Of a stretch of 64,000 bases of DNA, positions 1-64,000 are shown in pieces (positions within the stretch are counted from its first letter, which is position 1; every line of letters starts with the position of its first letter). The notes beneath the pieces were generated by a model, which did not search any database, was not told the DNA's origin, and was given only the letters and a program-made list of their open reading frames with translations. The stretch is from a bacterium (lineage in GTDB: Bacteria > Patescibacteriota > CPR2 > UBA1875 > JAJYID01). The translations under genes were made by a program, and so were the position numbers. The DNA lies in the NCBI GenBank assembly GCA_021787535.1, contig JAJYLR010000001.1, forward strand, positions 147,648 through 211,647, given 5' to 3'.

Positions 1-759
1 ATGATAGACACGCATGCGCATCTTAACTTTCCGGATTTTGAGGCGGATTTGGATAATATAATCCAAGAATCTTTTGAAAAAGGCGTCGAGAAAATAATTA
101 TTCCGGGATCAAACATTTCGGCCAGTAAGAAAGCCGTCAAAATTGCAGAAAAATATGACGGTATCTTTGCGGCGGTTGGCATTCATCCGGAAGATGCTGG
201 TGATATCAAAAATTTTTCGGAAATTGAGAAGTTGGCAAACTATGATAAGGTGATAGCAATTGGCGAGTGCGGGCTTGACTACTCATATCCGGGCACTGAC
301 GCAAAGGAAGACAGACTAAAACAAAAACAACTCTTAGAGAGACACCTGAAACTGGCGGAGAAGATGGATTTGCCGCTTATTTTTCATAACCGCGACTCAG
401 ATGATGATTTCTATGAAACAGTTAAAGATTACAAAGGAGAAGCGGTACTGCATTGTTTTACAGGTAACTGGGAGTTTGCACGAAAAATACTGGATCTGGG
501 ATTTTTAATATCTTTTACCGGCATCATTACATTTGATAAAACCGGACGACTCGCAGAAGTTTTAAAAAACATCCCGCTTGATAAAGTCATGGTGGAAACT
601 GACGCGCCGTATCTAGCGCCGGTACCATATCGCGGCAAAAGGTGCGAGCCGTGGATGACGAACGAAGTGATTCGAAAGATAGCCGAGATCAAAGGCATTT
701 TATCTCAAGAGGTAGAGGAAAAAACCTCCACTACCGCAAAAAACTTTTTTAAGTTATAG
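1..759 (+). CDS. tatD: TatD-family metal-dependent hydrolase/DNase
   Basis: N-terminus MIDTHAHLNF with His-rich metal motifs typical of TatD/YcfH; 252 aa. Confidence 0.8.
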   Translation: MIDTHAHLNFPDFEADLDNIIQESFEKGVEKIIIPGSNISASKKAVKIAEKYDGIFAAVGIHPEDAGDIKNFSEIEKLANYDKVIAIGECGLDYSYPGTDAKEDRLKQKQLLERHLKLAEKMDLPLIFHNRDSDDDFYETVKDYKGEAVLHCFTGNWEFARKILDLGFLISFTGIITFDKTGRLAEVLKNIPLDKVMVETDAPYLAPVPYRGKRCEPWMTNEVIRKIAEIKGILSQEVEEKTSTTAKNFFKL

Positions 760-765
760 TGCCTA

Positions 766-830
766 TGTTGTCCTGAAGATTGACTCAGATCATAGATTAT
801 ATAGATTCCGGATCAAGTCTGGAATGACAG
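766..830 (+). repeat. composite miniature palindromic repeat, long form, copy 1 (TGTCCTGAAG...GATTCCGGATCAAGTCTGGAATGACA)
   Basis: near-identical copies at 28228-28290 and 34921-34982, each in a gene-gene spacer. Confidence 0.85.
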
Positions 831-889
831 ATGGTTTTAAAAAGTTTTTTAAGTTATAATATCGATATTAGTAAAAAACGGAGTCTATT

Positions 890-2014
890 ATGGCAGAAGA
901 TGAAAAACAGCCGGAAGAGCCGTCGGAAGAACTAAATATTATCGAAGAAGAAAAAGCCCAGGAAAAAGGCGAGCTGGATTATAACGGTATTTTTGACGAT
1001 GATTATGTAGAGGGCAAAACTGAAGCCAGGGAAGAGTTTGATGAAAATGAACAGCACAGAGACGATATGCTTGAAGAAACTGACGGGGGTGAAGAAATAG
1101 CAGAAGAACCCAAGCCAGGGAAGAAAAATCAAGACAAATCCAAAAAATCTTCCAAAAAATCTTCTTCTGAAAAAAAGGAAGCCAAAAAAGAGGAGAAGAC
1201 CGATCCGGATAAAACCAAGGAAGTAAAGGAAGAGAAGATTGCCCCTGAAGATCCCGCTCAAAAACCAGGCAGCAGCAAAGGATCATTCGCAAAGAAAATT
1301 CTTATTGTATTGGCTATACTTTTTGCCTTGCTTCTTGGTGCTTTTGGCGGATATCTTTATTTCAAAAAGACAAGTAAACAGCTAGAGGAAGCAAAGCCGC
1401 CGACCACGACCACCACACCCGCAACAAAGAAAACTAAAAAGTATGTTTATGTAACAGCGAGCGACGGTCTGAATATGCGCCAGAATCCAGACTCAAGCGC
1501 TAAAGTTCTGGCAGTCATACCTTATGGAACCAAATTATCTGTTATAGATACGCAAAATGGCTGGGATAAGGTTGAGTATAATGGCCAGCAGGGCTGGGTT
1601 TCGGCTGATTATGTGAGCGAAACTAAGCCAGAAGACTTCAAAACCTACATCGGAACCGGGCAAATGCCGGATAATCCCAAGTTTAGCGTACAATATCCAA
1701 GCGATTGGGTGCTGGATGGCTACAAAGTTTCCAAAACGGATAATGGCAAGGTATATACCATAGCGCTTGGGGCGGGCGGACATGGATTTAGTGAAGGTGA
1801 TACCTCAATCACTAGCAGCCAGGAAAATATAACTGTTAATGGGAATGCCGGCATAAAAACGACGGCAGTGAAAGATGGCAAGATTGTGTCTCTAGTTACG
1901 GCTTTTACAAAAGGAAATGGCTATATCAATATCGAATTTGAGCCGCCAGCAGGCTATGACCAGTCATATATCGATATCTATAATAAGATCGTCGAAACGT
2001 TTAAATTTTTGTAG
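890..2014 (+). CDS. membrane-anchored protein with acidic Lys/Glu-rich N-terminus and bacterial SH3 (SH3b) domain
   Basis: low-complexity E/K-rich N-terminus, one TM helix (ILIVLAILFALLLGAFGGYLYF), SH3b-like segment YVYVTASDGLNMRQNP...GWDKVEY...GWVSADYV. Confidence 0.45.
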   Translation: MAEDEKQPEEPSEELNIIEEEKAQEKGELDYNGIFDDDYVEGKTEAREEFDENEQHRDDMLEETDGGEEIAEEPKPGKKNQDKSKKSSKKSSSEKKEAKKEEKTDPDKTKEVKEEKIAPEDPAQKPGSSKGSFAKKILIVLAILFALLLGAFGGYLYFKKTSKQLEEAKPPTTTTTPATKKTKKYVYVTASDGLNMRQNPDSSAKVLAVIPYGTKLSVIDTQNGWDKVEYNGQQGWVSADYVSETKPEDFKTYIGTGQMPDNPKFSVQYPSDWVLDGYKVSKTDNGKVYTIALGAGGHGFSEGDTSITSSQENITVNGNAGIKTTAVKDGKIVSLVTAFTKGNGYINIEFEPPAGYDQSYIDIYNKIVETFKFL

Positions 2015-2137
2015 AAAATCGTTGACAATAGCGACAGAAAAAGTTACCCTACATCTAGGGTAAGATGTTAATTTTCAATTCTTAATTTCTAATTTTCAAT
2101 CAAGTCCCAATTCTTCAATGAATAAATAAGCAGTTGT

Positions 2138-2159
2138 TACACTAATATGTATTAGTGTA
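2138..2159. promoter_or_regulatory. perfect 9-4-9 palindrome TACACTAAT-ATGT-ATTAGTGTA upstream of Phd-like gene (candidate operator); second imperfect palindrome at 2165-2190
   Basis: read directly from sequence. Confidence 0.4.
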
Positions 2160-2210
2160 GTGGTCTGCAAGGGTCTGTCCTTTGCAGATCGAAGAGTATT
2201 TTACAAAGTA

Positions 2211-2276
2211 TGTCATTCTGTGGAACGAAGAATCTCTCTAGATCCTTCGTCGTACCTCCTCAGGATGACAATGAGG
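2211..2276 (+). repeat. MITE-like element with 10-bp terminal inverted repeats TGTCATTCTG/CAGGATGACA and nested internal hairpin
   Basis: related copy 7949-8004. Confidence 0.7.
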
Positions 2277-2283
2277 AGCATTT

Positions 2284-2505
2284 ATGAAGGAAAAATTTAT
2301 TACAACAAATGAGCTGGCAAACGATGCTTCAAAGATTCTAAAGAATTTGAAAGACGGCGAAGGCGTAGTAGTCCTTCGCTACTCAGAGCCGGTCGGCGTC
2401 CTTATTTCCTATGACGATTATAAGAAGTTAATGAACCTAGAATCAGAGTTTGTTTCTGAGTGCAAGGTCTGTCTGGGAGCGATAAAGAAGAAAGGGAAAA
2501 ATTAA
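2284..2505 (+). CDS. Phd/YefM-like antitoxin-family small protein
   Basis: 73 aa; pattern VVVLRYSEPVGVLISYDDYKKL resembles Phd/YefM antitoxin fold; perfect 9-4-9 palindrome upstream. Confidence 0.4.
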   Translation: MKEKFITTNELANDASKILKNLKDGEGVVVLRYSEPVGVLISYDDYKKLMNLESEFVSECKVCLGAIKKKGKN

Positions 2506-2870
2506 TGGCAGAAAATTCTGAATCAAGTAAGTATGGTGATCAGATGACGCATAGAAAATTAGTCAGGGATAGAATACCTGAAATTATAGAAGCAAATGAT
2601 CAGAAACATGAGACCAGAATTCTAGAAAAGGACGAACATCTAGAACTCCTCAAAAAGAAACTATTAGAGGAATCTCAGGAAGTAGTTGAAGCTACAAATA
2701 GAGACGAAACTATTAAAGAGCTAGCAGATGTTTCTGAGGTTGTCCGTTCTATTGCTGAAAGTGAAGGGATAGGTATGGATGAGATTAATGAGGTCATGGA
2801 GGATAGAGCTGAAAAAAGAGGCAGATTTAAGGATGGAATTTTTTTGGAAAGGACATGGACTGAGAAATGA
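2505..2870 (+). CDS. MazG-like nucleoside triphosphate pyrophosphohydrolase domain protein
   Basis: KLVRDRIPEII... EExEV motif pattern of MazG/PRA-PH-like all-alpha NTP-PPases; start ATG 2505 abuts stop of upstream gene. Confidence 0.5.
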   Translation: MAENSESSKYGDQMTHRKLVRDRIPEIIEANDQKHETRILEKDEHLELLKKKLLEESQEVVEATNRDETIKELADVSEVVRSIAESEGIGMDEINEVMEDRAEKRGRFKDGIFLERTWTEK

Positions 2871-4060
2871 TTTATTTTGACCATGCGGCGACGACGCCGG
2901 TTTCGAAGGATGTTTTAGATGCCATGAATCTGTATTTTAGCGAGAAATACGGTAATCCTTCCAGTATTTATAAAATCGGCCAGGAGGCAAAGTCAGCTGT
3001 TGAGAAAGCGCGGGAAGAAATCGCCGGTATGCTTGGCGCAAACCCTAGAGAGATTATTTTTACTTCAGGGGCGACGGAAGCAAATAATCTGGCTTTGAAA
3101 GGAGTGGCATTTTATTGGTCACAAATATTAAAGACTAAACCGCATATTATCATCAGCTCTATCGAGCATCACTCTGTTTTGGACACGGCGGAATATCTGG
3201 AGAAGAACTTCGGATTTGAAGTTACAAAATTAGGTGTTTCGAATGAAGGAATAGTTAATCCGAAAGATCTGGAGAAGGCAATCCAGGAAAACACAGCTAT
3301 AGTTTTAGTGATGTATGGGAATAATGAAGTTGGAAGCATTCAGCCAATTTCTGAACTTTCAGAAATAATTAAAAAGGAAAAAGTAAAAAGGGAAAATGGG
3401 GGGAATGAGTTTCCGATTGTTTTTCACACGGATGCGGTGCAAGCTTTTCAATATTTAGACTGCAATGTTAGCGACTTGGGCGCGGATATGCTTTCTCTCA
3501 CCGGGCATAAATTCTACGGGCCGAAAGGGGTCGGGCTTTTGTATGTAAAATCTGGCACCAAGTTCCTTCCGCAGCAGCAAGGCGGAGCTCAGGAAAGACG
3601 ACAAAGAGCCGGGACGGAAAATGTGCCGTATATCGTCGGTATGGCAAAAGCAATGAATGACGCCAGAACTGAAAATCACAAAAAAGAAGTTGAGGATCTG
3701 AGGGATTATTTAATTGAGAAAATTACAAAGGAAATTCCGGATGTGATACTTACCGGACCGGAAGTCGGCGAAAAGAGATTACCACACATTGCCAGCTTCA
3801 TATTTAAGAAAATAGAAGGTGAGTCGATTCTCATAAATCTGGACTTGCTTGGTATTGCCGCCTCCAGCGGTTCGGCTTGCACGTCGGGCAGTCTGGCATC
3901 TTCGCACGTTTTGACGGCTATGGGTTATGACGACCTTCTGGCGCATGGTTCTATCCGATTTTCGCTTGGGAAAATGAATTCAAAAGAAGAAATTGATGAA
4001 ATGATGAAACATTTGCCGCAGATTGTAGAGAAATTAAGAGGAATGTCACCAATAAAATGA
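2867..4060 (+). CDS. iscS: cysteine desulfurase (class I NifS/IscS)
   Basis: PLP-lysine motif SLTGHKFYGPKG, C-terminal SSGSACTS active-site Cys loop; ATGA overlap with upstream gene. Confidence 0.9.
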   Translation: MIYFDHAATTPVSKDVLDAMNLYFSEKYGNPSSIYKIGQEAKSAVEKAREEIAGMLGANPREIIFTSGATEANNLALKGVAFYWSQILKTKPHIIISSIEHHSVLDTAEYLEKNFGFEVTKLGVSNEGIVNPKDLEKAIQENTAIVLVMYGNNEVGSIQPISELSEIIKKEKVKRENGGNEFPIVFHTDAVQAFQYLDCNVSDLGADMLSLTGHKFYGPKGVGLLYVKSGTKFLPQQQGGAQERRQRAGTENVPYIVGMAKAMNDARTENHKKEVEDLRDYLIEKITKEIPDVILTGPEVGEKRLPHIASFIFKKIEGESILINLDLLGIAASSGSACTSGSLASSHVLTAMGYDDLLAHGSIRFSLGKMNSKEEIDEMMKHLPQIVEKLRGMSPIK

Positions 4061-4584
4061 ATGAAGAAAGTATCAAAAAAGCGGCTGAGAAATTTTATGA
4101 GATTCGGGATATTCCTTATCATATTGCTTTAGATGGAGAGAAAGATTGGAGTTGTGGTAGCAAGAACAAGAAATTAGCGAAGGAATTAGAGCAGTTGGGA
4201 TATAAAACTAGAGAAAGAATTGCCCTTTTTAGATGGACTGAGCAAGGTTTACCTAAAGAGGCGTTAGTCAATGTTGATGAAGATGAATGTTCACATTTGT
4301 TTCTGGAAGTCATACCTCCTGGGCAAGACAATTGGATTACAGTCGATGCAACATGGAACTCAGAATTAAAGCCATCTACCTTGCCTGTAGCAGAATGGGA
4401 TGGATTAAAACCAACGGCTAATGCAGTTAAATATTATGAAATAATTCCTGTGGAGAAGAATAAGGAATATTTAGATTCAATCGATGAACAGGAAGATTTA
4501 AAAATGAATTACAAAATTTACGATGCATTTAACAAATATTGTGATGGTTTTTTAGAAAAGAGGGATAATGCCGGTAGCAATTAA
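4057..4584 (+). CDS. transglutaminase-like (Cys-His-Asp) domain protein, hypothetical
   Basis: ordered C (WSCGSK), H (CSHLFLEV), D (VDATWN) spacing resembles transglutaminase-like core; overlaps iscS stop. Confidence 0.3.
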   Translation: MNEESIKKAAEKFYEIRDIPYHIALDGEKDWSCGSKNKKLAKELEQLGYKTRERIALFRWTEQGLPKEALVNVDEDECSHLFLEVIPPGQDNWITVDATWNSELKPSTLPVAEWDGLKPTANAVKYYEIIPVEKNKEYLDSIDEQEDLKMNYKIYDAFNKYCDGFLEKRDNAGSN

Positions 4585-5173
4585 CTTTAAGATTTGTGAT
4601 AACGCTGAAGAATGCAACGGGATAGAAGTTTGCCCGACTGGTGCGCTTTCTTGGGATGATAAGAAAAAAACAATTGTCATAGACAACACAAAATGCACCA
4701 GCTGCGGAGCTTGCGAACGTTCCTGTATGGTTCAAGCCATTAAAGTCGGCAGAACCAAAGAGGAATTTGCCAAAATCCAAAAAGAAATAGAGGAAGATTC
4801 GAGAAAAGTTTCAGATTTATACCTTGACCGATATGGGGCAATGCCGATTTTGCCGGCGTTCTTGATTGAAGAAGACAAATTTGAACGCGAGGTATTAAAG
4901 GCATCCAAGTTAACAGCGGTAGAAGTTTTCGCAAATGAGGGAATTATGTGCTTACTTAAATCAATTCCAATAACAGAACTTTTTGACGGCTTGGACATAA
5001 AGTTTAGAAAAATGGAGATAAAGAACAAGAAATTCTTGGATGATTATGATATTAAAGAACTTCCAGCACTCTTGTTTTTCTTAGAAGGCAAGTTGGCTGG
5101 CAAAGTTGAAGGTTATTTCGAAAATGAAAACAAACAAGCGTTAAAGGAAAAGGTTAAAGTGATAATAGGTTAA
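4568..5173 (+). CDS. 4Fe-4S ferredoxin-domain protein fused to thioredoxin-like (CxxC-less) C-terminal domain
   Basis: N-terminal CPTGAL...CTSCGACERSC ferredoxin-type Cys cluster; C-terminal PALLFFLEGKLAGKVEGY thioredoxin-fold-like. Confidence 0.45.
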   Translation: MPVAINFKICDNAEECNGIEVCPTGALSWDDKKKTIVIDNTKCTSCGACERSCMVQAIKVGRTKEEFAKIQKEIEEDSRKVSDLYLDRYGAMPILPAFLIEEDKFEREVLKASKLTAVEVFANEGIMCLLKSIPITELFDGLDIKFRKMEIKNKKFLDDYDIKELPALLFFLEGKLAGKVEGYFENENKQALKEKVKVIIG

Positions 5174-5179
5174 TTATTA

Positions 5180-5204
5180 GATTCTGGACAAGCCAGAATG
5201 ACAG
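5180..5204 (+). repeat. GAATGACA-hairpin repeat (GATTCTGGACAAGCCAGAATGACA)
   Basis: 7-bp stem ATTCTGG/CCAGAAT; followed by tandem GGAAATTG array 5221-5257 and degenerate copy 5291-5316. Confidence 0.85.
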
Positions 5205-5332
5205 ATTGAAGATTGTCTCATTGAGGATTGATTGGAAATTGGAAATTGTGAATTGGAAATTAAAAGTAAAGGGATTCCTCGACTTGTCCTTAACAGGAAG
5301 TCGCTCGGAATGACAAAAAGGAGACTAAATTT

Positions 5333-5728
5333 ATGGCGGATATGTATTCAGAAAAAGTAATGGATCATTTTATGAACCCGAGGAATGTCGGAGAGATTAA
5401 AGATGCTTCCGGAGTAGGCGAGAAGGGCAATCCGACCTGCGGGGATATCATGAAAATGTACATCAAGGTTGGCAAGAAAAATGGTAAGGAAATCATTGAG
5501 GATATTAAGTTTCAAACTTTTGGCTGCGGAGCGGCGGTAGCAACCTCTTCCATGATTACAGAAATGGTTAAAGGCAAGACTCTGAAGGAAGCGGAAAAGA
5601 TCTCAAATGCGCAAGTGGCAGAAGCGCTCGGAGGGCTGCCTCCGATAAAGATGCACTGTTCAAACTTGGCAGCAAATGCGCTGCAAGATGCGATAGAGAA
5701 CTATCGTTCTAAAATTTCTAATGCCTAA
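5333..5728 (+). CDS. iscU: Fe-S cluster assembly scaffold IscU/NifU
   Basis: MNPRNVGE...GNPTCGDIMK...FGCGAAVATSS...HCS three conserved Cys plus LPPVK-like motif. Confidence 0.88.
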   Translation: MADMYSEKVMDHFMNPRNVGEIKDASGVGEKGNPTCGDIMKMYIKVGKKNGKEIIEDIKFQTFGCGAAVATSSMITEMVKGKTLKEAEKISNAQVAEALGGLPPIKMHCSNLAANALQDAIENYRSKISNA

Positions 5729-5740
5729 TTAAGAATTTCT

Positions 5741-5844
5741 ATTCAAATCCCAATTCAAAAATTTCTTAAATTAAAAATTGGACATTCATTAGGAATTAGG
5801 AATTCTTAATTTTTAATTGGATTCCCGACTTCTCGGGAATGACA
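5741..5844 (+). repeat. tandem AATT/GGAATT-type octamer array followed by hairpin repeat GGATTCCCGACTTCTCGGGAATGACA
   Basis: compensatory stem variant (CCCG/CGGG instead of CTGG/CCAG). Confidence 0.8.
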
Positions 5845-5941
5845 AGGGAGAATTTGTATTTTTGGCTAATGCTTGACCGGGTAATAAAACTTAAAATATT
5901 TTTGTTTCATTCAGACCATTAAGTGTGGTAATCTAGAAAAT

Positions 5942-6898
5942 ATGAACTGGGTAGATCTGGCAATTATAGCTTTTATTCTATATTTCCTGGTGATGGGGTA
6001 TTTCCAGGGTTTTTTGAAGGGTGCAATAGAACTTGTCGGCTTGGTTTTATCTTTTTTTCTAGCACTGAAACTTTACCCGGGCTTGGCTCAAAGTATCAGC
6101 ACGCACTTTAACGCACCTCTGCCAATCTCAAAAATTTTAGGACTTGTCAGCGTCTGGTTTATCTCGTATCTGGCCTACTATTTTGCTTCAAACTTTGGGC
6201 TAAAGAAAATACCTGATAATATTAAAAACTCCAAATATAACCGTTTTGGCGGCGGAGCGCCCGCCTTGCTGAAGGGTTTGATGGTTACGGCAATTTTACT
6301 GAGTTTGATTTTAATTTTGCCCATTCCGACAAAATATCGAAACGATATTTCCGACTCGAAAATCGGAGGAAGCTTAGTTAAACACAGTGAGCAAGCTCAG
6401 ACATTTTTACAGAAAGAGTTCGGCGGTGCAGTTGATGAAACTCTGACTTTTCTGACTGTTAAAGAGGAAAATGATGAGACAACAAATCTTGGTTTTAAAA
6501 CTGATAAGGTATCTGTTGATTCGTCTAGCGAACAAAGGATGCTGACTCTTGTGAATCAGGAGAGAACTTCCAGAGGATTACATGCTCTTCAAATGGACCC
6601 AAAGCTGCAAGAGGTTGCCAGAGCTCACTGTAAAGATATGTTTAAAAATGGGTATTTTGCCCACAACTCTTTGGATGGCAAAACTCCTTTTGACAGGATG
6701 CATAATGCCGGGATTACTTTTCTTGTTGCCGGAGAAAACTTGGCTCTTGCGCCAAATGTTGATATTGCCCACAACGGACTCATGAATAGTCCCGGCCATC
6801 GTGCCAATATTCTTACTCCCGAGTTTGGAAAAGTCGGCATAGGTGTCATTGATGGCGGAGTTTATGGTAAAATGTTTGCTCAGGAGTTTACAGACTAA
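5942..6898 (+). CDS. CvpA-family membrane domain fused to CAP/SCP (PR-1-like, YkwD-type) domain
   Basis: 4 TM N-terminal CvpA-like region; C-terminal HCKDMFKNGYFAHNS...GENLA...GHRANIL CAP motifs. Confidence 0.55.
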   Translation: MNWVDLAIIAFILYFLVMGYFQGFLKGAIELVGLVLSFFLALKLYPGLAQSISTHFNAPLPISKILGLVSVWFISYLAYYFASNFGLKKIPDNIKNSKYNRFGGGAPALLKGLMVTAILLSLILILPIPTKYRNDISDSKIGGSLVKHSEQAQTFLQKEFGGAVDETLTFLTVKEENDETTNLGFKTDKVSVDSSSEQRMLTLVNQERTSRGLHALQMDPKLQEVARAHCKDMFKNGYFAHNSLDGKTPFDRMHNAGITFLVAGENLALAPNVDIAHNGLMNSPGHRANILTPEFGKVGIGVIDGGVYGKMFAQEFTD

Positions 6899-6912
6899 CC
6901 AAGGGCATATAT

Positions 6913-7485
6913 TTGATTAGAAAACTTTTAAAGCTGGTTTTAATAGTAGTTGTTTTGGCTGTTGTCTTTCTAGCCGGCGCAGCCCTTTATCTCTCGCCGC
7001 AAGACAAGCTGGAAAAAACAGATTGTATAGTAGTGATCTCGGGCGGGGATACTGACGCTAGGCTTGCCGAAGGCATTAAACTTTATAATGAAAAATATGC
7101 GCCGAAAGTTCTATTTTCCGGCGCAGCTGCCGAGGGTACGGTTTCAAACGCTTCAGCAATGAAGAACATAGCTATCCGAAACGGTTTGCCGGCCGGGGAT
7201 ATCTTAATTGAAGAAAATTCTAAAACTACCGAGGAAAATGCCGAGTATACAGGTAAAATCATTCGTGCCGCAAATTTTCACAGCATAATACTCGTAACTT
7301 CTCCGTATCATCAGCGCCGGGCATACGAGGCCTTCAGACAGGCGCTGGGCAGAGATTTTAAAATTATCAATCATTCAGCCACAGATAGGACATGGCGAAA
7401 GGCCGACTGGTGGGACAACTCTCAAGCGAGAATTCTGACAATCGGCGAAATCTTGAAAAATCTATACTTTTTAGTTAATAAGTAA
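6913..7485 (+). CDS. DUF218/YdcF-ElyC family protein
   Basis: TM anchor then IVVISGGDTDARL...LFSGAAAEG...ENSKTTEENAEYT...VTSPYHQRRA typical DUF218; TTG start. Confidence 0.55.
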   Translation: MIRKLLKLVLIVVVLAVVFLAGAALYLSPQDKLEKTDCIVVISGGDTDARLAEGIKLYNEKYAPKVLFSGAAAEGTVSNASAMKNIAIRNGLPAGDILIEENSKTTEENAEYTGKIIRAANFHSIILVTSPYHQRRAYEAFRQALGRDFKIINHSATDRTWRKADWWDNSQARILTIGEILKNLYFLVNK

Positions 7486-7500
7486 TTCTTTTTTGTATAC

Positions 7501-7529
7501 TTGCCACACGATTTTTAAAGGGCTATAAT
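7501..7529 (+). promoter_or_regulatory. sigma70-like promoter for trxA: TTGCCA-17-TATAAT
   Basis: hexamers and 17-nt spacer read from sequence. Confidence 0.5.
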
Positions 7530-7606
7530 AAGTATTGTCTAAAAAATCGGGCTGATTATTAAATAAATAAGCTTTGCATGCGCAGAGTTGTTTGGGAGGA
7601 GAAAAA

Positions 7607-7927
7607 ATGAGTGAGGTAGTTGTGACAGATCAAAACTTTGAAGCAGAAGTGCTCAAAGCAAAAGGCGTGGTAATGGTTGATTTTTGGGCTCCCTGGTGCG
7701 GACCATGCCAAATGGTCGGTCCGATTGTAGCGGAACTTGCGAAAGATTTTGAAGGCAAAGCCAAGGTTGGCAAGCTGAATGTTGATGATAATCCGCAGAC
7801 AGCCGGAAAATACGGAGTGATGAGTATTCCTACTTTGATTATTTTTAAAGACGGGGAAGCTGTCCAGACTTATGTGGGTGTTCAGTCGAAAGAAACCTTA
7901 TCTTCTAAACTTAAATCTTTAGTTTAA
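7607..7927 (+). CDS. trxA: thioredoxin
   Basis: WAPWCGPCQ active site; GGAGG RBS before ATG 7607. Confidence 0.9.
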   Translation: MSEVVVTDQNFEAEVLKAKGVVMVDFWAPWCGPCQMVGPIVAELAKDFEGKAKVGKLNVDDNPQTAGKYGVMSIPTLIIFKDGEAVQTYVGVQSKETLSSKLKSLV

Positions 7928-7948
7928 ATCTGATTCTGATTCGTCCAG

Positions 7949-8004
7949 AATAGTCATCCTGAGAGAAACGAAAGAATCTCTTTCCATGTCACTACTTCGT
8001 GGCC
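7949..8004 (+). repeat. MITE-like variant (GTCATCCTGAGAGAAACGAAAGAATCTCT...)
   Basis: shares GTCATYCTG..GAAACGAAGAATCTCT core with 2211-2276. Confidence 0.6.
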
Positions 8005-8284
8005 ATCATAATTCCTCTACTTTTTTAAAAAAAGTGGAACAAAAATCCCCGACTAGCACTCCGAAATAGATAAAACATAATAAAAATTTATCACTAAAAA
8101 CAATAATCGCTTTGTTTAATCTTGATTTTTCCGGCTTGCGCCGGACGTTCTAAATTTTTAAGTTTTATTAACAACGTAAAGCGAGGGATATAAAAAAGTA
8201 ATCTTTTTTATATCCGAGCTGAGGAGTTAAAACTTTTTGCTACTTCTTCGTGATGTCGGGAAAGAATTGGTATAAAATATTTAT

Positions 8285-9358
8285 ATGAGTAAAGGAAAAA
8301 TACTTGTAGCAATGTCGGGAGGGGTTGACTCCTCTGTGGCCGCTCATTTGCTCAAAAAAGAGGGTTTTGATTGCATAGGTGTTACCATGAAGCTTTTTTG
8401 TTATGCGGGCACCGAAGCATCGCAACGGTCTTGTTGTTCTCTGGAAGCAATTAATGACGCGAGGGCAGTCTGTAAGAAACTTAGTATTCCTCATTATGTT
8501 ATTGACTTTGAAAAAGAGTTTGAACGGGAAGTTATTAAGGATTTTGTCAGTGAATATGAAAAAGGCAGAACACCAAACCCCTGTATCAGATGCAACCAAT
8601 TGATTAAATTCGATTACCTATTGAAAAAAGCAGAGGAACTTGGATGTGATTATCTTGCCACAGGACACTATGCGCAGATAAATCAGGCAACAAATAACAA
8701 TCAACAAATAACATTTAAGCTGCTCAAGGGAGTTGACAGAGTAAAAGACCAAACTTACTTTTTGTACCGATTGAATCAAAAGCAGCTTTCAAAGCTAAAA
8801 TTTCCATTAGGCGGGCTAACAAAGAAAGAGGTTCGCAGAATTGCCGGGGAAGCGGGCCTAAAGACAGCCGAAAAAGCAGAAAGCCAGGAAATCTGTTTCA
8901 TTGATACAAATGTCTCAGAATTTCTCTCAGGAAAAATTAAAATAGAAAAAGGGGATATTTTAGATACTTCCGGCAAAAAGGTCGGGGAACATGAAGGGAT
9001 CCCATTCTACACAATCGGCCAAAGGAAAGGCCTTGGCGGAGGTTTTGCTCATCCAGTGTATGCGGTCGGGATTGATGTTGAGAAAAATCAAGTTATTGTC
9101 GGCGAAGACATAGATTTATATAAGAAAGAAGTTGTGTTTGATAAGACAAGCTGGATAGCTGGTCAGGTGCCGGCTAGCAAGGATTTGTCTGCTGTAATCC
9201 GTTATAACATGGCAGGAAAAGGAGTTGCGGAATTACAGCGGATTAAAGGTTTATATAAAGCTATTTTTAAAGAAAGAGTGCGAGCCGTTACTCCCGGCCA
9301 ATCAATTGTTTTCTATTCGGGCGATGAATGTCTCGGTGGCGGTGTCATTACCAAATAA
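8285..9358 (+). CDS. mnmA: tRNA-specific 2-thiouridylase MnmA
   Basis: PP-loop SGGVDSSVAA, CxxC Cys pairs, full-length 357 aa MnmA architecture. Confidence 0.88.
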   Translation: MSKGKILVAMSGGVDSSVAAHLLKKEGFDCIGVTMKLFCYAGTEASQRSCCSLEAINDARAVCKKLSIPHYVIDFEKEFEREVIKDFVSEYEKGRTPNPCIRCNQLIKFDYLLKKAEELGCDYLATGHYAQINQATNNNQQITFKLLKGVDRVKDQTYFLYRLNQKQLSKLKFPLGGLTKKEVRRIAGEAGLKTAEKAESQEICFIDTNVSEFLSGKIKIEKGDILDTSGKKVGEHEGIPFYTIGQRKGLGGGFAHPVYAVGIDVEKNQVIVGEDIDLYKKEVVFDKTSWIAGQVPASKDLSAVIRYNMAGKGVAELQRIKGLYKAIFKERVRAVTPGQSIVFYSGDECLGGGVITK

Positions 9359-9420
9359 GCTTGACGCAGAACAATATCTATGGTAGACTACTTGTCCCTT
9401 TCGGATACGTGCTGGAGGAG

Positions 9421-9696
9421 GTGAAACACTTGTCAGCTGGACTTCAGGATAAAAGAGATGATCAAGATGAAAGAAGTACAAAGCTAGTTGAGTATATCAA
9501 ACTAGTGAAAGGAGCAGTTTGGGAGACCAGGGGCGACAGATACGCAGAAAAAAACTCGGAGTCGGCCAAAAAAGCGAAGAAAATTGCGCTTGATCTCATG
9601 ATAGGCCTTGAGGAGACAGAGCGAAAAGCTTTAACCCAAGAGTTAAACAGCGTCTGGGAGGCCGCTATACATGCATATAAAGCACGTAAAAACTAA
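9421..9696 (+). CDS. hypothetical small protein
   Basis: ORF with GGAGGAGGTG RBS immediately before GTG 9421; no recognisable domain. Confidence 0.3.
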   Translation: MKHLSAGLQDKRDDQDERSTKLVEYIKLVKGAVWETRGDRYAEKNSESAKKAKKIALDLMIGLEETERKALTQELNSVWEAAIHAYKARKN

Positions 9697-9770
9697 AGCC
9701 GAGGGGTAGGCGTCTTTTAAAGAAATCAATTGATTTGTTTTACAAAGGCGCCTTTTACTTTGGCTAGGGG

Positions 9771-9798
9771 TTGAAAAATTATTATTTTCCAGTATAAT
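9771..9798 (+). promoter_or_regulatory. sigma70-like promoter TTGAAA-16-TATAAT
   Basis: read from sequence. Confidence 0.5.
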
Positions 9799-9846
9799 CA
9801 CCATAAGTGTAACTTGTTTTATTGTGCCTCAACCGAGAGAGGGAAC

Positions 9847-10194
9847 GTGACAGATTTTCAAGGAATTGACGTAATTGTCGATGAGTTCATATGGTCGCAT
9901 GGAAGCTTGCTACCGTTTGCCAGCAAGTTAAATGACCTGGGGAAAAAGTGGTCTAAGCTCATAGCTGTTATCGAACGGCAACCTTCTAGCAGCACTGAAC
10001 CAATACTAACACCAGATGACTTGGTAGATCTTCTGTTAGATGTTTCTGCGCTTTTGCTGGAGATTGGCGAAAGAGTCAGTGTATCTGAGCCAGAGGAAAG
10101 AGAAAAAAGAGAGCTGCTGAGCATACTGAAGATTCTATTCATGGCTGGTTTGAATAGGCAAAGGAGGAATGTAGAGGATACTTCGAGTCTTTGA
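9847..10194 (+). CDS. hypothetical protein
   Basis: ORF downstream of strong sigma70-like promoter (9771-9798); GTG start after GAGAGAGGGAA RBS; no recognisable domain. Confidence 0.3.
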   Translation: MTDFQGIDVIVDEFIWSHGSLLPFASKLNDLGKKWSKLIAVIERQPSSSTEPILTPDDLVDLLLDVSALLLEIGERVSVSEPEEREKRELLSILKILFMAGLNRQRRNVEDTSSL

Positions 10195-10210
10195 CCAGTG
10201 GGGAGGTCTT

Positions 10211-10540
10211 GTGGAAAAAGTGTACGGATCGGCAGATTTTTCGGAGCTTGAATTCTACGAAGATGAGCTAGATATCCTGCCTCGAACGAAGATCATCTTT
10301 GCAGGTTCCTATCACCCTCGAATGAATTCATTAATTCGCGCATTGATCGCGAGACATAGGTTAAGCCGGCAAGAGCTTGCAAACTCAATGATGCTCTATG
10401 CTCTTGTGACAGACGGGCAAGGGACAAAGGTTTACGGACTAGGCAGTGAGTTCGATATCCCCGGCTTTTATCGCTTCCTTCAGGGGTTTAGCGGTCCTGT
10501 GAAGATGGTTCTGGCAATCGGTTCAAAAAGTTATGACTAG
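10211..10540 (+). CDS. hypothetical protein
   Basis: ORF with GGGGAGG RBS, followed by rho-independent terminator. Confidence 0.3.
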   Translation: MEKVYGSADFSELEFYEDELDILPRTKIIFAGSYHPRMNSLIRALIARHRLSRQELANSMMLYALVTDGQGTKVYGLGSEFDIPGFYRFLQGFSGPVKMVLAIGSKSYD

Positions 10541-10556
10541 GGGGTTTCAAAAGAGG

Positions 10557-10588
10557 GGGCGGTGCAGTTATGGCCGCCCTTTTAGAAT
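10557..10588 (+). terminator. rho-independent terminator (GGGCGG...CCGCCC + TTTTA)
   Basis: GC-rich hairpin followed by T tract. Confidence 0.6.
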
Positions 10589-10648
10589 CCCTTTATTTAT
10601 AGTAGTATTTTAGTTGGTAAGTTTTTTAGTTTTTAAGTTGCTAAGATT

Positions 10649-12613
10649 ATGAATTCAAATAAACTAAGGCAAAAATTTCTGAAATTTTTTGAGGAGAAGG
10701 GGCACAAGGTTATCTCTTCAGCTTCGCTCGTGCCTGAAAACGACCCCTCGGTGCTTTTTACAACCGCCGGCATGCATCCGCTCGTGCCATATCTCATGGG
10801 TGAGAAACATCCGCTTGGGAAGAGATTAGTTGACATTCAGAAGTGTATTCGCACCGGTGACATCGACGAGGTTGGCGATATTCAGCACATGACATTCTTT
10901 GAGATGCTTGGCTACTGGTCGCTTGGCGATTACTTTAAAAAAGAATCCATTCACTACACCTATGATTTTTATACAAAAGTTCTGGGCATTGACGGCGATA
11001 AAATCTCTGTGACGGTGTTTAAAGGAGATAATGACGCACCGTTTGACCAAGAGTCGTATGACACTTGGAAAGCAATTGGTATTCCTGAAGATAGAATATA
11101 TAAATATCCTAAAAAAGAAAACTGGTGGGGGCCGGTCACAGATACGGGACCGTGCGGACCTTGCACTGAAATGTTTATCGATACCGGACTAGAATCCTGT
11201 GGGCCGGACTGCGGACCTTCGTGCAACTGCGATAAATTCGTCGAAATAGGCAACAACGTTTTCATGGAATATTTCAAAAACCACGAAGGGAAGTTCGAGA
11301 AGCTGGAGCAGAAAAATGTCGATGTCGGACTTGGCTTTGAACGGCTGGTAATGATTGTGAATGAGCTCGATACCGTATTTGAGACGGATCTTTTCACCGG
11401 TATTATCGGGAAAATTAAAGAGCTGGCTTCTCCTTCTGTCATTCCCGCGCAGGCGGGAATCCAGACGGAATCTAAGGAAAATTCCATCCGTGTAATCGCC
11501 GACCATATGCGGGCGGCAACGATGGCGATAGCGGATGAGGTAGAGCCGTCTAATCTGGATAGGGGTTATGTGGTTCGCAGGTTGATCCGTCGCTCTATCC
11601 GTCACGGAAGACTTATCGGAATTGAGGGCAAATTTACGGCAGAAATAGCCAAAGAAGTAGTGAAGTCACTAGGCGATGTCTATCCTGAACTTAAAGATAA
11701 TGAAGAATTTATTTACTCGGAACTTGATAAGGAAGAGGAGAAGTTTAATGACCTAATCATTAAAATAAAACCTAAGGAGAATAAAAGAGTAGAAATAAGA
11801 AAAAGGCTAGAAAAAGAAATCATAGATGCTGATAAAAAATGGATACTCGATGATACAAAAGTTGCTGGTATCAAATTTGATGACTTGAACGAGGAATATC
11901 AGAAGAGCCCAAGAAAATTCGTTACAACTGTTTCTGGGGCGATGGCCTTTAGGATGGAAACCACACATGGTTGGCCCAGTGATTTGTATTTTGAAGATAT
12001 TGCCGAGAAATTGATTAGTGAAGAACCAAGTAAAAGTATTACTATCGAAAAAAAAATTAGTGAAGAAAAAAAGGCGTATGAAGAGTTTGTAAAAAAGCAC
12101 CAGGAATTATCCAGAAAAGGCGCCGAGAAAAAGTTTAAAGGCGGGCTTGGTGAGGTTTCTGAGAAAACCATTAAATATCACACGGCTACTCATTTATTGC
12201 ACGAGGCGCTCAGACAGGTGCTTGGCAATCACGTCTACCAGAAAGGGTCGAATATTACAGCAGAAAGAATGCGGTTTGACTTTACCCATCCGGACAAAAT
12301 GACCGATGAAGAAAAAAAGAAGGTCGAAGATATTGTAAACGAACAGATTCAGGCCAAGTTACCGGTTATTGAAACCATTACGACCGTGGAAGAGGCGAAA
12401 GGTGAGGGAGCGATCGGACTTTTTGAAGCCAAATACGGAGAAAAAGTGAAAGTTTACTCGATCGGCGGGCCACTCGATTCGCCTGATGCATTTTCCAAGG
12501 AAATCTGTGGCGGCCCGCATGTCAAAAACACCGGCGAACTCGGCCATTTCAGGATTAAAAAAGAGGAATCAAGTTCTAAGGGAGTAAGGCGCATTAAAGC
12601 CGTTTTGGAGTAA
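10649..12613 (+). CDS. alaS: alanyl-tRNA synthetase (short form lacking C-Ala domain)
   Basis: class II AlaRS catalytic core (FTTAGM, GDIDEVG) and editing domain HxxxH (HTATHLLHEALR), CGGPHV; 654 aa; contains in-frame palindromic repeat at 11438-11466. Confidence 0.9.
   Translation: MNSNKLRQKFLKFFEEKGHKVISSASLVPENDPSVLFTTAGMHPLVPYLMGEKHPLGKRLVDIQKCIRTGDIDEVGDIQHMTFFEMLGYWSLGDYFKKESIHYTYDFYTKVLGIDGDKISVTVFKGDNDAPFDQESYDTWKAIGIPEDRIYKYPKKENWWGPVTDTGPCGPCTEMFIDTGLESCGPDCGPSCNCDKFVEIGNNVFMEYFKNHEGKFEKLEQKNVDVGLGFERLVMIVNELDTVFETDLFTGIIGKIKELASPSVIPAQAGIQTESKENSIRVIADHMRAATMAIADEVEPSNLDRGYVVRRLIRRSIRHGRLIGIEGKFTAEIAKEVVKSLGDVYPELKDNEEFIYSELDKEEEKFNDLIIKIKPKENKRVEIRKRLEKEIIDADKKWILDDTKVAGIKFDDLNEEYQKSPRKFVTTVSGAMAFRMETTHGWPSDLYFEDIAEKLISEEPSKSITIEKKISEEKKAYEEFVKKHQELSRKGAEKKFKGGLGEVSEKTIKYHTATHLLHEALRQVLGNHVYQKGSNITAERMRFDFTHPDKMTDEEKKKVEDIVNEQIQAKLPVIETITTVEEAKGEGAIGLFEAKYGEKVKVYSIGGPLDSPDAFSKEICGGPHVKNTGELGHFRIKKEESSSKGVRRIKAVLE
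11438..11466 (-). repeat. hairpin repeat inserted in frame in alaS (reverse orientation; encodes VIPAQAGIQ)
   Basis: GTCATTCCCGCGCAGGCGGGAATCCAG = reverse complement of CTGGATTCCCGC...GCGGGAATGAC family consensus. Confidence 0.75.
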
Positions 12614-12695
12614 ACATTTACCAAGGTATGCCAAGGTACAGTACCTTGGCAAGATTATAAGATAAATTGCAGCTCTCTCTATTCGCTAAATCTTA

Positions 12696-12725
12696 TTGGA
12701 CAATATGGGCTAAAGTCTTTACAAT
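12696..12725 (+). promoter_or_regulatory. promoter TTGGAC-18-TACAAT upstream of ftsA-like gene
   Basis: read from sequence. Confidence 0.4.
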
Positions 12726-12734
12726 GAAACAGTA

Positions 12735-14003
12735 ATGAAAGAGTTAATTTCGAACGTTTCGAATGCCCTAAAAAGGAGGCCCAAAGACCCCGTTTATGTC
12801 GCTCTTGATGTAGGAACGGAGTTTGTTAAGGCCTTTGTCTTCAAAATCGAAAACGGCAAAGCGGTCATTAGCGGGGTAGGGCGGCAGCGCCAAAGATTAG
12901 GCGATATGCACGGCGGAGCAGTAACGGATATTTCTGGTGTGGTTGAAAACTGCGCCAAAGCGCTCGATAGAGCAGAGGAAATGGCCGGTGTAATCAGCGA
13001 CTTTGCAGTTATCGGTATCGCCGGCGAACTGGTCAAAGGGACAACGACTACCGTTCATTATGAGCGCCTGAAACCGAAAACAAAGATTGATTATAACGAA
13101 CTGAAAAACATTGTGAACAAAGTCCAGTGGAAGGCCTTCGATGCTGCCCGCCAGCAGCTGGCATGGGAAACCGGTCACGAGGAAGTTGATGTGAAATTGG
13201 TCAATGCCTCGATTGTCGATGTTAAAATTGATGGCTACAGAGTGACTAATCCAATGGGCTTTCAAGGCAAAGATGTCAGTATCGGAGTGTTTAACGCCTT
13301 TGCGCCGCTTGTGCATCTGGGCGCACTTCAGACAATTGCATCTGACCTCGATCTTGAACTTCTTTCCATTGCTGCCGAACCATATGCGGTGGCTAAGAGT
13401 GTAGGCAGTGAGGAAGCGGGAGAGTTCAGCGCTATCTTTATCGATATTGGCGGCGGAACTTCTGATGTGGCGGTGGTCCGAAACGGCGGTCTGGAAGGAA
13501 CGAAAATGTTTGCCATTGGTGGCCGGAGCTTTACCAAAAGATTATCGCAAGTTTTAAACTTATCCTTTTCCAAAGCTGAAAACATCAAACTTGCTTATTC
13601 AAAAGGCGAGCTTGAAAAAGAAAGCGAGAAAACAATCAAAGAAGCCCTGGAGGCGGATGCTGACGTTTGGCTTTCCGGTATTGAACTTTCGCTTAGCGAG
13701 TTTTCAAATATTGACCTTCTGCCGTCGAGAATCATGCTTTGCGGCGGCGGCTCGGCGCTGCCTGAGATTAAAAAAGCTTTGGAAAAACCGGGTTGGTACA
13801 AGGATCTGCCCTTTGCCAAAAAACCGCAGGTGAGTTTTATTAAGCCCGAGGAAGTTAATCATTGTGTAGATAAAACCGGCCAGATCAAAAATCAGCAGGA
13901 CATCACTCCGATGGGGTTAGCTAATCTGGCTTTGAATATTGAAGAAGAGGAAGGAGTCTTGCCGGGGATATTGACCAAGGTGGCAAAGGCGATGCAAAAT
14001 TGA
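12735..14003 (+). CDS. ftsA: FtsA-like actin-family ATPase (FtsA/PilM superfamily)
   Basis: VALDVGTEFVK N-terminal phosphate-1 motif, DIGGGTSDVAVV phosphate-2, 422 aa as FtsA; no ftsZ adjacent. Confidence 0.5.
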   Translation: MKELISNVSNALKRRPKDPVYVALDVGTEFVKAFVFKIENGKAVISGVGRQRQRLGDMHGGAVTDISGVVENCAKALDRAEEMAGVISDFAVIGIAGELVKGTTTTVHYERLKPKTKIDYNELKNIVNKVQWKAFDAARQQLAWETGHEEVDVKLVNASIVDVKIDGYRVTNPMGFQGKDVSIGVFNAFAPLVHLGALQTIASDLDLELLSIAAEPYAVAKSVGSEEAGEFSAIFIDIGGGTSDVAVVRNGGLEGTKMFAIGGRSFTKRLSQVLNLSFSKAENIKLAYSKGELEKESEKTIKEALEADADVWLSGIELSLSEFSNIDLLPSRIMLCGGGSALPEIKKALEKPGWYKDLPFAKKPQVSFIKPEEVNHCVDKTGQIKNQQDITPMGLANLALNIEEEEGVLPGILTKVAKAMQN

Positions 14004-14093
14004 TAAGAAATGTCGGAAATGTTAGAGTTGTTGGAGATGTTGGTTGGAGCAAAACAAACAATTCCATCAACTAGAACAATTTAAACAAATCAA

Positions 14094-15728
14094 ATGGATA
14101 ACAAAATATTATATCTGGAAATAGACGAGGAGATAACTTCGGTCATTGATCGGCTAAAAAAGACAGCTGAAACCGAGATTCATTTAGTGGTTCCGAAAGA
14201 AGCGGCGCTGCTACAGAGTATTGTGAATTTAAAACTGCTCAAGAAACAGGCCGACTCTTTAGGCAAAGAGATCCAAATTATCACTCACGACAAAGTCGGC
14301 CGAAATCTGGCCGAGCAAGTCGGCATTCACTCGGTATCTAAAATAGGCGAACCGGTCAAGAAGGCGGCTTCTGTTATGGCAGAACCGGCAAATGAAATTA
14401 AATTTAAAGAACGTGAGCCGGTGGTGCAAGATACGCAGGAAGTAGTTTTCAAAAAAGGGTCGTTGCTTGATAAAGATGAACCTTTGAAAGAACCGGCTAA
14501 AGAAGCAAAACCGGTCAAAAGCGGGAATAAAGAAGTTCAGAAAAAGAAAATGAGCGAGTTACTCCCTAAGTTTCCGCACAAAAAATTTCTTATCATCGCT
14601 TCCGTTGTCGGCTTGGTACTTTTAATTTTTCTCTATATCTTTATTCCAATGGCAAATATTACTTTGAAAATAGCCGCCGAACAGAAGAATATGAAAGCTG
14701 ATTTTACTATTGATAAAAACGCAAGCGGTATCGATAACGGCTCTCAGAAGATACCCGGAGATCTTATTTCAGTTAATAAATCAGAGACTAAAACTTATCA
14801 GGCGACCGGCAAGAAAAATGTCGGCACTCAAGCTTCAGGTACCGTTACCGTGAAAAATACTTATAGTACTGTCTCGCAGACTTTGGTAGCCGGCACTAGA
14901 TTTGAGGCAAACGGGCTAGTCTTTAGAACTCAGTCCGATGTGAGTGTGCCGGGCTACAGCGATTCCGGCGGAGGTAATATCACACCTGGGACGGCTAATG
15001 TCAGCGTTTTAGCTGACAGTCCTGGCGATCAGTATAATATCTCGTCATCGGATTTTCGCATTCCGGCTTTTGCCGGTACGGCCGAATATGACAAGATGAC
15101 CGGGGCAAGCGCCGGCCAAATGTCGGGAGGTACTACAAAAAATGTTAATGTAGTCACGGATTCTGACATCTCAAATGCCAGAAATTCCTTTGCCGGTGAC
15201 GCCAAAAGTGATATTCAAAAAGATGGGCAAGATAAGATGAAATCCGGTGAAACCGTGGATGACAAAGCTCAGAAGATGCAGGTTAGCAGCATTACGGCTT
15301 CAAAAAACGCCGGTGATGAAGCAGATAACTTTACGCTTTCAGCCAATGTATCTTATGAAGCCCTTGCTTACAAAAAAGACGATCTCAACAAGCTTGTGTA
15401 CGATAATTTGAAAAGCCAGACCGGTCCGGGCAAACAAATTCTCGAGGATAAACTTGATAATGTTGATATCACAGTGAATAATGTCAATCTCGAAGAAGGT
15501 ACGGTTTCCGGCCAAGCAGCTGCCTCGGTTCATTTGGGCACTAAAATCGACCAAAATCAGGTCAAAACCGAAATAGCGGGGGAGGGTGAGCGTAAAGCCA
15601 AAGCATATCTTTCCGGCCTTGACGGAGTTGATAGCGTAGATATTAAATATTTTCCGGGCTTTATCAAAAGTATTCCTCGCATCAAAAGCCATATCTATAT
15701 CAAAACGAACTTCGAAGAAAAACAGTAA
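14094..15728 (+). CDS. hypothetical bitopic membrane protein (cytoplasmic N-domain, one TM, large Ser/Thr/Gly-rich extracytoplasmic domain)
   Basis: TM helix FLIIASVVGLVLLIFLYIFIP at ~aa 165; no known motif. Confidence 0.4.
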   Translation: MDNKILYLEIDEEITSVIDRLKKTAETEIHLVVPKEAALLQSIVNLKLLKKQADSLGKEIQIITHDKVGRNLAEQVGIHSVSKIGEPVKKAASVMAEPANEIKFKEREPVVQDTQEVVFKKGSLLDKDEPLKEPAKEAKPVKSGNKEVQKKKMSELLPKFPHKKFLIIASVVGLVLLIFLYIFIPMANITLKIAAEQKNMKADFTIDKNASGIDNGSQKIPGDLISVNKSETKTYQATGKKNVGTQASGTVTVKNTYSTVSQTLVAGTRFEANGLVFRTQSDVSVPGYSDSGGGNITPGTANVSVLADSPGDQYNISSSDFRIPAFAGTAEYDKMTGASAGQMSGGTTKNVNVVTDSDISNARNSFAGDAKSDIQKDGQDKMKSGETVDDKAQKMQVSSITASKNAGDEADNFTLSANVSYEALAYKKDDLNKLVYDNLKSQTGPGKQILEDKLDNVDITVNNVNLEEGTVSGQAAASVHLGTKIDQNQVKTEIAGEGERKAKAYLSGLDGVDSVDIKYFPGFIKSIPRIKSHIYIKTNFEEKQ

Positions 15729-15743
15729 TCCTTAAAATTTCCA

Positions 15744-16193
15744 ATGACCAATCAATTTTCAAATTTTAAATTTCCAAAAAATATTAAGGCAGTAGCGCTT
15801 GATGTCGGGGAAAAAAGGATCGGAATTGCATACAGTGAAGATGGCATATTTGCGTTTCCTTTGAAAACCGTGCCTGCCGGTAATATTGCAGCGGAGATTT
15901 TGCAAATTGCAGAGGGAGGATCCCTTGAACGCATTATCATCGGGCTTCCCAGGAATATGGACGGATCGCTGGGATTTCAGACTGATAAGGTCAAGTCATT
16001 TGTGAGTGATAATCTGGCAAAATATCTGGATTTAGTGGAATATATCGATGAGACGGCTACAAGCGTTGAAGCGGCAGATCTTATGCGGGTTGAAGGCAAA
16101 GATCCCCGTAAAAATCCAGGGCTAATCGATGCGTATTCGGCTAAAATTATCCTTGAAGATTGGATTAGCAAAGTGAAAGGAAAAAACAAATGA
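15744..16193 (+). CDS. ruvX: Holliday-junction resolvase-like YqgF/RuvX
   Basis: ALDVGEKRIGIAYSE... RNase H-like YqgF signature, 149 aa. Confidence 0.8.
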   Translation: MTNQFSNFKFPKNIKAVALDVGEKRIGIAYSEDGIFAFPLKTVPAGNIAAEILQIAEGGSLERIIIGLPRNMDGSLGFQTDKVKSFVSDNLAKYLDLVEYIDETATSVEAADLMRVEGKDPRKNPGLIDAYSAKIILEDWISKVKGKNK

Positions 16194-17239
16194 ATTTCAG
16201 TGAAGTCCCGGAAGTTAAAGAAAACAAACTGCTTACAAAAAAGCGCATTCTGCTTTTTCTCCTGGGCTTATTTGTTATTTTAGTTTTATTAGCCGGCGTA
16301 TTAGCTGCTCAATATATTCATTCGGCTCTTTACGAACCGGTCTCTTCGAGTAATGAGACTGTAAAATTTACGATCACAAAAGGCGAGGGAACCCGCAATA
16401 TTGCCGAGGAACTAGAGAAGCAACATCTGATCAAGAGTTCTCTTGTATTTATCGGTTATTTGAAGTATTCAAACCGTAAGATAAGCGTTCAAGTCGGGGA
16501 TTATGCGATTCATAGAAATTCTACTATGATTCAAATTATTGACAAATTTGCCAAAGGGGATGTGATAACTACTAAAATAACCATTCCGGAGGGATGGACG
16601 GACCAGCAAATTGAAGACTATCTAGTGAAGAAAGGCATCACAACTCAGGCGGATTTTAAAAGCGCTCTCAAAAAGGATTACGGCTTTGATTTCCTAAAAA
16701 AGAGTCCGGACGGTTCTCTTCAAGGTTTTCTCTATCCTGATACATATATTCTCTCATCCAAACCCACAGCCGAGGAAGCCATTTTTAAAATGCTTGCGGA
16801 ATTCCAAAAAAAAGCTGATCCTGAGATTAGAGCCAAAATGGGCGCAGAGCAGCTGTCTTATTATCAAGTTTTGACTTTGTCATCAATAGTTGAAAGGGAA
16901 GTTCAGACCAAGGCAGATAAAAAGGCGGTGGCAGGAATATTTTTAAACCGCCTAAGTATAGATATGAATCTGGATTCTTGCGCCACAGTGCAATATGTTC
17001 TGGGCACGAACAAAAAAATTCTCTCAGATCAGGATATAGCTGTAGACTCGCCTTATAATACTTACCTCAACAAGGGACTGCCGCCGGGTCCAATAGCCAA
17101 TCCGGGCATGGATTCTATCGAAGCGGTCCTCAACCCGGCAAAAACAGACTACTTCTATTTCTTTACCGGCAAAGACGGCAAAACTTACTTTTCAAAAACA
17201 GCTGAAGAGCATGAGGCAAAAAAGGCCAAATACTTGTAA
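16190..17239 (+). CDS. mltG: endolytic murein transglycosylase MltG (YceG family)
   Basis: N-terminal TM, TIPEGWTDQQIEDYL and GLPPGPIANPG YceG motifs. Confidence 0.8.
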   Translation: MNFSEVPEVKENKLLTKKRILLFLLGLFVILVLLAGVLAAQYIHSALYEPVSSSNETVKFTITKGEGTRNIAEELEKQHLIKSSLVFIGYLKYSNRKISVQVGDYAIHRNSTMIQIIDKFAKGDVITTKITIPEGWTDQQIEDYLVKKGITTQADFKSALKKDYGFDFLKKSPDGSLQGFLYPDTYILSSKPTAEEAIFKMLAEFQKKADPEIRAKMGAEQLSYYQVLTLSSIVEREVQTKADKKAVAGIFLNRLSIDMNLDSCATVQYVLGTNKKILSDQDIAVDSPYNTYLNKGLPPGPIANPGMDSIEAVLNPAKTDYFYFFTGKDGKTYFSKTAEEHEAKKAKYL

Positions 17240-17325
17240 TTGTAAGATGTTCAAATTATTGGAATTGTTATATTCAGATTAAGCTGACAACTCCGTTATA
17301 TTCAACATTTTAAACGATCTATTGA

Positions 17326-17355
17326 TTGACAAAAGACATGTATTTCGGTTATACT
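17326..17355 (+). promoter_or_regulatory. promoter TTGACA-17-TTATAC(T) upstream of LysM-CHAP gene, with ~90-nt hairpin-containing leader
   Basis: read from sequence. Confidence 0.45.
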
Positions 17356-17445
17356 CATGTGCGTATCTTTATGGGCTTGCTTGTTTGATACAAGAAAAAG
17401 AAAGTCTCAAAACTTGAGATAAAGTTTGGACAAATCTTTCAAAAA

Positions 17446-18609
17446 ATGAAAAAGATCAGAACATTTTTATATGGGCGGAAAAATATTTTTTCGCTGGCAA
17501 GATTGCAGAATGAGGGTAATATACTAAGTTGGCTTTATAGAACAGCTGCTTCTTCCTGTAGTATTTTTAGAAGGCCTACCCGCCTTTTTTCTCATTATGC
17601 AGTGCTTTTTATATTTGCTTTAGTACTGATGATGGGTATTTTAGTGAAACCGGCAGACAATAAACGAGGCAAGAACCCTTATCTTTTCAACACGGCCGAT
17701 GAACAGGTCAATGAAATGACCTATAGGCAGTCTGTGGCGACAATCGGCAGTATAGTTGACGACAAAATCGGCCAGCAGGCATATGAACTAGCTCAAAAAA
17801 AGAATACTGCTCCGGTCCTCGCGGTAGCCGGCAATGGATTTGTAGCCCAGCCCACTTTGTCTGAGGCAAGGCAGCCAACCGATAAGCCCAAAAATGATGT
17901 TCAGGAATATATCGTGCAAGATGGTGATACTCTTTCGATTATCGCCAGCAACTATGGTTTAACCACCGATACACTTAGATGGGCGAACGGTATTGATGAT
18001 CCTGATTCTGTCAAACCTGGACAGAAACTTCTCATCCCGCCGGTAAATGGCGTGCTTTATGTCGCTCAAGCTGGGGATACGACTGATTCTATCGCTGGCA
18101 AATTTAGCGCTAGTGCTTCCATGATTGTTGCTCAAAATGATTTGTATGGCGAGGATATAAAAGCTGGAATGCGCATCATGGTCCCTGACGGTATCGGACC
18201 GGAAGTGCCAAAACCGGCTCCGGCACCGGAACCTGAGCCATCGAGTGTACCGCAACCGGTCATGGTTGCATCGGCAACGCCTAAATATTATTCTGGCTCT
18301 TCATATAACAGATTCCCCTACGGCTGGTGTACTTACTACGTTGCCAGCCGCAGAAACGTGCCGTGGAGTGGTAATGCAGGTGACTGGTACTGGAATGCCA
18401 GATCTATGGGTTACTCGGTAGGCAGAGCGCCGGCTGCGGGAGCAATTATGGTGACCGGCGAATCCGGCTGGGGGCATGTGGCGTATGTTGAAGGCGTAAA
18501 CAGCAACGGCAGCTGGACTGTATCGGAAATGAACTATAACGGCTGGGGCGTAGTTGATCATAGAACTATTTCTCCGGGGCAGGTGCCGCTGATAGGATTC
18601 ATTTATTAA
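17446..18609 (+). CDS. cell-wall hydrolase with two LysM domains and C-terminal CHAP domain
   Basis: two LysM repeats (YIVQDGDTLSIIA..., YVAQAGDTTDSIA...), CHAP catalytic Cys (GWCTYYV) and His (GHVAYVEGV). Confidence 0.7.
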   Translation: MKKIRTFLYGRKNIFSLARLQNEGNILSWLYRTAASSCSIFRRPTRLFSHYAVLFIFALVLMMGILVKPADNKRGKNPYLFNTADEQVNEMTYRQSVATIGSIVDDKIGQQAYELAQKKNTAPVLAVAGNGFVAQPTLSEARQPTDKPKNDVQEYIVQDGDTLSIIASNYGLTTDTLRWANGIDDPDSVKPGQKLLIPPVNGVLYVAQAGDTTDSIAGKFSASASMIVAQNDLYGEDIKAGMRIMVPDGIGPEVPKPAPAPEPEPSSVPQPVMVASATPKYYSGSSYNRFPYGWCTYYVASRRNVPWSGNAGDWYWNARSMGYSVGRAPAAGAIMVTGESGWGHVAYVEGVNSNGSWTVSEMNYNGWGVVDHRTISPGQVPLIGFIY

Positions 18610-18658
18610 GTAATTGTTGTAATTGCTAGCATTGTTCGAGATGATGGATTTGTTATAA

Positions 18659-20014
<1,356 letters not shown>

Positions 20015-20017
20015 CAA

Positions 20018-20737
20018 ATGAAAAAATCGGAAAAATTTGAGGGCATTAATGCCTTGAAAGAGGCAGGTTTGCCGATGGTGCCTTTTACTGTTCTTGAAGA
20101 GAAAATTTTTGAAAAACAAATAAAAGACTTCTTAAAAAAGACTAGGTCAAAAAAATTTATCATTAGGACGGGCAGCACCAAATCAAGTAATTTAATAGGC
20201 ACGCCGGGGTTGGTTGACGCGGAACTTGAAAGGGATAAGGAGAAAATTCAGAAATGGTTTGCTGACGGCTATTTAATCATGGCGATGGCTTATCAAAATA
20301 TTTACAGAAACTCGCATAACTTTAATGTTATGAGATTAGATAAAAAAATTGTTGTGGAAGTTGTTGGCAGGGGTTTTGTATCAAGGGATTTGTGTTTTGA
20401 CGGCCACCTTCACGAGGAAATAGTTTTTGAACCGATAACTTTTGATATTCTCAAAAGAAAAGTTATCAGTCCGGCAAGATATCAAAAATCGAGAGAAAAA
20501 AAGATGAGACAGTTTGGCATAGGGGAGTTAAAGAAAAATAAAAGTTTCTTGTTATCCGATGAAGAATACATTCCTTTAGACGAGCAAAAGATCAAGTTTA
20601 TCAAAGATTCTTATCCTAGATTATCCCGGGCAGCAAAAAAGATGGGTTATAATAACTTTGTTGCAAGTTTTGGATATATGGAGAGGGTCGGGAAAGAACA
20701 TGAACCGATTTTTTGGGATATTTATAGAGTCAGGTAG
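20018..20737 (+). CDS. hypothetical protein
   Basis: 239-aa ORF immediately after obg; no recognisable motif. Confidence 0.35.
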   Translation: MKKSEKFEGINALKEAGLPMVPFTVLEEKIFEKQIKDFLKKTRSKKFIIRTGSTKSSNLIGTPGLVDAELERDKEKIQKWFADGYLIMAMAYQNIYRNSHNFNVMRLDKKIVVEVVGRGFVSRDLCFDGHLHEEIVFEPITFDILKRKVISPARYQKSREKKMRQFGIGELKKNKSFLLSDEEYIPLDEQKIKFIKDSYPRLSRAAKKMGYNNFVASFGYMERVGKEHEPIFWDIYRVR

Positions 20738-20856
20738 AATAAAAAACAGTTACTTAATCGGAAAATTTAAGTTTACCTTAGAATTATGATAACTAAAATT
20801 GTAAGTTAAATATAGTGGTCTAACCTTATATTTGTTTACAAAAAACAAAAGAGAAA

Positions 20857-20891
20857 GGGCTTTCCGGTTCGACTCGGAAAGCCCTTTTTTT
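20857..20891. terminator. bidirectional rho-independent terminator (GGGCTTTCCGG..TCGGAAAGCCC flanked by A- and T-runs)
   Basis: 10-11-bp stem, TTTTTTT downstream, A-run upstream. Confidence 0.7.
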
Positions 20892-20977
20892 ACACCTTGC
20901 AAAGGAGAGCTATATAAAAGAGGTGTATTGGTAGCCCCAACCTCCTTTATAACGCTAATACCTTTTGGTCGCTTCAT

Positions 20978-21496
20978 TTAGGAACTTTGCATGCCGTGAT
21001 AGCCGTGTTGAAAGCCAAGCTTCAACATGACAGCTTTGGCGGCCGTCCTGGCTGGTCCCCGACACCACCATTGGATAGAGTTCTTATCGAACCCGATCTC
21101 TCTCAGTTTCATCTCTGGAGAGATGACAGTAAAGCCGTCCGCCCTGATCATTTTACTGACCATGGGAAGTTGCAGAAATGGCTGGGCAACCGGGACGACC
21201 TCGGTGATACCGTTTGGAATGAACAATTGGTCTCGGACAATCGGCCAAACTTCCTTTGAACCCAGGTAACTCCCATCTTCTGGTAATTCCACAACTAGAT
21301 CAGATGTCAGACCTACCCACTTGAGGGCAAGATCTACTTCCCATTGATTCCCGAATAGGAATTCAGTGTCAGGATTCTCTTCAGCAATCAATTTAATCCT
21401 GTAAGCTATTCGCTGATTACATGGGTTAGGTTCACTGGGCTCCAATGCAAATGAAAACCCGATAATACCTATCTTCTTCAGCCCCTTCTCCATCAC
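20978..21496 (-). CDS. hypothetical protein (GC-rich, minus strand)
   Basis: 172-aa ORF on opposite strand with markedly higher GC than flanks; bidirectional terminator downstream. Confidence 0.4.
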   Translation of the reverse strand: MMEKGLKKIGIIGFSFALEPSEPNPCNQRIAYRIKLIAEENPDTEFLFGNQWEVDLALKWVGLTSDLVVELPEDGSYLGSKEVWPIVRDQLFIPNGITEVVPVAQPFLQLPMVSKMIRADGFTVISPEMKLREIGFDKNSIQWWCRGPARTAAKAVMLKLGFQHGYHGMQSS

Positions 21497-21706
21497 TGCC
21501 TCCTTTCACGAAGGGTTTTTTGAATGAGCACCTGCTAGATTCAAATGTGCAGGATGTTCATTATAACTGTTTTAAACCAATTTGTCAATCATTTAAGCAT
21601 AAAAACATTGACTGAACGGCATAAAGGTGATAAGATATGATATTCGGTATTACCGTGCCAACTTAAAAATTAAATATTATTAGAGCACCACTTCCTGAAA
21701 GGAGGA

Positions 21707-22828
21707 GTGATGAAGGGCTTTCTTAAAAAGCTAGTGAGCCGTAAGGCAAAACTAGTGTATGTTAACTCATTTGCTGTTTATCGTTTCGCCGTCTCAGGGA
21801 TAATAGTTGCGGCGTGGTATTCAGGTGAATGGAATTGGGCTGTAGGACTGCTGTTGTCCGGAGTGCTGAGCGATTATATAGATGGATTCTTGGCACGTCT
21901 CTGGAAAGTGACCACGAAGTTCGGTTTTTGGTTTGACATGTTAAGCGATCGTTTCCTTCTCATGTCACCATTTATAGCCGAAACACTTCGCGGGAGATTA
22001 CCTTGGTATATTTTACCAGGTCTTGTCGTTTTGATAATCGTGACAGACATTTTGGCGATAAGCTCAAAAAATGTCAGGGCTCCTCAGGCGATTTACTGGT
22101 TTTCTTTGTTTGCCACTGTCTATGTACTGCTGACAACGGAGACTTCCTTCATCTATACATTACCTTGGCTTGTTTTGTGGGGTTTGATGTCGATGATCCC
22201 TGCCTGCGAACCCGCAAAAAGGAAGGAAGGCGCTCAAGCAGTAGAGGAAATACTGGGAGTCATTCCGGAGAAGTATCGTAACCAAATTCCAAACATGATG
22301 AGTTGGTTTCGGATCATTATTGCTCTTCCATGTTATTTGCTGGTAATGGGTGATCACTGGATCACGGCAAATATAGTTGTAACACTGGCATGGATAAGCG
22401 ATATGTATGACGGTGAGGTAGCAAGATACTTAGGTATAGCAAATCCCAAAAACCCAATAGATGTTGTGGGTGATGGAGTATTTGTAGCACCCCTGGTTTT
22501 TGCTCTTGCCAGAAAGGGTTTAATATCGTGGGGGCTTGTTGCTCTGGTTGTCGTTTTGTGGCTTGCTGCGATGATTATTCCTGAATACACAAAGGGGATT
22601 ATCAAGCAGATATTCATCCGAATATTGCCACTGATGTACATCATCTCAGCAACATATATTAGTTACACCTTTCTTAATCAGGTGGTTCCAACCGTATACT
22701 CCTTAATTATCATTGTTATGGCCGGAGCTATTGCAACAATACTGAAAAGAGAGAGGTTATATCAACTCATATGGCAGGGCAAACGCGCTCAGTACATTGA
22801 CCTGCCCGGTAACAAAAGAACTAATTAA
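21707..22828 (+). CDS. membrane protein with tandem CDP-alcohol phosphatidyltransferase domains
   Basis: two copies of D-G-x2-A-R...G-x3-D-x3-D motif (DYIDGFLARLW...GFWFDMLSD and DMYDGEVARYL...), multiple TM helices. Confidence 0.5.
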   Translation: MMKGFLKKLVSRKAKLVYVNSFAVYRFAVSGIIVAAWYSGEWNWAVGLLLSGVLSDYIDGFLARLWKVTTKFGFWFDMLSDRFLLMSPFIAETLRGRLPWYILPGLVVLIIVTDILAISSKNVRAPQAIYWFSLFATVYVLLTTETSFIYTLPWLVLWGLMSMIPACEPAKRKEGAQAVEEILGVIPEKYRNQIPNMMSWFRIIIALPCYLLVMGDHWITANIVVTLAWISDMYDGEVARYLGIANPKNPIDVVGDGVFVAPLVFALARKGLISWGLVALVVVLWLAAMIIPEYTKGIIKQIFIRILPLMYIISATYISYTFLNQVVPTVYSLIIIVMAGAIATILKRERLYQLIWQGKRAQYIDLPGNKRTN

Positions 22829-22943
22829 CTGCCCGCTAAAACGTTTCGGAAAAGATTCGGCTCGCATTAGCGGGTCTTTTCTTTTGGCTAAATTACTTTT
22901 ATGAAAGGGCAATCTGTGCTAGAATTTGATTAATTTTTATTGT

Positions 22944-23035
22944 GTCATCTCGAGCGAAGTCGAGGGATCCCTTAAATACAGAAAGAAAGGGATTTCTCCG
23001 CTTATCACTAGCGTGATGTCGGTCGAAATGACAAA
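22944..23035 (+). repeat. ~90-bp MITE-like element with TIRs TGTCATCTCGAGCG / CGGTCGAAATGACA
   Basis: terminal inverted repeats plus internal palindromes (CTCGAGCGAAGTCGAG, GGGATCCC). Confidence 0.6.
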
Positions 23036-23044
23036 GAAGGCAAA

Positions 23045-25957
23045 ATGAGTAACAAATATGATCATAAAAAAATAGAATCCAAGTGGCGCGATATTTGGGA
23101 GAAAGCCGGTCTTAACCGGACTGATTTAAAGTCAGTCAAACCCAAACACTACAATCTCGTCATGTTTCCGTATCCGAGCGCTGAGTATATCCATCTCGGC
23201 CATATTTACTCTTACTCCGGAGCTGATGTTTATGGGCGATACCAGAGATTGAAAGGCAAAAATGTCTTTGAGCCGATCGGTTTTGATTCATTTGGCCTGC
23301 CGGCTGAAAACTTTGCTATAAAAAAAGGCATTCATCCGGAAAAGGTGATTGATCATGCAATCGATCAATCTACGAGACAGCTGAAAGAAGCCGGCTTTAT
23401 GTTCGACTGGTTCCGGGAAGTGATCACTTCAAAGCCGGATTACTACAAATGGACTCAGTTGCTTTTCTTAAAACTATATGATCAAGGGTTGGCATATCGG
23501 AAAGAAGCGCCGGTGAATTGGTGCCCGAGCTGCAAGACGGTTTTGGCAAATGAACAGGTGAAAGATGGTTTGTGCGACCGTTGTGACACTGAGGTTGTAC
23601 AAAAGGAAATGAAGCAATGGTTTTTCAAAGTAACCGATTACGCCGAGAGATTGATAAAAGACTTGGACAAAGTTGACTGGCCTGAATCGTCGAAAATTAA
23701 ACAAAGGAACTGGATCGGCAGAAGTGAGGGTGTGGAGATGGATATGCAGATTACAGACTCTAAAGAAAAGTTTTCGGTATTTACCACTCGCATTGATACG
23801 GTTTACGGCATGACATATGTGGTGCTGGCACCGGAACATCCATTAGTTAATAAAATCACGACTGACAAACAGAAGAAAGAAGTTGAAAAGTACAAGATTC
23901 AGGCGCAGAAACAGACAGAGATCGAGAGGCAGTCGCTCGAAAAGGATAAAACAGGGGTATTTACAGGATCGTATGCTATAAATCCGTTTACCGGTGAGAA
24001 GGTGCCCATTTGGATAGCTGATTATGTACTTTTTGGTTATGGAACCGGTGCTGTGATGGCGGTACCGGCTCACGATGAGCGCGACTTCGAATTTGCCAAA
24101 AAGTACAAGCTTCCTATTATCCAGTCTATTGCGCCTCATAGTGTGGATACAAAAAATCCTCCGAGAAAAGGTAAAACAGATACTAGAAGAAAAGTAGTAC
24201 ATGTGATTTTGGAAAATGATAAGGGCGAGGTACTTACTTTAAATCTCAAGGGTCAGGAATGGGGTGATAATAAGCCCAAAACACTCATCATCGGCGGTAT
24301 AGAAGATAGGGAATCTCCGGAAGAAGCCGCCATGCGGGAGATCGAGGAAGAAACCGGTTACACAGATGTCCAGATTTCAGAGGTTTACCCGATTGAATTT
24401 CATGCTGAGTTTTTTGCCGCCCATAAAGATGTTAATCGTTATGTAGAAACAGTGGGTGTTTTCTGTCAACTGAAGTCTGAGAAAAAAGTTCCTGTCAGTG
24501 AAAATGAAAAGAAGCTGCATGAAATTATCTGGGTTAAGAAAAAAAATCTTCTTTCTTCCGTAACCATCCCTGACGATATTTTTCTAGCGAAAGCTTATGT
24601 AGAAAAAATTGGCAGCTACACTGAATATGGTGTACTTATCAATTCTGGCAAGTTCACCGGCCTTATCTACGAAGAAGCTAAAAAGAAAATGGCTGATTGG
24701 CTGGAGAAGAAAGGCATTGGCTCTCGCAAAATTAATTACCGTCTTCATGATTGGTCTATTGGACGACAAAGATACTGGGGAGCGCCGATACCGATCATTC
24801 ATTGCGACAAATGCGGGGTAGTGCCGGTTCCGGAGAAAGATTTGCCGGTTAAACTGCCGGAAAATATCAAAGATTTCCGGCCGAAAGGGACGGGGAAAGG
24901 TCCTTTGGCTAGCGTATCTGAATTTGTAAACGTAAAATGTCCAAGATGCGGAGGTAAAGCAGAGCGAGAAACTGATACCATGGATACTTTTGTCGACTCC
25001 AGCTTTTATTTCCTTCGTTATCCGAGTACGGGGGATGATACTCAAATGATGGAGCCAAAGGTTACCAAAAAATGGCTGCCTGTTGATATGTATGTCGGTG
25101 GTGCTGAACATGTAACCATGCATTTGCTTTATGCCAGATTTATCACGAAGGCCTTACATGATGCCAAACTGATTACTTTTGATGAGCCATTTATGAAGCT
25201 TCGCCATCAGGGATATATTTTGGGTCCGGATGGTAAAAAGATGTCTAAGTCAAAGGGCAATGTTGTTAATCCGGACGGCGTTGTCAAAGAGCATGGAGCG
25301 GACGCTTTCAGAACCTACATACTCTTTATGGCTCGGTTTGAAGACGGCGGTCCGTGGAACCCCAAAGGTTTAGTCGGTGTCAGCCGATTTCTGGAAAAGA
25401 TTTGGAGAATTGGAATTGGGTTGGATTCCCGTCTGCACGGGAATGACAATAAGGGTAATTGGCCGGACGTGTCTAGCACAGAGGTGCAGGCAAAACTTGC
25501 CAGAACTATCAAAAAGGTTGGGGAAGATATTGAGAGCTTTAAATTTAATACAGCCGTAGCTTCGCTTATGACGCTTATGAATGGCATCTCAGTTGAGAAA
25601 AGACCAGATGAAGATTGGATTAGTAAAGGAGACTTTGAAAAACTTCTGATTATTCTTGCGCCGTTTGCGCCATTTATAACCGAAGAACTTTGGGAAAAGC
25701 TTGGTAACAAGGATAGTATTCATGTAGAGAAGTGGCCGGCTTATGATGAAAAACTGATCCAGGAAGAGGCGGTGACAATCGCTGTACAGGTTAACGGCAA
25801 AGTCCGCGATCAGCTGGTTGTGAATGTCGATAGTGCAAAAGACGAAGTTTTTGAACTGGCAAAGGCAAGTGAGAAGGTGCAGAAGTATTTGTTAGATAAA
25901 GAGGTTAAAAAGGTTATCTATATCGAAGGTAAGCTACTTAGTCTTGTCGTGAACTAG
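23045..25957 (+). CDS. leuS: leucyl-tRNA synthetase with internal Nudix-domain insertion
   Basis: HIGH (HLGH), TTRIDT, AVPAHDERD, KMSKS; ~165-aa insertion (aa ~363-528) containing perfect Nudix box GGIEDRESPEEAAMREIEEETGY; second small in-frame palindromic-repeat insertion at 25423-25448. Confidence 0.9.
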   Translation: MSNKYDHKKIESKWRDIWEKAGLNRTDLKSVKPKHYNLVMFPYPSAEYIHLGHIYSYSGADVYGRYQRLKGKNVFEPIGFDSFGLPAENFAIKKGIHPEKVIDHAIDQSTRQLKEAGFMFDWFREVITSKPDYYKWTQLLFLKLYDQGLAYRKEAPVNWCPSCKTVLANEQVKDGLCDRCDTEVVQKEMKQWFFKVTDYAERLIKDLDKVDWPESSKIKQRNWIGRSEGVEMDMQITDSKEKFSVFTTRIDTVYGMTYVVLAPEHPLVNKITTDKQKKEVEKYKIQAQKQTEIERQSLEKDKTGVFTGSYAINPFTGEKVPIWIADYVLFGYGTGAVMAVPAHDERDFEFAKKYKLPIIQSIAPHSVDTKNPPRKGKTDTRRKVVHVILENDKGEVLTLNLKGQEWGDNKPKTLIIGGIEDRESPEEAAMREIEEETGYTDVQISEVYPIEFHAEFFAAHKDVNRYVETVGVFCQLKSEKKVPVSENEKKLHEIIWVKKKNLLSSVTIPDDIFLAKAYVEKIGSYTEYGVLINSGKFTGLIYEEAKKKMADWLEKKGIGSRKINYRLHDWSIGRQRYWGAPIPIIHCDKCGVVPVPEKDLPVKLPENIKDFRPKGTGKGPLASVSEFVNVKCPRCGGKAERETDTMDTFVDSSFYFLRYPSTGDDTQMMEPKVTKKWLPVDMYVGGAEHVTMHLLYARFITKALHDAKLITFDEPFMKLRHQGYILGPDGKKMSKSKGNVVNPDGVVKEHGADAFRTYILFMARFEDGGPWNPKGLVGVSRFLEKIWRIGIGLDSRLHGNDNKGNWPDVSSTEVQAKLARTIKKVGEDIESFKFNTAVASLMTLMNGISVEKRPDEDWISKGDFEKLLIILAPFAPFITEELWEKLGNKDSIHVEKWPAYDEKLIQEEAVTIAVQVNGKVRDQLVVNVDSAKDEVFELAKASEKVQKYLLDKEVKKVIYIEGKLLSLVVN
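25411..25448 (+). repeat. octamer (GAATTGGAATTGGG) plus hairpin repeat GGATTCCCGTCTGCACGGGAATGACA inserted in frame in leuS (encodes ...LDSRLHGNDNK)
   Basis: same family as intergenic copies. Confidence 0.75.
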
Positions 25958-25992
25958 ATTTTCTGCTATAATTTCCTTTGTGTCCGCCTCAT

Positions 25993-26066
25993 TGTCATTC
26001 TCGGGCTTGACCCGGGAATCTATGAGTTAAATTTAAAAAATAGATCCTGTTTTCACAGGAATGACA
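25993..26066 (-). repeat. reverse-orientation hairpin repeat (TGTCATTCTCGGGCTTGACCCGGGAATC) plus half-copy ending GGAATGACA that supplies yceD ATG
   Basis: family consensus. Confidence 0.7.
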
Positions 26067-26525
26067 GAAAAAGTAAATTTGAAAATGACCAAAAAACCTT
26101 CAGATAACATAGATAATTCGGTTTATATTAACGTTAAAGATTTTCTGATCAAAGGGCCAGTAGGCGATACGGAAACGATTCCAATTCATGAAACATTCGA
26201 AAAATCGCTCGATCCGGAAAATACGCTTAGGTCTTTCGAAGGCAGTATCAAACTGACTCTGCTTGAGGAAGAGATTTTAGCAGAGTTCAGCGTCGAATAT
26301 TTAGCAAAAACGATTTGTGTCAGATGTTTGAAAAGGTTTGATCGAGAAGGCAGTCTGGCATTTGAAAGAGTATACTTGCTTGGTAGAAGAACGGCTGCGG
26401 ACGGCGAACTGATTGTCGGCAAGGATTTCCAAATTGAAGTTGGTGGGCCGATACTCGAAGAAATTAACTTCGATATACCGATGAAACCATTATGTAAAAC
26501 AGATTGTCAAGGATTTAACAAATAA
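26061..26525 (+). CDS. yceD: YceD/DUF177-family protein
   Basis: position upstream of rpmF, C-terminal CxxC...C..C motif (ICVRCLKRF...LCKTDCQGF); start ATG lies inside repeat terminus GAATGACA (alt. start 26085). Confidence 0.6.
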   Translation: MTEKVNLKMTKKPSDNIDNSVYINVKDFLIKGPVGDTETIPIHETFEKSLDPENTLRSFEGSIKLTLLEEEILAEFSVEYLAKTICVRCLKRFDREGSLAFERVYLLGRRTAADGELIVGKDFQIEVGGPILEEINFDIPMKPLCKTDCQGFNK

Positions 26526-26556
26526 TAATTTAAAATATTTGACCTGAAAGGAAAAA

Positions 26557-26799
26557 ATGGCAGTACCAAAGAAAAAAACCTCATATAGAAGAACCAGACA
26601 AAGGAGAACTCATCATGGACTTAGTGTTCCGACACTTGTGGCGTGTGCAAAGTGCGGAGAAAAAAACTTGCCTCATAGAGCATGTGCGAACTGCGGCTTT
26701 TATGGCGGGAAGAAAGTATTGGATACCCAATCGAAACTTGCCAAGAAGCTAAAAAAGAAGGAAAATGGAGAGAAGAAACAAGATAGCAAGGAACAATGA
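26557..26799 (+). CDS. rpmF: 50S ribosomal protein L32 with Lys-rich C-terminal extension
   Basis: MAVPKKKTSYRRTRQRRTHH canonical L32 N-terminus plus Cys motif. Confidence 0.9.
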   Translation: MAVPKKKTSYRRTRQRRTHHGLSVPTLVACAKCGEKNLPHRACANCGFYGGKKVLDTQSKLAKKLKKKENGEKKQDSKEQ

Positions 26800-26907
26800 C
26801 CAAACGAATTCCAATTTCCAAATTCAACACGTTTCTAATTTGAATATTGAGATTTGTTTGTATCTTGCATCTTGGTGATTGTATCTTTTAAAACGGGAGT
26901 TTAAACA

Positions 26908-27456
26908 TTGGCATCAAACAGGCACCTATCACGAATAATCGCTCTCCAATCTCTCTTTGAGATAGCTTTTTGCGATTTTAATATGGAAGGCAAACTAAGT
27001 AAAACCGAGAAAACAAAAAAGCTTGAGAGGATCATTACAAGGAATGTCGGAGAGTTTGCTTCCGGAGAGCAAAATAAAAAGTTTGCTCTCAATATTGCCT
27101 CTGGCGTAGTAAAAAACGAGGATCAGATCGATGCCGTGATCACACCGGCTGCTCCGGAGTGGCCGATCAAGCAGATTGCTCTTGTAGATCTGACTATTTT
27201 GCGTATGGCTGTTTATGAACTGCTCTTTGCCGGAGAAGAAGTACCGCCTAAAGTTGCCATTAACGAAGCAGTTGAACTGGCAAAAGCGTTTGGCGGACCC
27301 AGATCTTCTAAGTTTGTCAACGGCGTCTTAGGCACTATTTATAGGGCAAGTGACAGGTATAATCCGGAGGATGATAAGAAGAAAGCTGGAGATGCGGGAA
27401 TTGAAGGAAATGTTGGAAATGCAAAGAAAGAGAAAAACAACAATTCCAACAAGTGA
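26908..27456 (+). CDS. nusB: transcription antitermination factor NusB (with charged C-terminal tail)
   Basis: RIIALQSLFEIAF... and DLTILRMAVYELLF...NEAVELAKAFG NusB motifs; TTG start. Confidence 0.7.
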   Translation: MASNRHLSRIIALQSLFEIAFCDFNMEGKLSKTEKTKKLERIITRNVGEFASGEQNKKFALNIASGVVKNEDQIDAVITPAAPEWPIKQIALVDLTILRMAVYELLFAGEEVPPKVAINEAVELAKAFGGPRSSKFVNGVLGTIYRASDRYNPEDDKKKAGDAGIEGNVGNAKKEKNNNSNK

Positions 27457-27492
27457 AACGATCCCACAATTTCAACACTATAACAATTAACA

Positions 27493-28173
27493 ATGAAAGA
27501 TTTCAAAGCATTACAGAAAAAAATCGGAACAGACTTTAAAGATGAACAACTTTTAATCACAGCATTTGTACACCGTTCATACTTAAACGAAAACTCTGAT
27601 TTCAAGGAACATAACGAACGTCTCGAATTCTTGGGAGACGCAGTCTTGGAGCTTGTGTCCACAGATTACTTGTATCAAAACTATCCGAATCCCGAAGGAG
27701 AACTCACGAGCTGGAGAAGCGCGCTGGTTAAAACTGAAACTATTTCAGATGCGGCAAAATCCCTGGGTTTTGAAGATTATCTTTTTATGTCGCGAGGTGA
27801 ATCTAAGAGTAAAGGCAGGGCGCGCCAACTCATTCTAGCCAATAGTTTCGAAGCGGTTATCGGTGCTATTTATCTCGATCAGGGCTATGATGCAGCTAAA
27901 GAATTTATTTCCAAAAACCTTTTAAAGATATTGCCGGAGATTTTGGAGAAAAAACTCTACGTCGATCCGAAAAGTCAGTTGCAAGAGTTGGCTCAAAGGA
28001 AAGAAAGCATTACTCCTAAATATGAAGTTCTGGAAGAAAGCGGTCCTGACCATGCGCGAATATTTAAAATTGGCGTATTTTTAGAAAAAAGAAAAATCGG
28101 TGAAGGCGAAGGGATGTCGAAGCAGCTAGCCCAACAAAATGCCGCCGAAAACGCTCTCAAGAGTTATAAATAA
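27493..28173 (+). CDS. rnc: ribonuclease III
   Basis: RNase III signature ERLEFLGDAVLELV, C-terminal dsRBD. Confidence 0.9.
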   Translation: MKDFKALQKKIGTDFKDEQLLITAFVHRSYLNENSDFKEHNERLEFLGDAVLELVSTDYLYQNYPNPEGELTSWRSALVKTETISDAAKSLGFEDYLFMSRGESKSKGRARQLILANSFEAVIGAIYLDQGYDAAKEFISKNLLKILPEILEKKLYVDPKSQLQELAQRKESITPKYEVLEESGPDHARIFKIGVFLEKRKIGEGEGMSKQLAQQNAAENALKSYK

Positions 28174-28227
28174 TTTCCGGTTTATGATCCTTGTGCTACA
28201 ATAAGTTAGTTAAGTAGGGCATAAAAA

Positions 28228-28290
28228 TGTCATCCTGAACTTAATTCAGGATCCAGATCGTATAGATTCCGGATCAAGTCCAGAATGACA
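28228..28290 (+). repeat. composite long-form repeat copy 2
   Basis: matches 766-830. Confidence 0.85.
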
Positions 28291-28309
28291 AGTTAATTGT
28301 GAGGGGATT

Positions 28310-30838
28310 TTGTATTTAAAAAATATCAATGTTTCAGGTTTTAAATCTTTCGGAGGGAAGAATGTTTTGGATTTTCCCGAGGTTGGAAACGCTAAGCAGA
28401 AAAGTTTTGCCGCGGTTGTCGGACCGAATGGAAGCGGAAAAAGTAACATTGCTGACGCTATCCGTTGGGTTTTGGGCGAACAATCCTCAAAACTCTTAAG
28501 AGTGAAAAAGGGCGAGGATGTCATATTCTTCGGCAGCACCAAAAAAGGCCGCGGATCTTTTTCTGAGATTTCCATGACGCTTGATAATTCTGATAAGTCG
28601 GCTGAGATTGACTTTTCAGAAATCGAAGTAGCTCGCAGGTTGTATCGAAACGGCGACAATGACTATTTTATAAATCGCAAAAAAGTCAGATTACTCGACG
28701 TACAGGAACTGCTTGCAAAATGCGGAGTAGGAAGGTCTACTTACACAGTTATCGGTCAGGGTATGGTCGACTCTCTGCTTTTTTATGGACCGGCGGAGAG
28801 GAAGGTGCTGTTCGAGGAGGCATCCGGTGTGAAGCAGTACGAGATTAAGCGCGCCGAATCTCTTCGCAAATTGGATTCCACAGACAAAAACATTATTCGC
28901 ATCAAGGATCTTTTGTTTGAGCTAGAGCCACGCCTTCGATCGGCTGAGCGCAACTTCAAAAAATACCAGAAAAAGCAGGATATAGAGAAGGAGCTGGATG
29001 AGCTGAGCCGCAAATATTATTCCGGCGTACTTTCTCAAATTCAATCCAAGAAAGAAAAACTAGAAAAAGAACTGGCAGAATTCAAGAAGAAAGAATCCGG
29101 CTTGCAGTCAGACATTACCGTATTGGAAGCAAAAATCGCCAAAGGTCTGAAGGCCGAGGGTTCTGACAAAAAAGAAAAAGAGCTTCGGGTAAGTCTAGAA
29201 AAAATTTCAAGTCAAAAAGATGAGCTAGCCAGAAAGCTTTACCGGATACAAGTGGAAGATCAGGCGACTGAAGCGGTATTTGCCAAAGAAAAACAAGGGC
29301 TTGAAAGCGAAGAGGCAAGGATTACCCGTGAAATTGAAGGGTTGGAAGAGAAAATTACCAGGTTAAAGGGAGAGAGTAGTGAAAATCAGACTCGGCTTGA
29401 AAGCGCCAAAAAAGAACTTGCCGAGCTCGATAAAAGGATTGTCTTTTCAAACAATACCTTGGCAAGAATCCAGAGAGAAAGCCTAACTTTAACCAAGGAT
29501 GACATTCGGAAAAAGATAGAGGAGATTTATAAAAACTACTCACTAGTGGTGGCGAAAATGAATTTGGTTCAAGACTTGAAAAGTTTTGGTAAGCTGAAGC
29601 GGGAAGCGGAAGATATAGCCAATATTTTAAATACATTGATCGGTGACATTAAAAAAAGCCAGAACTCAGATACTAGTTTACTCGAAAGCAAACAAAGGGA
29701 AATAAAAGGGCTGGTTCAGAACAAGGAGAAAATACTCGGCATCGTGCAGGACTTAAGGGTCAGATCTATTTCACGGGAGGATATTTTAAAAAATTCTGAA
29801 GGCCAAGCTGAAAATTTAAAGAAAAGATTAGAAGATATTAAAGCAAAACTTGGCAGTTTGAAAGAGCCGGGCCAGAAGGATTCTAAAAATATTGAGAAGC
29901 TGAATAATGAAAAAGCAAATCTGGAGAAGGAAATATCTGAGCTCAAAGTGAAGCTGAAAGAGCTGGAAGCAAAAAGCACCTCCGGCGATTACACAAAGAT
30001 TTTGGATGACGAGAAGGCAAAAAGGCGAGACATTTCTGATCTTCAAGAAAAGATCGGCGCTATCAATATCGATCTTGCAAGAGTTGAGACGCGGGAAGAA
30101 GACTTGAAAGATGAAATTCACGAATTTCTGGGGGCAGAATTCTACAAGGGTCTGACCCTTGCAAAGGACGGACCTTTGCAAGGTGAAAATGTTGACCATC
30201 TGATGCCGAAAATCCAGCGCCTTAGAAAGGACATGTATGCGCTTGGCGAAATAGACCAGTTTGTGGGGGAAGAGTTTGAAGAGCTGGAAGCGAGGGTTGG
30301 CAGCTTGAAGGAGCAGTATGAAGATCTGGAAAAGGCAAAGAAAGATATCTTGAAAGTTATAGGAGAGTTAGACGGGCGTATCAAGACGCAGTTTAAAACT
30401 ACATTTATCCGGATTTCCGAGGAGTTTACCAAATATTTTAAGATACTTTTTGGCGGGGGCAATGCTACCTTGAATTTAGAGACAGATGAGGAGGGAAACT
30501 TCGGCGTAGAAATAACGGCCACGCCGCCGGGCAAGAAAAACCAATCTCTAAATTCGTTATCCGGCGGGGAAAGGGCTCTGACCTCGATCGCACTTCTTTT
30601 TGCCATATTATCCGTCAACCCGAGCCCGTTTTGCGTGCTTGATGAGGTGGATGCCTCGCTTGATGAAACAAATACCGAGCGATTTTTGGAAATTTTAAAA
30701 ACTCTGTCTCACAAAACCCAATTTATCGTGGTTACCCACAACCGCGAAACTATGAAGAAAGCCGATGTTATCTATGGCGTCTCCATGGACGACAACCACG
30801 TCTCGCAAGTCTACTCGCTGAAACTGATGGAGGTTTAG
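28310..30838 (+). CDS. smc: SMC-family chromosome segregation ATPase (short form)
   Basis: Walker A GPNGSGKSN at N-terminus, long coiled coil, C-terminal LSGGERALTSIALLFAIL signature and Walker B VLDEVDASLD; TTG start. Confidence 0.75.
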   Translation: MYLKNINVSGFKSFGGKNVLDFPEVGNAKQKSFAAVVGPNGSGKSNIADAIRWVLGEQSSKLLRVKKGEDVIFFGSTKKGRGSFSEISMTLDNSDKSAEIDFSEIEVARRLYRNGDNDYFINRKKVRLLDVQELLAKCGVGRSTYTVIGQGMVDSLLFYGPAERKVLFEEASGVKQYEIKRAESLRKLDSTDKNIIRIKDLLFELEPRLRSAERNFKKYQKKQDIEKELDELSRKYYSGVLSQIQSKKEKLEKELAEFKKKESGLQSDITVLEAKIAKGLKAEGSDKKEKELRVSLEKISSQKDELARKLYRIQVEDQATEAVFAKEKQGLESEEARITREIEGLEEKITRLKGESSENQTRLESAKKELAELDKRIVFSNNTLARIQRESLTLTKDDIRKKIEEIYKNYSLVVAKMNLVQDLKSFGKLKREAEDIANILNTLIGDIKKSQNSDTSLLESKQREIKGLVQNKEKILGIVQDLRVRSISREDILKNSEGQAENLKKRLEDIKAKLGSLKEPGQKDSKNIEKLNNEKANLEKEISELKVKLKELEAKSTSGDYTKILDDEKAKRRDISDLQEKIGAINIDLARVETREEDLKDEIHEFLGAEFYKGLTLAKDGPLQGENVDHLMPKIQRLRKDMYALGEIDQFVGEEFEELEARVGSLKEQYEDLEKAKKDILKVIGELDGRIKTQFKTTFIRISEEFTKYFKILFGGGNATLNLETDEEGNFGVEITATPPGKKNQSLNSLSGGERALTSIALLFAILSVNPSPFCVLDEVDASLDETNTERFLEILKTLSHKTQFIVVTHNRETMKKADVIYGVSMDDNHVSQVYSLKLMEV

Positions 30839-30864
30839 AGAACTTAATAAATACCAAGAAATGA

Positions 30865-30893
30865 TTGACAAAACTCATCTAATATGGTAATAT
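30865..30893 (+). promoter_or_regulatory. consensus-like promoter TTGACA-17-TAATAT upstream of DEAH helicase gene
   Basis: read from sequence. Confidence 0.5.
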
Positions 30894-31012
30894 AAAAACT
30901 ATTACATTAAACGTAAAGCAACTTGAAAACGTAATACCTAACACTGTATTCCAGGATATAGTCCTGTCTTAAACTCAATATTTTCTGTTAAAGCGAGTAT
31001 GGAGGTGGGAAG

Positions 31013-34000
31013 ATGCAACTGCCAATCGAGGATTATAAGGAAGAAATACAGAGAGCGGTGACAGATAACGATGTGGTTATCATCACCGCCGAGACCGGAG
31101 CCGGGAAAACGACTCAGGTCCCACAGTATTTGTACGAATCAGGGTTCGAAGTGGTAGTCACACAGCCTCGTCGAGTGGCGGCCAGGACCGCAGCGATGCG
31201 GGTGGCTGAGGAGATGGAGACATCTCTCGGCGGACTAGTCGGTTTCAGGACGGCTGAGGAGAAGTATTCCTCGGCAGAGACCAAAGTGCTTTTCTGTACC
31301 GATGGTCTCCAGCTGGTTCGAGAACTGACCGGAAATGGCGCCAAGGACGATGTGATACTGATCATCGATGAAGTGCACGAGTGGAATCGGAATATCGAAA
31401 CACTCATCGCCTGGGCGAAACACCAGCTTGGTATCGGTGTCGCTCTCAAGGTGGTCATTATGAGCGCCACGCTCGAGGCCGAGAAGCTCTCGGCCTACTA
31501 CAACGATGCGCCGGTTATCTCGGTGCCGGGAAGACTGTTCCCGGTTGAAGCAAAAGGGACAGACGATGACCCGGCGATGATTGCTGCAGACTTGGCACGG
31601 GCCGGACGTAATGTCCTGGTCTTTTCTGAAGGCAAGGCTGAGATAGCCGGGCTAGTTGACGTCCTGAAGGCAATGGAGCTGTATGCAGAAATTCTACCGC
31701 TTCATGGCGCCTTAACGCCTGCTGAACAGAAGAAAGCATTCTTGCACTACGGCCGTTCCAAAATCGTCGTTGCCACGAATGTGGCTCAGACGTCGATTAC
31801 CATCGATGACATCGATGCGGTTGTGGACAATGGCATCGAGAAGAAAATAGAAGTCCGCGACGGTATCGAGGGTCTTTTCATTGCTGACACTTCGCAGGCA
31901 GACTGCGAGCAGCGGAAAGGCCGCGCCGGCAGAACGAAGGAAGGGATTTACGTCCTTTGTTCCAGGGTGAAGCTCGAGGATCGGGAGAAGTTTCCGGTTC
32001 CTGAGATTCTGCGCAGCCGGCTTGATCAGCTCGTTTTGCGCCTGGCCGTTATCGGCCTGGACGCGACTGAGCTCGAGTTCTTCCATCAGCCTGACCATGA
32101 CGAAATAGCCCGGGCGAAACAGACACTGATTAAACTCGGCGCTATGACAGAAGACATGCAGGTGACAGGTGTCGGCAGGGCCATGAGCCATTTGCCGGTG
32201 GATGTCCGTTTTGCCCGGATGCTGGTTGAGGCGGAAAGACGGGGAGCCATTGATGATGTTATAGTCATTGTCTCCTGTCTGGAGGCCGGAAGCCTGCGCG
32301 GTCGGGGCAAGAAAGACGAAGAAGGCCGCGAAATGATTCCCGGTTGGCGCAGTTTGACCAGGGAGCATGAATCTGATCTTCTGACCGAGCTCGATCTCTA
32401 TAATGCCGCCCGCGAGATGACAAAGAAGGAAATGTGGGAACACGATATTCCTTCCAAGACCTTCGCCAAAGCAAAAGAGATCAGGGACCGGCTTGCCGGG
32501 ATGTTCACTTCACCCGAGAGACCGGCTTCAAGCAGGCGCGAGGAAATCATGAAGGCGATCACAGCCGGCATGGTGGAGCATGTCTACATGCAGACCTATG
32601 ACAACTATGTCGGGTCTGAAGGAGATGTGCGGCAGCGCGACAGAAAGTCGGTGGTCTTCGGAGAATCGCTGATCGCCGGGGTTCCCTTCAATCTTGAGAT
32701 CAAGACAAGGGAAGGTAATCCCCTCACTCTCCAGCTAATCACTTCTGTCACAAAGGTAGAGATGGCCTGGCTTCAGGAAGTGGCGCCCCAGCTCCTCGAG
32801 GAAAAGCCGAGAGGTTACGAGTATGTTCCCCATCTGGGGGATGTTGCTCTTGTGACCGATAGGCTCTTCAACGGACTGGGGCTCGACTCAAGTTATGAAC
32901 CCGCGAAGGAGTGTCCCGAGGCAACTCGGGCGCTGGCAGAAGCACTGGTCAAGGGCAGGCTGCCTTATCCTGATCGTGTTCATAACGAGACGGTTGTCCG
33001 GGAGGTCAACAAGATAGCCACCAGGCACAATGAGCTGGAAACACTGACAGAGGGGAGACTGATCGAGATCTTCATCGAGAGGCTGGGCAAGACCTACCAG
33101 GTGAAAGACCTGGAAGCCCGTTCGCTTAGCTTCAGGAAGAAGGTAAACCTGAAACTCGATGTCGAAGGCTTCGTTCCGGTGGAGCTGATTCCCGACCTGA
33201 AGACTGAGGTCATCGAGTATGACGGCACCAGCTTCACCGTCAGCTATGAGGAATACTACTCGCGGATAAGCGCGACTGTAGTCATCTCTCAGGCTGACAT
33301 GGACAAGGTCCGGATTCTGCCGCTTCTGCCGAAAGCCGATGAAGTGACGTCAGTTCAAATAGTCGGTGAAAACGGCGAGGTTGTGGCGCGGGGCTATAAC
33401 CTTCGTGATGCGCAAGATAGCCTTGAGAATTATGAAGCGCGCCTCAGGCGGGAATCTGAGGAAAGGAAGCTCCAGGAAGAAGTTAATCAGTTGAGGAAAA
33501 AAGCTGGGGAACTTGCAGACAGAGGCCTCCCAACGGACTACCTCAACCAACTCATCTCAAAGGCAAGGATGCCTCAGGGCTATCGGTATTTTGGGGCAAC
33601 TAATGCGGCTGTCCATGATGCTATCCGAACTGCCGAAAACGAGATCGTCAGGCTGGAGTCAGCCTCGCCGCAGGAAATCCTTCTGGAAGAACTGATGGCC
33701 GGGAAGATTCATCATCCCGACCTTACGTTCAACCGGGGAATCCTGGCGGAGCTGGACAGCCATGCCATTCGCTCGGCAGGCTTCATTGAGAGCCTGTCCG
33801 AAGATCAGTTGCGTGAGCACTACGCTAAGCGGCTGGAAGAAAATGGCATTACCATGCTTGATCAGCTCCTGGAAGCCGATCTCAAGCTTAGGCTCGAGGA
33901 TTACGCTCCGGCTGACATCCTCGCAGAGCTCGAGATGGCTCCTTGTGAGCTCGAGCTGACCGGCCGCAAGGGTACATCTGCCTACCCCATATCCTATCGG

Positions 34001-34306
34001 TATGATGATTTGGACGGCATGCGTACCCCGATCGGTATGGTTAGGATCCCGGTGGCGACTTATGAGAAGAACTGTGAGAGTGTTGGCCGAAGGTCGGGGT
34101 TCTCACAGCTGCCTCATGGCATCACTCTCATCATTGAGGTGACCGAGAAGAACAAGGTCATCGCCAGCGGTGAGGACAGTGAGCAGCTTCAAGCTCAGAT
34201 CAAGCGGTACAAGAAGGGCAAGAAGCGCTCGCCCAACCAGCACGGTGTACTGTCGCATGAGGGTACTGCGCCGCCGCCTTGGCATGTTGGGAACGTAAGG
34301 TATTAA
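31013..34306 (+). CDS. DEAH-box ATP-dependent helicase (HrpA/HrpB-like) with long C-terminal extension
   Basis: motif I AETGAGKTTQ, DEVHEW (motif II), SAT, QRKGRAGR; GC content visibly higher than neighbours. Confidence 0.75.
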   Translation: MQLPIEDYKEEIQRAVTDNDVVIITAETGAGKTTQVPQYLYESGFEVVVTQPRRVAARTAAMRVAEEMETSLGGLVGFRTAEEKYSSAETKVLFCTDGLQLVRELTGNGAKDDVILIIDEVHEWNRNIETLIAWAKHQLGIGVALKVVIMSATLEAEKLSAYYNDAPVISVPGRLFPVEAKGTDDDPAMIAADLARAGRNVLVFSEGKAEIAGLVDVLKAMELYAEILPLHGALTPAEQKKAFLHYGRSKIVVATNVAQTSITIDDIDAVVDNGIEKKIEVRDGIEGLFIADTSQADCEQRKGRAGRTKEGIYVLCSRVKLEDREKFPVPEILRSRLDQLVLRLAVIGLDATELEFFHQPDHDEIARAKQTLIKLGAMTEDMQVTGVGRAMSHLPVDVRFARMLVEAERRGAIDDVIVIVSCLEAGSLRGRGKKDEEGREMIPGWRSLTREHESDLLTELDLYNAAREMTKKEMWEHDIPSKTFAKAKEIRDRLAGMFTSPERPASSRREEIMKAITAGMVEHVYMQTYDNYVGSEGDVRQRDRKSVVFGESLIAGVPFNLEIKTREGNPLTLQLITSVTKVEMAWLQEVAPQLLEEKPRGYEYVPHLGDVALVTDRLFNGLGLDSSYEPAKECPEATRALAEALVKGRLPYPDRVHNETVVREVNKIATRHNELETLTEGRLIEIFIERLGKTYQVKDLEARSLSFRKKVNLKLDVEGFVPVELIPDLKTEVIEYDGTSFTVSYEEYYSRISATVVISQADMDKVRILPLLPKADEVTSVQIVGENGEVVARGYNLRDAQDSLENYEARLRRESEERKLQEEVNQLRKKAGELADRGLPTDYLNQLISKARMPQGYRYFGATNAAVHDAIRTAENEIVRLESASPQEILLEELMAGKIHHPDLTFNRGILAELDSHAIRSAGFIESLSEDQLREHYAKRLEENGITMLDQLLEADLKLRLEDYAPADILAELEMAPCELELTGRKGTSAYPISYRYDDLDGMRTPIGMVRIPVATYEKNCESVGRRSGFSQLPHGITLIIEVTEKNKVIASGEDSEQLQAQIKRYKKGKKRSPNQHGVLSHEGTAPPPWHVGNVRY

Positions 34307-34451
34307 GTAGACCCCGACAGGGGACAAAAGGGGCCGATGAAAATCGGTCCCTTTCTTATGGATTTTTAATATAATTCAGTTGACTTTTAGGCATACATTT
34401 ACTATAATTGCTTCAAATCAATTAATCAGTTAAATTACAGAAGGAGCAGGA

Positions 34452-34913
34452 TTGGTAGTAATCAGACTCACCCGTGTCGGTAAGAAAAAGCAGGCACACT
34501 ATAGAATTGTTGTAGCAGATTCTCAGAGGGCGGTTCAAGGGAAATTTATTTCTATTTTGGGCTGGTATAATCCGCATACAAAAGAACTCGAAGTGAAGAA
34601 AGATGAGCTAAAAAACTGGCTTGATAAGGGAGCCCAGCCTTCTAATACTTTGGCGAAACTTCTTAAAAAAGAAGGAGTTAAGTTGCCGAAGTGGGTTAAA
34701 ATTATAGAGAAGAAAAAAGCGTCAAAGAAAAAAGAGGATCCAAAAGAAGCGGTGCCGAAAGCTGAGGCCAAAGAAGAAACAAAGCCGGCAGAAGGTGAGG
34801 CAGCTGAAGCCGTCGAAGAAAAGAAGGAGGAAAAATCCGAAGAAGCTTCCACAGATGAAACCGAGGAAGAACCAGCCACAGAAGAGAAACCTGCCGAAGA
34901 AACAAGTGAATAA
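34452..34913 (+). CDS. rpsP: 30S ribosomal protein S16 with ~70-aa K/E/A-rich C-terminal tail
   Basis: MVVIRLTRVGKKKQAHYRIVVADSQ...GWYNP canonical S16; TTG start after AAGGAG. Confidence 0.85.
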   Translation: MVVIRLTRVGKKKQAHYRIVVADSQRAVQGKFISILGWYNPHTKELEVKKDELKNWLDKGAQPSNTLAKLLKKEGVKLPKWVKIIEKKKASKKKEDPKEAVPKAEAKEETKPAEGEAAEAVEEKKEEKSEEASTDETEEEPATEEKPAEETSE

Positions 34914-34920
34914 CTTACAT

Positions 34921-34982
34921 TGTCACTGCGAACTTAATTCAGAATCCATAAAATAGATTCCGGATCGGAGTCCGGAATGACA
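34921..34982 (+). repeat. composite long-form repeat copy 3 (compensatory CGGAG/TCCGG stem)
   Basis: matches 766-830 with covariation. Confidence 0.85.
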
Positions 34983-35035
34983 AGGGAAATATTAACTAAA
35001 TAATAATTAAGCCCCAAAGGGGCAAAGGAGTAAAA

Positions 35036-35419
35036 ATGGCAGCAAAAGAAAGAGACCAGGAATTCGTTGAATACGTAGTAAAAGAGATCGTTACCAATCC
35101 GGATGCGGTAAAAGTAACGAGAAGCATTGATGAGAAAGGAGTTCTACTGGAACTTACCGTGGATCCTTCTGACATGGGTGTAATTATCGGTAAAGAAGGA
35201 AAAACTGCAAAATCTATCCGAACTTTGCTTCGCGTGCTCGGTTCGAAAAATGACTCAAGAGTTAACTTAAAGATCGTTGAGCCGGAAGGCGCCGCACCAA
35301 AAGCTGAGAAAAAGGAAGAAAAAGTTGAAGAGGAAGTAGAGGAAGTTCCGGCAGAAGAATCAGAAGAATCTGCCTCTGGGGATTCGGATGATGAACCGAT
35401 GGCGGATTTGGATTTGTAA
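35036..35419 (+). CDS. KH-domain RNA-binding protein (YlqC-like) with acidic tail
   Basis: VIIGKEGKTAKSIRTLL KH GXXG motif; conserved position after rpsP. Confidence 0.7.
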   Translation: MAAKERDQEFVEYVVKEIVTNPDAVKVTRSIDEKGVLLELTVDPSDMGVIIGKEGKTAKSIRTLLRVLGSKNDSRVNLKIVEPEGAAPKAEKKEEKVEEEVEEVPAEESEESASGDSDDEPMADLDL

Positions 35420-35470
35420 AATCCAAATCGGTATAGAGTATTCTGTATTGATTATTGGGTATAAGAAAAA

Positions 35471-35494
35471 GCCGCGGAAACGCGGCTTTTATTT
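35471..35494 (+). terminator. rho-independent terminator GCCGCGGAAACGCGGC + TTTTATTT
   Basis: read from sequence. Confidence 0.65.
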
Positions 35495-35502
35495 ATCTTT
35501 TC

Positions 35503-35528
35503 TGTCATTCCCGCGGAGGCGGGAATCC
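35503..35528 (-). repeat. hairpin repeat, reverse orientation (TGTCATTCCCGCGGAGGCGGGAATCC)
   Basis: family consensus; second copy forward at 35633-35655. Confidence 0.8.
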
Positions 35529-35700
35529 AGTCAATTAAAATTAATTCTACTTTTTCTAAAAAAGTAGATAATATTTTTAAAGAGATAGATTGCCCATCTA
35601 TGTGGGAATAGAAGAAAACTGATGACTTAATAGATTCTGGTCAAGCCAGAATGACCCGTCACTATTACACAGTGCGGGGCAAGCATGTTAAAATAAGGAT

Positions 35701-36393
35701 ATGAAACCAAGAATTACATTCAACATTATTACACTTTTTCCGGAAACGGTTGAAAGCATGACGGATTATAGCATTCTGGGGCGGGCGATAGAGTCTGGAA
35801 TTATTGACATCCAGACTTATAATATCCGTGACTACGGACAAGGCAAAAGAAAGCAGGTTGACGATACGCCTTTTGGCGGTGGTGCGGGTATGGTTCTAAA
35901 GGCGGATGTCATGGATAAGGCGATTCAAAAAGTGAAAGAGGAAAACCCCGGTACAAAAGTGATTTTGCTGACCCCAAAGGGCGAGAAATACAGCCAGAAA
36001 AAAGCCGGAGAACTCTCAAAAAAGAAAAATATCACTCTGATTTCTGGCCACTATGAAGGATTTGACGAGCGTATTCGTAGTTTTGTCGACGAAGAAGTAT
36101 CAATTGGTGATTACATCTTAACAGGCGGAGAACTGGCGGCGGTTGCGGTGGTGGATAGCGTCTCCAGACTCATTCCCGGCGTATTAGGCAAAGAAGAGTC
36201 ACTCGCAAAAGAATCATTTGAAGAAAACCTGCTTGAATATCCGCAATATACCCAGCCGCGGGAATATGGAGGCATGGAAGTGCCGGAGATTTTACTCTCA
36301 GGCAATCATGCGGCAATTGAAAGATGGAGGAGAGAGCAAGCGGAAAAGATTACGCGCAAGAGAAGAAAAGACCTTTTTGAAAATAACCAATAA
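35701..36393 (+). CDS. trmD: tRNA (guanine37-N1)-methyltransferase TrmD
   Basis: ITLFPE..., GHYEGFDERI, GDYILTGGELAA SPOUT-class TrmD motifs. Confidence 0.9.
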   Translation: MKPRITFNIITLFPETVESMTDYSILGRAIESGIIDIQTYNIRDYGQGKRKQVDDTPFGGGAGMVLKADVMDKAIQKVKEENPGTKVILLTPKGEKYSQKKAGELSKKKNITLISGHYEGFDERIRSFVDEEVSIGDYILTGGELAAVAVVDSVSRLIPGVLGKEESLAKESFEENLLEYPQYTQPREYGGMEVPEILLSGNHAAIERWRREQAEKITRKRRKDLFENNQ

Positions 36394-36440
36394 CCAATCA
36401 ATGAGATTAAGAAATATTGAAAATTATACATTTAAATTTG

Positions 36441-36564
36441 ATTGGAAATTGGTAATTGCTGATTGGAAATTCTAAAACCTCTTTACACCACCGGCAAGAA
36501 TATTTAATATTTAATGTATAGATTACCGTTTTTACGGGAATGATAGAGAAAACGGGAATGACAA
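36441..36564 (+). repeat. tandem GATTGGAAATTGG array plus degenerate hairpin repeats ending GGGAATGACA
   Basis: family consensus. Confidence 0.6.
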
Positions 36565-36585
36565 TAAAGAAGGGAGTATTTTTAA

Positions 36586-36768
36586 ATGACGAAAATTAAG
36601 ATTGACGAGAACCTCTGTAGCGGCTGCGGAACATGCGAAGCGGCTTGTCCGGAATGCTTTAAAGTAGGGGAAAACTTCAAAGCTCATGTTATAAAACAGG
36701 ATTGCCAGGGCTGTGATCTGGATGAGGTAGTCGCTGACTGTCCTATGGGAGCTATAAGCCGTGAATGA
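36586..36768 (+). CDS. small 4Fe-4S ferredoxin
   Basis: 60 aa, CSGCGTCEAACP...C...CP pattern; RBS AGGGAG. Confidence 0.7.
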   Translation: MTKIKIDENLCSGCGTCEAACPECFKVGENFKAHVIKQDCQGCDLDEVVADCPMGAISRE

Positions 36769-37603
36769 AATGGATCCTATAGATTCTATGAATGCGGGTT
36801 CTGCCTCGCCCATTGATCCGAACCCTAACTCTGCGGGGCCTGTTGGTCAGACAGGTTCAGGTAATGCCAATCCACTGGGTCCTAATGGTCCGGTGGGGCC
36901 GGGTAATCCTATGGATTACAACAGCTCATCACCCGGAGGAGGCGGACTTAATATGACCAGGATTTACCAGATTGCCCTGGGTATCTTGATATTGATTATT
37001 CTGATACTCATCATTTTTGTTTTTCTTTACAAAGGAAAAGCCAATAAAACACAAAAATATATAGACAATGTTACAGCTCAAGCAGTTGATAACAAATCGA
37101 AAGAAGATAAGTCTTCCTGTGATAAACAAATTAAAGATATGAAAGAAAATCCATGGGCAGAATATAAAGCGCTTGATGAGTATGGGGCCTTCAAATTTCA
37201 AGTCCCCAAAGACTGGTCTCAATACGAACATTATGATATGAGTGGTAGTTATCCTTACCGGCTTTACTTTAACCCCGCTCCGGTGCATTATGACGCAAGC
37301 AATAGCGTGCATGATGATCATGCGGCTTTGGAAGTTATCATTAGCAAACAGCAATATAACGACGAAGTTAAACAGTTGGAAAGCCAGCTTGCTTATGCTG
37401 CAGATAAGCACACAGAAGATGATATAAGTATCTCAAATTTCAAAGGAAAGAATTTTTTCTATAAAGATAAAGACCTCGGTAAAAACGTCGGTGTTATTAT
37501 CCTGCCTTACCGTGACCGTGCACTCTTTATTAAGACAGATGACTATGATCAGTGGCACGACTACTTTAGCCAATTCTACCAATCTTTCAAACTGACGCCG
37601 TAG
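36761..37603 (+). CDS. hypothetical membrane protein with Pro/Gly-rich N-terminus
   Basis: PNPNSAGPVGQTGSGNANPLGPNGPVGPGNP low complexity, one TM helix; overlaps ferredoxin stop. Confidence 0.4.
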   Translation: MNEMDPIDSMNAGSASPIDPNPNSAGPVGQTGSGNANPLGPNGPVGPGNPMDYNSSSPGGGGLNMTRIYQIALGILILIILILIIFVFLYKGKANKTQKYIDNVTAQAVDNKSKEDKSSCDKQIKDMKENPWAEYKALDEYGAFKFQVPKDWSQYEHYDMSGSYPYRLYFNPAPVHYDASNSVHDDHAALEVIISKQQYNDEVKQLESQLAYAADKHTEDDISISNFKGKNFFYKDKDLGKNVGVIILPYRDRALFIKTDDYDQWHDYFSQFYQSFKLTP

Positions 37604-37750
37604 CCATTTTCATTATAATAATGGAATTCTCAATTTCTCATTTTTCAGTGACCAATGAAAATTCATTGGAAATTGAGAAATGAAAACTGAAAATTATTTT
37701 TTTGCCTTTATGCTGGCAAAAGATCCCTTTTTCAGTTATAATGCCAACCT

Positions 37751-39925
37751 ATGGACAAATTTGTTTTGAAAAGCGGTTATAAAATGACTGGAGATCAACC
37801 GGAGGCGGCGGCCAGTTTAATCCGCGGTCTTGAAAATGGTCTGGACAAGCAAATTCTGCTGGGTGTGACGGGGTCCGGCAAGACTTTCACGGCGGCCAAT
37901 GTGATCCAGAAAATCAACAAACCGACTCTGGTCATTTCACATAACAAAACTCTGGCGGCGCAGCTGTATAGCGAATTCAAAGAATTTTTCCCCGATAATG
38001 CCGTGCGCTACTTTGTTTCTTACTACGACTACTACCAGCCGGAAGCTTACATCCCTCGTACCGATACCTATATTGAAAAAGACGCATCTATTAACGAAGA
38101 AATAGACCGGCTCAGAAATGCGGCAACGGCAGCTCTACTCTCAAGAAAGGATACCCTTATTGTCGCCAGCGTTTCCTGTATCTACGGTCTTGGTTCGCCT
38201 GAAGATTATATTAACATGAAAATAGATTTTGAAGCCGGCAAGGCGAAAAATCAGGAGAAAGCTATGCGCCAGCTTCTGGCAGTGCAGTACGAGCGAAATG
38301 ATCAGTCATTTGAAAGGGGAAAGTTCCGTGTGCGCGGCGATGTTCTGGACATTTATCCGATCTATGAGGAGAAAGCGGTACGCGTGACTTTCGATAATGA
38401 TATTGTGGAGTCAATTCGAGATCTCAATCCCGTGACAGGCGAGCTGGGCAAGAGAGTGGATAATGTTTCGATATTCCCGGCCAAGCACTTCGTCACGCCC
38501 AGGGAGAAACTGCTCTCAGCTATTCCGGAGATTGAGCGCGACCTGGCCAGCAGATTAGCCGAACTGAAGAAGCAGGGCAAACTGCTTGAAGCGCAGCGGC
38601 TGGAGCAGAGAACCAAGTTCGACCTGGAAATGATCCGAGAGACCGGCTACTGCTCGGGGATCGAGAACTATTCTCGTTATCTGGCAGGCCGTGCACCGGG
38701 CGAACCGCCGGCAACGCTTCTCGACTTCTTTCCTGATGATTTTCTAATGCTGATCGACGAGTCCCACATGACCATTCCGCAGATCAGAGGCATGTACAAC
38801 GGCGACCGATCGCGCAAAGAAACGCTTATCGAGCACGGATTTCGCCTGCCCTCAGCCCTCGATAATCGTCCGCTGCACTTCAGTGAATTTAAAAAATTCA
38901 TGAGCCCGGCCATCTTTATCTCAGCCACGCCGGGGGACTACGAATTCAAAACGGCCAGCGGACACAAGATTAACTCGGCCGATGAATATTACGAGGCGGC
39001 AAGAAGCAATGATCAATTTCCAATTTCCAATTTCCAATCAATTTCCAATGATCAAAATTCAAACAAAAACAGTCATTCTGGGGACGACAGGACTCCAGAA
39101 TCGGTTTTGGACAAGGATTCTGGACAAGCCAGAATGACAGGAAAAGGGTTCTCCTGGATTTCTGAACAGGTTATCCGCCCGACGGGGCTTCTCGATCCCG
39201 AGGTGGAAGTGCGCCCGAACAAGAACCAGATTGACGACCTCATTCACGCAATCCAGCTTAGGGTCAAGAAGGAGCAAAGGGTTTTGGTGACGACTTTAAC
39301 GAAAAGAATGGCCGAGGACCTAAGCGAATACTTGAAAGAGCTAAACATCAAGGTGACCTATATTCATTCGGAAATTAATACCTTGGAACGTCCGGAAATC
39401 CTGCGTGATCTTAGAAAAGGCGTCTATGACGTAGTTGTCGGCGTCAATCTTTTGCGGGAAGGTCTGGATCTGCCGGAAGTATCGCTGGTAGCAATCTTGG
39501 ACGCCGACAAGGAAGGATTTCTGCGCGGAGAGAACGCCCTCATTCAGACCATCGGGCGAGCGGCGCGGCACTCAGAAGGCAAGGTAATAATGTATGGCGA
39601 TACCATGACTTTATCTATGGAGCGAGCGATCAGCGAGACTCAACGAAGGCGCAGGATTCAAGAGGAATATAATAAAAAGCATGGCATTACGCCAAAGACT
39701 ATTAAAAAAGCTATTCGCGAAGACATCGTCCGGTCGGAAAAAAGAAAGAAAGAACCCAAATTCGAGATTACTGATATGCCGGCCGATGAACTTGAGCGCA
39801 TAGTTCAAGACATGCGTAAGAAAATGGAAATCGCCTCAAAGAACTTAGAATTTGAGCAGGCAGCCAAACTCCGCGACCAGATACAAGACATTAGAGCGAA
39901 GATAGAGTCAAAGAAAATAAAATAG
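37751..39925 (+). CDS. uvrB: excinuclease ABC subunit B
   Basis: [10 protein letters not shown] Walker A, DESH, helicase motifs, C-terminal UVR domain ([10 protein letters not shown]); ~50-aa in-frame repeat-derived insertion at 39000-39140. Confidence 0.9.
39001..39139 (+). repeat. composite element inside uvrB: (CAATTTC)n tandem array, hairpin GTCATTCTGG..CCAGAAT, hairpin GATTCTGGACAAGCCAGAATGACA; all in frame
   Basis: encodes ...[13 protein letters not shown]...[10 protein letters not shown]. Confidence 0.8.
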
Positions 39926-39929
39926 GAAA

Positions 39930-39958
39930 AAGCCCCGCGCGTTGCGAGGGGCTTTTTT
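39930..39958. terminator. bidirectional terminator AAAAAGCCCCGCGCGTTGCGAGGGGCTTTTTT between uvrB and convergent gene
   Basis: read from sequence. Confidence 0.75.
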
Positions 39959-39967
39959 AAGAGGGGA

Positions 39968-40768
39968 TTAGGACAGGTGCTCGCATTTCTTGTAAGCGCC
40001 TTTTGTGTAGCCGATAGCTTCCGAAAGAACGAGATGATCGTCCGGTCCCATACGAAGGGCTCCTTCGGCGTCAACACTCGCGTCAGGACAAATCTCGAGA
40101 ATTGGATCCAGGAGATCAAGATTACCCTTGTGTAGACCGCCTGCCACTGTGATGCCGATGTCCAGAGCTGCTGCCTTTATAGCTTTCATGTTCTTGACCA
40201 TCAGGCCAGGGAAGAGCTCTATGCCGAGTCCGCCGGAGATGTCGAGGATCAGATAATCAACCTCGCCATTCAGATAGGCTGCTCGGAAGCGTTTCACCAG
40301 TTCCAGAGCGGTCTCAGTGGAGTCCTTGAGTGTCCAGCGTCCTGCCTGAAGTACGATCTGCATCTCAGGGAACTTCTCCTTGAACTTCGCAATTTCGCCG
40401 GCTTCCGGCCAGGCCATATTCAACTGAAATCCATGGAGATTAGGTCCGGCTATGTCACTAGCGATCATCATCAGCGCTTCCCCGAGACCTTCGGAACTCT
40501 TCAGTCCATCACCGTAGTGAATCAGATTGAATGCCCGAGGATCATCGGTGAATATACCGCTTATATCGTTGCCCATAGGATAGCGGCCGGTCCATTTGTT
40601 GCCGTTGCCGTAGATCGTCTTGGGGCTTGCCAGCACCCCCACCATGAACTTCCTGGATGCATTTGAAGGGATAGCACCCATCACAGTTTCTACCTCTTCC
40701 CGGGTCATAAATCCGGTAATGCCGATGTATGGTTCGTGTCTCATTACTCCTACCAAGATGTCAACCAC
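39968..40768 (-). CDS. TIM-barrel protein, weakly TrpF (phosphoribosylanthranilate isomerase)-like
   Basis: IGITGFMT..., YLILDISGGLG..., ITVAGGLHKGNL resemble PRAI motifs; minus strand, higher GC. Confidence 0.3.
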   Translation of the reverse strand: MVDILVGVMRHEPYIGITGFMTREEVETVMGAIPSNASRKFMVGVLASPKTIYGNGNKWTGRYPMGNDISGIFTDDPRAFNLIHYGDGLKSSEGLGEALMMIASDIAGPNLHGFQLNMAWPEAGEIAKFKEKFPEMQIVLQAGRWTLKDSTETALELVKRFRAAYLNGEVDYLILDISGGLGIELFPGLMVKNMKAIKAAALDIGITVAGGLHKGNLDLLDPILEICPDASVDAEGALRMGPDDHLVLSEAIGYTKGAYKKCEHLS

Positions 40769-40783
40769 TTGATATTATGCCTA

Positions 40784-40807
40784 TCTGTAGGCATAATTTT
40801 TTGTTCG
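40784..40807. promoter_or_regulatory. 10-4-10 perfect palindrome ATTATGCCTA-TCTG-TAGGCATAAT in divergent promoter region
   Basis: read from sequence. Confidence 0.35.
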
Positions 40808-40888
40808 AATAAATTGATTGAACTGACAGGACTCGAACTTTTAAGCACAAAATTGTTCCCCTCTCGGGTTTATTATTTCTCTGGAAAG

Positions 40889-40916
40889 TTGACATGTAGA
40901 TAAAGTGTAGTATATT
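40889..40916 (+). promoter_or_regulatory. promoter TTGACA-16-TATATT
   Basis: read from sequence. Confidence 0.45.
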
Positions 40917-40953
40917 GATTATAAGAAATATGTATTAAACGGAGACAATAATT

Positions 40954-41268
40954 ATGTCAGAAGAACAATCAATGGATGATTTACGTCATGAAATGTATGA
41001 CGAAGATAGAGTTCAAGATCCAGAAAAGGCTCGTGTTATGGCGGAAGCAGAAAGGCCACATCAAGAAAAGGCTAATGAGCGTTTCGATTACGCAAAGAGA
41101 TTGGAAAGTATCGCGGAAGAAATACGATCAGAATATCCGGAAGAAGCAGGTAAGCTTCTTGATGTTGTTGAACAACTCAATCAAGATGCCAATTGGGGAG
41201 ATCTCAATATGGCAGACAGTAAGGGTCAAGAAGCAGGCGAAAAATACGATTCAGAAAAAAGTGATTAG
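40954..41268 (+). CDS. hypothetical acidic protein
   Basis: 104 aa, highly acidic; preceded by TTGACA-16-TATATT promoter and GGAGAC RBS. Confidence 0.35.
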   Translation: MSEEQSMDDLRHEMYDEDRVQDPEKARVMAEAERPHQEKANERFDYAKRLESIAEEIRSEYPEEAGKLLDVVEQLNQDANWGDLNMADSKGQEAGEKYDSEKSD

Positions 41269-41535
41269 TATTTCAAGAGCCACAAGAACTTGTCTATGCA
41301 GAGAGCTTCTCTAAGTGCTGTTTTAGCCCATTTAGAAGGGAAATCTCACTTTTGGTATAGTTCGAATAACGTAGCACCTGGTCTCCTTTTGTTTTCAAGT
41401 TGCGAACTATTTACATGATATTTGCCTTGTCAGTATATTGATATTGCGTTATATGGGTAAGCATTTAGGCTAAACCGTGCTTGCTTCGTCAGCTTTCTTA
41501 TTGAAAATGTTAATGTTATATGTCAAGATATTGAT

Positions 41536-41982
41536 ATGATAAAGTGTCCATATTGCAGGGAAGATTTTAATGACGTCAAAAACAGCCGTTCGACATACAA
41601 TGGCTCGCAAGTTTGGCGGCGGAGACTCTGCCGGAAATGCGGCAAAACATTTACCACTTATGAGAAAGTGCGGCCGGACTTTCTTTTTGTCATTAAAAAA
41701 TCGGGAAGAAAAGAAAGGTATTCTCGCGAAAACATCTACTCAGGTATTTATCGCGCTGCTCTGGACTGGAAGGATAAGGAAAAGATTGTCAACAAGATAG
41801 TAGATATAGTCGAGTCGAAAATCCTGGATCTTGGGGAAAAGGAGGTAAAGACATCTGAGATTTCAGACATAGTCCTGAAAGTCTTGAAGCACTCAAACAT
41901 TAAAACATTTGTTCGCTTTCTAACATACAACAAACAGCCGCAAGGTGAGGAGGAGTTCACCAAACTCTTTAGAAAATACTAG
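41536..41982 (+). CDS. nrdR: transcriptional repressor NrdR
   Basis: N-terminal zinc ribbon MIKCPYC...RRRLCRKCGKTFTTYE and ATP-cone; 148 aa. Confidence 0.8.
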   Translation: MIKCPYCREDFNDVKNSRSTYNGSQVWRRRLCRKCGKTFTTYEKVRPDFLFVIKKSGRKERYSRENIYSGIYRAALDWKDKEKIVNKIVDIVESKILDLGEKEVKTSEISDIVLKVLKHSNIKTFVRFLTYNKQPQGEEEFTKLFRKY

Positions 41983-42075
41983 TTTTGTTGTATAATTGCT
42001 TTAGAAGTCAAAGAAAATCGGAGGCAAACTCTGATTTTTTAAACTCGTATCTTGATATAGGAAGGCGGACAAATC

Positions 42076-42276
42076 ATGAAAAGTTTTGTGATCGGCTTTA
42101 CTCTGATAGTTATAACTGTGTTACTGACTATCATATTTAATGTGACAAATGTTGTTCCGGGCTCATTCCTGCATTTCATTATAGCTTCTGTTGCATTCGC
42201 ATCACTGATTATCGGTATATGGTTTATATATGGTTGGTTTGACTCAAAACTATTTCCAAAAAAAGGGGGTCAGTAA
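42076..42276 (+). CDS. small 2-TM membrane protein
   Basis: 66 aa, two hydrophobic helices, basic tail. Confidence 0.4.
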   Translation: MKSFVIGFTLIVITVLLTIIFNVTNVVPGSFLHFIIASVAFASLIIGIWFIYGWFDSKLFPKKGGQ

Positions 42277-42277
42277 G

Positions 42278-42499
42278 GTGAAAAAGATTTTGTTGGTTAT
42301 ATGGCTCCTAGTGCTGGCTGAGGTAGTTACATTTATTATCCCGCCTCATTTTGAGCAGAAAGCTGATCTGTCTTTTGAGGCCTGGCTAGTTCTCGGTCTC
42401 ATGCCCGGCAGCTTTGGGTTGGGTCTCCTGTTTGCATGGTTGCCCCCAAGGGAAAAAAAGAGCGGTTCTGGCCGTGTTTGGTCTCGTCCGATGCGATAA
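42278..42499 (+). CDS. small 2-TM membrane protein
   Basis: GTG start 2 nt after upstream stop with GGGGG RBS; two hydrophobic helices. Confidence 0.4.
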   Translation: MKKILLVIWLLVLAEVVTFIIPPHFEQKADLSFEAWLVLGLMPGSFGLGLLFAWLPPREKKSGSGRVWSRPMR

Positions 42500-42517
42500 T
42501 TAAAACGGAGGTGAGTG

Positions 42518-42721
42518 ATGGCGCTAGACCCTGAGAAACCTTCTAGTATTTGCCATAATCCGGACTCTGTATTTTACGAGACCGAGCCATGTGAGTGCGC
42601 GTCCTGCAAATTCACCAATGATAGCCATCGTTGCGTGGATGATCCGTGTAATGGATGCGAAGAACCGACAGTTGATTGCGGTATTTCAGAACAAATCAAA
42701 AAAGAAGAAAGAGGCGAATGA
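42518..42721 (+). CDS. small Cys-rich soluble protein (8 Cys)
   Basis: GGAGG RBS; CHNP...CECASC...CVDDPCNGCEEPTVDC. Confidence 0.4.
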   Translation: MALDPEKPSSICHNPDSVFYETEPCECASCKFTNDSHRCVDDPCNGCEEPTVDCGISEQIKKEERGE

Positions 42722-42722
42722 A

Positions 42723-43034
42723 ATGGCAATATTCAAACCCAATGCGTCCAGGGAAACAAAAGTTCTGATAACGGGATTTCTGATGACTTTTCTGGGGGTT
42801 GTCGCAGTCATTGCGATCGTGGCTCTTTTCCCCGATCAGTATGAAATGCCATTCATCCCCGTATCCGTGCTAAGCTTGCCTGGGTTAGCTTTGATGCTGA
42901 TCTTCTGGTTCAAAGCGCCTAAGTATGCTTGCAAATATGACAGGGGACTCTGTGATGGGCACTGCAGAGACAAAAAACAGCGCATCATTTGTCCTGAATA
43001 TGGCAAATGTTCAGAACATGATTTAAGCGGATGA
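42723..43034 (+). CDS. small 2-TM membrane protein with Cys-rich C-terminal tail
   Basis: ATG 2 nt after upstream TGA; two helices then CKYDRGLCDGHCRD...CPEYGKC. Confidence 0.4.
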   Translation: MAIFKPNASRETKVLITGFLMTFLGVVAVIAIVALFPDQYEMPFIPVSVLSLPGLALMLIFWFKAPKYACKYDRGLCDGHCRDKKQRIICPEYGKCSEHDLSG

Positions 43035-43050
43035 CCGGAAGGAGGACTAG

Positions 43051-43242
43051 ATGTCCAAGAGGTTATTTCTACGGACTATGGAACTTGTCTTGGCGATCAT
43101 TTTGATCGTACTGGCCTGGCAATATGTCGATTTCATCAGGATTAAACCCTTCTGGGGAAGTGCTAGTCTGATTCTTTGGACTGTCGGTGTGCCAATGGCT
43201 ATCATGAAAAATCGGGCTATGCATCATATACGAGGTGAGTGA
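43051..43242 (+). CDS. small 2-TM membrane protein
   Basis: GGAAGGAGG RBS; 63 aa. Confidence 0.4.
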   Translation: MSKRLFLRTMELVLAIILIVLAWQYVDFIRIKPFWGSASLILWTVGVPMAIMKNRAMHHIRGE

Positions 43243-43247
43243 AGTTG

Positions 43248-43499
43248 ATGACCAGAGGAGAATTGTTTAAAGCCAAGTACGGCCTTAGCTTGAGCGGGGT
43301 ATTTTGGTTTATGACTGTCTTTATTCTGGTGATTGTGGCGATGATCGGATTAGCTTTAGTATTCGCTGATCTCAACCATCATTACTTCGTTCAAGCGGTG
43401 GGTTTTCTCATTGTTTCCGGTGTATTGGCAGTCTGCCTTTTCATTCTCGGATTCATAGCCCGCCGGTACGATCGCCAGCCAATTAAGAGAGTGAGGTGA
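43248..43499 (+). CDS. small 2-TM membrane protein
   Basis: overlaps upstream stop; alternative GTG 43239 or TTG 43245. Confidence 0.4.
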   Translation: MTRGELFKAKYGLSLSGVFWFMTVFILVIVAMIGLALVFADLNHHYFVQAVGFLIVSGVLAVCLFILGFIARRYDRQPIKRVR

Positions 43500-43505
43500 G
43501 GGAAG

Positions 43506-43652
43506 GTGAAAGATAGTCAAGAAGGAACGCGGGGTGAAAATTCAGATGTTTCGGTTGAGTACCAAACCGTAGACCCTGCCTGCGAGATGTGTATGCTGGA
43601 ATGCGAGAGGTGTGGACTTGGCATTCCACTTGAAAAGCAGGGGAATCGGTGA
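43506..43652 (+). CDS. putative 48-aa Cys-rich peptide (two CxxC pairs)
   Basis: GTG after GAGGTGAGG RBS; CEMCMLECERCG; below ORF-track size cutoff; followed by two mutually exclusive hairpins. Confidence 0.25.
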   Translation: MKDSQEGTRGENSDVSVEYQTVDPACEMCMLECERCGLGIPLEKQGNR

Positions 43653-43668
43653 AACGCTCGCTTTTATG

Positions 43669-43718
43669 GCGGGGACAAGAGAAGTGGTCTTGTCCCCGCC
43701 ACAGAGGGGACTTTTTTG
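43669..43718 (+). terminator. two mutually exclusive hairpins: 12-bp stem GGCGGGGACAAG/CTTGTCCCCGCC versus terminator GTCCCC-loop-GGGGAC + TTTTTT
   Basis: read from sequence. Confidence 0.5.
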
Positions 43719-43846
43719 AAAAAAGAGTCCTTTTTTTCTTTTTATGAAAGAAGGTCGGATCTTTCTAGTACCCGCCAGGTCCGAACCTCAAAACAAATCC
43801 AAAATAGATTCCCGACTTCACGGAATAACAGAAAGGTTGCAAAAGT

Positions 43847-43875
43847 ATTGTCAAACCTCGCCAAAATCTGTATAA
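43847..43875 (+). promoter_or_regulatory. promoter TTGTCA-17-TATAAT upstream of uvrA
   Basis: read from sequence. Confidence 0.5.
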
Positions 43876-43961
43876 TGGAGAGGTTTCTGGCGCCTCCTGC
43901 AAACGGGGGAATGGATTTTTGGCTTACACAGTGCATAAATTTTTAATATTTTGAGGGCAAT

Positions 43962-46786
<2,825 letters not shown>

Positions 46787-46787
<1 letters not shown>

Positions 46788-47545
46788 TGGCTTATTTTCG
46801 TGAAAGAAATAAATTGCATATTGAATACTCTGGTAATGAAGAAGTGTCTGAAAGCTTGAGAAATAGACTGATAGCTATACATAAAAAATATACTAATTAT
46901 TCTACCAATTATGGTCGATATATTAAGAAAACGAATTTAGAGCATGAGCTTCTGATTCATCTAGAAAACTCAGATTATATTAACATCTTATGCAATGAAC
47001 CTTATGATTCTGTTTTTGAAGCAGTAGAAATTTTCATTGAGCTAGCAGGAAAGGATGCTCATAACAATATTGGTGCTATTATTGTTGAGATCGAAAGAGC
47101 CTTTCTTTTGTCCGGAAGTGTTTATGAGATTGACAAACAATGTCAAATTTCCCTAAAAGTAGACCGAAAAACAGCAGAAAGATTAAATGATATTGAAGCC
47201 ATTTTTGATCAGGATGCTAAGGAAAAATTTTTTGATTCAGTTGGTAAATTTCTATCTCGGAAGTTAGCACCCAAGGACACAATTAAAGATGTTTTTGTCG
47301 CCTTTGAAGATTATTTGAAAGAAAAGTTAGCTGTAAAGGACTATTCAAAAGCGATCGAAAAGCTGAAAAAAGAAGGAATAATTTCAAATACTCAAAAGGC
47401 TTTATTAGAAAAAATTTATGCTTATAGGTCTGATACTTATGGTGTCACTCATGCTGGTAACTCCGAAGAACCAAAAGAACTAGAAGCAGTTTGGTTTATA
47501 GATACTGTTTCGGCGCAAATTATTTATCTTTCCAAGAAAATTTAG
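46787..47545 (+). CDS. hypothetical protein (AT-rich island gene 1)
   Basis: TAATG overlap with uvrA stop; very Lys/Ile/Asn-rich; C-terminal R-x7-H (RSDTYGVTH) loosely HEPN-like. Confidence 0.35.
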
Positions 47546-47655
47546 TTGTTTTGGCACAGAAAAAAGGAACAAAAATTTGGTAAAGTGGACGCAGAAAAAT
47601 TTTTTTGAAACAAAGCCAAAATACGGTATAATTATAAGGTAATAAAGGATTCCCT

Positions 47656-48174
47656 ATGGGTTTTCAAGAACAAATCATAGCTACTTTTATTGGTGCACTT
47701 TCAGGTTTTATTTTTTCAATAGCGGTTTTTTATATAACAGAAAAAATTAGACAAGCAAATTATAACTCTAATCTGGCAAAAAATATTCAAAAAGAAGCCG
47801 ATTTCAACGTTAGTTTACTTGATACCATCAAAGAAGAAATTGACGAACTACTAAGAAAAATCTCAGCAAATGATGCCGGCCATATTTATACAATATTTAA
47901 ATATGATCAATTACAGAAAAACTTTCTCCAACAAGCTCTTTGGAATGGTTACTTATACGAAAAGTTGGAAACAGAAGATATATATAAAGTTCAAGAAATG
48001 TGGAGCTTTTTTATGCCGTCTTCCAATCAGTTCGATATAGGTAACGTTGAGCTACTAAAGTCCGGGCAAATGACTCAAGCTGATGCCCTGAATCGTTTTG
48101 AATATGTTAAGAAGAAAATCATAGAATTTAAAAAATTTAATAAAGATCTGAAAAAGAAATTCACGAACAAATAG
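47656..48174 (+). CDS. hypothetical N-terminally membrane-anchored protein (AT-rich island gene 2)
   Basis: TM helix IIATFIGALSGFIFSIAVFYI, no known motif. Confidence 0.35.
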   Translation: MGFQEQIIATFIGALSGFIFSIAVFYITEKIRQANYNSNLAKNIQKEADFNVSLLDTIKEEIDELLRKISANDAGHIYTIFKYDQLQKNFLQQALWNGYLYEKLETEDIYKVQEMWSFFMPSSNQFDIGNVELLKSGQMTQADALNRFEYVKKKIIEFKKFNKDLKKKFTNK

Positions 48175-48491
48175 ACGGACATATCAAGATCGCTTGACTG
48201 TTTTGTTTCTCAACCCCGATTTAATTTTTGTGCTAAAAACCCTAAACCCCAAGTGACACAAACTTTGCCTACCCTCCTTCACCAAGGTTACGGGCGGACA
48301 GGTCGTCCAACTTTGTGTCACCTCAACTCCCGCATTTGTGCTAAAGAGATTCAGAGAAGAGTATAAAACACAAAATACAAAACACGGCATGGTGGCATTT
48401 CTGTACGATCACTCCTAAAGAAATAACCTTCAGTTCAATTCTGTGCTAAAATAGGAGGTGTAGTTTAGTGTTGCATAAATAATTTGAACAT

Positions 48492-50045
48492 ATGGATGTG
48501 AAAAGGGAAGTTAAAAAATTGCCGGCGAGTCCGGGGGTATACATTTACCGCAACTCGCGGGGCAGAATAATCTATATTGGCAAAGCGATTTCAATTCGTC
48601 ATCGGGTGAGCCAGTATTTTCAAGATGCGCGGGGATTGGATGATAAGACGCGGAGGCTGGTGCCCGAGATAGCCAAGATTGAATATATAAAGACAGGTTC
48701 TGAGGTAGAGGCATTAATCTTGGAAGCGGAGCTCATCAAGCGCTACAAGCCGAAGTTTAACATCCAGTGGAAGGACGATAAAAACTATGTCTATATCAAA
48801 ATCACGGCTGAGGATTACCCGCAGGTATCTTTGGTTAGACAGATCGTAGACGATAAAGCGCGCTACATCGGTCCCTTTGTCAGTGCCGGAGCGGTAAGAG
48901 GGCTTCTGAGATATGTCCGGAGGATATTTATGTTTAGGCATTGTGAGAACATGCCTCAGAAAGTTTGCCTGCAATACTCTATCGGCAACTGTACGGGTCC
49001 GTGCCAAAAATACATAACAAAGGCCGAATACAACAAAAACATTCGCAGGATGATCAAGCTTTTTCAGGGTAAGACCAAGGAGATTGAGAGGGAATTTAGT
49101 CGGGAGATGAAGCAGGCAGCTAAGAATGAGGATTTTGAGAAGGCGGCCATGTATAGGAATAGGTTGATGTGGTTGAAAAAGATTAAAACGATCGAGCTAG
49201 ATAAAGAAGATTTTGATTCCGGACAAGCCAGAATGACGAGGGATAAGGGATTAATCGGTTTGCGGGACGCACTGGACCTTGGCTCGGTTCCGAAGCGGAT
49301 AGAGTGTTATGACATCTCTAATATATTCGGAAAAGCGGCGGTGGGCTCAATGGTAGTTTTTATAGACGGGCTGCCGGATAAAGCGCACTACAGGAGGTTT
49401 GAGATTAAGACGGTAGATAAGATTTCGGATACTGATATGATCAAGGAAGTTCTCTCGAGAAGGTTCAGAAAATTCACCGATTCTGGACAAGCCAGAATGA
49501 CAAAGCAAAGGGATTCTTCGCGGAGTTTATCCGTCTTTGGCGGGCTTAGAATGACAGGGAAGGATAGCGTGGACAAATCTTTTACTCAAGTACCTGACCT
49601 CATTATCATCGACGGCGGGAAGGGCCAGCTGTCGGTGGCGGAGAAGGCGCTCAATGAGTATAGCCTGCATCTAAACTTGGTGTCGCTTGCCAAAAGGCGC
49701 GAGGAGATATTCAAGAAGGATTATGGTCAAGCCAGAATGACGAGGGTAGGCAAGCAAAACGGAAATTTTCAGAAAATTACACTGCCGGAAGGCTCTGAGA
49801 GCTTGTATTTGGTTCAGCGCATTCGTGATGAGGCACACAGATTTGCCATAACTTATCACAGAAGCAAGCGCGGCAAGGAGATGGAAGCGTCAAATCTGGA
49901 TGCCATATCTGGTATTGGCCCAAAAACCAAAAAAAAGCTTCTTAGAAATTTTGGTTCACTTGAAAACATAAGAAAAGCATCAAAAGAAGATTTAGCCGAG
50001 ATAGTCGGCGGGAAACTGGCTCAAAAGATCAAAGAAAAACTTTAG
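48492..50045 (+). CDS. uvrC: excinuclease ABC subunit C (compact, with 3-4 in-frame palindromic-repeat insertions)
   Basis: GIY-YIG (VYIYRNSRGRIIYIGKA), UVR domain, endonuclease domain, C-terminal (HhH)2 ISGIGPKTKKKLL; repeated SGQARMT peptides. Confidence 0.9.
   Translation: MDVKREVKKLPASPGVYIYRNSRGRIIYIGKAISIRHRVSQYFQDARGLDDKTRRLVPEIAKIEYIKTGSEVEALILEAELIKRYKPKFNIQWKDDKNYVYIKITAEDYPQVSLVRQIVDDKARYIGPFVSAGAVRGLLRYVRRIFMFRHCENMPQKVCLQYSIGNCTGPCQKYITKAEYNKNIRRMIKLFQGKTKEIEREFSREMKQAAKNEDFEKAAMYRNRLMWLKKIKTIELDKEDFDSGQARMTRDKGLIGLRDALDLGSVPKRIECYDISNIFGKAAVGSMVVFIDGLPDKAHYRRFEIKTVDKISDTDMIKEVLSRRFRKFTDSGQARMTKQRDSSRSLSVFGGLRMTGKDSVDKSFTQVPDLIIIDGGKGQLSVAEKALNEYSLHLNLVSLAKRREEIFKKDYGQARMTRVGKQNGNFQKITLPEGSESLYLVQRIRDEAHRFAITYHRSKRGKEMEASNLDAISGIGPKTKKKLLRNFGSLENIRKASKEDLAEIVGGKLAQKIKEKL
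49215..49750 (+). repeat. three to four hairpin-repeat copies inserted in frame in uvrC (49215-49237, 49479-49502, 49511-49556, 49728-49750)
   Basis: each read in same frame giving (D)SGQARMT. Confidence 0.8.
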
Positions 50046-50108
50046 AACAAGTATAATTGACAAAACATCTCCTGAAATATAAACTGAGTCCATTTACAAG
50101 GAAGAATA

Positions 50109-51077
50109 ATGAAAAAAGTAGTTGTGATTGGGGGAGGTACAGGTAACTATGTAGTGCTCTCCGGACTGAAAAAATATGATCTGGATATTTCAGCAATTGT
50201 CAGCATGGCAGATGATGGAGGATCTACAGGTATTTTGCGTGACGAAATGGGAGTATTGCCCCCCGGGGATGTCAGGCAATGTCTGGTAGCTCTCTCTGAG
50301 TCATCTAAAGAACTTCGGGAACTTTTTAACTATCGTTTTGAAACCGGCAAATTGGCCGGCCATAGCTTTGGGAATTTATTTTTATCAGCCCTTGAAAAAA
50401 TTGCCGGGAGTTTTGGACAAGCTGTCGAAGAGGCTGAGAAGATATTATGTACCAAAGGCAGGGTGTTGCCGGTCACTTATGACGAGGTTGTTCTGCAAGC
50501 TGATCTCGGAAATGGCCGGATAGTAAAAGGACAGATGAATATTGATAAGATAGGAATGTATAAATATCCGGATAAAAAGCTTTTTATAAAACCGCCGGCA
50601 AAGATTAATCCTGACGCTGATAGAGCGATCAGAGAAGCGGATCTGGTTGTAATTGCTCCGGGATCTCTATACTCAAGTTTACTTCCCAACTTGCTGGTCG
50701 AAGGGGTGCCAAATGCTCTCAAGCAGACGAAAGCCAGAGCCCTATATATTTGTAACTTAGTTAATAAACCAAATGAAACCCGGGGTTATACGGTTTGTGA
50801 CTATGTCGCAGAACTTGAAAAAGCAGGGCATAGAGAAATCGACATGGTGATTTATAATACCAAGAAACCAAAAAACAAAGTACTCGAAAGATATGTTAAG
50901 CAAAATGAGCTTTTGGTGGGAGAATGCCAGGCATCTTCCAGATATAAATTGCTTGAAGATGACGTATTGAAAGACGCTATCACTTCTCAGAAGAAAGGCG
51001 ATTTAATGAATCGGTCTTTCATCCGCCACGACAGCGATAAACTGGCATCTATCATTATGAATATTCTGGAGGAGTAA
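50109..51077 (+). CDS. YvcK/CofD-family gluconeogenesis factor (UPF0052)
   Basis: VVIGGGTGNYVVLSGL...MADDGGSTG signature. Confidence 0.8.
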   Translation: MKKVVVIGGGTGNYVVLSGLKKYDLDISAIVSMADDGGSTGILRDEMGVLPPGDVRQCLVALSESSKELRELFNYRFETGKLAGHSFGNLFLSALEKIAGSFGQAVEEAEKILCTKGRVLPVTYDEVVLQADLGNGRIVKGQMNIDKIGMYKYPDKKLFIKPPAKINPDADRAIREADLVVIAPGSLYSSLLPNLLVEGVPNALKQTKARALYICNLVNKPNETRGYTVCDYVAELEKAGHREIDMVIYNTKKPKNKVLERYVKQNELLVGECQASSRYKLLEDDVLKDAITSQKKGDLMNRSFIRHDSDKLASIIMNILEE

Positions 51078-51078
51078 A

Positions 51079-51207
51079 ATGAAAAAGGATTGGGAAGAGG
51101 AAGAAGAAAATCTCAAAAACCCCCGCAAGAGAAAAACGGAGAAAAAGAAAATGAAAGTTTCGGGGAAGGGTGTTTTTAAGATACAGAAACAGTTGAAGAA
51201 GAAATAG
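51079..51207 (+). CDS. putative 42-aa highly basic/acidic small protein
   Basis: ATG 9 nt after GGAGGAG and 1 nt after yvcK stop; no homology recognised. Confidence 0.2.
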   Translation: MKKDWEEEEENLKNPRKRKTEKKKMKVSGKGVFKIQKQLKKK

Positions 51208-51216
51208 GTTGAGTTC

Positions 51217-51239
51217 GTCATTCTGGCTTATCCAGAATC
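51217..51239 (-). repeat. hairpin repeat, reverse orientation (GTCATTCTGGCTTATCCAGAATC)
   Basis: family consensus. Confidence 0.8.
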
Positions 51240-51600
51240 TATTGTTAAAAAATATTTATTTTTCAACTTTTGGCAGCAAAAGTTAAGCAAAACTGCCGAC
51301 TAGGGCGGCGACAAAGTGTCTCATTTCGTCTCGTTCGGGTTTGAAAAACCACAACTCCTTTCAGTCGGGTTAAAACCAAGTGGTCTTTTCAAATTCTTCA
51401 CTCATCTCATGCTCGCTTTGTCTTCGATAGTCGGAATTATTTAGATTAAAGCATTTAGATGTACTTATGTATCTTTTTCTGCTAGACTTTGGAAACAATT
51501 CCCGGAGATACCGGGTCGGCCCGAAAGGGTTAAGGTGGTTCTCTGCCACGTAACAGAGAAAGGATTCCCTGCCTAAATAGGGAAAAAGGAGGTGGCTTAA

Positions 51601-52002
51601 ATGGCCACGGCACTTACAGAATGTTTATTTGTCGTACCTGAAGGGTTCTCATTTCGTCACAAGTACAAGTGCGACCAGGGGCCGAGCGATAACCTGATCG
51701 ACGCTTCGCACAAAGCTACGAAAGAGCCAGGTTTCGAACATGATATAGAGTTTAAGGGGCGTCTGGCTTTCTATACCGATTATAATGTTGGTGACCATAA
51801 TCACTGGAGGTATGTAGAGCTGACGAAGAAAGAGGGCAAACTCAAGAGGTACAGGTACTACTGCTATCCTTTGGCTGTTCAATGGCTACCAAAGAACAGA
51901 GCACATCTCCTATGTTTGGAAACATCCGGTGTAATATTGATCATTAAAAATTACAACTACCGGAACGGCAAGGGTGATGTCTATGTTTACAGCCAGTTTT
52001 AG
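51601..52002 (+). CDS. hypothetical protein
   Basis: 133-aa ORF with AAGGAGGTG RBS after a long structured leader; terminator downstream. Confidence 0.35.
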   Translation: MATALTECLFVVPEGFSFRHKYKCDQGPSDNLIDASHKATKEPGFEHDIEFKGRLAFYTDYNVGDHNHWRYVELTKKEGKLKRYRYYCYPLAVQWLPKNRAHLLCLETSGVILIIKNYNYRNGKGDVYVYSQF

Positions 52003-52019
52003 GCCAAGAGCTTAATCGT

Positions 52020-52069
52020 CCCACCAAGTAATGCGGAGAAATCCGCCTTACGAGGTGGGTTTCTTTTTG
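52020..52069 (+). terminator. branched hairpin (CCCACC...GGTGGG) followed by TTTCTTTTT
   Basis: read from sequence. Confidence 0.45.
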
Positions 52070-52077
52070 GAAATAAA

Positions 52078-52106
52078 TTTACTTCATTCGCTTTTTCTGC
52101 TAGAAT
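52078..52106 (+). promoter_or_regulatory. extended -10 promoter (TTTACT-17-TGcTAGAAT) placing TSS at or next to secG ATG (leaderless); same TTTTTCTGCTAGAnT motif at 51474-51488
   Basis: read from sequence. Confidence 0.4.
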
Positions 52107-52113
52107 TACACTC

Positions 52114-52338
52114 ATGCAAAAAGAGATTCTGACAATTGTCATTATAATATCGGCGATCATTATGTGCGTTTCAATCCTGATGCAAAAACAAGAAGGGGGA
52201 CTGGGGTCGGCCTTTGGCGGTGGTGATAGCGGCAGTTATATGAAAAAAAGAGGTGCGGAAAAGATAGTTTTCTATTTAACTATTATCTCGGCTATTGTCT
52301 TTATCGGGACGATTCTGCTCACATTTGTGCTTAAATAA
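52114..52338 (+). CDS. secG: preprotein translocase subunit SecG
   Basis: two TM helices flanking Gly-rich loop LGSAFGGGDSGS; apparently leaderless (extended -10 TGcTAGAAT ends 7 nt before ATG). Confidence 0.7.
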   Translation: MQKEILTIVIIISAIIMCVSILMQKQEGGLGSAFGGGDSGSYMKKRGAEKIVFYLTIISAIVFIGTILLTFVLK

Positions 52339-52344
52339 GTTGGA

Positions 52345-54093
52345 ATGAAGCTCAAAAGACTATATCTGCGATATTCTCTCAATTTCCAAAAACTCAAAAT
52401 AAAACTATATAATCTTGAGGCAGAAGATTTTCAGAAAGCTTATATCGTAGTTTCCAAAAGATTGTATCGAGTGGTTCACCTGAGAAATCTGGTGATTTTC
52501 TGCCTAGGTTTTCTAGTGGTTGTTTTCTCGATGTTTCTGTCATCTTTTAAAACGCTGGGGGCATATTATCAAAAAGATAAACCGCTTGTTGGAGGAGTTT
52601 ACAGCGAAGGAAGTGTGGGAAAATTCCTGCTTTTAAATCCGCTGTACTCTGTCGTTAACCAAAACGATGAAGACGCGGTCAATCTTATTTTTAGCGGACT
52701 TACGAAACATAGCCGTGGGAAAGAGATAATTCCGGATCTAGCCAGCAGTTGGTCTCTGTCTCAAGATCGAAAAACTTACATCTTTGATATTAAAAAAGGG
52801 GTGAAATGGCAGGACGGCCAGGATTTTACAGCAGATGATGTGGTTTTTACCGTTCAGACCATCCAGAACCCGGACGCCAAAAGCCCGCTTTATGAAGCCT
52901 GGAAAGGAGTGAAAGTAGAAAAGACAGGCAGCTATGGTGTCAAATTTGTTTTAAATGCGCCGGATAAATCTTTTCTGGAAAATACTACGCTGAAAATTCT
53001 GCCCCGCCACGTCTTAGCCAGTATTCCGGCTAGTGATATGCAGACTGTGGACTTTAATACCTCTCCGATCGGAACGGGCCCTTATCAATTTGGCAGTATG
53101 AACGAAGAGTCGGGTAGAGAAACTCTTATTTTAAATGCCTTTAGCGGCTATTACGGCAAAAAGCCGTTTATTCAAAAGTTGATGTTGGAAAGTTTTGCGG
53201 ATGCGCGAGAAATGATTGCTGAGTACCGCAAAAGAAATATTATGGCGATTGCAAATCCCGATCAAGCTGATATTCAAAGATTGGGAAATGATAAAACGAC
53301 TAATATTCACGAATATATCTTGCCTCGCTATACAGCCGCTTTTTTTAATATGGACAATGAATTTTTAAAAGATAAGAATCTGCGGCTCGCCATTAGCCAG
53401 ATTACGGACAGAAAAAATATGGTGGACGAAGCACTTGACGGTGAGGGACTGCCGGTTTATTTGCCGCTTGTATATGGTCCAAACGGACAAAGCGCGGCTG
53501 CAGACGCAGCCCAAGCTTCTGATACCTTAAAGGTAGCCGGTTACACGCTTGCTCAGGGTAAACTGCAGTTCAAGGGGAAGGATGTAAAGTTGAAGATTGT
53601 CACGGCAGAAACAGATGAGATGAAAAAAACCGCTGATATTTTTCAAAAGGAACTGGGGAGTTTGGGAATAAGCAGCGATGTAGAGGCCGCTGGCATGAAT
53701 GATCTGCAAAATAATTATCTGAGGCCGAGAAATTATGATGTTTTAATTCTCGGCGAAAACAGCGGGCTTTACGGTGACCTCTTCAGTTTCTGGCATTCTT
53801 CCCAGGTGCAAGATCCGGGACTTAACTTCTCCAAGTACAAAAGCCCGGCCCTAGATAAGTTTCTGGAAATTTTAAGATCAAACAATGATCCGGCCGAAAA
53901 GCAAAAAATGTATTCTGAAATAGATCGCATCTTTCAAGAGGATAATCCCGCCGTCTATCTTTATAATCCTTTTTACCAGTTTATTACATCAGATAGAGTA
54001 AAGGGCGTCCATAACGGCCGGCTGGTTACTCCGGCTGATCGGCTGAATATGCTTGAGGACTGGTATCTAAAATACCAAAAAGTTTCTCTTTAG
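52345..54093 (+). CDS. ABC transporter substrate-binding protein, family 5 (peptide/nickel-binding-like)
   Basis: N-terminal anchor then SBP_bac_5-like architecture (~580 aa). Confidence 0.65.
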   Translation: MKLKRLYLRYSLNFQKLKIKLYNLEAEDFQKAYIVVSKRLYRVVHLRNLVIFCLGFLVVVFSMFLSSFKTLGAYYQKDKPLVGGVYSEGSVGKFLLLNPLYSVVNQNDEDAVNLIFSGLTKHSRGKEIIPDLASSWSLSQDRKTYIFDIKKGVKWQDGQDFTADDVVFTVQTIQNPDAKSPLYEAWKGVKVEKTGSYGVKFVLNAPDKSFLENTTLKILPRHVLASIPASDMQTVDFNTSPIGTGPYQFGSMNEESGRETLILNAFSGYYGKKPFIQKLMLESFADAREMIAEYRKRNIMAIANPDQADIQRLGNDKTTNIHEYILPRYTAAFFNMDNEFLKDKNLRLAISQITDRKNMVDEALDGEGLPVYLPLVYGPNGQSAAADAAQASDTLKVAGYTLAQGKLQFKGKDVKLKIVTAETDEMKKTADIFQKELGSLGISSDVEAAGMNDLQNNYLRPRNYDVLILGENSGLYGDLFSFWHSSQVQDPGLNFSKYKSPALDKFLEILRSNNDPAEKQKMYSEIDRIFQEDNPAVYLYNPFYQFITSDRVKGVHNGRLVTPADRLNMLEDWYLKYQKVSL

Positions 54094-54108
54094 TTGATAC
54101 GGTCTCTG

Positions 54109-54579
54109 TTACGGTGCAGATACCGTCTCTATGCAGCTGCTGCCTGTGTAATCATGAGTACAGATTTGATATCTGGACTCTTCTAAATACATTAATCTTC
54201 CACTGCAGCCATTATTAGGATCGCTGCAGTCCGATGATACAGTTGGAGTTTTGGATAATCCGCATGAAATACCATCGCTTGCCAGTTCTTGAGCTACATC
54301 ATTGATCACTACGCCGTTTGTCCCATAATGGCCTGTACCCGGATTGGCGGGATAGCAAAGAGTGTTTTGAGTTTGACCGCAATATACCTTATTTCTTGCT
54401 AAATATGCTTCTAGGCATGTTTCCATCTTTTTGACATTTGACCTGTTAGTTGTTTCAGTTGCCATATGTTGCGCAATCTTTATGGCATTTACAAGAACAG
54501 CAAAAAGAACAGCGATGATTGTCATAACAACCATTATCTCGATTAATGTAAAGCCCTTGTTTTGATTAATTTTATGCAC
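54109..54579 (-). CDS. type IV pilin-like (prepilin N-terminal methylation domain) protein
   Basis: KGFTLIEIMVVMTIIAVL class III signal/N-methyl-Phe motif at N-terminus. Confidence 0.7.
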   Translation of the reverse strand: MHKINQNKGFTLIEIMVVMTIIAVLFAVLVNAIKIAQHMATETTNRSNVKKMETCLEAYLARNKVYCGQTQNTLCYPANPGTGHYGTNGVVINDVAQELASDGISCGLSKTPTVSSDCSDPNNGCSGRLMYLEESRYQICTHDYTGSSCIETVSAP

Positions 54580-54754
54580 CTAGCTTACCCTCGCATATTG
54601 CTTATATTGTATTTTTTATTTTTTTAAATTGCAAATCTTTATCTCGTTGTTATGTAATTGAAAAACTCTCGTGGAAATGATAAAATTTTCACACTCGTTG
54701 TGTAACTTGATCTGGCAGTAGTTATCTGCCACTTTAGGAATCACTTGAGATATT

Positions 54755-54843
54755 GCTGCGGTGGCGGAATTGGTAGACGCGCTGGCTTGAGGGGCCAGTG
54801 GCCCGAAACGGCCGTGGAGGTTCAAGTCCTCTCCGCAGCACCA
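54755..54843 (+). tRNA. tRNA-Leu (anticodon GAG)
   Basis: hand-folded cloverleaf: acceptor GCTGCGG/CCGCAGC, anticodon loop TTGAGGG, long variable arm, GGTTCAAGTCC T-arm, encoded CCA. Confidence 0.85.
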
Positions 54844-54989
54844 AAAACTAAATACCCTCACAGGGTTTTTAGTTTTGGGTAATGCTGAGGTGGTGAGAAT
54901 CTTCTGTAGACGCCCAGAAAAATCATAAACAATGTTACAAGACTTTCAATGAGATTGATGTGAGTTTATTAGAGAATTAAACTCAAAGG

Positions 54990-55084
54990 CGGCGAGCCGC
55001 TTCAAGTCCTCGCAGCAAGCACCAAACTTCGCTCTGAATTTTTCAGAACTACGCTTGGCAGGCCAACGAAGTTATTTGCAAGGT
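54990..55084 (+). repeat. ~95-bp direct repeat copy A: tRNA-Leu 3'-half-like fragment (TTCAAGTCCTCGCAGCAAGCACCA) plus ~70-nt hairpin-rich tail
   Basis: near-identical to copy B at 56955-57047; compensatory changes in internal hairpin. Confidence 0.7.
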
Positions 55085-55147
55085 GAGAAACACAGAATAG
55101 AATAGAATTTTAATGAAGCCGAGAGGGCTTTTTTTGACGCTTTCTAA

Positions 55148-56035
55148 TCAATACCTTTGCAACACCTGAGCTGGTGTTTTAAGGCCAATGCCCAGATGCC
55201 TCCTTTCATTGTTGTAGTAATCCAGATAGCTTTTAATCCTTGCTTCAATTCCTTTCTCCAGCCATAGCTTTTCACATTCTTCCTGAATGGTTCTATTGAA
55301 TCTTTCAATGTGAGCATTATCATTTGGTTTTCTGACTCTGGAATGTCTGAGTTTTGTTCCTTTGTAGCCAAGCATGTCAGAAAACCATTTGCCAAATTCA
55401 GGTCCGTTATCTGTTTGGACTGTTTTAAATCTAAATCCTGCTAGTTTCTGTGCTTTTAAGACAAACTTCAAGCTGTTGGTTTGAGAAAACCTCTCAGTAT
55501 ATTCCGCATAAGCAAATCTTGAGTAAAGATCGATTAATGTATAGACATAATATCTAGTTCCATCATCTCTAACAAAGTGAATGGTGTCTAACTGAACCAA
55601 GTCACCCGGTTGAAAGACAAAAGGCCTGGGAATATGCGGCCTGAAGCGTTTCCACTTTGATTTTTCTCTGATCAATCCCTGTCTTTTAAGGGTTCTTTTC
55701 ACTGAGGATAAACTAACTTTAATATCTCTTTCCTTTAAATCCTCGTAGATCACTTCAGCGCATCTGTTGTGTTTTAATCTTTCTTCTCTGATTGCCTCAA
55801 TAATATCCTGGGGCAGTTCTTTCGGATGATGGTGAGGTCTTGAGCTTCTGGTTTGAAGATGAGCGTTTAATGAAAGATATTCCTCCCTATATCTTTTTGC
55901 CCATCTTGAAACAGAAGAGTAGGAATATCCAAAGTGACGGGCTACCTGCCTGGTTGAATATCCTTGCTTTAACATTCTGACAGCTTGCAATCTAACCTTT
56001 GGCATATTGGGATTTTTTGTGTATGACATACTCAT
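55148..56035 (-). CDS. DDE transposase (rve/integrase core, IS481/IS3 superfamily) with N-terminal HTH
   Basis: HTH QVARHFGYSYSSVSRWAKRY; DDE residues in VQLDTIHF, VQTDNGPEF, HIERFNRTIQEE. Confidence 0.8.
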   Translation of the reverse strand: MSMSYTKNPNMPKVRLQAVRMLKQGYSTRQVARHFGYSYSSVSRWAKRYREEYLSLNAHLQTRSSRPHHHPKELPQDIIEAIREERLKHNRCAEVIYEDLKERDIKVSLSSVKRTLKRQGLIREKSKWKRFRPHIPRPFVFQPGDLVQLDTIHFVRDDGTRYYVYTLIDLYSRFAYAEYTERFSQTNSLKFVLKAQKLAGFRFKTVQTDNGPEFGKWFSDMLGYKGTKLRHSRVRKPNDNAHIERFNRTIQEECEKLWLEKGIEARIKSYLDYYNNERRHLGIGLKTPAQVLQRY

Positions 56036-56067
56036 AATTTTAATGCAAAGTGTTGCAAAGGTATTGA
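55148..56067 (-). mobile_element. IS481-like insertion sequence (~920 bp) with 18-bp terminal inverted repeats TCAATACCTTTGCAACAC
   Basis: IRs at 55148-55165 and 56050-56067 (reverse complement) bracketing single transposase ORF. Confidence 0.75.
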
Positions 56068-56156
56068 ACCATTACGTTTTGATTGACAGATATAAACTTT
56101 TATGGTACTTTATTAATCATAACTTTTGTTGCCTAGGAATATTTATCTGAAAAGGA

Positions 56157-56384
56157 GTGATGGTAGTGATGGTAATGAAGAAAGGAACGAAGGTGGTAAC
56201 ATTTTTCAAAGAGGAGGATCTGAGCGAGATGAGAGACGCCGGTCTCACTGATGGTATGAAAGGAGTGATCATCAGTGACCCGATACCTGCCCATAAAGGG
56301 AGCTCATTTCGTGTTCGTTGCGAGAATGGGATCGAAATAAAGCTTCATGAATCTCACTTGCAGCTAACATCAGCGGACGGGTAG
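56157..56384 (+). CDS. hypothetical 75-aa protein
   Basis: GGAGTG RBS; ends exactly at tRNA-Val start. Confidence 0.25.
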   Translation: MMVVMVMKKGTKVVTFFKEEDLSEMRDAGLTDGMKGVIISDPIPAHKGSSFRVRCENGIEIKLHESHLQLTSADG

Positions 56385-56461
56385 CTTAACTGGCTAAAGT
56401 GCCGGCTCGACATGCCGGAAATTGAAGGTTCAAATCCTTTCCCGTCCGCCAACATTTGAGG
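56385..56461 (+). tRNA. tRNA-Val (anticodon GAC; unusual C33)
   Basis: hand-folded: acceptor GGACGGG/CCCGTCC, anticodon stem CCGGC/GCCGG loop TCGACAT, T-arm GAAGGTTCAAATCCTTT, encoded CCA. Confidence 0.7.
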
Positions 56462-56485
56462 GGATTTATCCTCTCTTGCAGAGAC

Positions 56486-56560
56486 TGCTCCAGTAGCTTA
56501 ACTGGTAAAACGTCGGGTCGTTATTTGAAGGTTACCAGTTCAAATCTTACCTTGGGCAGG
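56486..56560 (+). pseudogene. degenerate tRNA-like duplicate (pseudo-tRNA)
   Basis: shares GTAGCTTAACTGG.TAAA and GAAGGTT...CAAATC with adjacent tRNA-Val but T-arm and anticodon stem do not pair; 7-nt ACCAGTT insertion. Confidence 0.3.
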
Positions 56561-56645
56561 CAATTTATCTGGGCGTCCGCGAATCTTGGGCGCCCATTTT
56601 TCTTTTACAAATTCAGATCTTATAGTATAATATTTCAGTATTTTT

Positions 56646-56722
56646 GGGCGCTTAGCTCAGCTGGCTAGAGCGACTGGTTTACACCCAGTAGGTCGAGGGT
56701 TCGAGTCCCCCAGCGCCCACCA
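56646..56722 (+). tRNA. tRNA-Val (anticodon TAC)
   Basis: acceptor GGGCGCT/AGCGCCC, D-arm GCTCAGCTGGCTAGAGC, anticodon loop TTTACAC, T-loop TTCGAGT, CCA. Confidence 0.85.
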
Positions 56723-56750
56723 TAGAAAATTTCGCTGAAAATATTGAAAA

Positions 56751-56837
56751 GCCGCGGTGGCGGAACTGGTAGACGCGCTGGCTTCAGGTGCCAGTGAAAG
56801 CAATTTCGTGGAGGTTCGAGTCCTCTCCGCGGCACCA
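56751..56837 (+). tRNA. tRNA-Leu (anticodon CAG)
   Basis: acceptor GCCGCGG/CCGCGGC, anticodon loop TTCAGGT, long variable arm, CCA; paralogous to tRNA-Leu(GAG) at 54755. Confidence 0.85.
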
Positions 56838-56954
56838 ATGAAATTGTTTAGCAAGGAGAGACGAGAACCTCCTGAAAAACGCTTTAAGTTTCAGGTATTG
56901 AAAATGGTAAAATTTAGCATGTAAGAAAGGTGCTATAAAAAAGAAATGAAAAGT

Positions 56955-57047
56955 GGTTGAACCGCTTCGAGTCCTCGCAGTAAGCACCAAACCTCGCTCT
57001 GGTTTTTTCAGAGCTACGCTTGGCAGGCCAACGAAGTTGTTTGTAAG
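56955..57047 (+). repeat. ~95-bp direct repeat copy B (tRNA-Leu 3'-half-like fragment plus structured tail); partial third copy at 57152-57187
   Basis: aligns to copy A with covarying hairpin stems. Confidence 0.7.
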
Positions 57048-57204
57048 GAGGTGGCAAGAACCTCCTGAAACTGCCCAAATGAAACAAAAATCATATAAAA
57101 AAAGAAAATTTATTTTGTAAGATAACCTTTTAGAAAAGTAAAATAAAAAGTAGTGGTGCTTTTCAAGTACTCGCAGCTAGCACTATATTAAAAAAGAATC
57201 TGAT

Positions 57205-58353
57205 ATGCAAAAACCAAATTACAAAGGCGGCAGTATTGTCAATCTAATGAGTTCTATTAAAAGATCATTTGGCGGATCATCTGAGTATGAGCCGCTAGCC
57301 GGTTTTGACATTTCAGAAATCGCCCAAAAAACAGTTGTCCTAATAGTTATAGACGGACTTGGTTATGAATTTATTAAAAAATACGGCAGTGAGAGTTTCC
57401 TTAGTAAAAACTTAAAAGGTAATATTACATCGGTTTTCCCTGCCACGACGGCTTCAGCTATGACCGCTTTTTCAACCGGTGTTCCTGCGCAGCAGCACGG
57501 ACTCACAGGATGGTTTGTTTATTTAAAGGAACTCGGCGCAGTCACTACAGTGCTGCCTTTTAAAACGCGTGCCGGAGATCTAAGTTTATCCCAGGGGAAT
57601 ATAAACTATGGAGACATTTTTTCTCAAAAAAGTTTTTTTGAAGAATTAGACGTACCATCTTTTTACATCGGCAGTGAAAAATATGTAGATTCTGATTACT
57701 CGCGCTTCGCACACGAAGGGGCTAAAAGAGTTCCCTTTTCTTCACTTGAAAACTTCTCGCAGCAAATCAGTAAGCTCATCTCTGACGGCCAAAGACAATA
57801 CGCTCTGGCTTATTGGGACGGTTTTGATATGTTAAGCCATGTCCATGGAAATAACAGCCAAGAAGTGAGAAACCATTTTAAAATGATCGATCAGGAGATT
57901 GAATCCCTGTCAAAAAATCTAAAAGAGAAAAATGCTGTACTGATTATAAGCGCTGATCACGGTTTTATAGATACTGAGATGAAAGATGTCATTCATCTTG
58001 CAGATCATCCAAAGCTTCAAAAAACTTTAGCACTCCCTCTTGCCGGAGATTCCAGAGCTGTTTACTGTTATGTCAAACCGGGGAAAACCAAAGATTTTGA
58101 GAATTATGTCAAAATGGTTTTAGGAGATTATTGCCATCTCTATAAAAGCAAGGATCTTTTTGAAAAAGGATTTTTTGGCTTGTTTGAGCCGCATAAAGAG
58201 CTAATGGATCGTATCGGAGATTACACCCTCATAATGAAGAAAAACTATATTATGAAAGACGAAGTTCTGGGAGAAGAAAGACATAACTTTATCGGCCACC
58301 ACAGCGGAATGAGCAAAGAAGAGATGTTTGTTCCTCTAATCGTGGTAGAATAG
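57205..58353 (+). CDS. alkaline-phosphatase-superfamily protein (nucleotide pyrophosphatase/phosphodiesterase- or phosphomutase-like)
   Basis: VLIVIDGLGYEF...SVFPATTASAMTAFSTG metal-binding core motifs. Confidence 0.55.
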   Translation: MQKPNYKGGSIVNLMSSIKRSFGGSSEYEPLAGFDISEIAQKTVVLIVIDGLGYEFIKKYGSESFLSKNLKGNITSVFPATTASAMTAFSTGVPAQQHGLTGWFVYLKELGAVTTVLPFKTRAGDLSLSQGNINYGDIFSQKSFFEELDVPSFYIGSEKYVDSDYSRFAHEGAKRVPFSSLENFSQQISKLISDGQRQYALAYWDGFDMLSHVHGNNSQEVRNHFKMIDQEIESLSKNLKEKNAVLIISADHGFIDTEMKDVIHLADHPKLQKTLALPLAGDSRAVYCYVKPGKTKDFENYVKMVLGDYCHLYKSKDLFEKGFFGLFEPHKELMDRIGDYTLIMKKNYIMKDEVLGEERHNFIGHHSGMSKEEMFVPLIVVE

Positions 58354-58683
58354 TTACTTTGTTTTCTCTTCGTCCTTTTTATGGAGTTTTTCCAGTCGAA
58401 ACCATTTGTAACCGAAGTAAACTACGAGTGCTACGATAGAAAAGTCAATTAGCGCGCTGATGAAATTCCCCAGAAGAATATCTGCTGAGAAAATATGAAA
58501 GCTTATCTTATCAAGCCCTTTGGCTTGTCCGAGAATGAGCCCGACTATAGGACTAATAATATCAGTCACGAGTGCGGTTACAAGCTTAGCTACGGCTCCG
58601 GCTAAAACAAAACCGATAGCCAGCCCTACTACCTTGTTTTCGATAATAAATTCTCTAAAACCTTCAAACTGTCTTTTGATCAT
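58354..58683 (-). CDS. mscL: large-conductance mechanosensitive channel MscL
   Basis: FREFIIENKVVGLAIGFVLAGA...ISPIVGL...LIDFSIVALVVYF matches MscL TM1/TM2 pattern. Confidence 0.8.
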   Translation of the reverse strand: MIKRQFEGFREFIIENKVVGLAIGFVLAGAVAKLVTALVTDIISPIVGLILGQAKGLDKISFHIFSADILLGNFISALIDFSIVALVVYFGYKWFRLEKLHKKDEEKTK

Positions 58684-58836
58684 TTCTTTCTCCTTGGCAG
58701 TATTTTACCAAAAACAAAAAAATCTGGCCAGCTTTATGTATTATAAAACTGTGAGTTACTTAGTCATTCCGACCGCCATCCAGTACTTCAATGCTTAAGT
58801 GTTGGATAATTTGTTATAAAGACTGAGAATTCTATT

Positions 58837-59241
58837 CTATTGCTCAGGTGTTTGCACTACAATCTTCCCGTTCATGTATGGATGCAGTTTGCAATGATAC
58901 TCATATTCTCCAACTTTTGTAAATTTATAGCTGAAAGAGTCATCGTTTTTAAGATTTGCTGAAGCGAAATCTTTTGATTGGATCGTATGCACAGCGCCAT
59001 CTTCATTAAACCAAGTAACGCTTTCACCGGTTTTTATATTTAATACAGGCGGCTCGAATGCGAAGTTGTTGATCATTACAAGATTTTTGGCATTTGGTTT
59101 CTCGGCAACCTGCTCGCTCGGCAGTTTGACTACCGGTTCCTTGGGCTCTTTCGGTTGAAGCAATAAAAACGCCAGGGCGCCGGCTGTTACAACTATAAAG
59201 ATCATAAGCACAATGTAAGGTTTTTTCATTATGTACCTCAA
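58837..59241 (-). CDS. cupredoxin (plastocyanin/azurin-like blue copper protein) with N-terminal anchor
   Basis: type-1 copper ligands H...C..H....M: EYHCKLHPYM, AVHTIQ. Confidence 0.7.
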   Translation of the reverse strand: MRYIMKKPYIVLMIFIVVTAGALAFLLLQPKEPKEPVVKLPSEQVAEKPNAKNLVMINNFAFEPPVLNIKTGESVTWFNEDGAVHTIQSKDFASANLKNDDSFSYKFTKVGEYEYHCKLHPYMNGKIVVQTPEQ

Positions 59242-59382
59242 ATTTCATCTCTTAAAAGTTTCGGTAATCCTCATGTTAGCCAATCTGATACCTCAGAACA
59301 ATATGAGAATCTACAATATTAGTTTTGGTTTTGGGGCTTAAGTTTGTTATAATTTAGAGGTTAAAAGCAGAAATAAGGAATA

Positions 59383-61116
59383 TTGAAAGAGAACAAGATG
59401 GAAATTAAGACTATGAGACACAGCTTCAGTCATGTCTTGGCTGCGGCAGTGCTTGATATGTTCCCGGAAGCCAAGCTCGGCATGGGTCCGGCTGTAGAAA
59501 ACGGATTTTACTATGATTTTGACCTGCCAAGGACTTTGATTCCTGAGGATTTGCCGATCCTTGAGAAAAAAATGAGGCGGATTATAAAGAAAAACGAGAA
59601 GTTTGAACGTGCTGATGTCTCTATCAAGGAAGCTCTCGAGATTTCCAAGAAGTCGAAGCAGACTTACAAAACCGAGTTAATTAAAGATCTCGAAAAAGCC
59701 GGCGAGAAAACAGTATCGTTCTACAAAACCGGCAAGTTCATTGACCTTTGCGCCGGTCCGCATGTCGTCTCCACAAATCAGCTGGGCGCTTTCAAGCTCT
59801 CACACATTTCCGGCGCATACTGGAAAGGCGATGAGAAAAATAAAATGCTTCAGCGCATCTACGGCTATGCGTTTGCCACCCAGAAAGAATTGGATGAATT
59901 TTTGGTAAATTTAGAAGAAGCCAAGAAAAGGGATCATAGAAAGATTGGCAAAGAAATGGACCTTTTTTCATTTCACAGTGAGGCACCGGGAATGGTATTC
60001 TGGCACCCAAAGGGCATGATCCTAAGAGAAGCTCTTATGGAACCTCACAAAAAACTTCATGATGAAGAGGGTTATGAGACAGTTTCTACTCCTATCATGC
60101 TTTCTGAAAAACTCTGGCATAGATCAGGCCACTGGGATAACTATAAGGATGAAATGTATTTTTCCAAAGTTGATAATGCCAAATTTGCCATAAAACCAAT
60201 GAACTGCCCCGGCTCAATCCTCATTTATAGCACTTATCCCAGATCTTACAGAGAGTTTCCGATGCGGCTTTATGAAAACGGAGAGATCCATCGCCATGAA
60301 CTATCCGGAACATTGCACGGACTTTTTAGAGTCAGGGCTTTCCGCCAGGATGATGCGCATATCTATCTTTTACCGGATCAAATAGAAAACGAAATTCAAA
60401 AAATAGTAAAGTTAACGCTGGATTTCTATAAAATGTGCGGGTTTGAAGAAGTAAGTATTGAAGTTTCAACCAGACCGGAAAAATCAATCGGATCCGATGA
60501 AATCTGGGAAAAGTCAGAAAGCATCTTGAAGAAAACCTTGAAAGACATGGGCTTAAAATATCAAATCAACGAAGGCGACGGCGCTTTTTACGGACCAAAA
60601 ATAGATTTTCATATCAAAGACTCTTTAGGGCGTTCCTGGCAATGCGGAACCACCCAGCTTGATTTCTCTATGCCGGAGAGATTTGATCTTAAATATATCG
60701 ACAAAGACGGCAAACTGAAACACCCCGTGATGATACATAGAACTGTAATCGGTTCGATTCAAAGATTCATTGGCGTTTTGATAGAACACTACGGCGGACA
60801 CTTTCCTCTCTGGCTGGCTCCGGTTCAGGTGAAAATAATTCCGGTTTCCGATAAGTTCGAAAAATTTGCCAGAAAAGTCGAGGCAGAATTGAAGTCTGCA
60901 GATTCGCGGGTAGAGTTTGACTCATCCGATGAATCGGTCGGCAAGAAAATCCGAAATGCCGAGCTTGAAAAAATTCCATACATGCTGATACTCGGCGAGA
61001 AGGAAGAAAAAGCCGGCAAGGTCGCCGTTCGCTCGCATAAAAAAGGCGACGAAGGCCAAATAGAACTCAAGAAACTGATCTCAAATCTCAAAAAAGAAAT
61101 TAACGAGAAGAAATGA
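59383..61116 (+). CDS. thrS: threonyl-tRNA synthetase (lacks N-terminal TGS domain)
   Basis: N2 editing-domain HxxxH (HSFSHVLA), class II motifs, anticodon-binding domain; start TTG 59383 or ATG 59398. Confidence 0.9.
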   Translation: MKENKMEIKTMRHSFSHVLAAAVLDMFPEAKLGMGPAVENGFYYDFDLPRTLIPEDLPILEKKMRRIIKKNEKFERADVSIKEALEISKKSKQTYKTELIKDLEKAGEKTVSFYKTGKFIDLCAGPHVVSTNQLGAFKLSHISGAYWKGDEKNKMLQRIYGYAFATQKELDEFLVNLEEAKKRDHRKIGKEMDLFSFHSEAPGMVFWHPKGMILREALMEPHKKLHDEEGYETVSTPIMLSEKLWHRSGHWDNYKDEMYFSKVDNAKFAIKPMNCPGSILIYSTYPRSYREFPMRLYENGEIHRHELSGTLHGLFRVRAFRQDDAHIYLLPDQIENEIQKIVKLTLDFYKMCGFEEVSIEVSTRPEKSIGSDEIWEKSESILKKTLKDMGLKYQINEGDGAFYGPKIDFHIKDSLGRSWQCGTTQLDFSMPERFDLKYIDKDGKLKHPVMIHRTVIGSIQRFIGVLIEHYGGHFPLWLAPVQVKIIPVSDKFEKFARKVEAELKSADSRVEFDSSDESVGKKIRNAELEKIPYMLILGEKEEKAGKVAVRSHKKGDEGQIELKKLISNLKKEINEKK

Positions 61117-62036
61117 CGCAGAAAAGCAAGAAGATTATTGCTATAGACATCGGCGGGACAAATATACGGATAGGTCTTGTTGATTCACTTGGTAATCTTG
61201 AGAAAAATACCAAGTTAGACAAGCCCGACATCAGCCAGGTTCCAGATTTGATAATTTCAACAATCAAGGATTTGTTTACCAAATCAGAACTGGAAAACAC
61301 CTCCTGTATCGCAGTCAGTACAGCCGGCCGAGTCGACAATGAAAAAGGATTAATAGAATGCCCGACTATAGGCAAGGGTGTATTACCGCTTGGCAGAGAC
61401 TTAAAAGAAGTATTTGGGAAAGAAGTTATCTTAATCAATGATGCGAATGTGGCGGCATACGGTGAGTACTCTAAAATAAAAGATAAGACTCAAAACCTGG
61501 TTTATGTAACAATTTCGACAGGAATCGGCGGAGGTGCCATAGTAGACGGTTACTTAATCCAAAACAACGCAGTAGAAATAGGACATATCGTTGTCAAAGA
61601 AGAGGATTATAAACTTTTTTGCAATTACGGACATGAAAATTGCTGGGAGGCATTTGCATCAGGCAATGGCATCCCCCATTTTTTCAAAGCATGGGCAAAA
61701 AAACAAAAAATTACCGCAGAAAACTATTCAGCCGCTGGAGAGATATTTGAGGCAGCCAAAAAGGGCGGACAAACAGAAAAGAAATTTCTTGAAAAACTGG
61801 GAGAATATAATAGCCGAGGCATTAGCATGATTATGGCAGCTTATAATCCTGACATAATTGTAATAGGCGGGTCTGTCGTGCGCCATAATAAAAATGAAAT
61901 TTTAAAACCGATGATGAAAAATATTCAAGAAATTTATAAATTACCTCAAATTATAGTGACTGAATCCGGCGACGAAGTTTGTCTTCTAGGTGCCGCCCAA
62001 TATGCTTTTGATAATTTAGTTAAGGAGAAAAAATGA
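61113..62036 (+). CDS. ROK-family sugar kinase (glucokinase/N-acetylglucosamine kinase-like)
   Basis: IAIDIGGTNIRIGLVD ATP motif; Cys/His zinc motif CNYGHENCWEAFASG. Confidence 0.75.
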   Translation: MTQKSKKIIAIDIGGTNIRIGLVDSLGNLEKNTKLDKPDISQVPDLIISTIKDLFTKSELENTSCIAVSTAGRVDNEKGLIECPTIGKGVLPLGRDLKEVFGKEVILINDANVAAYGEYSKIKDKTQNLVYVTISTGIGGGAIVDGYLIQNNAVEIGHIVVKEEDYKLFCNYGHENCWEAFASGNGIPHFFKAWAKKQKITAENYSAAGEIFEAAKKGGQTEKKFLEKLGEYNSRGISMIMAAYNPDIIVIGGSVVRHNKNEILKPMMKNIQEIYKLPQIIVTESGDEVCLLGAAQYAFDNLVKEKK

Positions 62037-62542
62037 GCAAGGAACAGCTTTTTGATCTAGTAGCCACTGCCATTATTCTAAAGGAGCCATTTGAGTCAGG
62101 CGCCAAGCCCAGATATTTGATTACTCAGCGCTCCGATGACGAAGAAACCTTTCCGGGACTTTGGACGGTTCCCGGTGGACATCTGGACGCGGAAGATATC
62201 ACAGCATTTCCAAAACAGACTGAGATTTACTGGTATAATTGCTTAGAGCGAGCCCTCAGACGCGAGGTAAAAGAAGAGTGCAATCTCAAAATTAAAAATA
62301 TCTGGTACCTGACATCGCTTGTTCGTTTGAAAGATGATGGACACGGCTCTATGGTTATCTCCTTCGTCGCTGACAACGCAGGCGGAAAAGTTGAAATCGG
62401 CGAAGATATGCAGGATTTTGCTTGGGTAACTTATGAGGAAGCTAAAAATTACAAACTATTCGACGGCATTTTAGAAGAATTCTATATGATTGAGAGAAAA
62501 CTAGCCGGTGAATGTGATGTTGAATGGGAAAGGATTAAATAA
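62033..62542 (+). CDS. Nudix-like hydrolase (box with insertion)
   Basis: GGHLDAE... RREVKEECNL partial Nudix box separated by ~20-aa insert. Confidence 0.45.
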   Translation: MSKEQLFDLVATAIILKEPFESGAKPRYLITQRSDDEETFPGLWTVPGGHLDAEDITAFPKQTEIYWYNCLERALRREVKEECNLKIKNIWYLTSLVRLKDDGHGSMVISFVADNAGGKVEIGEDMQDFAWVTYEEAKNYKLFDGILEEFYMIERKLAGECDVEWERIK

Positions 62543-63711
62543 TGCAAGATCCTATAGAAATGCATGAAAAACTGCGGGGCAAAATCATCATCAGCTCGAA
62601 AATCGAGCTAAACGAGGAGACTCTTCCTGTTGCCTATACTCCGGGCGTCGCCAAGGCGTCCGACGCCATCGCCAAAGACAAATCGCAGGTCAATCTCTTA
62701 ACCGGCAGACAAAACACCGTGCCGGTTGTTTCCGACGGCAGCGCGGTGCTGGGACTTGGCAACGTCGGTCCCGAGGCCGCCATGCCGGTAATGGAGGGTA
62801 AAGCGGCCATTTTCGCCCAGTTTGCCGGAGTCAATGCCGTGCCGATTTGTCTCGATACTCAAGACACCGAGGAAATTATTAAAATTGTGAAAGCTATGGC
62901 ACCCTCCTTTGGCGGGATTAATCTGGAGGACATCTCGGCGCCCCGCTGTTTTGAAATTGAAAAAAGATTAACCGAAGAGCTCGATATCCCGGTCTTTCAT
63001 GACGACCAGCACGGCACCGCCATCGTCGTTTTGGCGGGTTTAATAAATGCCTTAAAGGTAGTCGGCAAAGACAAAGGTGTAAAAATCGTCATCTCCGGCG
63101 CCGGTGCCGCCGGGATTGCCATTGCCAATCTCCTTTTTCATTATGGTTTTGAAAACCTATGCCTGTGCGACTCCCAAGGAATAGTCAGTAAAGAAAGAAA
63201 GGATTTAAGCGAGCATAAGAAAAATATAGTAGGAAGAGGCACTTCTCCCTGCAAGGAAGGCAGTTGCAATCTGGCGCTTAAAGGCGCGGATGTCTTGATC
63301 GGCGTATCAAAGCCGGGACAGTTTACCGCAGAAGATATAAAGACAATGAATCCCAACCCAATAGTTTTCGCCATGGCAAACCCTATCCCGGAGATTATGC
63401 CGGATGAAGCTCGAAAAGGCGGTGCGAGAGTAGTGGCAACCGGCCGAAGCGATTTTCCAAATCAGATTAATAATGCGCTCGTTTTCCCCGGCCTTTTTCG
63501 CGGACTTTTAGACAATGGCATTTCTAATGTAACTTCGGAAATTAAGGTAGCAGTGGCCGAAGCTATTGCGGCAATGATAGAAAAACCGACAACAGAGAAA
63601 ATTATCCCGTCAATTTTCGATCAAAGTCTAGTTCCCATAATCGCAAACTCTATGAAAGATTTTGATAAAAGTGGTAAAAGAAAGGTAAAATCAAATGTCC
63701 ATACCGCCTGA
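62542..63711 (+). CDS. NAD(P)-dependent malic enzyme (short form)
   Basis: LPVAYTPGVA, malic-enzyme NAD-binding GAGAAGIAIA, 389 aa. Confidence 0.85.
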   Translation: MQDPIEMHEKLRGKIIISSKIELNEETLPVAYTPGVAKASDAIAKDKSQVNLLTGRQNTVPVVSDGSAVLGLGNVGPEAAMPVMEGKAAIFAQFAGVNAVPICLDTQDTEEIIKIVKAMAPSFGGINLEDISAPRCFEIEKRLTEELDIPVFHDDQHGTAIVVLAGLINALKVVGKDKGVKIVISGAGAAGIAIANLLFHYGFENLCLCDSQGIVSKERKDLSEHKKNIVGRGTSPCKEGSCNLALKGADVLIGVSKPGQFTAEDIKTMNPNPIVFAMANPIPEIMPDEARKGGARVVATGRSDFPNQINNALVFPGLFRGLLDNGISNVTSEIKVAVAEAIAAMIEKPTTEKIIPSIFDQSLVPIIANSMKDFDKSGKRKVKSNVHTA

Positions 63712-64000
63712 AGGAAATAATCCTCCTCCTGAGAAATCAGAAAGAGAACTTCTGCTTGAAGAACTAGATAAAGTAAATGTTTTTATCAAACATTGGGGAC
63801 CTCTGTATCTGAGATTATTAGATCAAGGTGAAAATATCAGACAGGAAGCCAAGTTTCTTACTGATTCTAAAATAGAAGACGAGGAACATTTGAATCAGCT
63901 CTTAGAGCAATTCTACGATGTGATTGGCGAGGCAAGAAATATTGAGTCGGTCAAAAATGAATACCTGCAAAATCTTAACAGAAGAGTTGAGATTGAAGAG
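63695..64000 (+). CDS. hypothetical protein, 3'-truncated by window end
   Basis: open frame from ATG 63695 to window end overlapping malic enzyme stop. Confidence 0.25.
   Translation, partial: MSIPPEGNNPPPEKSERELLLEELDKVNVFIKHWGPLYLRLLDQGENIRQEAKFLTDSKIEDEEHLNQLLEQFYDVIGEARNIESVKNEYLQNLNRRVEIEE

Follow-up and report, generated by a model that had tools for sequence, protein, structure and literature searches.

A mosaic of REP-type palindromes and tandem repeats carried in frame by the uvrB gene of a Patescibacteria bacterium

How does a block of palindromes and tandem repeats, of a kind that is abundant between genes, come to stand in frame inside the DNA repair gene uvrB, and does it serve a purpose there? 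The question is raised by a 64,000-nucleotide stretch of DNA (contig JAJYLR010000001.1, hereafter the window) from the Patescibacteria or candidate phyla radiation (CPR), whose minimal genomes are where 'junk' within essential genes is least expected. The host gene, an open reading frame of 724 codons, encodes UvrB: it matched the UvrB chains in the PDB (E ~1e-259), and the source protein (P0001) contains the Pfam domains ResIII, UvrB_inter, Helicase_C, UvrB and UVR. The PDB chains cover residues 1-404 and 470-718 but skip residues 405-469, and the solved UvrB structures have no counterpart of the insert in this alignment. The insert is located in the surface linker that runs from domain 1a to domain 3 and so connects the two RecA-like halves of UvrB.

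37751-39925, plus strand: uvrB coding sequence, host of the insert, a stop-free open reading frame of 724 amino acids
39005-39139, plus strand: in-frame insert of 135 bases without stops, 45 codons, residues 419-463

The borders of the insert were set by alignment with the empty-site orthologues L004 and L209, which moves its start from position 39001, as given in the original prediction, to 39005 and keeps its end at 39139. The tandem units and both hairpins that had been described within it are all present, and its stop-free translation had been quoted exactly. The protein had been estimated to be about 50 amino acids longer than typical; it is indeed longer, by about 45 amino acids compared with the empty-site relatives of its own clade (678-682 amino acids) and by about 70 compared with an ordinary UvrB of 653 amino acids, the remaining excess being due to an older clade-specific extension of about 25-33 amino acids, which houses the insert. 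An AF2 model, used solely for the insert's absence of predicted structure, gives residues 421-465 a pLDDT of about 25-30 and no secondary structure; as the model is poor overall (mean pLDDT 61.6, from a 23-sequence alignment), it points only weakly to a disordered loop.

The insert is a composite of a heptamer array and an inverted REP dimer, and no single module. The (CAATTTC)n array comes first and is followed by the inverted hairpin pair, the ends of which (GTCATTCTGG...CCAGAATGACA) face outward:

39005-39070, minus strand: AT-rich module with the heptamer array (CAATTTC on the plus strand, GAAATTG/ATTGGAA on the minus strand)
39072-39104, minus strand: reverse-oriented REP hairpin, GTC-ATTCTGG GG..loop..CT CCAGAAT-CGG, from the hairpin scan
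39116-39139, plus strand: forward REP hairpin GATTCTGG-ACAAG-CCAGAAT-GACA, translated DSGQARMT

The tandem unit, taken for an octamer at first, is actually a heptamer: TRF finds a period of 7 (CAATTTC, 5.6 copies, core 39014-39049), and ATTGGAAATTGGAAATT is matched on the minus strand at 39008-39038. In the forward hairpin the stem is formed by 39117-39123 and 39129-39135, the loop by 39124-39128, and the tag GACA reads TGTC on the other strand; the stem of the reverse hairpin has 7 perfect pairs, extended to 9 if one mismatch is allowed. Together they make an inverted dimer of 69 bp, or 23 codons, which is a recurrent unit in other genes. The sequence GATTCTGGACAAGCCAGAATGACA at 39116-39139 has identical copies at 5180 and 49479, and four further copies with up to 3 mismatches occur in the window, against 0 in shuffled sequences.

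Both parts belong to repeat families that are overrepresented throughout the window, where GAATGACA is found 17 times (2.4 expected) and the heptamer dimer 14 times (0.9 expected). A scan that demanded paired arms and a stem starting with AT detected 19 hairpins of the form AT-stem/loop/stem-AT-GAC, compared to 2.6 in shuffled sequences. Every copy begins with AT, and the arms remain paired in the stem variants ATTCTGG/CCAGAAT, ATTCCCGC/GCGGGAAT, ATTCCGGA/TCCGGAAT and ATCCTGAA/TTCAGGAT. The tag is GACA (TGTC) in 15 of the 19 and GACG (CGTC) in two, and the loops are mostly 4 (5 copies) or 5 nt (7 copies) long. Stems of the ATTCCCG type measure 8 bp; four such copies have the tail CCA (5837, 11444, 25441, 35510), most copies of the ATTC(C/T)GG type end in CTA, and the uvrB hairpins have CCT and CGG. 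Four window copies (5821, 11438, 25425, 35504) fit ATTCCC-N8-GGGAAT exactly. The same modules had been predicted between genes at 5180-5320, 5741-5844 and 36441-36564, and they are indeed present there:

5180-5315, plus strand: intergenic composite upstream of a NifU-like gene, with a forward hairpin (5180-5203) and an ATTGGAA array (5231-5261), closing with a long imperfect hairpin that ends in GGAATGACA (5272-5315)
5741-5844, plus strand: intergenic composite of AT-rich heptamer-like repeats and a dRS3-type hairpin, ATTCCCGActtcTCGGGAAT-GACA (5821-5843)
36441-36563, plus strand: intergenic composite upstream of a ferredoxin gene, with an ATTGGAA array (36441-36471) and hairpins ending in GGGAATGACA (36522-36563)

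The array in uvrB is opposite in orientation to those at 5231-5261 and 36441-36471.

The closest described relatives of these hairpins are the CGTC-tagged REPs (Di Nocera, De Gregorio & Rocco 2013, BMC Genomics 14:522; PMC3733652), a superfamily without a known transposase that includes dRS3 of Neisseria and RPE-4 (CGTC-4) and RPE-6 (CGTC-1) of Rickettsia. They carry a CGTC/TGTC tag (often TGTC or CCTC), a stem of 8-9 bp starting with AT, a loop of 4-5 nt and, at the untagged end, a 3-bp tail with the consensus CCA; they frequently form inverted dimers, often heterodimers, and occur in frame inside genes, where they add 20-80 amino acids, notably in uvrA/B/C and tRNA-synthetase genes, with REP-type inserts in uvrB of Rickettsia conorii as an example (PMC3733652). 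By their sequence, the hairpins studied here can be assigned to this superfamily, as they fit most of its defining features, those of stem, loop and tail in part. The terminal tag is shared by the forward uvrB hairpin (TGTC), whereas the reverse one has AGTC (GGTC in L001); the forward stem (ATTCTGG) has only 7 bp, slightly outside the range, and the loop is 5 nt (ACAAG) in the forward hairpin but 9-13 nt in the reverse one, according to which inner pairs are counted, and so again slightly out of range. The inverted dimer arrangement is shared, both in the uvrB insert and in metagenome copies, as are the in-frame copies in repair and tRNA-synthetase genes (uvrB, uvrC, alaS, leuS, DNA ligase, LysRS). 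In contrast to the described cases, an AT-rich heptamer array is joined to the uvrB dimer, a single uvrB codon is occupied by different insert types in different close relatives, and the Patescibacteria are outside the five phyla listed for CGTC repeats (PMC3733652).

With the Rickettsia palindromic elements (RPE; Ogata et al. 2000 Science 290:347; 2002 Genome Res 12:808; reviewed in PMC10969869) the insert has in common that short palindromic repeats stand in frame in unrelated housekeeping genes, are translated with them where the fold tolerates it, and are missing from orthologues. The probable link in sequence comes from the assignment of RPE-4 and RPE-6 to the CGTC REPs in PMC3733652. However, the classical RPE-1 is one element, about 100-150 bp long, with one conserved peptide, whereas the uvrB insert is a mosaic of smaller units, and the RPE host is an obligate intracellular alphaproteobacterium instead of a free-living or episymbiotic CPR lineage. 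The NIME arrays, in which intergenic dRS3 units flank RS elements of 50-150 bp, are stated to be absent outside Neisseria (PMC1797815). As in NIME arrays, hairpins alternate with AT-richer modules in mosaics, and array content varies between related genomes, which suggests recombinational turnover; the uvrB feature, however, lies inside a coding sequence, the arrays in the window are short (1-3 hairpins), and a connection with a filamentous phage integrase was not observed. The 20-bp dRS3 unit ATTCCCNNNNNNNNGGGAAT is not matched by the uvrB hairpins, ATTCTGG-N5-CCAGAAT (19 bp) and ATTCTGGGG..CTCCAGAAT. REPINs, described as extragenic (Bertels & Rainey 2011; PMC3116915), share the inverted doublet of REP hairpins, the short spacer and the many copies, but their tag is GTAG instead of TGTC/CGTC. 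No RAYT, Y1 HUH or IS200-type transposase was found among the 30 open reading frames of the window scanned against Pfam, nor a Y1 transposase by tblastn in 0.95 Mb of fragmentary related contigs, a weak test with approximate queries. In the literature, I did not find CPR-specific reports of in-frame palindromes.

Within the window, uvrB is not the only gene with such repeats in frame:

11436-11462, minus strand: dRS3-type REP ATTCCCGCctgcGCGGGAAT in alaS, in frame, tag TGTC, tail CCA, translated VIPAQAGIQ
25400-25448, plus strand: heptamer-like stretch and dRS3-type REP RIGIGLDSRLHGND in leuS, in frame
49215-49238, plus strand: REP hairpin in uvrC, first site, in frame, DSGQARMT
49479-49556, plus strand: REP hairpin and a degenerate second hairpin in uvrC, second site, in frame
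49719-49742, plus strand: REP hairpin in uvrC, third site, in frame, DYGQARMT

The alaS copy adds about 9-10 amino acids to what is seen in solved AlaRS structures, the leuS copy is missing in the LeuRS of L003 and L005, and the first uvrC copy is missing in the UvrC of L006. At the second uvrC site, residues 328-366 of the UvrC query have no counterpart in solved UvrC, and the third uvrC copy falls opposite a gap in that structure. Beyond the window, more than 120 metagenome contigs contain the exact forward hairpin of uvrB; of 123 metagenome copies, 70 have a reverse partner 31-113 nt upstream with the tags outward ('RHSG...SRI / VILG..TPES' types), and many of these dimers are tagged CGTC. 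At a distance of at least 50 codons (150 nt) from both ends of long open reading frames, the 23-mer is read in frame by members of at least 10 unrelated families of proteins, among them class I and class II LysRS, ATP-dependent DNA ligase, GatB, YchF, RNase H, a P-type ATPase, GT2, a Mur ligase and prepilin peptidase. Of 18 intragenic copies, 17 were found in sense orientation and 1 in antisense, even though antisense reading would be open in all three frames; intergenic copies lie in either direction relative to their flanking genes without bias (20 vs 16). The sense excess is a filter at the level of the peptide. The proposal that a normally non-coding module is here tolerated as coding sequence is supported, since the segment is missing from distant UvrB, from solved structures and from several close relatives, and the modules are abundant between genes and in frame in unrelated proteins.

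Some other kinds of element were considered and rejected. The only insertion sequence in the window is IS481-like (rve, 55148-56035), with 18-bp inverted repeats (TCAATACCTTTGCAACAC) unrelated to the hairpins, which speaks against an IS-derived MITE, as does the lack of a target-site duplication between filled and empty sites. An intein or intron does not agree with a low-complexity insert of 45 amino acids without motifs, and Rfam detected no catalytic RNA. Translational bypass, like these two, was rejected in view of the size, the missing motifs and the sense-orientation filter.

A different kind of evidence comes from close relatives. Among UvrB sequences at 77-98% identity, exactly the same codon is the site of all variation: it is empty in some and filled in others, with at least four insert types that are unrelated to each other. 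P0004 and P0005 are 96% identical and carry different inserts (types B and C), and P0007 and P0008 are 98% identical, the one with a short insert and the other with an empty site. The alignment of orthologues showed that the segment is not conserved in distant UvrB, and it is absent from the close relatives P0008, P0010, P0011 and P0013 as well; the DNA-level comparison of the site took in nine sequences, and among the matches listed in a UvrB search of genome contigs, nearly all of them distant, L036 was the only close relative. The insert types do not follow the gene tree, as type A, that of the window, is found in two non-sister lineages (the window and P0003), of which the sisters carry type B or nothing. 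Type A, with 10 scattered differences, is also present in the independent assemblies GCA_027334665.1 and GCA_021796415.1, and other types occupy the same codon in contigs from ENA, JGI and Logan. Repeats are notorious for mis-assembly and the window stems from a metagenome-type assembly, in which the source protein P0001 is on a contig of 635,771 bp, but with these independent occurrences, and with an insert exactly in frame between intact parts of uvrB, it is hardly conceivable that collapsed or mis-joined repeats merely make the insert appear to be in uvrB. The insert is a real feature, and a new example of a known phenomenon in a new phylum.

In comparison with the gene around them, the inserts have diverged little. 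Between the window and L001, nucleotide identity is 0.72 for the host gene (0.44 at third positions) and 0.94 for the insert (0.89 at third positions); the ten differences in the insert, 3 synonymous and 7 non-synonymous, follow no codon-position pattern, and none is in a stem. Pairs of types B and D show the same low divergence relative to the host gene, insert DNA being 87-94% identical in A and B pairs and 76% in D, with host third positions near saturation. Conservation of the amino acids in the inserts is 0.63-0.89, which for B and D pairs is lower than in the remainder of the gene and for A only slightly higher. As synonymous sites of the host have diverged far more than the inserts, purely neutral vertical descent is excluded; the inserts must either have been acquired recently or repeatedly, or be constrained as nucleotide sequence. 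Transfer of a uvrB patch by homologous recombination is unlikely, since the high identity fades within about 10-25 nt of the insert. It is also hard to reconcile near-identical composites at the same codon in the window and P0003 with random insertion, and the most economical account would be that insertion has recurred, or cassettes have been replaced, at a single permissive site.

These alleles might go further and reflect an active exchange of cassettes, in which REP dimers or mosaics are mobile at present, in a site-specific or templated manner, and uvrB is a hot spot; I consider this possible but rather doubtful. It would account for the empty sites and the alternating types at one codon, for type A in two non-sister lineages and for the similarity of insert DNA, and it agrees with a recombinase-driven exchange at dRS3, as was hypothesised for the NIME arrays (PMC1797815). 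A second recurrent site, in SMC (54 amino acids in L001 and 6 in L005, at the same place), points in the same direction. However, the window, with its unrelated IS481-like element, offers no recombinase or transposase candidate, the weak search of 0.95 Mb gave no Y1 transposase, filled and empty sites reveal no target-site duplication or conserved target motif, and one old insertion into a permissive loop that later took up nested insertions, suffered deletions and decayed could mimic a pattern that rests on nine DNA sequences. That CGTC-type REP dimers are now being exchanged in Patescibacteria at fixed codons (uvrB 418/419, SMC) by a site-directed mechanism is therefore put forward tentatively. 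If it were true, hosts of about 600 genes with filled, empty and swapped sites could reveal the long-sought enzyme that mobilises CGTC/dRS3 repeats. This turnover at a fixed site is the one aspect of the present case that may be new.

Alternatively, the loop could have been exapted at the protein level, altering UvrB, UvrC or the tRNA synthetases, for instance towards mutator or altered-specificity repair, an idea already speculated on for repair genes that carry REPs. The in-frame copies of the window, in uvrB, uvrC (three sites), alaS and leuS, do fall in the classes that are enriched in the literature (PMC3733652), and the uvrB insert is positioned at the hinge of two ATPase halves; however, a long gene with modular linkers is simply a bigger target and tolerates more. 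Moreover, the insert is missing or different in close relatives, its amino acids are less conserved than the host's in B and D pairs although the DNA is more alike, the balance of non-synonymous and synonymous changes is close to neutral, and the same peptide recurs in the unrelated families listed above, membrane proteins included. I regard exaptation as very unlikely. The original wording, 'exapted or tolerated', can be narrowed to its second half, given that the insert varies or is missing in close relatives and its substitutions lack a codon-position pattern.

The block in uvrB is probably a mosaic of the genome's own REP-type repeats that was inserted as DNA and is tolerated as a near-neutral, disordered loop. 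An AT-rich heptamer array joined to an inverted dimer of CGTC/TGTC-tagged palindromes would have entered uvrB at the DNA level, in the linker between domains 1a and 3, and would have survived there because its length is a multiple of three, its frame is free of stops and its peptide is hydrophilic. It would then be transcribed and translated with uvrB, and translation into a tolerated disordered loop is the most likely outcome. The insert could in this way be near-neutral selfish DNA that provides no new functional domain and is presumably neutral for repair.

These observations extend the protein-coding palindromes (RPE, intragenic REP) to the candidate phyla radiation and explain in part why CPR housekeeping proteins are unusually long and contain low-complexity inserts, by which annotation, alignment and structure prediction can be led astray. 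At the uvrB site, the alleles of close relatives range from empty through filled to replaced, with inserts far younger than the gene, and this natural series could be used to examine how CGTC/dRS3-type repeats, for which no transposase is known, move.

Finally, the hairpins could act in RNA: in the uvrB mRNA and in the 5' leaders of other genes they might direct processing, affect stability or make ribosomes pause, for example where the two helicase halves meet, with the peptide as a by-product. I deem this unlikely. Folding of the 150-nt insert is no better than that of shuffled sequence (z = -1.4), close relatives lack the insert or have decayed ones (type D), Rfam at the gathering threshold gave four tRNAs in the window and no other match, and an internal promoter or terminator is unsupported, as a scan of 38800-39400 showed nothing above background. 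A strand-specific role is disfavoured by the unbiased orientation of the intergenic copies. On the other hand, many REPs have been argued to be transcribed and to act as RNA elements (PMC3733652), and the same palindrome is present in a Francisella sRNA probe (PMC3733652; PMC3091763). The stem variants keep their arms paired, which is no independent test as the scan required pairing, and the stems are without substitution between the window and L001. Many of the intergenic copies end 15-30 nt before a ribosome binding site and start codon (for example 5308 to 5333 and 36556 to 36586).

The 724-codon open reading frame at 37751-39925 encodes UvrB, as UvrB chains in the PDB match it with E ~1e-259. 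These chains cover residues 1-404 and 470-718, and the unaligned stretch between them holds a repeat block with the following parts.

39005-39139: insert of the window's uvrB, 45 codons (bounds from DNA alignment of alleles)
39014-39049: CAATTTC tandem array, 5.6 units (Tandem Repeats Finder)
39072-39104: reverse hairpin GTC-ATTCTGG...CCAGAAT-C (sequence and hairpin scan)
39116-39139: forward hairpin GATTCTGG-ACAAG-CCAGAAT-GACA (sequence and hairpin scan)

The original prediction of a CAATTTC array with two hairpins, translated without stops, agrees with what is found: all elements are present, the frame is open, and the peptide is exactly the one quoted, but the array, there called octameric, has a heptamer as its unit. 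The hairpins form an inverted dimer (39072-39139), to which the heptamer array is joined as a second module. An ATTGGAA-type array (37665-37681) lies ~70 nt upstream of uvrB. A perfect TATAAT box stands 8 nt ahead of the ATG (37737-37753) with no Shine-Dalgarno in between, so that the uvrB mRNA may be leaderless.

The sequence GAATGACA occurs 17 times in the 64 kb against 2.4 expected from shuffled controls, the heptamer dimer 14 times (0.9 in shuffled controls), and the 24-mer hairpin gives 7 matches at ≤3 mismatches (0 in shuffles). A scan for hairpins with a stem beginning with AT and GAC after the stem returned 19 in the window and 2.6 in shuffles. The stems vary (ATTCTGG/CCAGAAT, ATTCCCGC/GCGGGAAT, ATTCCGGA/TCCGGAAT, ATCCTGAA/TTCAGGAT) yet their arms remain complementary, so what the copies have in common is the hairpin form with its G-AT...AT-GACA flanks rather than any single sequence. 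Both module types are also found at the intergenic loci 5180-5320, 5741-5844 and 36441-36564, where the same architecture had been described. Several intergenic hairpins end 15-30 nt before a ribosome-binding site and start codon (as in 5308-5333, 36556-36586 and 26059-26087), which makes the short palindromic repeat (REP) the 5' end of the downstream gene's leader. At 35656-35690, and at 13233-13260 of a related contig (L001), a forward hairpin ending GAATGACC is directly followed by the conserved motif CACTATTAnnAnAGTGCGGGGCA, which also forms a small hairpin (GCAC...GTGC); the gene downstream of the motif is trmD in the window and uvrA in L001.

According to Di Nocera et al. 2013 (PMC3733652), REPs of the CGTC superfamily are marked by a CGTC tag, in many cases TGTC instead. 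Their stems measure 8-9 bp and nearly always open with two A-T pairs, the loop has 4-5 nt, and the 3-bp tail is close to CCA; the units occur mainly as inverted dimers, often heterodimers, without an associated transposase. CGTC-1 corresponds to dRS3 of Neisseria, ATTCCC-N8-GGGAAT (PMC1797815), and RPE-6 of Rickettsia, and CGTC-4 to RPE-4 (PMC3733652). Intragenic REPs encode 20-80 aa, a striking share of them in uvrA/B/C, recBCD, polymerases and tRNA synthetases, and R. conorii uvrB is among the genes bearing them (PMC3733652). The window's ATTCCCG-type copies fit CGTC-1 on every point, CCA tail included. The uvrB hairpins share the superfamily's tag, the AT that begins the stem and the arrangement as a dimer, and the forward copy also has a 5-nt loop; they differ slightly in stem length (7 bp) and in the loop of the reverse copy; on this likeness I file them under the superfamily as a putative variant family, from a phylum not listed in PMC3733652. 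The uvrB insert is of a known kind, an intragenic CGTC-type REP or RPE-like coding palindrome, here in Patescibacteria. The repeat feature is real, and its original interpretation as a non-coding module tolerated as coding sequence is supported.

UvrB relatives were taken from a search of 5.8 billion proteins, the close ones measuring 678-744 aa. In the multiple alignment that the original prediction proposed, the segment is absent from several close relatives and from ordinary UvrB (653 aa), which lacks ~70 residues at this region. More distant Patescibacteria UvrB (686-689 aa) carry a clade-specific extension of ~25-33 aa there, which might be an ancient domesticated insert; the REP inserts sit within this older extension, directly after the conserved DEYYExxR. 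The extension motif, K.x.S.DEYYE..R.G..F.WI, lies at the domain 1a/3 junction, at residues ~400-418 and 464-470 (nt ~38950-39004 and 39140-39160).

Contents of the insert site in UvrB of close relatives (alignment)
Empty site: P0008, P0010, P0011, P0013
Type A, the window's insert: P0003
Type B, a different double-hairpin insert: P0002, P0004
Type C, a long insert with VIPAEAGIQ and tandem repeats: P0005
Type D, a decayed insert: P0006, P0009, P0012
Short remnant: P0007

The same arginine codon precedes every insert in the DNA of the nine alleles compared. In a neighbour-joining tree of UvrB made without the insert columns, the window groups with P0002 (type B, 90% identity) and P0003 (type A) with the empty P0013 (90.5%), and one insert type occurs in non-sister lineages. 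P0004 (B) and P0005 (C) share 96% identity, P0007 (short insert) and P0008 (empty) 98%. The insert distribution conflicts with the UvrB gene tree, and as contents differ at 90-98% protein identity, the site changes its content faster than the protein diverges. Assembly error can be dismissed in practice, because this codon bears the same insert, as well as other ones, in independent assemblies.

Identity of inserts and host genes (amino acid, nucleotide, third position)
Window and L001 (type A): rest of gene 0.81, 0.72, 0.44; insert 0.89, 0.94, 0.89
L003 and L207 (type B): rest of gene 0.86, 0.75, 0.48; insert 0.75, 0.87, 0.86
L006 and L208 (type D): rest of gene 0.89, 0.76, 0.44; insert 0.63, 0.76, 0.71

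Between the window and L001, no other 46-codon stretch of uvrB exceeds a third-position identity of 0.61. Of the ten differences between the two type-A inserts, three are synonymous, seven are non-synonymous and none lies in a stem; the insert substitutions show no codon-position pattern. These identities and substitutions indicate that the inserts evolve unlike the surrounding coding sequence; unless constraint acts on every position, the common ancestor of the inserts is much more recent than that of their host genes. The high identity stops within ~10-25 nt of the insert, which speaks against homologous recombination having moved a larger patch of uvrB. Exaptation at the protein level is weakened by the near-neutral substitution pattern and by the variability of the insert among relatives. 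A site-directed or cassette-exchange process, similar to that proposed for NIME arrays, could explain both the turnover at a fixed site and the youth of the inserts; I consider it rather unlikely, though it is partly compatible with the explanation that I prefer. In this preferred explanation, which seems quite probable, selfish REP-type DNA would have been inserted, as DNA, into a permissive linker of uvrB, would be retained because it is in frame, without stops and hydrophilic as a peptide, and would be translated as a loop of UvrB. The uvrB hot spot, with at least four insert types at one codon, incongruent with the gene tree and far less diverged than synonymous sites, may be the sole aspect beyond the literature.

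A Y1/HUH transposase was found neither among 30 open reading frames of the window scanned against Pfam nor, in a weak tblastn search with approximate queries on fragmentary DNA, in 0.95 Mb of related contigs. The sole insertion sequence in the window, an IS481-like element at 55148-56067 between tRNA-Leu (54755) and tRNA-Val (56375), encodes a DDE integrase (rve, HTH; 55148-56035, - strand) and has perfect inverted repeats of 18 bp, TCAATACCTTTGCAACAC, at its two ends; it is rejected as the source of the hairpins, to which these repeats are unrelated.

Among the metagenome matches listed for the hairpin's 23-mer, 17 intragenic copies are in sense and 1 in antisense orientation. Of the intergenic copies, 20 run in the direction of both neighbouring genes and 16 against both. 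Stop codons do not cause the sense bias: a TGA occurs in one sense frame, and none of the three antisense frames is closed. The sense frames give hydrophilic peptides, the antisense frames hydrophobic or cysteine-containing ones, and the simplest explanation would be a filter on the peptide, which would imply that the insert is translated. An RNA-level role of the hairpins is weakened by the lack of orientation bias in intergenic copies, by the unremarkable fold energy of the insert and by the absence of an Rfam match. The insert comes after the last helix of the first RecA-like half and before the IRPTGLLDP strand, with which the second half begins, and corresponds to the gap between chain residues ~401-406 and 407 of 9gy7_E or 2fdc_A. 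I take this gap to be the linker from domain 1a to domain 3 in the Bacillus caldotenax structure; it is far in sequence from the UvrB beta-hairpin and domain 2. In an AlphaFold2 model (23-sequence alignment; mean pLDDT 61.6, which is low), residues 421-465 have pLDDT ~25-30 and no secondary structure, weakly compatible with a disordered surface loop.

Besides uvrB, three other housekeeping genes in the window contain translated hairpins, in segments missing from related-contig orthologues or solved structures.

11436-11462: alaS, in-frame hairpin, VIPAQAGIQ
25400-25448: leuS, in-frame hairpin, GLDSRLHGND
49215-49238, 49479-49556, 49719-49742: uvrC, in-frame hairpins at three sites, peptides including ...GGLRMT and DYGQARMT

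SMC of L001 has its own in-frame mosaic of 54 aa (2215-2385), built from a reverse hairpin, CAATTTC repeats, a GC hairpin and WIPAFAGMT, and as the same position in SMC of L005 keeps a remnant of 6 aa, this points to a second recurrent insertion site. UvrC of L006 carries its own 33-aa in-frame insert (~21650-21750). The 23-mer GATTCTGGNCAAGCCAGAATGAC is present in at least 120 metagenome contigs; among the matches listed, 16-18 of 134 copies lie deep inside long open reading frames, in hosts that include class I and class II LysRS, ATP-dependent DNA ligase, GatB, YchF, RNase H, a P-type ATPase, a family 2 glycosyltransferase, a Mur-type ligase and prepilin peptidase. In most host proteins a reverse hairpin (RHSG...SRI or VILG...TPES) precedes the forward one, and a reverse partner is present for 70 of 123 metagenome copies among the matches listed, so the recurrent unit is the inverted dimer with outward ends GTCATTC...GAATGAC.

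The exact hairpin is also found in five IMG/VR contigs classed as viral (within L210-L215), some GC-richer with single copies in coding-like sequence, others with the complete inverted dimer; they could come from phages whose hosts bear REPs, or be host DNA that was misclassified. A further module, AGAAATAnGGAACTGCGGCAGAGACCGCAG, comes after the REP dimer in the unrelated metagenome contigs L104, L106, L107, L112 and L155; it is a hairpin of the form CTGCGG...CCGCAG, and its presence shows that larger mosaics draw on more module types.

Follow-up and report, generated by a model that had tools for sequence, protein, structure and literature searches.

The window, by which we mean the whole stretch of 64,000 nucleotides analysed here, carries seven consecutive small ORFs on its plus strand at positions 42076-43652. 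These ORFs, named o1 to o7 in their order, encode 48-103 amino acid residues and are tightly packed, and each has a GGAGG-like Shine-Dalgarno site 5′ of its start. The intergenic gaps from o1 to o7 are 1, 18, 1, 16, 2 (or a 4-nt overlap) and 6 nt. An earlier note on this DNA had described such a run of small ORFs with their RBSs, and all seven were located on the plus strand as described.

The first ORF, o1 (42076-42276, +), recognised by its reading frame, RBS and hydropathy, encodes a two-TM hairpin of 66 residues with a basic C-tail (...FPKKGGQ). It is present as a gene call in public assemblies and its annotated frame is the best of six. No homologue of o1 was found, and hhalign gave a probability of 25% for paralogy between o1 and the o2 family. 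o2 (42278-42499, +), a two-TM hairpin of 73 residues with a basic tail, starts with GTG 1 nt past the o1 stop. o3 (42518-42721, +) starts with ATG and encodes an acidic, soluble protein of 67 residues, 12% of which are Cys. Its eight Cys (C12, C25, C27, C30, C39, C44, C47 and C54) include a CxCxxC and a CxxC motif, and no signal peptide is evident as judged by hydropathy alone. o4 (42723-43034, +), also with an ATG start, encodes a two-TM hairpin of 103 residues with a Cys-rich basic tail, whose conserved part reads A-C-x-YDRG-x-CDG-x-C-x2-K-x-Q-x-IIC-x2-Y-x-KC. o5 (43051-43242, +), recognised by its RBS (GGAAGGAGG) and hydropathy, encodes 63 residues with a basic tail and two hydrophobic segments, one a strong TM and the second weaker; its stop lies three codons earlier in the variant contig L009. 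o6 (43245-43499, +), recognised by its reading frame and hydropathy, encodes a two-TM hairpin of 84 residues with the basic tail RRYDRQPIKRVR, and has alternative starts at GTG 43239 (86 aa) and ATG 43248 (83 aa). o7 (43506-43652, +) starts with GTG after GAGGTGAGGGAAG and encodes an acidic soluble peptide of 48 residues with the motif CxxCx3CxxC. It is a called protein in NCBI/ENA and is uncalled on Logan contig L001.

The hairpin character of these proteins is established by hydropathy: a Kyte-Doolittle scan found two hydrophobic helices followed by a basic C-tail in o1, o2, o4 and o6. The earlier note had counted five 2-TM hairpins and two soluble Cys-rich proteins, with which hydropathy agrees, though the second segment of o5 is weaker. 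It had also given one hairpin a Cys-rich C-tail; this hairpin is o4, and the count of its tail is corrected here to five Cys. The hairpin proteins have basic N-termini and tails, with acidic loops between the helices, and by the positive-inside rule we infer an N-in/C-in topology. There is no Cys in the TM helices of o1, o2, o4 and o5, and a single one in those of o6. The two soluble proteins, o3 and o7, have an acidic pI of 4.4 and lack a hydrophobic N-terminus. Single-sequence AF2 models of o3 (unreliable, pLDDT 57) and o4 (helices 10-35 and 46-64, pLDDT 61) scored too low to justify fold searches.

On the left the block is bordered by nrdR (41536..41982, +), identified by its Pfam Zn_ribbon_NrdR and ATP-cone domains, and on the right by uvrA, the promoter of which lies at 43848..43876 (+; consensus scan, 11/12 matches). 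The placement between nrdR and uvrA given in the earlier note is confirmed by these identifications. A promoter-like site, TTTAGA-17-TATAAT, was found by consensus scan at 41968..41996 (+; 10/12 matches). It overlaps the end of nrdR and is probably the start of the small-protein transcription unit; TATAAT immediately 3′ of the nrdR stop also occurs in the compared sequences L002, L003 and L011. The operon ends at a double-hairpin intrinsic terminator at 43667..43735 (+; dG −42.3 kcal/mol, z −6.1). This terminator is 82-88% identical 3′ of plus-strand small-gene operons in L002, L003, L013 and L016, and stem 1 is invariant, without covariation, when these four are compared, the invariant stem sequence being GCGGGGACAAGA/TCTTGTCCCCGC. 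The element around the uvrA promoter, TTGnnA...TCTGTATAATGG..AGGTTTC, is likewise conserved, with invariant columns in nine genomes. No known RNA family was found by Rfam in 40700-44100, and no convincing att-like direct repeats flank the block. GC content is 45.1% in the block, 42.9% in the window, 43.7 ± 4.3% in long genes, 37.9% in the upstream flank and 52.2% in uvrA. The earlier claim of a GC content above that of the flanks holds against the upstream flank but not against uvrA, and the value of the block is not anomalous.

The seven ORFs are coding and form a real operon. ORFs cover 97.7% of one strand, whereas 500 dinucleotide shuffles averaged 54.6%, peaked at 85.9% and never reached the observed value (0/500). 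The annotated frame is the best-scoring one in 6/7 ORFs, and ORFs of the block appear as gene calls in public assemblies. Codon-usage scores are positive but low, ranging from 0.00 (o5, the weakest) to 0.17 (o7, the highest) bits per codon, compared with 0.28 ± 0.07 in long genes. Between the window and the 98%-identical variant contig L009 we found an in-frame 3-nt indel, eight synonymous and ten nonsynonymous changes, giving a pN/pS of 0.35. A ratio below 1 shows constraint and not diversifying selection.

Two of the genes, o2 and o4, also stand side by side in another species (L002/L010). The o2 homologue there has 46-50% identity (E 5e-15; dN/dS about 0.18) and the o4 homologue 46-48% identity (E 5e-31; dN/dS about 0.13), with pS of about 0.72-0.74, at which synonymous sites are saturated, and pN of 0.32-0.36. 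In L002 each homologue is a small ORF of its own, bounded as in the window. The L002 homologue of o4 begins with the same MGIFKPN, which confirms the o4 start, and the five tail Cys are invariant between it and the window despite an overall identity of 46%. L002 has no o3 between its o2 and o4 homologues. Deep conservation is confined to o2 and o4; o1, o3, o5, o6 and o7 are known from near-identical contigs only, so that the conservation and synteny which the earlier note proposed to look for exist for the o2-o4 pair but not for the remaining five genes.

The interval between uvrB and uvrA, in which the block lies, is a flexible genomic islet with conserved flanks and changing content, a context that the earlier note had missed. 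Across ten related genomes uvrB and uvrA are conserved (uvrA at 89-93% at the amino acid level) and the content between them differs, with distinct gene sets in L002/L010, L003, L005, L006, L007, L012, L013, L016 and L017. Small-gene families in this slot are shared among the relatives in mosaic fashion. In blastn alignments with L002 and L003, the homologous DNA runs up to the nrdR stop or breaks off just before it, and it picks up again at the terminator. No long gene occupies the position of the operon in any of the ten related genomes. With TrmD about 70% identical, these relatives are rather remote, and part of the apparent replacement could be divergence past recognition. Small genes with at least one TM account for 19/36 in the slot and 5/41 outside it (Fisher p = 1.7e-4, a test that overstates independence because the compared genomes are related). 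For small Cys-rich soluble proteins the slot shows no such enrichment (8/36, vs 11/41 elsewhere), so the combination of hairpin and Cys-rich partner may be coincidence. The 8-Cys protein of the L017 slot has no similarity to o3. The adjoining uvrA-uvrC interval is also variable and contains restriction-modification, PIN or defence-candidate genes; a downstream gene at 46787-47545, unrelated to the block, is a PADLOC match (candidate PDC-S32). Flexible islets and defence islands resemble the slot in their conserved flanks (here uvrB, uvrA and uvrC), their changing content and the defence-candidate genes in the adjacent interval. The slot differs from them in that it holds only tiny membrane and soluble proteins, without PADLOC match, integrases or flanking repeats.

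The proteins of the operon are orphans restricted to a single narrow lineage of uncultivated Patescibacteria. The host is placed in this group (CPR) by TrmD, for which the nearest named matches are labelled 'Patescibacteria group bacterium'. Scans of all seven with Pfam, PHROGs, PADLOC and NCBIfam gave sub-threshold matches only, driven by the hydrophobic helices. Of these, o6 matched Pfam PF07332 Phage_holin_3_6 at 20.0 bits (cut-off 28.4; E 7e-4), aligning to the TM core, and o1 weakly matched PHROG 12633 (function unknown; E 3e-4); all matches among the PHROGs were to families without a known function. The match of o6 to NCBIfam MerT/CopZ is at chance level (E 0.076), and the PADLOC models matched none of o1-o7. 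A word-indexed search of 5.8 billion proteins with o3 and o4 returned only the queries themselves, and exhaustive phmmer of o4 against 1.84 billion representative proteins returned o4 itself and one spurious tandem-repeat protein (P0002). A metagenome scan and an IMG/VR viral scan with the o4 family alignment gave no relatives. A lineage-specific 280-aa neighbour, used in a metagenome scan for more syntenic loci, gave none. Neither tblastn of o4 and o6 against 50,697 phage genomes nor blastn of the whole block against a plasmid collection gave a match. The PDB sequence searches with o3 and with the o4 profile turned up nothing but chance similarity of the Cys tail to EGF or scorpion-toxin sequences (E about 0.6), and the literature search found nothing relevant to the locus. 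The statement of the earlier note that no known system matches is borne out by these family, phage, plasmid and protein searches.

The block was compared with several candidate identities one by one. Holins (e.g. PF07332) are, like o1, o2, o4, o5 and o6, small TM proteins of under 110 aa with a charged cytoplasmic C-tail, a generic and non-discriminating feature. They come one or two per cassette, in contrast to the five different hairpins in a row found here. A holin identity was rejected, with o6 below the PF07332 cut-off, nothing for the other ORFs, and nrdR, uvrA, uvrB and orphans, not phage genes, as neighbours. In MerT, MerF and MerE with MerP, as in the block, 2- or 3-TM hairpins of 70-120 aa are encoded beside a small soluble protein that contains Cys, and the Cys ligands face the cytoplasm. 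A Mer-type transporter was rejected as well: there is no vicinal Cys pair in TM1, no HMA fold match and no MerR or MerA. The 'CDGH' of o4 recalls CDGSH (mitoNEET-like) proteins, defined by C-x-C-x2-(S/T)-x3-P-x-C-D-G-(S/A/T)-H with a conserved His ligand. In o4 the arrangement is C-x6-CDGHC, with the wrong spacing, the His is Glu in L002, and Pfam zf-CDGSH gives no match. A bacterial metallothionein (SmtA/BmtA), a family of very high Cys content, was rejected for o3 and o7, which have no Pfam, NCBIfam or PDB match. In zinc-ribbon and zinc-knuckle proteins two CxxC or equivalent pairs bind Zn; the CxxCx3CxxC of o7 and the CxCxxC plus CxxC of o3 may or may not be such pairs, and no family model matched them.

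We give an even chance to the reading that the block is a lineage-specific accessory module of cytoplasmic-membrane hairpins and cytoplasmic, probably metal-binding Cys-rich parts, for which an envelope or conflict role is proposed. Under this reading the block would be transcribed as a single unit, from a promoter of its own to the strong double-hairpin terminator, and would express seven translationally coupled small proteins. As helical hairpins, o1, o2, o4, o5 and o6 would span the cytoplasmic membrane, with both ends and the basic tails on the cytoplasmic side. The five-Cys tail of o4, like o3 and o7, is predicted to be cytoplasmic; all three most likely bind metal, either zinc or an iron-sulfur cluster, and probably stay close to the hairpins on the inner membrane face. 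o2 and o4 would form the conserved core pair. The putative role is that of a fast-turning-over accessory module of the envelope or of conflict, e.g. in phage exclusion or in interaction with a host cell or competitor, and not a housekeeping one. None of the defence, toxin or stress-response models in Pfam, PHROG, PADLOC and NCBIfam was matched.

A bolder proposal, which we regard as unlikely, takes the slot itself as an unrecognised type of cassette locus. In such a locus a fixed transcriptional frame with its invariant terminator would receive interchangeable small hairpin proteins shuffled between lineages, and one such module would be the o2-o4 pair, whose five-Cys metal site would be tethered to the membrane. 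The proteins of the slot would act at the cell membrane, in phage exclusion or in the interaction of an episymbiont with its host.

The Cys-rich parts could instead be the centre of the system. With eight Cys in the 67 residues of o3, the CxxCx3CxxC motif of o7 and the invariant five-Cys tail of o4, these parts might buffer or sense a metal or an oxidant, with the hairpins as a small transport or anchoring device, comparable to the small Mer transport proteins and to metallothionein-like buffers. All three are predicted to be cytoplasmic, so metal ligation is favoured over disulfides, and metal-resistance genes are typical content of flexible genomes. Such a homeostasis module for metal or redox, close to one of the candidates of the earlier note, is nevertheless rather unlikely. 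No metal-binding family of Pfam, NCBIfam or PDB (HMA, metallothionein, zf-CDGSH) matches, the TM helices contain no Cys pairs, unlike those of MerT, MerF and MerE, and there is no regulator of the MerR or ArsR type, reductase or P-type ATPase nearby. The slot, moreover, shows no enrichment of small Cys-rich proteins.

An origin from phage is quite improbable. The block would then be a membrane cassette of lysis genes resembling holin and antiholin, or of superinfection-exclusion proteins left by a mobile element. Small 2-TM hairpins with charged C-tails in a variable genome slot fit this picture, as do the sub-threshold match of o6 to Phage_holin_3_6 and the weak match of o1 to PHROG 12633. 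These matches, however, span hydrophobic helices only, and the block has a GC content usual for the genome. The block and its immediate neighbourhood contain neither an endolysin, a spanin or an integrase nor any further phage gene, no convincing direct repeats flank the block, and neither IMG/VR viral contigs nor the 50,697 phage genomes contain relatives. The lysis cassette suggested by the earlier note fails for want of an endolysin, of phage context and of phage or viral matches.

By analogy, the block might also be an operon of the envelope-stress type that stabilises the membrane or signals its state. The operons pspBCD, yvlABCD of B. subtilis and the yxlCDE part of the sigY operon encode almost nothing but small integral membrane proteins whose cytoplasmic tails are short. 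The block resembles them in that almost all of its products are membrane proteins under 110 aa with basic tails predicted to be cytoplasmic, and it has a promoter and a terminator of its own. It differs in sharing no domain with them (no PspC, PspB, DUF360 or other such domain) and in the lack of a regulator: no sigma factor is adjacent and no partner of the PspA or LiaH type is present. Its content varies between related species, which is unexpected in a stress system, and we consider this analogy doubtful.

Very improbable is a bacteriocin or RiPP locus, in which o3 and/or o7 would be Cys-rich precursors and the hairpins serial immunity proteins; the earlier note had listed a bacteriocin or toxin with serial immunity proteins among its candidates. 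Small Cys-rich peptides near small TM proteins are found in class II bacteriocin, sactipeptide and SCIFF loci, a superficial resemblance, and here too Cys-rich small peptides adjoin several small TM proteins in a region whose gene content varies between strains. But o3 and o7 are acidic, predicted to be cytoplasmic, and without a double-glycine or Sec leader. The neighbourhood contains no radical-SAM maturase, C39 peptidase, ABC exporter or LanB/C/M, and neither Pfam nor NCBIfam gives a match. The missing o3 between the o2-o4 pair of L002 means that the 'immunity' genes persist without the 'toxin'. A type I toxin-antitoxin system consists of a single short hydrophobic toxin and an overlapping or adjacent antisense RNA, for which 2-TM proteins in a seven-gene operon would be atypical; Rfam gave no known antitoxin RNA.

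That the ORFs are not genes at all, being chance frames or frameshifted remnants of one larger gene, is hardly credible: low codon-usage scores and the absence of detectable homologues past near-identical contigs for 5/7 of them would agree with it, but it is contradicted by the tiling far above that of shuffles, the RBS on every ORF, the best-scoring annotated frame in 6/7, the in-frame indel and pN/pS against L009, the retention of o2 and o4 as two distinct small ORFs with unchanged ends in a species with saturated synonymous sites, and the lack of a long homologous gene in the ten related genomes, so that the refutation by a single degraded gene envisaged in the earlier note fails.

Patescibacteria (CPR) have small genomes with a large share of unexplained genes, many of them for membrane proteins, which are suspected mediators of their episymbiotic lifestyle. 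The locus is a clean, well-delimited case, with seven orphans, the o2-o4 pair, an invariant and putatively membrane-tethered Cys motif, and a slot in which the content turns over and the terminator is fixed. If the proteins act in neither phage exclusion nor host contact, the block would be one more orphan operon, and no long-standing question is resolved by it yet. If they do act in one of these, the slot would be a compact experimental handle on the accessory membrane functions of CPR bacteria.

The interval between nrdR (Zn-ribbon and ATP-cone) and uvrA contains seven successive ORFs on the plus strand (42076-43652). They are o1 (42076-42276, 66 aa), o2 (GTG start, 42278-42499, 73 aa), o3 (ATG, 42518-42721, 67 aa), o4 (ATG, 42723-43034, 103 aa), o5 (43051-43242, 63 aa), o6 (43245-43499, 84 aa; alternative starts at 43239 and 43248) and o7 (GTG, 43506-43652, 48 aa). 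The spacers are, in order, 1, 18, 1, 16, 2 (or a 4-nt overlap) and 6 nt, and every start is preceded by a GGAGG-like site. The unit is bounded by a sigma-70-like promoter (41968-41996), which overlaps the nrdR 3' end, and by a double hairpin with a T-run after it (43667-43735; -42.3 kcal/mol, z = -6.1); the uvrA promoter (43848-43876) lies 3' of the latter. By hydropathy, o1, o2, o4 and o6 each have two TM-like helices and a basic tail, and o5 has one strong and one weaker hydrophobic segment. Both o3 (8 Cys) and o7 (CxxCx3CxxC) are acidic, with N-termini that are not hydrophobic. The earlier note had described a tight seven-gene operon between these two flanks, each start with its RBS, encoding five hairpin-type and two soluble Cys-rich proteins, and our analysis agrees, the second segment of o5 being weaker. 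Its claim that GC content is higher than in the flanks stands for the upstream flank but not for uvrA, which is higher than the block; at 45.1% the block is typical of genes in the window (43.7 ± 4.3%).

One-strand ORF coverage was 97.7%; 500 dinucleotide shuffles averaged 54.6% and none exceeded 85.9%. When codon log-likelihoods were trained on the long genes of the window, the annotated frame ranked first in six of the seven ORFs, and o6 tied with one antisense frame. Absolute codon scores were low (0.00-0.17 vs 0.28 ± 0.07), as is usual with hydrophobic proteins. The exact sequences of all seven are present among called proteins in public assemblies. Over o3-o6 the variant contig L009 is 98% identical. 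Of its 18 substitutions, 8 are synonymous and 10 nonsynonymous (pN/pS 0.35); its o4 carries an extra 3 nt, inserted in frame, and its o5 ends three codons sooner. A single gene decayed by frameshifts, which the earlier note had raised against its own reading, was rejected because of the tiling, the pN/pS and the occurrence of o2 and o4 homologues as separate ORFs; related genomes have no long gene here. It is very probable that o1-o7 form a genuine operon, coding for small membrane proteins and small Cys-rich ones.

No above-threshold match for o1-o7 was found in Pfam, PHROGs, PADLOC or NCBIfam; the best, o6 with Phage_holin_3_6, reached 20 bits where the cut-off is 28.4. Among 5.8 billion proteins o3 and o4 matched only themselves. 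Exhaustive phmmer search of 1.84 billion representatives with o4 returned itself and one spurious repeat protein, and its family profile found nothing in JGI metagenome contigs or IMG/VR. Phage genomes and plasmids gave zero matches, PDB sequence searches gave chance-level matches at most, and no paralogues of the ORFs were found within the window. The families are new to the databases searched, and the earlier observation is real, correctly delimited and unexplained by any known system.

In L002, a contig of another species (L010 is identical over the island), homologues of o2 and o4 are adjacent, separate ORFs with the same ends. Identity is 46-50% (E 5e-15 for o2, 5e-31 for o4), with saturated synonymous sites (pS ~0.72-0.74) and pN of 0.32-0.36. 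The alignment fixes the o4 start (MAIFKPN / MGIFKPN) and identifies the tail as its best-conserved part, A-C-x-YDRG-x-CDG-x-C-x2-K-x-Q-x-IIC-x2-Y-x-KC, with all five Cys invariant. This conserved adjacency suggests that o2 and o4 probably work together and that o3 is a lineage-specific insertion between them. Single-sequence AlphaFold2 gave a weak o4 model with a helical hairpin (residues 10-35 and 46-64) and an unconfident tail; the o3 model was unreliable.

The closest named relatives of TrmD are from 'Patescibacteria group bacterium'. Ten related genomes were gathered via nrdR, uvrA and TrmD, and the backbone is rpsP, KH protein, trmD, ferredoxin, X, uvrB, a slot, uvrA, a second variable interval and uvrC. 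The uvrB-uvrA slot contains (lengths in aa; (-), minus-strand gene) 266 (-), 104, nrdR and o1-o7 in the window; 253 (-), nrdR, 412, 108 (-), 319 (DAGK_cat), 68 (TM), 108 (Cys), 89 (TM), 66 (o2 family), 117 (o4 family) and 95 (TM) in L002 and L010; nrdR, 93 (TM), 67 (TM), 38 (TM) and 53 (zinc-ribbon-like) in L003; an NYN-domain protein, 78 (TM), 79 (Cys), 92 (TM) and 122 in L005; 151, 85 (TM), 79 (TM) and 107 (-) in L013; 119 (9 Cys), 76 (TM), 93 (TM) and 92 (-) in L016; two soluble (-) proteins of ~100 aa in L007 and L012; 79 (8 Cys, -) and 113 (-) in L017; and only an uncalled 31-aa TM peptide in L006. Families are shared as a mosaic: o2 and o4 with L002, the 95-aa protein of L002 with the 93-aa protein of L016, the 92- and 122-aa proteins of L005 with the 85- and 151-aa proteins of L013, respectively, and a minus-strand family of ~100 aa among L007, L012 and L016. 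Of 36 small genes (130 aa or less) in the slot, 19 have at least one TM helix; for the remainder of these loci the figure is 5 of 41 (Fisher p = 1.7e-4; the genomes are related and the counts not fully independent). Small Cys-rich soluble proteins are not enriched (8/36 vs 11/41, the latter being ferredoxin and L32). We conclude with good confidence that o1-o7 are accessory and lineage-restricted.

Other features of the slot were also observed. The L006 gap is the shortest (~400 nt), and its 31-aa ORF (~7705-7800; MAWKVVKVGLLALAGLFLLYIGKILKIKLAR) encodes a single TM helix, so that even this 'empty' slot may encode a tiny membrane peptide. Within the variable interval lie nrdR (41536-41982) and an orphan 266-aa gene (39968-40768, minus strand; no Pfam match), a pair that the window, L002/L010, L003 and L011 have in this interval and that is missing from it in L005, L006, L007, L013, L016 and L017. 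The orphan 104-aa protein 5' of nrdR (40954-41268) is very acidic, lacks Cys and TM segments and matched no family; in the public collection it clusters with no other protein. A promoter-like site of its own lies at 40889-40916. Two 108-aa soluble proteins of L002 (11848-12174, minus; 13669-13995, plus) have similar ends (..NYAFVYSWSA / ..NEYAAFSWGL) and may be divergent paralogues on opposite strands, the blastp E of 0.1 being not significant.

DNA homology of the window with L002 or L003 ends near the nrdR stop and resumes at the double-hairpin terminator. This element (L002 15140-15215; L003 4659-4728; L013 15409-15477; L016 15753-15827) is 82-88% identical among the five sequences despite saturated synonymous sites, and its stem 1 (GCGGGGACAAGA / TCTTGTCCCCGC) is invariant, with no covariation or compensatory changes. 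It is conserved beyond the needs of a plain terminator, and could also be a protein-binding site, a recombination site or a 3'-end-derived RNA. A hairpin element of ~45 nt (AAAGAGGGTCGGAyCCTTG..GTAC.CGCCAGGTCCGACCCTCAAAGCA) recurs intergenically, 3' of uvrB and uvrA in L013 (14212-14259 and 19122-19173), and 3' of uvrB in L016 (14558-14605); the window copy (43747-43796), its stem partly degraded, lies past the operon terminator and ahead of the uvrA promoter. The element may be a repeated terminator or REP-like element marking rearrangement points. The uvrA promoter region (43841-43895) is strongly conserved across nine genomes aligned from L002 to L016 (CTTGnnA...TCTGTATAATGG..AGGTTTC), with an extended -10 and GGTTTC just downstream, which suggests a conserved regulatory or transcription-start element. 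A motif near CAGTATATTGATAT lies 5' of three consecutive units, the 104-aa ORF (40908-40921), nrdR (41431-41444 and 41524-41537) and o1 (42045-42058), overlapping predicted -10 hexamers in part. It could be a shared operator; its significance is weak (10 in the whole window vs 5.9 expected) because several copies were found by construction.

The uvrA-uvrC interval also varies, and is a second flexible, defence-type islet. Relatives carry a methyltransferase with MutH-like, DpnI-like or PIN genes there, and in the more distant L017 uvrC directly follows uvrA. In the window, the low-GC segment (~30%) directly 3' of uvrA (46787-48174) encodes two orphan proteins of 252 and 172 aa, the first matching the PADLOC candidate defence family PDC-S32 (E 3e-10).

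The hairpins have basic N-termini and tails, and acidic loops between the helices. By the positive-inside rule, each hairpin should then have its two ends in the cytoplasm, so that the Cys tail of o4, together with o3 and o7, would lie in a reducing environment. In such surroundings, conserved clusters of Cys usually bind zinc or iron-sulfur centres. A module for metal or redox functions is a less probable reading, against which stand the lack of a metal-family signature, a TM Cys pair and a regulator. A phage lysis or exclusion cassette, the former a candidate of the earlier note, finds neither endolysin, phage context nor viral homologues. For an envelope-stress type operon the characteristic domains are missing and the content is not conserved. 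Against the bacteriocin with immunity proteins, likewise proposed earlier, or a RiPP locus stand the missing leader, maturase and exporter, and the conservation of o2 and o4 as a pair where o3 is absent. The tiling, codon frames, pN/pS and o2/o4 conservation contradict a reading as non-coding DNA or pseudogenes. From context, the operon would have an accessory role tied to envelope or conflict, given the turnover between relatives, the mosaic sharing, the adjoining restriction/defence-type interval and the absence of any enzyme; a conflict or envelope role specifically is a tentative assignment, on the doubtful side.

The locus is most like other small hairpin membrane-protein operons (holin-like, Psp/Yvl-like, Mer-like); for each family open to testing, the defining features are missing. 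Its density is unusual (five hairpins per seven genes), as are the invariant five-Cys motif, predicted to be membrane-tethered, and the fact that one slot, 5' of a sequence-invariant terminator, repeatedly carries small membrane proteins unrelated to each other. As a general kind the locus is a familiar one, a flexible CPR genome islet with orphan small membrane proteins, and such proteins would be no great surprise to a CPR genomics specialist. Concrete leads that can be tested are the slot-level pattern and the o2-o4 module.

Follow-up and report, generated by a model that had tools for sequence, protein, structure and literature searches.

Two short, AT-rich genes (genes A and B) lie between the excision-repair genes uvrA and uvrC in the 64,000-nucleotide stretch of a candidate-phylum genome analysed here (the window), and the locus raises the question of whether they are an acquired defence or toxin cassette and, if so, why they are found behind uvrA. 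A first-pass annotation had listed open reading frames of 252 and 172 aa at this point; both were present as claimed, and the flanking genes were verified with NCBIfam models. The features of the locus are as follows.

43962-46787, + strand: uvrA, 941 aa, left flank of the variable slot (NCBIfam UvrA, 1558 bits)
46785-46789, + strand: TAATG junction, read from the sequence (uvrA TAA at 46785-46787, gene A ATG at 46787-46789)
46787-47545, + strand: gene A, 252 aa, member of the PDC-S32 / AbiJ-NTD4 family
47417-47458, + strand: motif YAYRSDTYGVTHAG, gene A residues 211-224, putative active-site region, located between the final two helices
47546-47655, + strand: 110-bp spacer between genes A and B, holding a promoter-like site
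47656-48174, + strand: gene B, 172 aa, orphan with one predicted N-terminal transmembrane helix
48175-48491, + strand: non-coding stretch before uvrC
48492-50045, + strand: uvrC, 517 aa, right flank of the slot (NCBIfam UvrC, 442 bits)

At the junction (GTGAAATAATGGCT) one base is common to the uvrA stop codon and the gene A start codon. The overlap was borne out both by reading of the sequence and by homology, with the gene A N terminus MAYFRERNK aligned to MSYFRERNK-type N termini (30 homologues). This is a translational-coupling arrangement, and its geometry suggests that gene A is co-translated with uvrA. A promoter-like TTGTCA-17-TATAAT is present ahead of uvrA at 43848-43876; damage-inducibility of uvrA in this host would be an extrapolation from E. 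coli.

Base composition was compared with that of the 37 remaining ORFs ≥ 150 aa in the window (GC 0.430 ± 0.042, GC3 0.436 ± 0.075). Genes A and B were the two lowest-GC ORFs of the 39, with GC 0.318, GC3 0.233 and a GC z of −2.7 for gene A and GC 0.304, GC3 0.272 and z = −3.0 for gene B. Their combined Lys, Ile and Asn content (0.265 and 0.289, respectively) was also high against 0.214 ± 0.029 in the other 37 ORFs, so that the low GC and heavy Lys/Ile/Asn usage originally remarked on were confirmed. The step down from uvrA is made steeper by the unusually high GC content of that gene (0.522, z = +2.2); relative to the genome background, GC falls by ∼11-12 points, not 20.

Sister genomes were drawn from the 90%-identity UvrA cluster and provided four independent intervals: L084, L085/86, L087 (full UvrA) and L088 (fragment). 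UvrA of the window is 90-97% identical at the amino acid level to that of L084-L087, and UvrC is 65-81% identical to that of the sisters. Genes A and B were both absent from all four intervals. Homology with the sisters by blastn stops at the uvrA stop codon (last position 46788) and restarts at 48443-48471, 20-50 bp ahead of uvrC. The comparison with sister genomes had been proposed with the first-pass annotation, for which genes conserved throughout the lineage in the manner of housekeeping genes would have been the adverse outcome; the two genes are not fixed in the lineage.

Other cargo occupied the same interval in the sisters. It comprised a DpnI-like restriction endonuclease (Pfam, 38.8 bits); a type II methyltransferase (E = 4e-97) with a MutH/Sau3AI-like restriction endonuclease and a DUF5677 protein (the latter in L087); a Zeta toxin (E = 2.9e-36) with Gp49/HigB-like and HTH proteins resembling a HigBA module; and unknown genes, including one for a 226-aa protein in L085. 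The 226-aa and DUF5677 proteins were considered as distant relatives of gene A and rejected (hhalign probability 0.1-0.2%). The GC content of all sister cargo was low (0.32-0.38). Together with the window, five different cargoes were found between uvrA and uvrC, and since the cargo differs while the flanks are the same, the slot is a lineage-specific hotspot for defence and toxin cargo. Duplicated remnants of the uvrA 3′ end were found in L085/86 and L088; in L085 such a remnant is followed by TAG directly before an ATG, a junction equivalent to TAATG. No uvrA-tail remnants were found inside the window's own island, and no integrase or mobile-element genes were seen in the slot. When UvrC was scanned against GTDB species representatives, identity went no higher than 43%. 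Those lineages whose UvrC is most similar have uvrC directly after uvrA, as had been anticipated for genomes elsewhere. The earlier description of the two genes as an accessory cassette therefore stands in one part, their accessory and lineage-variable nature (4/4 sisters without A and B), and fails in the other, as the pair is not conserved as a cassette.

Gene A was assigned to a family by profile searches. It matched the PADLOC PDC-S32 model PDLC04996 (E = 3.1e-10, residues 30-251 against profile positions 45-275 of 280) and the second PDC-S32 model, PDLC04997 (E = 6.5e-9). PDC models were built from genes embedded in defence systems, and most PDCs are unvalidated (bioRxiv 10.1101/2024.01.29.577857). 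Among 5.8 billion proteins, 46 homologues were found at 41-49% identity and nothing above 49%; they are spread patchily across phyla (Scalindua, Taylorbacteria and other Patescibacteria). A tblastn search of plasmids with gene A gave no match. The score of gene A itself against Pfam AbiJ_NTD4 (PF18863) was 14.5 bits (E = 0.052), below the gathering score of 34. The same model was matched by 24 of 31 close homologues (E ≤ 1, best E = 1.7e-10), and a family profile of gene A retrieved 279 cluster representatives (E ≤ 0.001) among 1.84 billion, of which the distant matches tested were bona fide AbiJ_NTD4 proteins in 36 of 36 cases (best E = 1.3e-35). Gene A thus appears to belong to the AbiJ_NTD4 Pfam family transitively only, via its homologues and the family profile. 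It is not truncated and retains the 22 invariant family residues without exception, along with almost all of the near-invariant ones, and from its sequence we regard it as a divergent, intact candidate of the PDC-S32 / AbiJ-NTD4 defence family.

The Pfam HEPN-clan models (e.g. Abi_C, PF14355) gave no match to the gene A protein. Among its relatives, isolated weak matches were obtained to Abi_C (7e-4 and 0.12), DUF4145 (0.016), HEPN_MAE_28990 (0.013) and HEPN_DZIP3 (0.008); the scattered weak Pfam matches of family members were to HEPN-clan families in every case. Profile searches of the PDB by sequence, with full-length gene A and with its C-terminal domain, returned designed helical repeats or nothing.

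Eight independent genomic contexts of gene A homologues were examined besides the window. In four of them (L004/5, L008/9, L077 and L081-83) the homologue lies between hsdS and hsdR with abutting or overlapping codons. One homologue (L006/7) is found beside AIPR, a Type ISP enzyme and HipBA, another (L080) adjoins an HNH gene, and a further one (L078) has no defence neighbours. In total, 6 of the 8 contexts are inside or beside restriction, Abi or toxin-antitoxin genes. The context that defines PDC-S32, a single gene embedded in BREX, DISARM or a type I restriction-modification system, is that of the homologues and not that of the window copy. PDC-S32, AbiJ-NTD4 and this embedding in type I restriction operons support the suggestion that gene A is a defence-type or abortive-infection-type gene.

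Models of gene A were generated with AF2 for the full-length protein (pLDDT 83) and for the C-terminal domain (pLDDT 89, pTM 0.83). The protein has an alpha+beta N-terminal domain (residues ∼1-125), made up of helices and a beta-hairpin (strands 113-115 and 121-123), followed by a six-helix, HEPN-like C-terminal domain (residues ∼140-252). This is the layout of AbiJ-NTD4 proteins, an alpha+beta N-terminal part of ∼160 aa and then a C-terminal effector, in agreement with the published description (PMC3710099). The top Foldseek match of the full-length model in the PDB was the HEPN protein 2hsb (probability 0.91), and ∼16 of the top 20 PDB matches of the C-terminal model were HEPN or HEPN-related (HepT, AF_0298, SO_3166, LsoA, YutE, DrrA), all HEPN matches being statistically weak (Foldseek E 0.3-2, TM 0.4-0.5).

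The motif YAYRSDTYGVTHAG is positioned between the last two helices, as in HEPN domains. It contains R214 (codon 47426-47428) and H222 (codon 47450-47452); neither of these residues, nor S215, A223 or G224, varies among 31 family sequences. The motif of the gene A subfamily is YAYRSDxxxxxHAG. E174 and H222 are invariant both in the core family and in the wider AbiJ_NTD4 set. R-x7-H was present in 55 of 55 core-family proteins, whereas in the wider AbiJ_NTD4 set the Arg is at H-1 (GIRHA) in 68 of 79. The Arg has shifted between two sites (H-8 and H-1) but was not lost, as is expected for a functional site. H222 lies within a low-confidence loop of the model (pLDDT < 50). The faint HEPN resemblance reported for this segment is reasonable in so far as HEPN toxins make up most of the top structure hits of both models, but the R-x7-H spacing departs from the canonical Rx4-6H.

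Gene B contains a single hydrophobic segment (residues 7-25, nt 47674-47730, Kyte-Doolittle mean 2.3), and the N-terminal transmembrane anchor ascribed to it is borne out by hydropathy; the remainder is a helical soluble part. Searches with gene B against Pfam, NCBIfam, PHROGs and PADLOC gave nothing below E = 0.005 and nothing coherent. Its sole homologue among 5.8 billion proteins, searched with single- and two-sequence profiles, was P0048 (66% identity over the full length, no frameshift or stop in the alignment). In L001, P0048 lies upstream of dnaG-rpoD and has no AbiJ-like gene in its vicinity. As a sign of whether L001 shares the lineage of the window, 9.6 kb of it were searched for this lineage's hairpin repeat; no copy was found, an uninformative negative. 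A promoter-like TTGAAA-16-TATAAT is present in the A-B spacer at 47605-47632 and matches 11 of 12 consensus positions, as a consensus match only. No gene-B-like neighbour of gene A homologues was found in the eight contexts by tblastn and blastp. Genes A and B are not a conserved pair, because the lone homologue of gene B lies by dnaG without an AbiJ-like gene and gene B has a promoter-like site of its own. Gene B is predicted to be a lineage-restricted membrane protein, independent of gene A and not its partner.

The region from 48175 to ∼48442 has no counterpart in the sister genomes. An imperfect hairpin (48253-48273 / 48301-48321) is found in the stretch before uvrC, together with repeated TGTGCTAAA boxes; the final box (TGTGCTAAAAT, 48442-48452) resembles an extended −10 element of uvrC. 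The gene B-uvrC spacer was also searched for structured RNA; no Rfam family was found and its folding energy was no better than that of shuffles (z = 0.41).

The reading that we prefer, with a probability of about 0.6, is that the uvrA-uvrC slot collects defence and toxin cargo and in the window holds an abortive-infection-type candidate, gene A, together with an independent gene B. The N-terminal alpha+beta domain of gene A would presumably be a sensor or regulator, and the effector function, most probably that of an RNase, is presumed for the C-terminal HEPN-like domain (E174, R214, H222). Phage infection would be the trigger and abortive infection the outcome. Gene A seems to have no promoter of its own; since its start is fused to the uvrA stop (TAATG), we propose that a low level of product is made by termination-reinitiation whenever uvrA is translated. 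Gene A would hitch-hike behind uvrA as its relatives do between hsdS and hsdR. Cargo is probably swapped by recombination through the conserved flanks, with duplicated uvrA 3′ remnants occasionally left behind.

Among the alternatives weighed against this reading, a non-defence role for gene A is unlikely. Gene A would then be an accessory gene, for example for a regulator or for a protein that binds nucleotides; its HEPN-like domain would be non-catalytic and the island neutral cargo. The non-canonical R-x7-H motif, the weak HEPN similarity, the many HEPN domains that are non-catalytic and the L078 context would all fit; the six contexts in or near restriction, Abi or toxin-antitoxin genes argue against it, as do the patchy phyletic spread and the strict conservation of R214, H222 and E174, with the Arg relocated and not lost. 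Genes A and B might instead be one two-gene system, for example one in which a membrane-anchored protein is the partner of a HEPN-like toxin, its antitoxin or an effector, since they are adjacent on the same strand, are both extremely AT-rich (GC 0.318/0.304) and are both missing from the sisters. This was judged very improbable: the two genes were found together neither in the eight contexts of gene A homologues nor in the one of gene B, the 110-bp spacer with its 11/12 promoter-like site parts the two, and the gene A homologues are lone embedded genes of a family classed by PADLOC as a single-gene candidate. Hardly any weight was given to the island being a decaying remnant of past insertions with one or both ORFs non-functional. 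Its composition is strongly atypical, 270 bp of non-coding DNA without counterpart lie alongside and gene B is an orphan, but gene A is full length with every one of the 22 invariant residues, gene B aligns intact over its own full length with P0048 and the start contexts of both genes are plausible.

Two further explanations concern the position behind uvrA. It is rather improbable that gene A guards UvrA here and the type I restriction complex elsewhere, the toxin being released when a phage inhibits the complex, in the manner of PrrC/EcoprrI. The family is coupled codon-to-codon to operons of DNA-scanning or translocating ATPases (hsdS/hsdR in four contexts, uvrA in the window), and a logic of this kind has been put forward for HEPN genes that lie within restriction operons (PMC3710099). 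However, the cargo after uvrA in the sisters is unrelated (DpnI-like, a restriction-modification pair, the unknown 226-aa gene, zeta toxin), so that the position reflects a hotspot and not a specific UvrA partnership, and other homologues are found beside AIPR, HipBA, HNH or non-defence genes. Slightly more credit, although still little, was given to the idea that the uvrA 3′ end is a dedicated docking site, at which cargo is exchanged as a uvrA tail with stop-codon-fused cargo and expression is slaved to uvrA translation. The tandem uvrA-tail remnants may be scars of such exchange. A stronger version adds that AbiJ-NTD4/HEPN-like proteins may guard HsdR complexes and UvrA, firing when a phage disables them.

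Under the preferred reading of a hotspot with gene A as a defence candidate, the locus shows where one lineage of candidate-phylum bacteria, in which few phage defences are recognised, keeps its variable defence and toxin genes, among them compact single-gene candidates plugged onto the stop codon of a housekeeping gene. The uvrA 3′ end can be used as an anchor for mining further cargo in related metagenomes. Gene A, as a divergent and apparently intact representative of PDC-S32 / AbiJ-NTD4, is suited to experiments, and the Arg at H-8 or H-1 provides a ready mutational hypothesis on the putative active site of the family.

In comparison with known systems, gene A is closest to PDC-S32, both models of which it matches almost over the full length and whose members are, among its homologues, single genes in type I restriction operons; it is unlike them in being directly behind uvrA, outside any defence system, and divergent (≤ 49% identity). 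AbiJ-NTD4 proteins are fused to AbiJ-type HEPN domains and are often linked to restriction operons, an architecture and association shared by the gene A family (Anantharaman et al., 2013, PMC3710099). Gene A differs from the AbiJ-NTD4 mainstream in its score below the Pfam threshold (14.5 vs 34 bits) and in R-x7-H instead of GIRHAG. Its HEPN-like domain is hard to detect, as is also reported for lactococcal AbiJ, an abortive-infection protein for which no mechanism is known (PMC13064643). In structure, the C-terminal domain comes closest to HEPN toxins (HepT/MntA, SO_3166, AF_0298; PDB 7ae6, 5yep, 2hsb), with which it appears to share a helical bundle and a conserved Arg/His segment ahead of the final helix. 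The matches are weak, however, and gene A has no adjacent MNT-type antitoxin, carries an extra fused N-terminal domain and differs in motif spacing.

The genes of the anticodon nucleases PrrC and RloC are also embedded in type I restriction operons, and PrrC is kept silent by the DNA-tracking enzyme of its host operon. Gene A resembles PrrC as a toxin-like gene nested in, and presumably co-expressed with, the host operon of a DNA-tracking enzyme, but PrrC is an ABC-ATPase with its own nuclease domain and has no sequence or fold relationship to gene A. Defence hotspots between conserved core genes have been described in the pangenomes of E. coli, Vibrio and Pseudomonas. The present slot is like them in its conserved flanks, uvrA and uvrC, and in the different low-GC defence or toxin cargo of each sister genome. 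It is unlike them in that the uvrA stop codon is itself the left boundary, with cargo sometimes fused to the stop and uvrA 3′ remnants as scars, and in its presence in a candidate-phylum genome of ∼0.64 Mb. The locus is a fresh instance of known themes, namely defence hotspots, embedded Abi-like genes and HEPN-type effectors, and not a new system.

The uvrA-uvrC interval of the window holds two short genes in the following arrangement.

37751-39925, +, uvrB
43848-43876, promoter-like site before uvrA
43962-46787, +, uvrA
46787-47545, +, gene A, 252 aa
47605-47632, promoter-like site TTGAAA-16-TATAAT, 11 of 12 consensus positions, in the 110-bp spacer before gene B
47656-48174, +, gene B, 172 aa
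48492-50045, +, uvrC

The first-pass annotation had described an AT-rich two-gene island here, and composition was ranked across the 39 window ORFs of at least 150 aa. Genes A and B had the lowest GC of the set (gene A: GC 0.318, GC3 0.233; gene B: GC 0.304, GC3 0.272; other 37 ORFs: GC 0.430 ± 0.042, GC3 0.436 ± 0.075), as described, although the contrast with uvrA is inflated by the high GC of that gene itself (0.522). The reported TAATG overlap was also confirmed: the last base of the uvrA stop codon TAA doubles as the first base of the ATG of gene A (AAATAATGG). This ATG was assigned as the true start of gene A because the N-terminus MAYFRERNK aligned column-for-column with 30 homologues.

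A dispersed 23-nt hairpin repeat (GATTCTGGACAAGCCAGAATGAC, 7-bp stem ATTCTGG/CCAGAAT) was present in 7 window copies against 0.21 expected.

Window, +: 5180-5202, 35633-35655, 39116-39138, 49215-49237, 49479-49501, 49719-49741
Window, -: 51217-51239
Sister loci: L085 8022-8042; L088 2360-2380, 2621-2641

Four copies are in frame within uvrB and uvrC and encode DSGQARMT in linkers; the sister and outgroup proteins are gapped there or bear different short inserts. In the UvrC of L088, such linker sites hold another repeated peptide, LDSRLRGNDK. Rickettsia RPEs are in-frame palindromic elements of a similar kind.

Sister genomes were obtained from the 90%-identity cluster of the window UvrA (L084, L085/86, L087), and a fourth sister contig (L088) by scanning metagenomes for the DNA pattern of the 3' end of uvrA. 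The order S16-KH-TrmD-ferredoxin-x-uvrB-uvrA ... uvrC was kept in all of them; full UvrA of L084-L087 was 90-97% identical to that of the window, and UvrC 65-81% identical across the four sisters. Genes A and B were found in none of them by tblastn. Nucleotide homology ended exactly at the uvrA stop (46788) and restarted at 48443-48471, within 20-50 bp of the uvrC start. The cargo after uvrA was as follows.

Window: genes A (PDC-S32 / AbiJ-NTD4) and B
L084: methyl-directed nuclease of DpnI type, followed by ~7 kb of mixed gene content
L087: type II methyltransferase (E=4e-97) with a MutH/Sau3AI-like nuclease, an uncharacterised gene and a DUF5677 protein
L085/86: two uncharacterised genes (226 aa and 87 aa)
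L088: Zeta toxin (E=2.9e-36), membrane proteins, Gp49/HigB-like and HTH pair

The cargo adjoining uvrA was of low GC in every case (0.32-0.38), and the interval is a lineage-specific hotspot. The most similar UvrC proteins belong to Atribacterota and Anaerospora lineages, where uvrC comes straight after uvrA across a gap of 150-240 bp; this is likely the ancestral state. PaaX_M (Cas2-like fold) proteins of ~160-190 aa were present in the interval of 4/4 sisters, usually near uvrC (L084 13158-13640; L085 12277-12813 and 17323-17904; L087 13851-14384; L088 3522-4055, minus strand); the window interval, the shortest at 1.7 kb, has none.

Remnants of the uvrA 3' end were located at L085 10917-11044, L086 4196-4323 and L088 ~8172-8431 (reverse strand). 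The L085/86 remnant comprises the last ~30 uvrA codons, lies 36 bp past the real stop and ends in TAG, with the 226-aa cargo gene starting (ATG) directly after it, a junction as tight as that between uvrA and gene A. In L088 two such remnants follow one another, with a copy of the post-uvrA spacer of L087 type in front of them; this arrangement may be an artefact of assembling a strain-variable site. The duplicated remnants are probably recombination scars, which would fit an exchange of cargo by recombination via the conserved 3' end of uvrA. The window's own island contains no such scar, and no integrase gene was found in the slot.

Further features were observed elsewhere in the window. The uvrB-uvrA gap (39968-43950) is a second variable slot of ~4 kb, with a 266-aa minus-strand ORF (GC 0.52, no family match) and several small membrane-protein ORFs; it measures 405 bp in L084, holds two small genes in L085, and in L087 a NYN nuclease (PADLOC NYN 8.8e-14) and four small genes. 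A 1097-aa DEAD/Helicase_C protein of unusually high GC (0.548; 31013-34306) with weak PADLOC matches (Cas3, SngC; E ~5e-5) lies between SMC and ribosomal protein S16, where L084 has an EamA transporter and L085 an EamA gene and a 412-aa N6/N4 methyltransferase; this position may be a further slot for variable or defence genes. In the leucyl-tRNA synthetase (23045-25957, 970 aa) the editing domain is directly followed by an inserted NUDIX domain (residues 381-502, E=2.5e-13), an unusual fusion. A four-tRNA cluster (54755-56834) is split by a minus-strand transposase/integrase gene (rve and HTH, 55148-56035).

Gene A matched both PADLOC PDC-S32 models over nearly its full length (E=3.1e-10 and 6.5e-9), and its Pfam AbiJ_NTD4 match was below threshold (14.5 bits vs a cutoff of 34). 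Searching 5.8 billion proteins returned 46 homologues of 41-49% identity and similar length from Scalindua, Taylorbacteria, other Patescibacteria and metagenome contigs, one of them named 'AbiJ-NTD4 domain-containing protein' by NCBI. AbiJ_NTD4 was matched at E<=1 by 24 of 31 aligned family members. A full HMMER search with the family profile covered 1.84 billion cluster representatives, of which 279 matched at E<=1e-3 and 51 at E<=1e-30; all 36 distant matches tested were genuine AbiJ_NTD4 proteins (best E=1.3e-35). By sequence, these matches place gene A in a divergent AbiJ-NTD4 subfamily. Anantharaman et al. (PMC3710099) described AbiJ-NTD4 proteins as carrying fused HEPN domains of AbiJ type and as frequently associated with restriction operons.

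AlphaFold models of full-length gene A (pLDDT 83) and of the C-terminal domain alone (pLDDT 89, pTM 0.83) were generated. In these, residues 1 to ~125 form an N-terminal alpha+beta part, and the C-terminal domain consists of six helices. Foldseek top matches in the PDB for both models were mostly HEPN and weak (E 0.3-2, TM 0.4-0.5), including AF_0298 (2hsb), HepT (7ae6, 7bxo, 6m6w), SO_3166 (5yep), LsoA and YutE. Scattered weak Pfam matches among relatives were all to HEPN-clan families; the HEPN domain of lactococcal AbiJ is likewise weakly detectable (PMC13064643). The conserved segment YAYRSDTYGVTHAG (nt 47417-47458) lies between the last two helices, and R214, H222 and E174 are invariant in the family. 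The faint HEPN resemblance noted earlier held up as a weak one, but the R-x7-H spacing is a subfamily peculiarity and not the canonical Rx4-6H; the protein departs from the formal HEPN definition in motif spacing and Pfam clan match. In the mainstream AbiJ-NTD4 motif, YGYTSDxxGIRHAG, the Arg adjoins the His, whereas the gene A subfamily lacks this Arg and has one eight residues N-terminal of the His instead. R-x7-H occurred in 55/55 core family members; in the distant set (n=79) RH occurred in 68, R-x7-H in 5 and both in 1. An Arg that shifts position yet is never lost suggests a functional site, and for this reason the C-terminal domain is termed HEPN-like and is probably catalytic.

Eight independent contexts of gene A homologues were read.

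L004/5, L008/9, L077, L081-83 (four contexts): flanked by hsdS and hsdR within a type I restriction operon
L006/7: between AIPR plus Type ISP enzyme and HipBA
L080: downstream of an HNH gene
L002/3 (Scalindua): beside HD, Schlafen-like and SMC-like genes
L078: no recognisable defence gene adjoining

In the four hsdS-hsdR contexts the start and stop codons abut or overlap those of the adjoining genes; tight codon-to-codon coupling to the gene before it is thus characteristic of the family, that gene being uvrA in the window.

Gene B has one hydrophobic helix (residues 7-25), in agreement with the N-terminal TM anchor annotated before, and is otherwise helical. The PADLOC check that identified gene A gave no match for gene B, nor did Pfam, NCBIfam or PHROGs. 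A single homologue (66% identity) was found among 5.8 billion proteins, a two-sequence profile search included. It lies in L001 (1119-1649), preceded by a CYTH-like gene and one for a multi-pass membrane protein, and shares 14 nt with the start of dnaG; its GC is ~0.37 vs 0.46-0.50 in the adjoining dnaG-rpoD genes. No AbiJ-like gene was found near it, and no gene-B-like neighbour was found in any of the eight contexts of gene A homologues. The reading of both genes as one two-gene system, advanced as a cassette in the first-pass annotation, is contradicted by this lack of co-occurrence. Together with the promoter-like site before gene B, it indicates adjacent genes and not a conserved pair.

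Gene A would be transcribed from the uvrA promoter, and termination-reinitiation at TAATG would keep its translation low and in proportion to UvrA. The N-terminal domain of the gene A protein may sense a phage cue or keep the effector in check, and the HEPN-like domain, probably dimeric, would cleave RNA and arrest the infected cell; gene B would be expressed on its own. A specific guard relationship of gene A with UvrA or HsdR is attractive, as coupling to operons of DNA-tracking ATPases recurs, but the same position in sister genomes is taken by unrelated cargo. Gene A may instead be an accessory gene with a non-defence role. Decay of the island is unlikely, the conserved residues being intact. 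On sequence grounds, the preferred reading is of one known candidate defence gene, gene A, beside an unrelated orphan, gene B. Placement after uvrA reflects the lineage-specific hotspot rather than an established link to DNA-damage induction. The proposal of a horizontally exchanged, defence-type accessory insertion is largely upheld by the PDC-S32 match, absence from sisters and variable cargo. The locus is a known type of candidate defence gene in a neat, not surprising genomic setting. PADLOC PDC candidate models were derived by 'guilt-by-embedding' in restriction operons (bioRxiv 10.1101/2024.01.29.577857), and gene A homologues in four of the eight contexts are likewise embedded in such operons.
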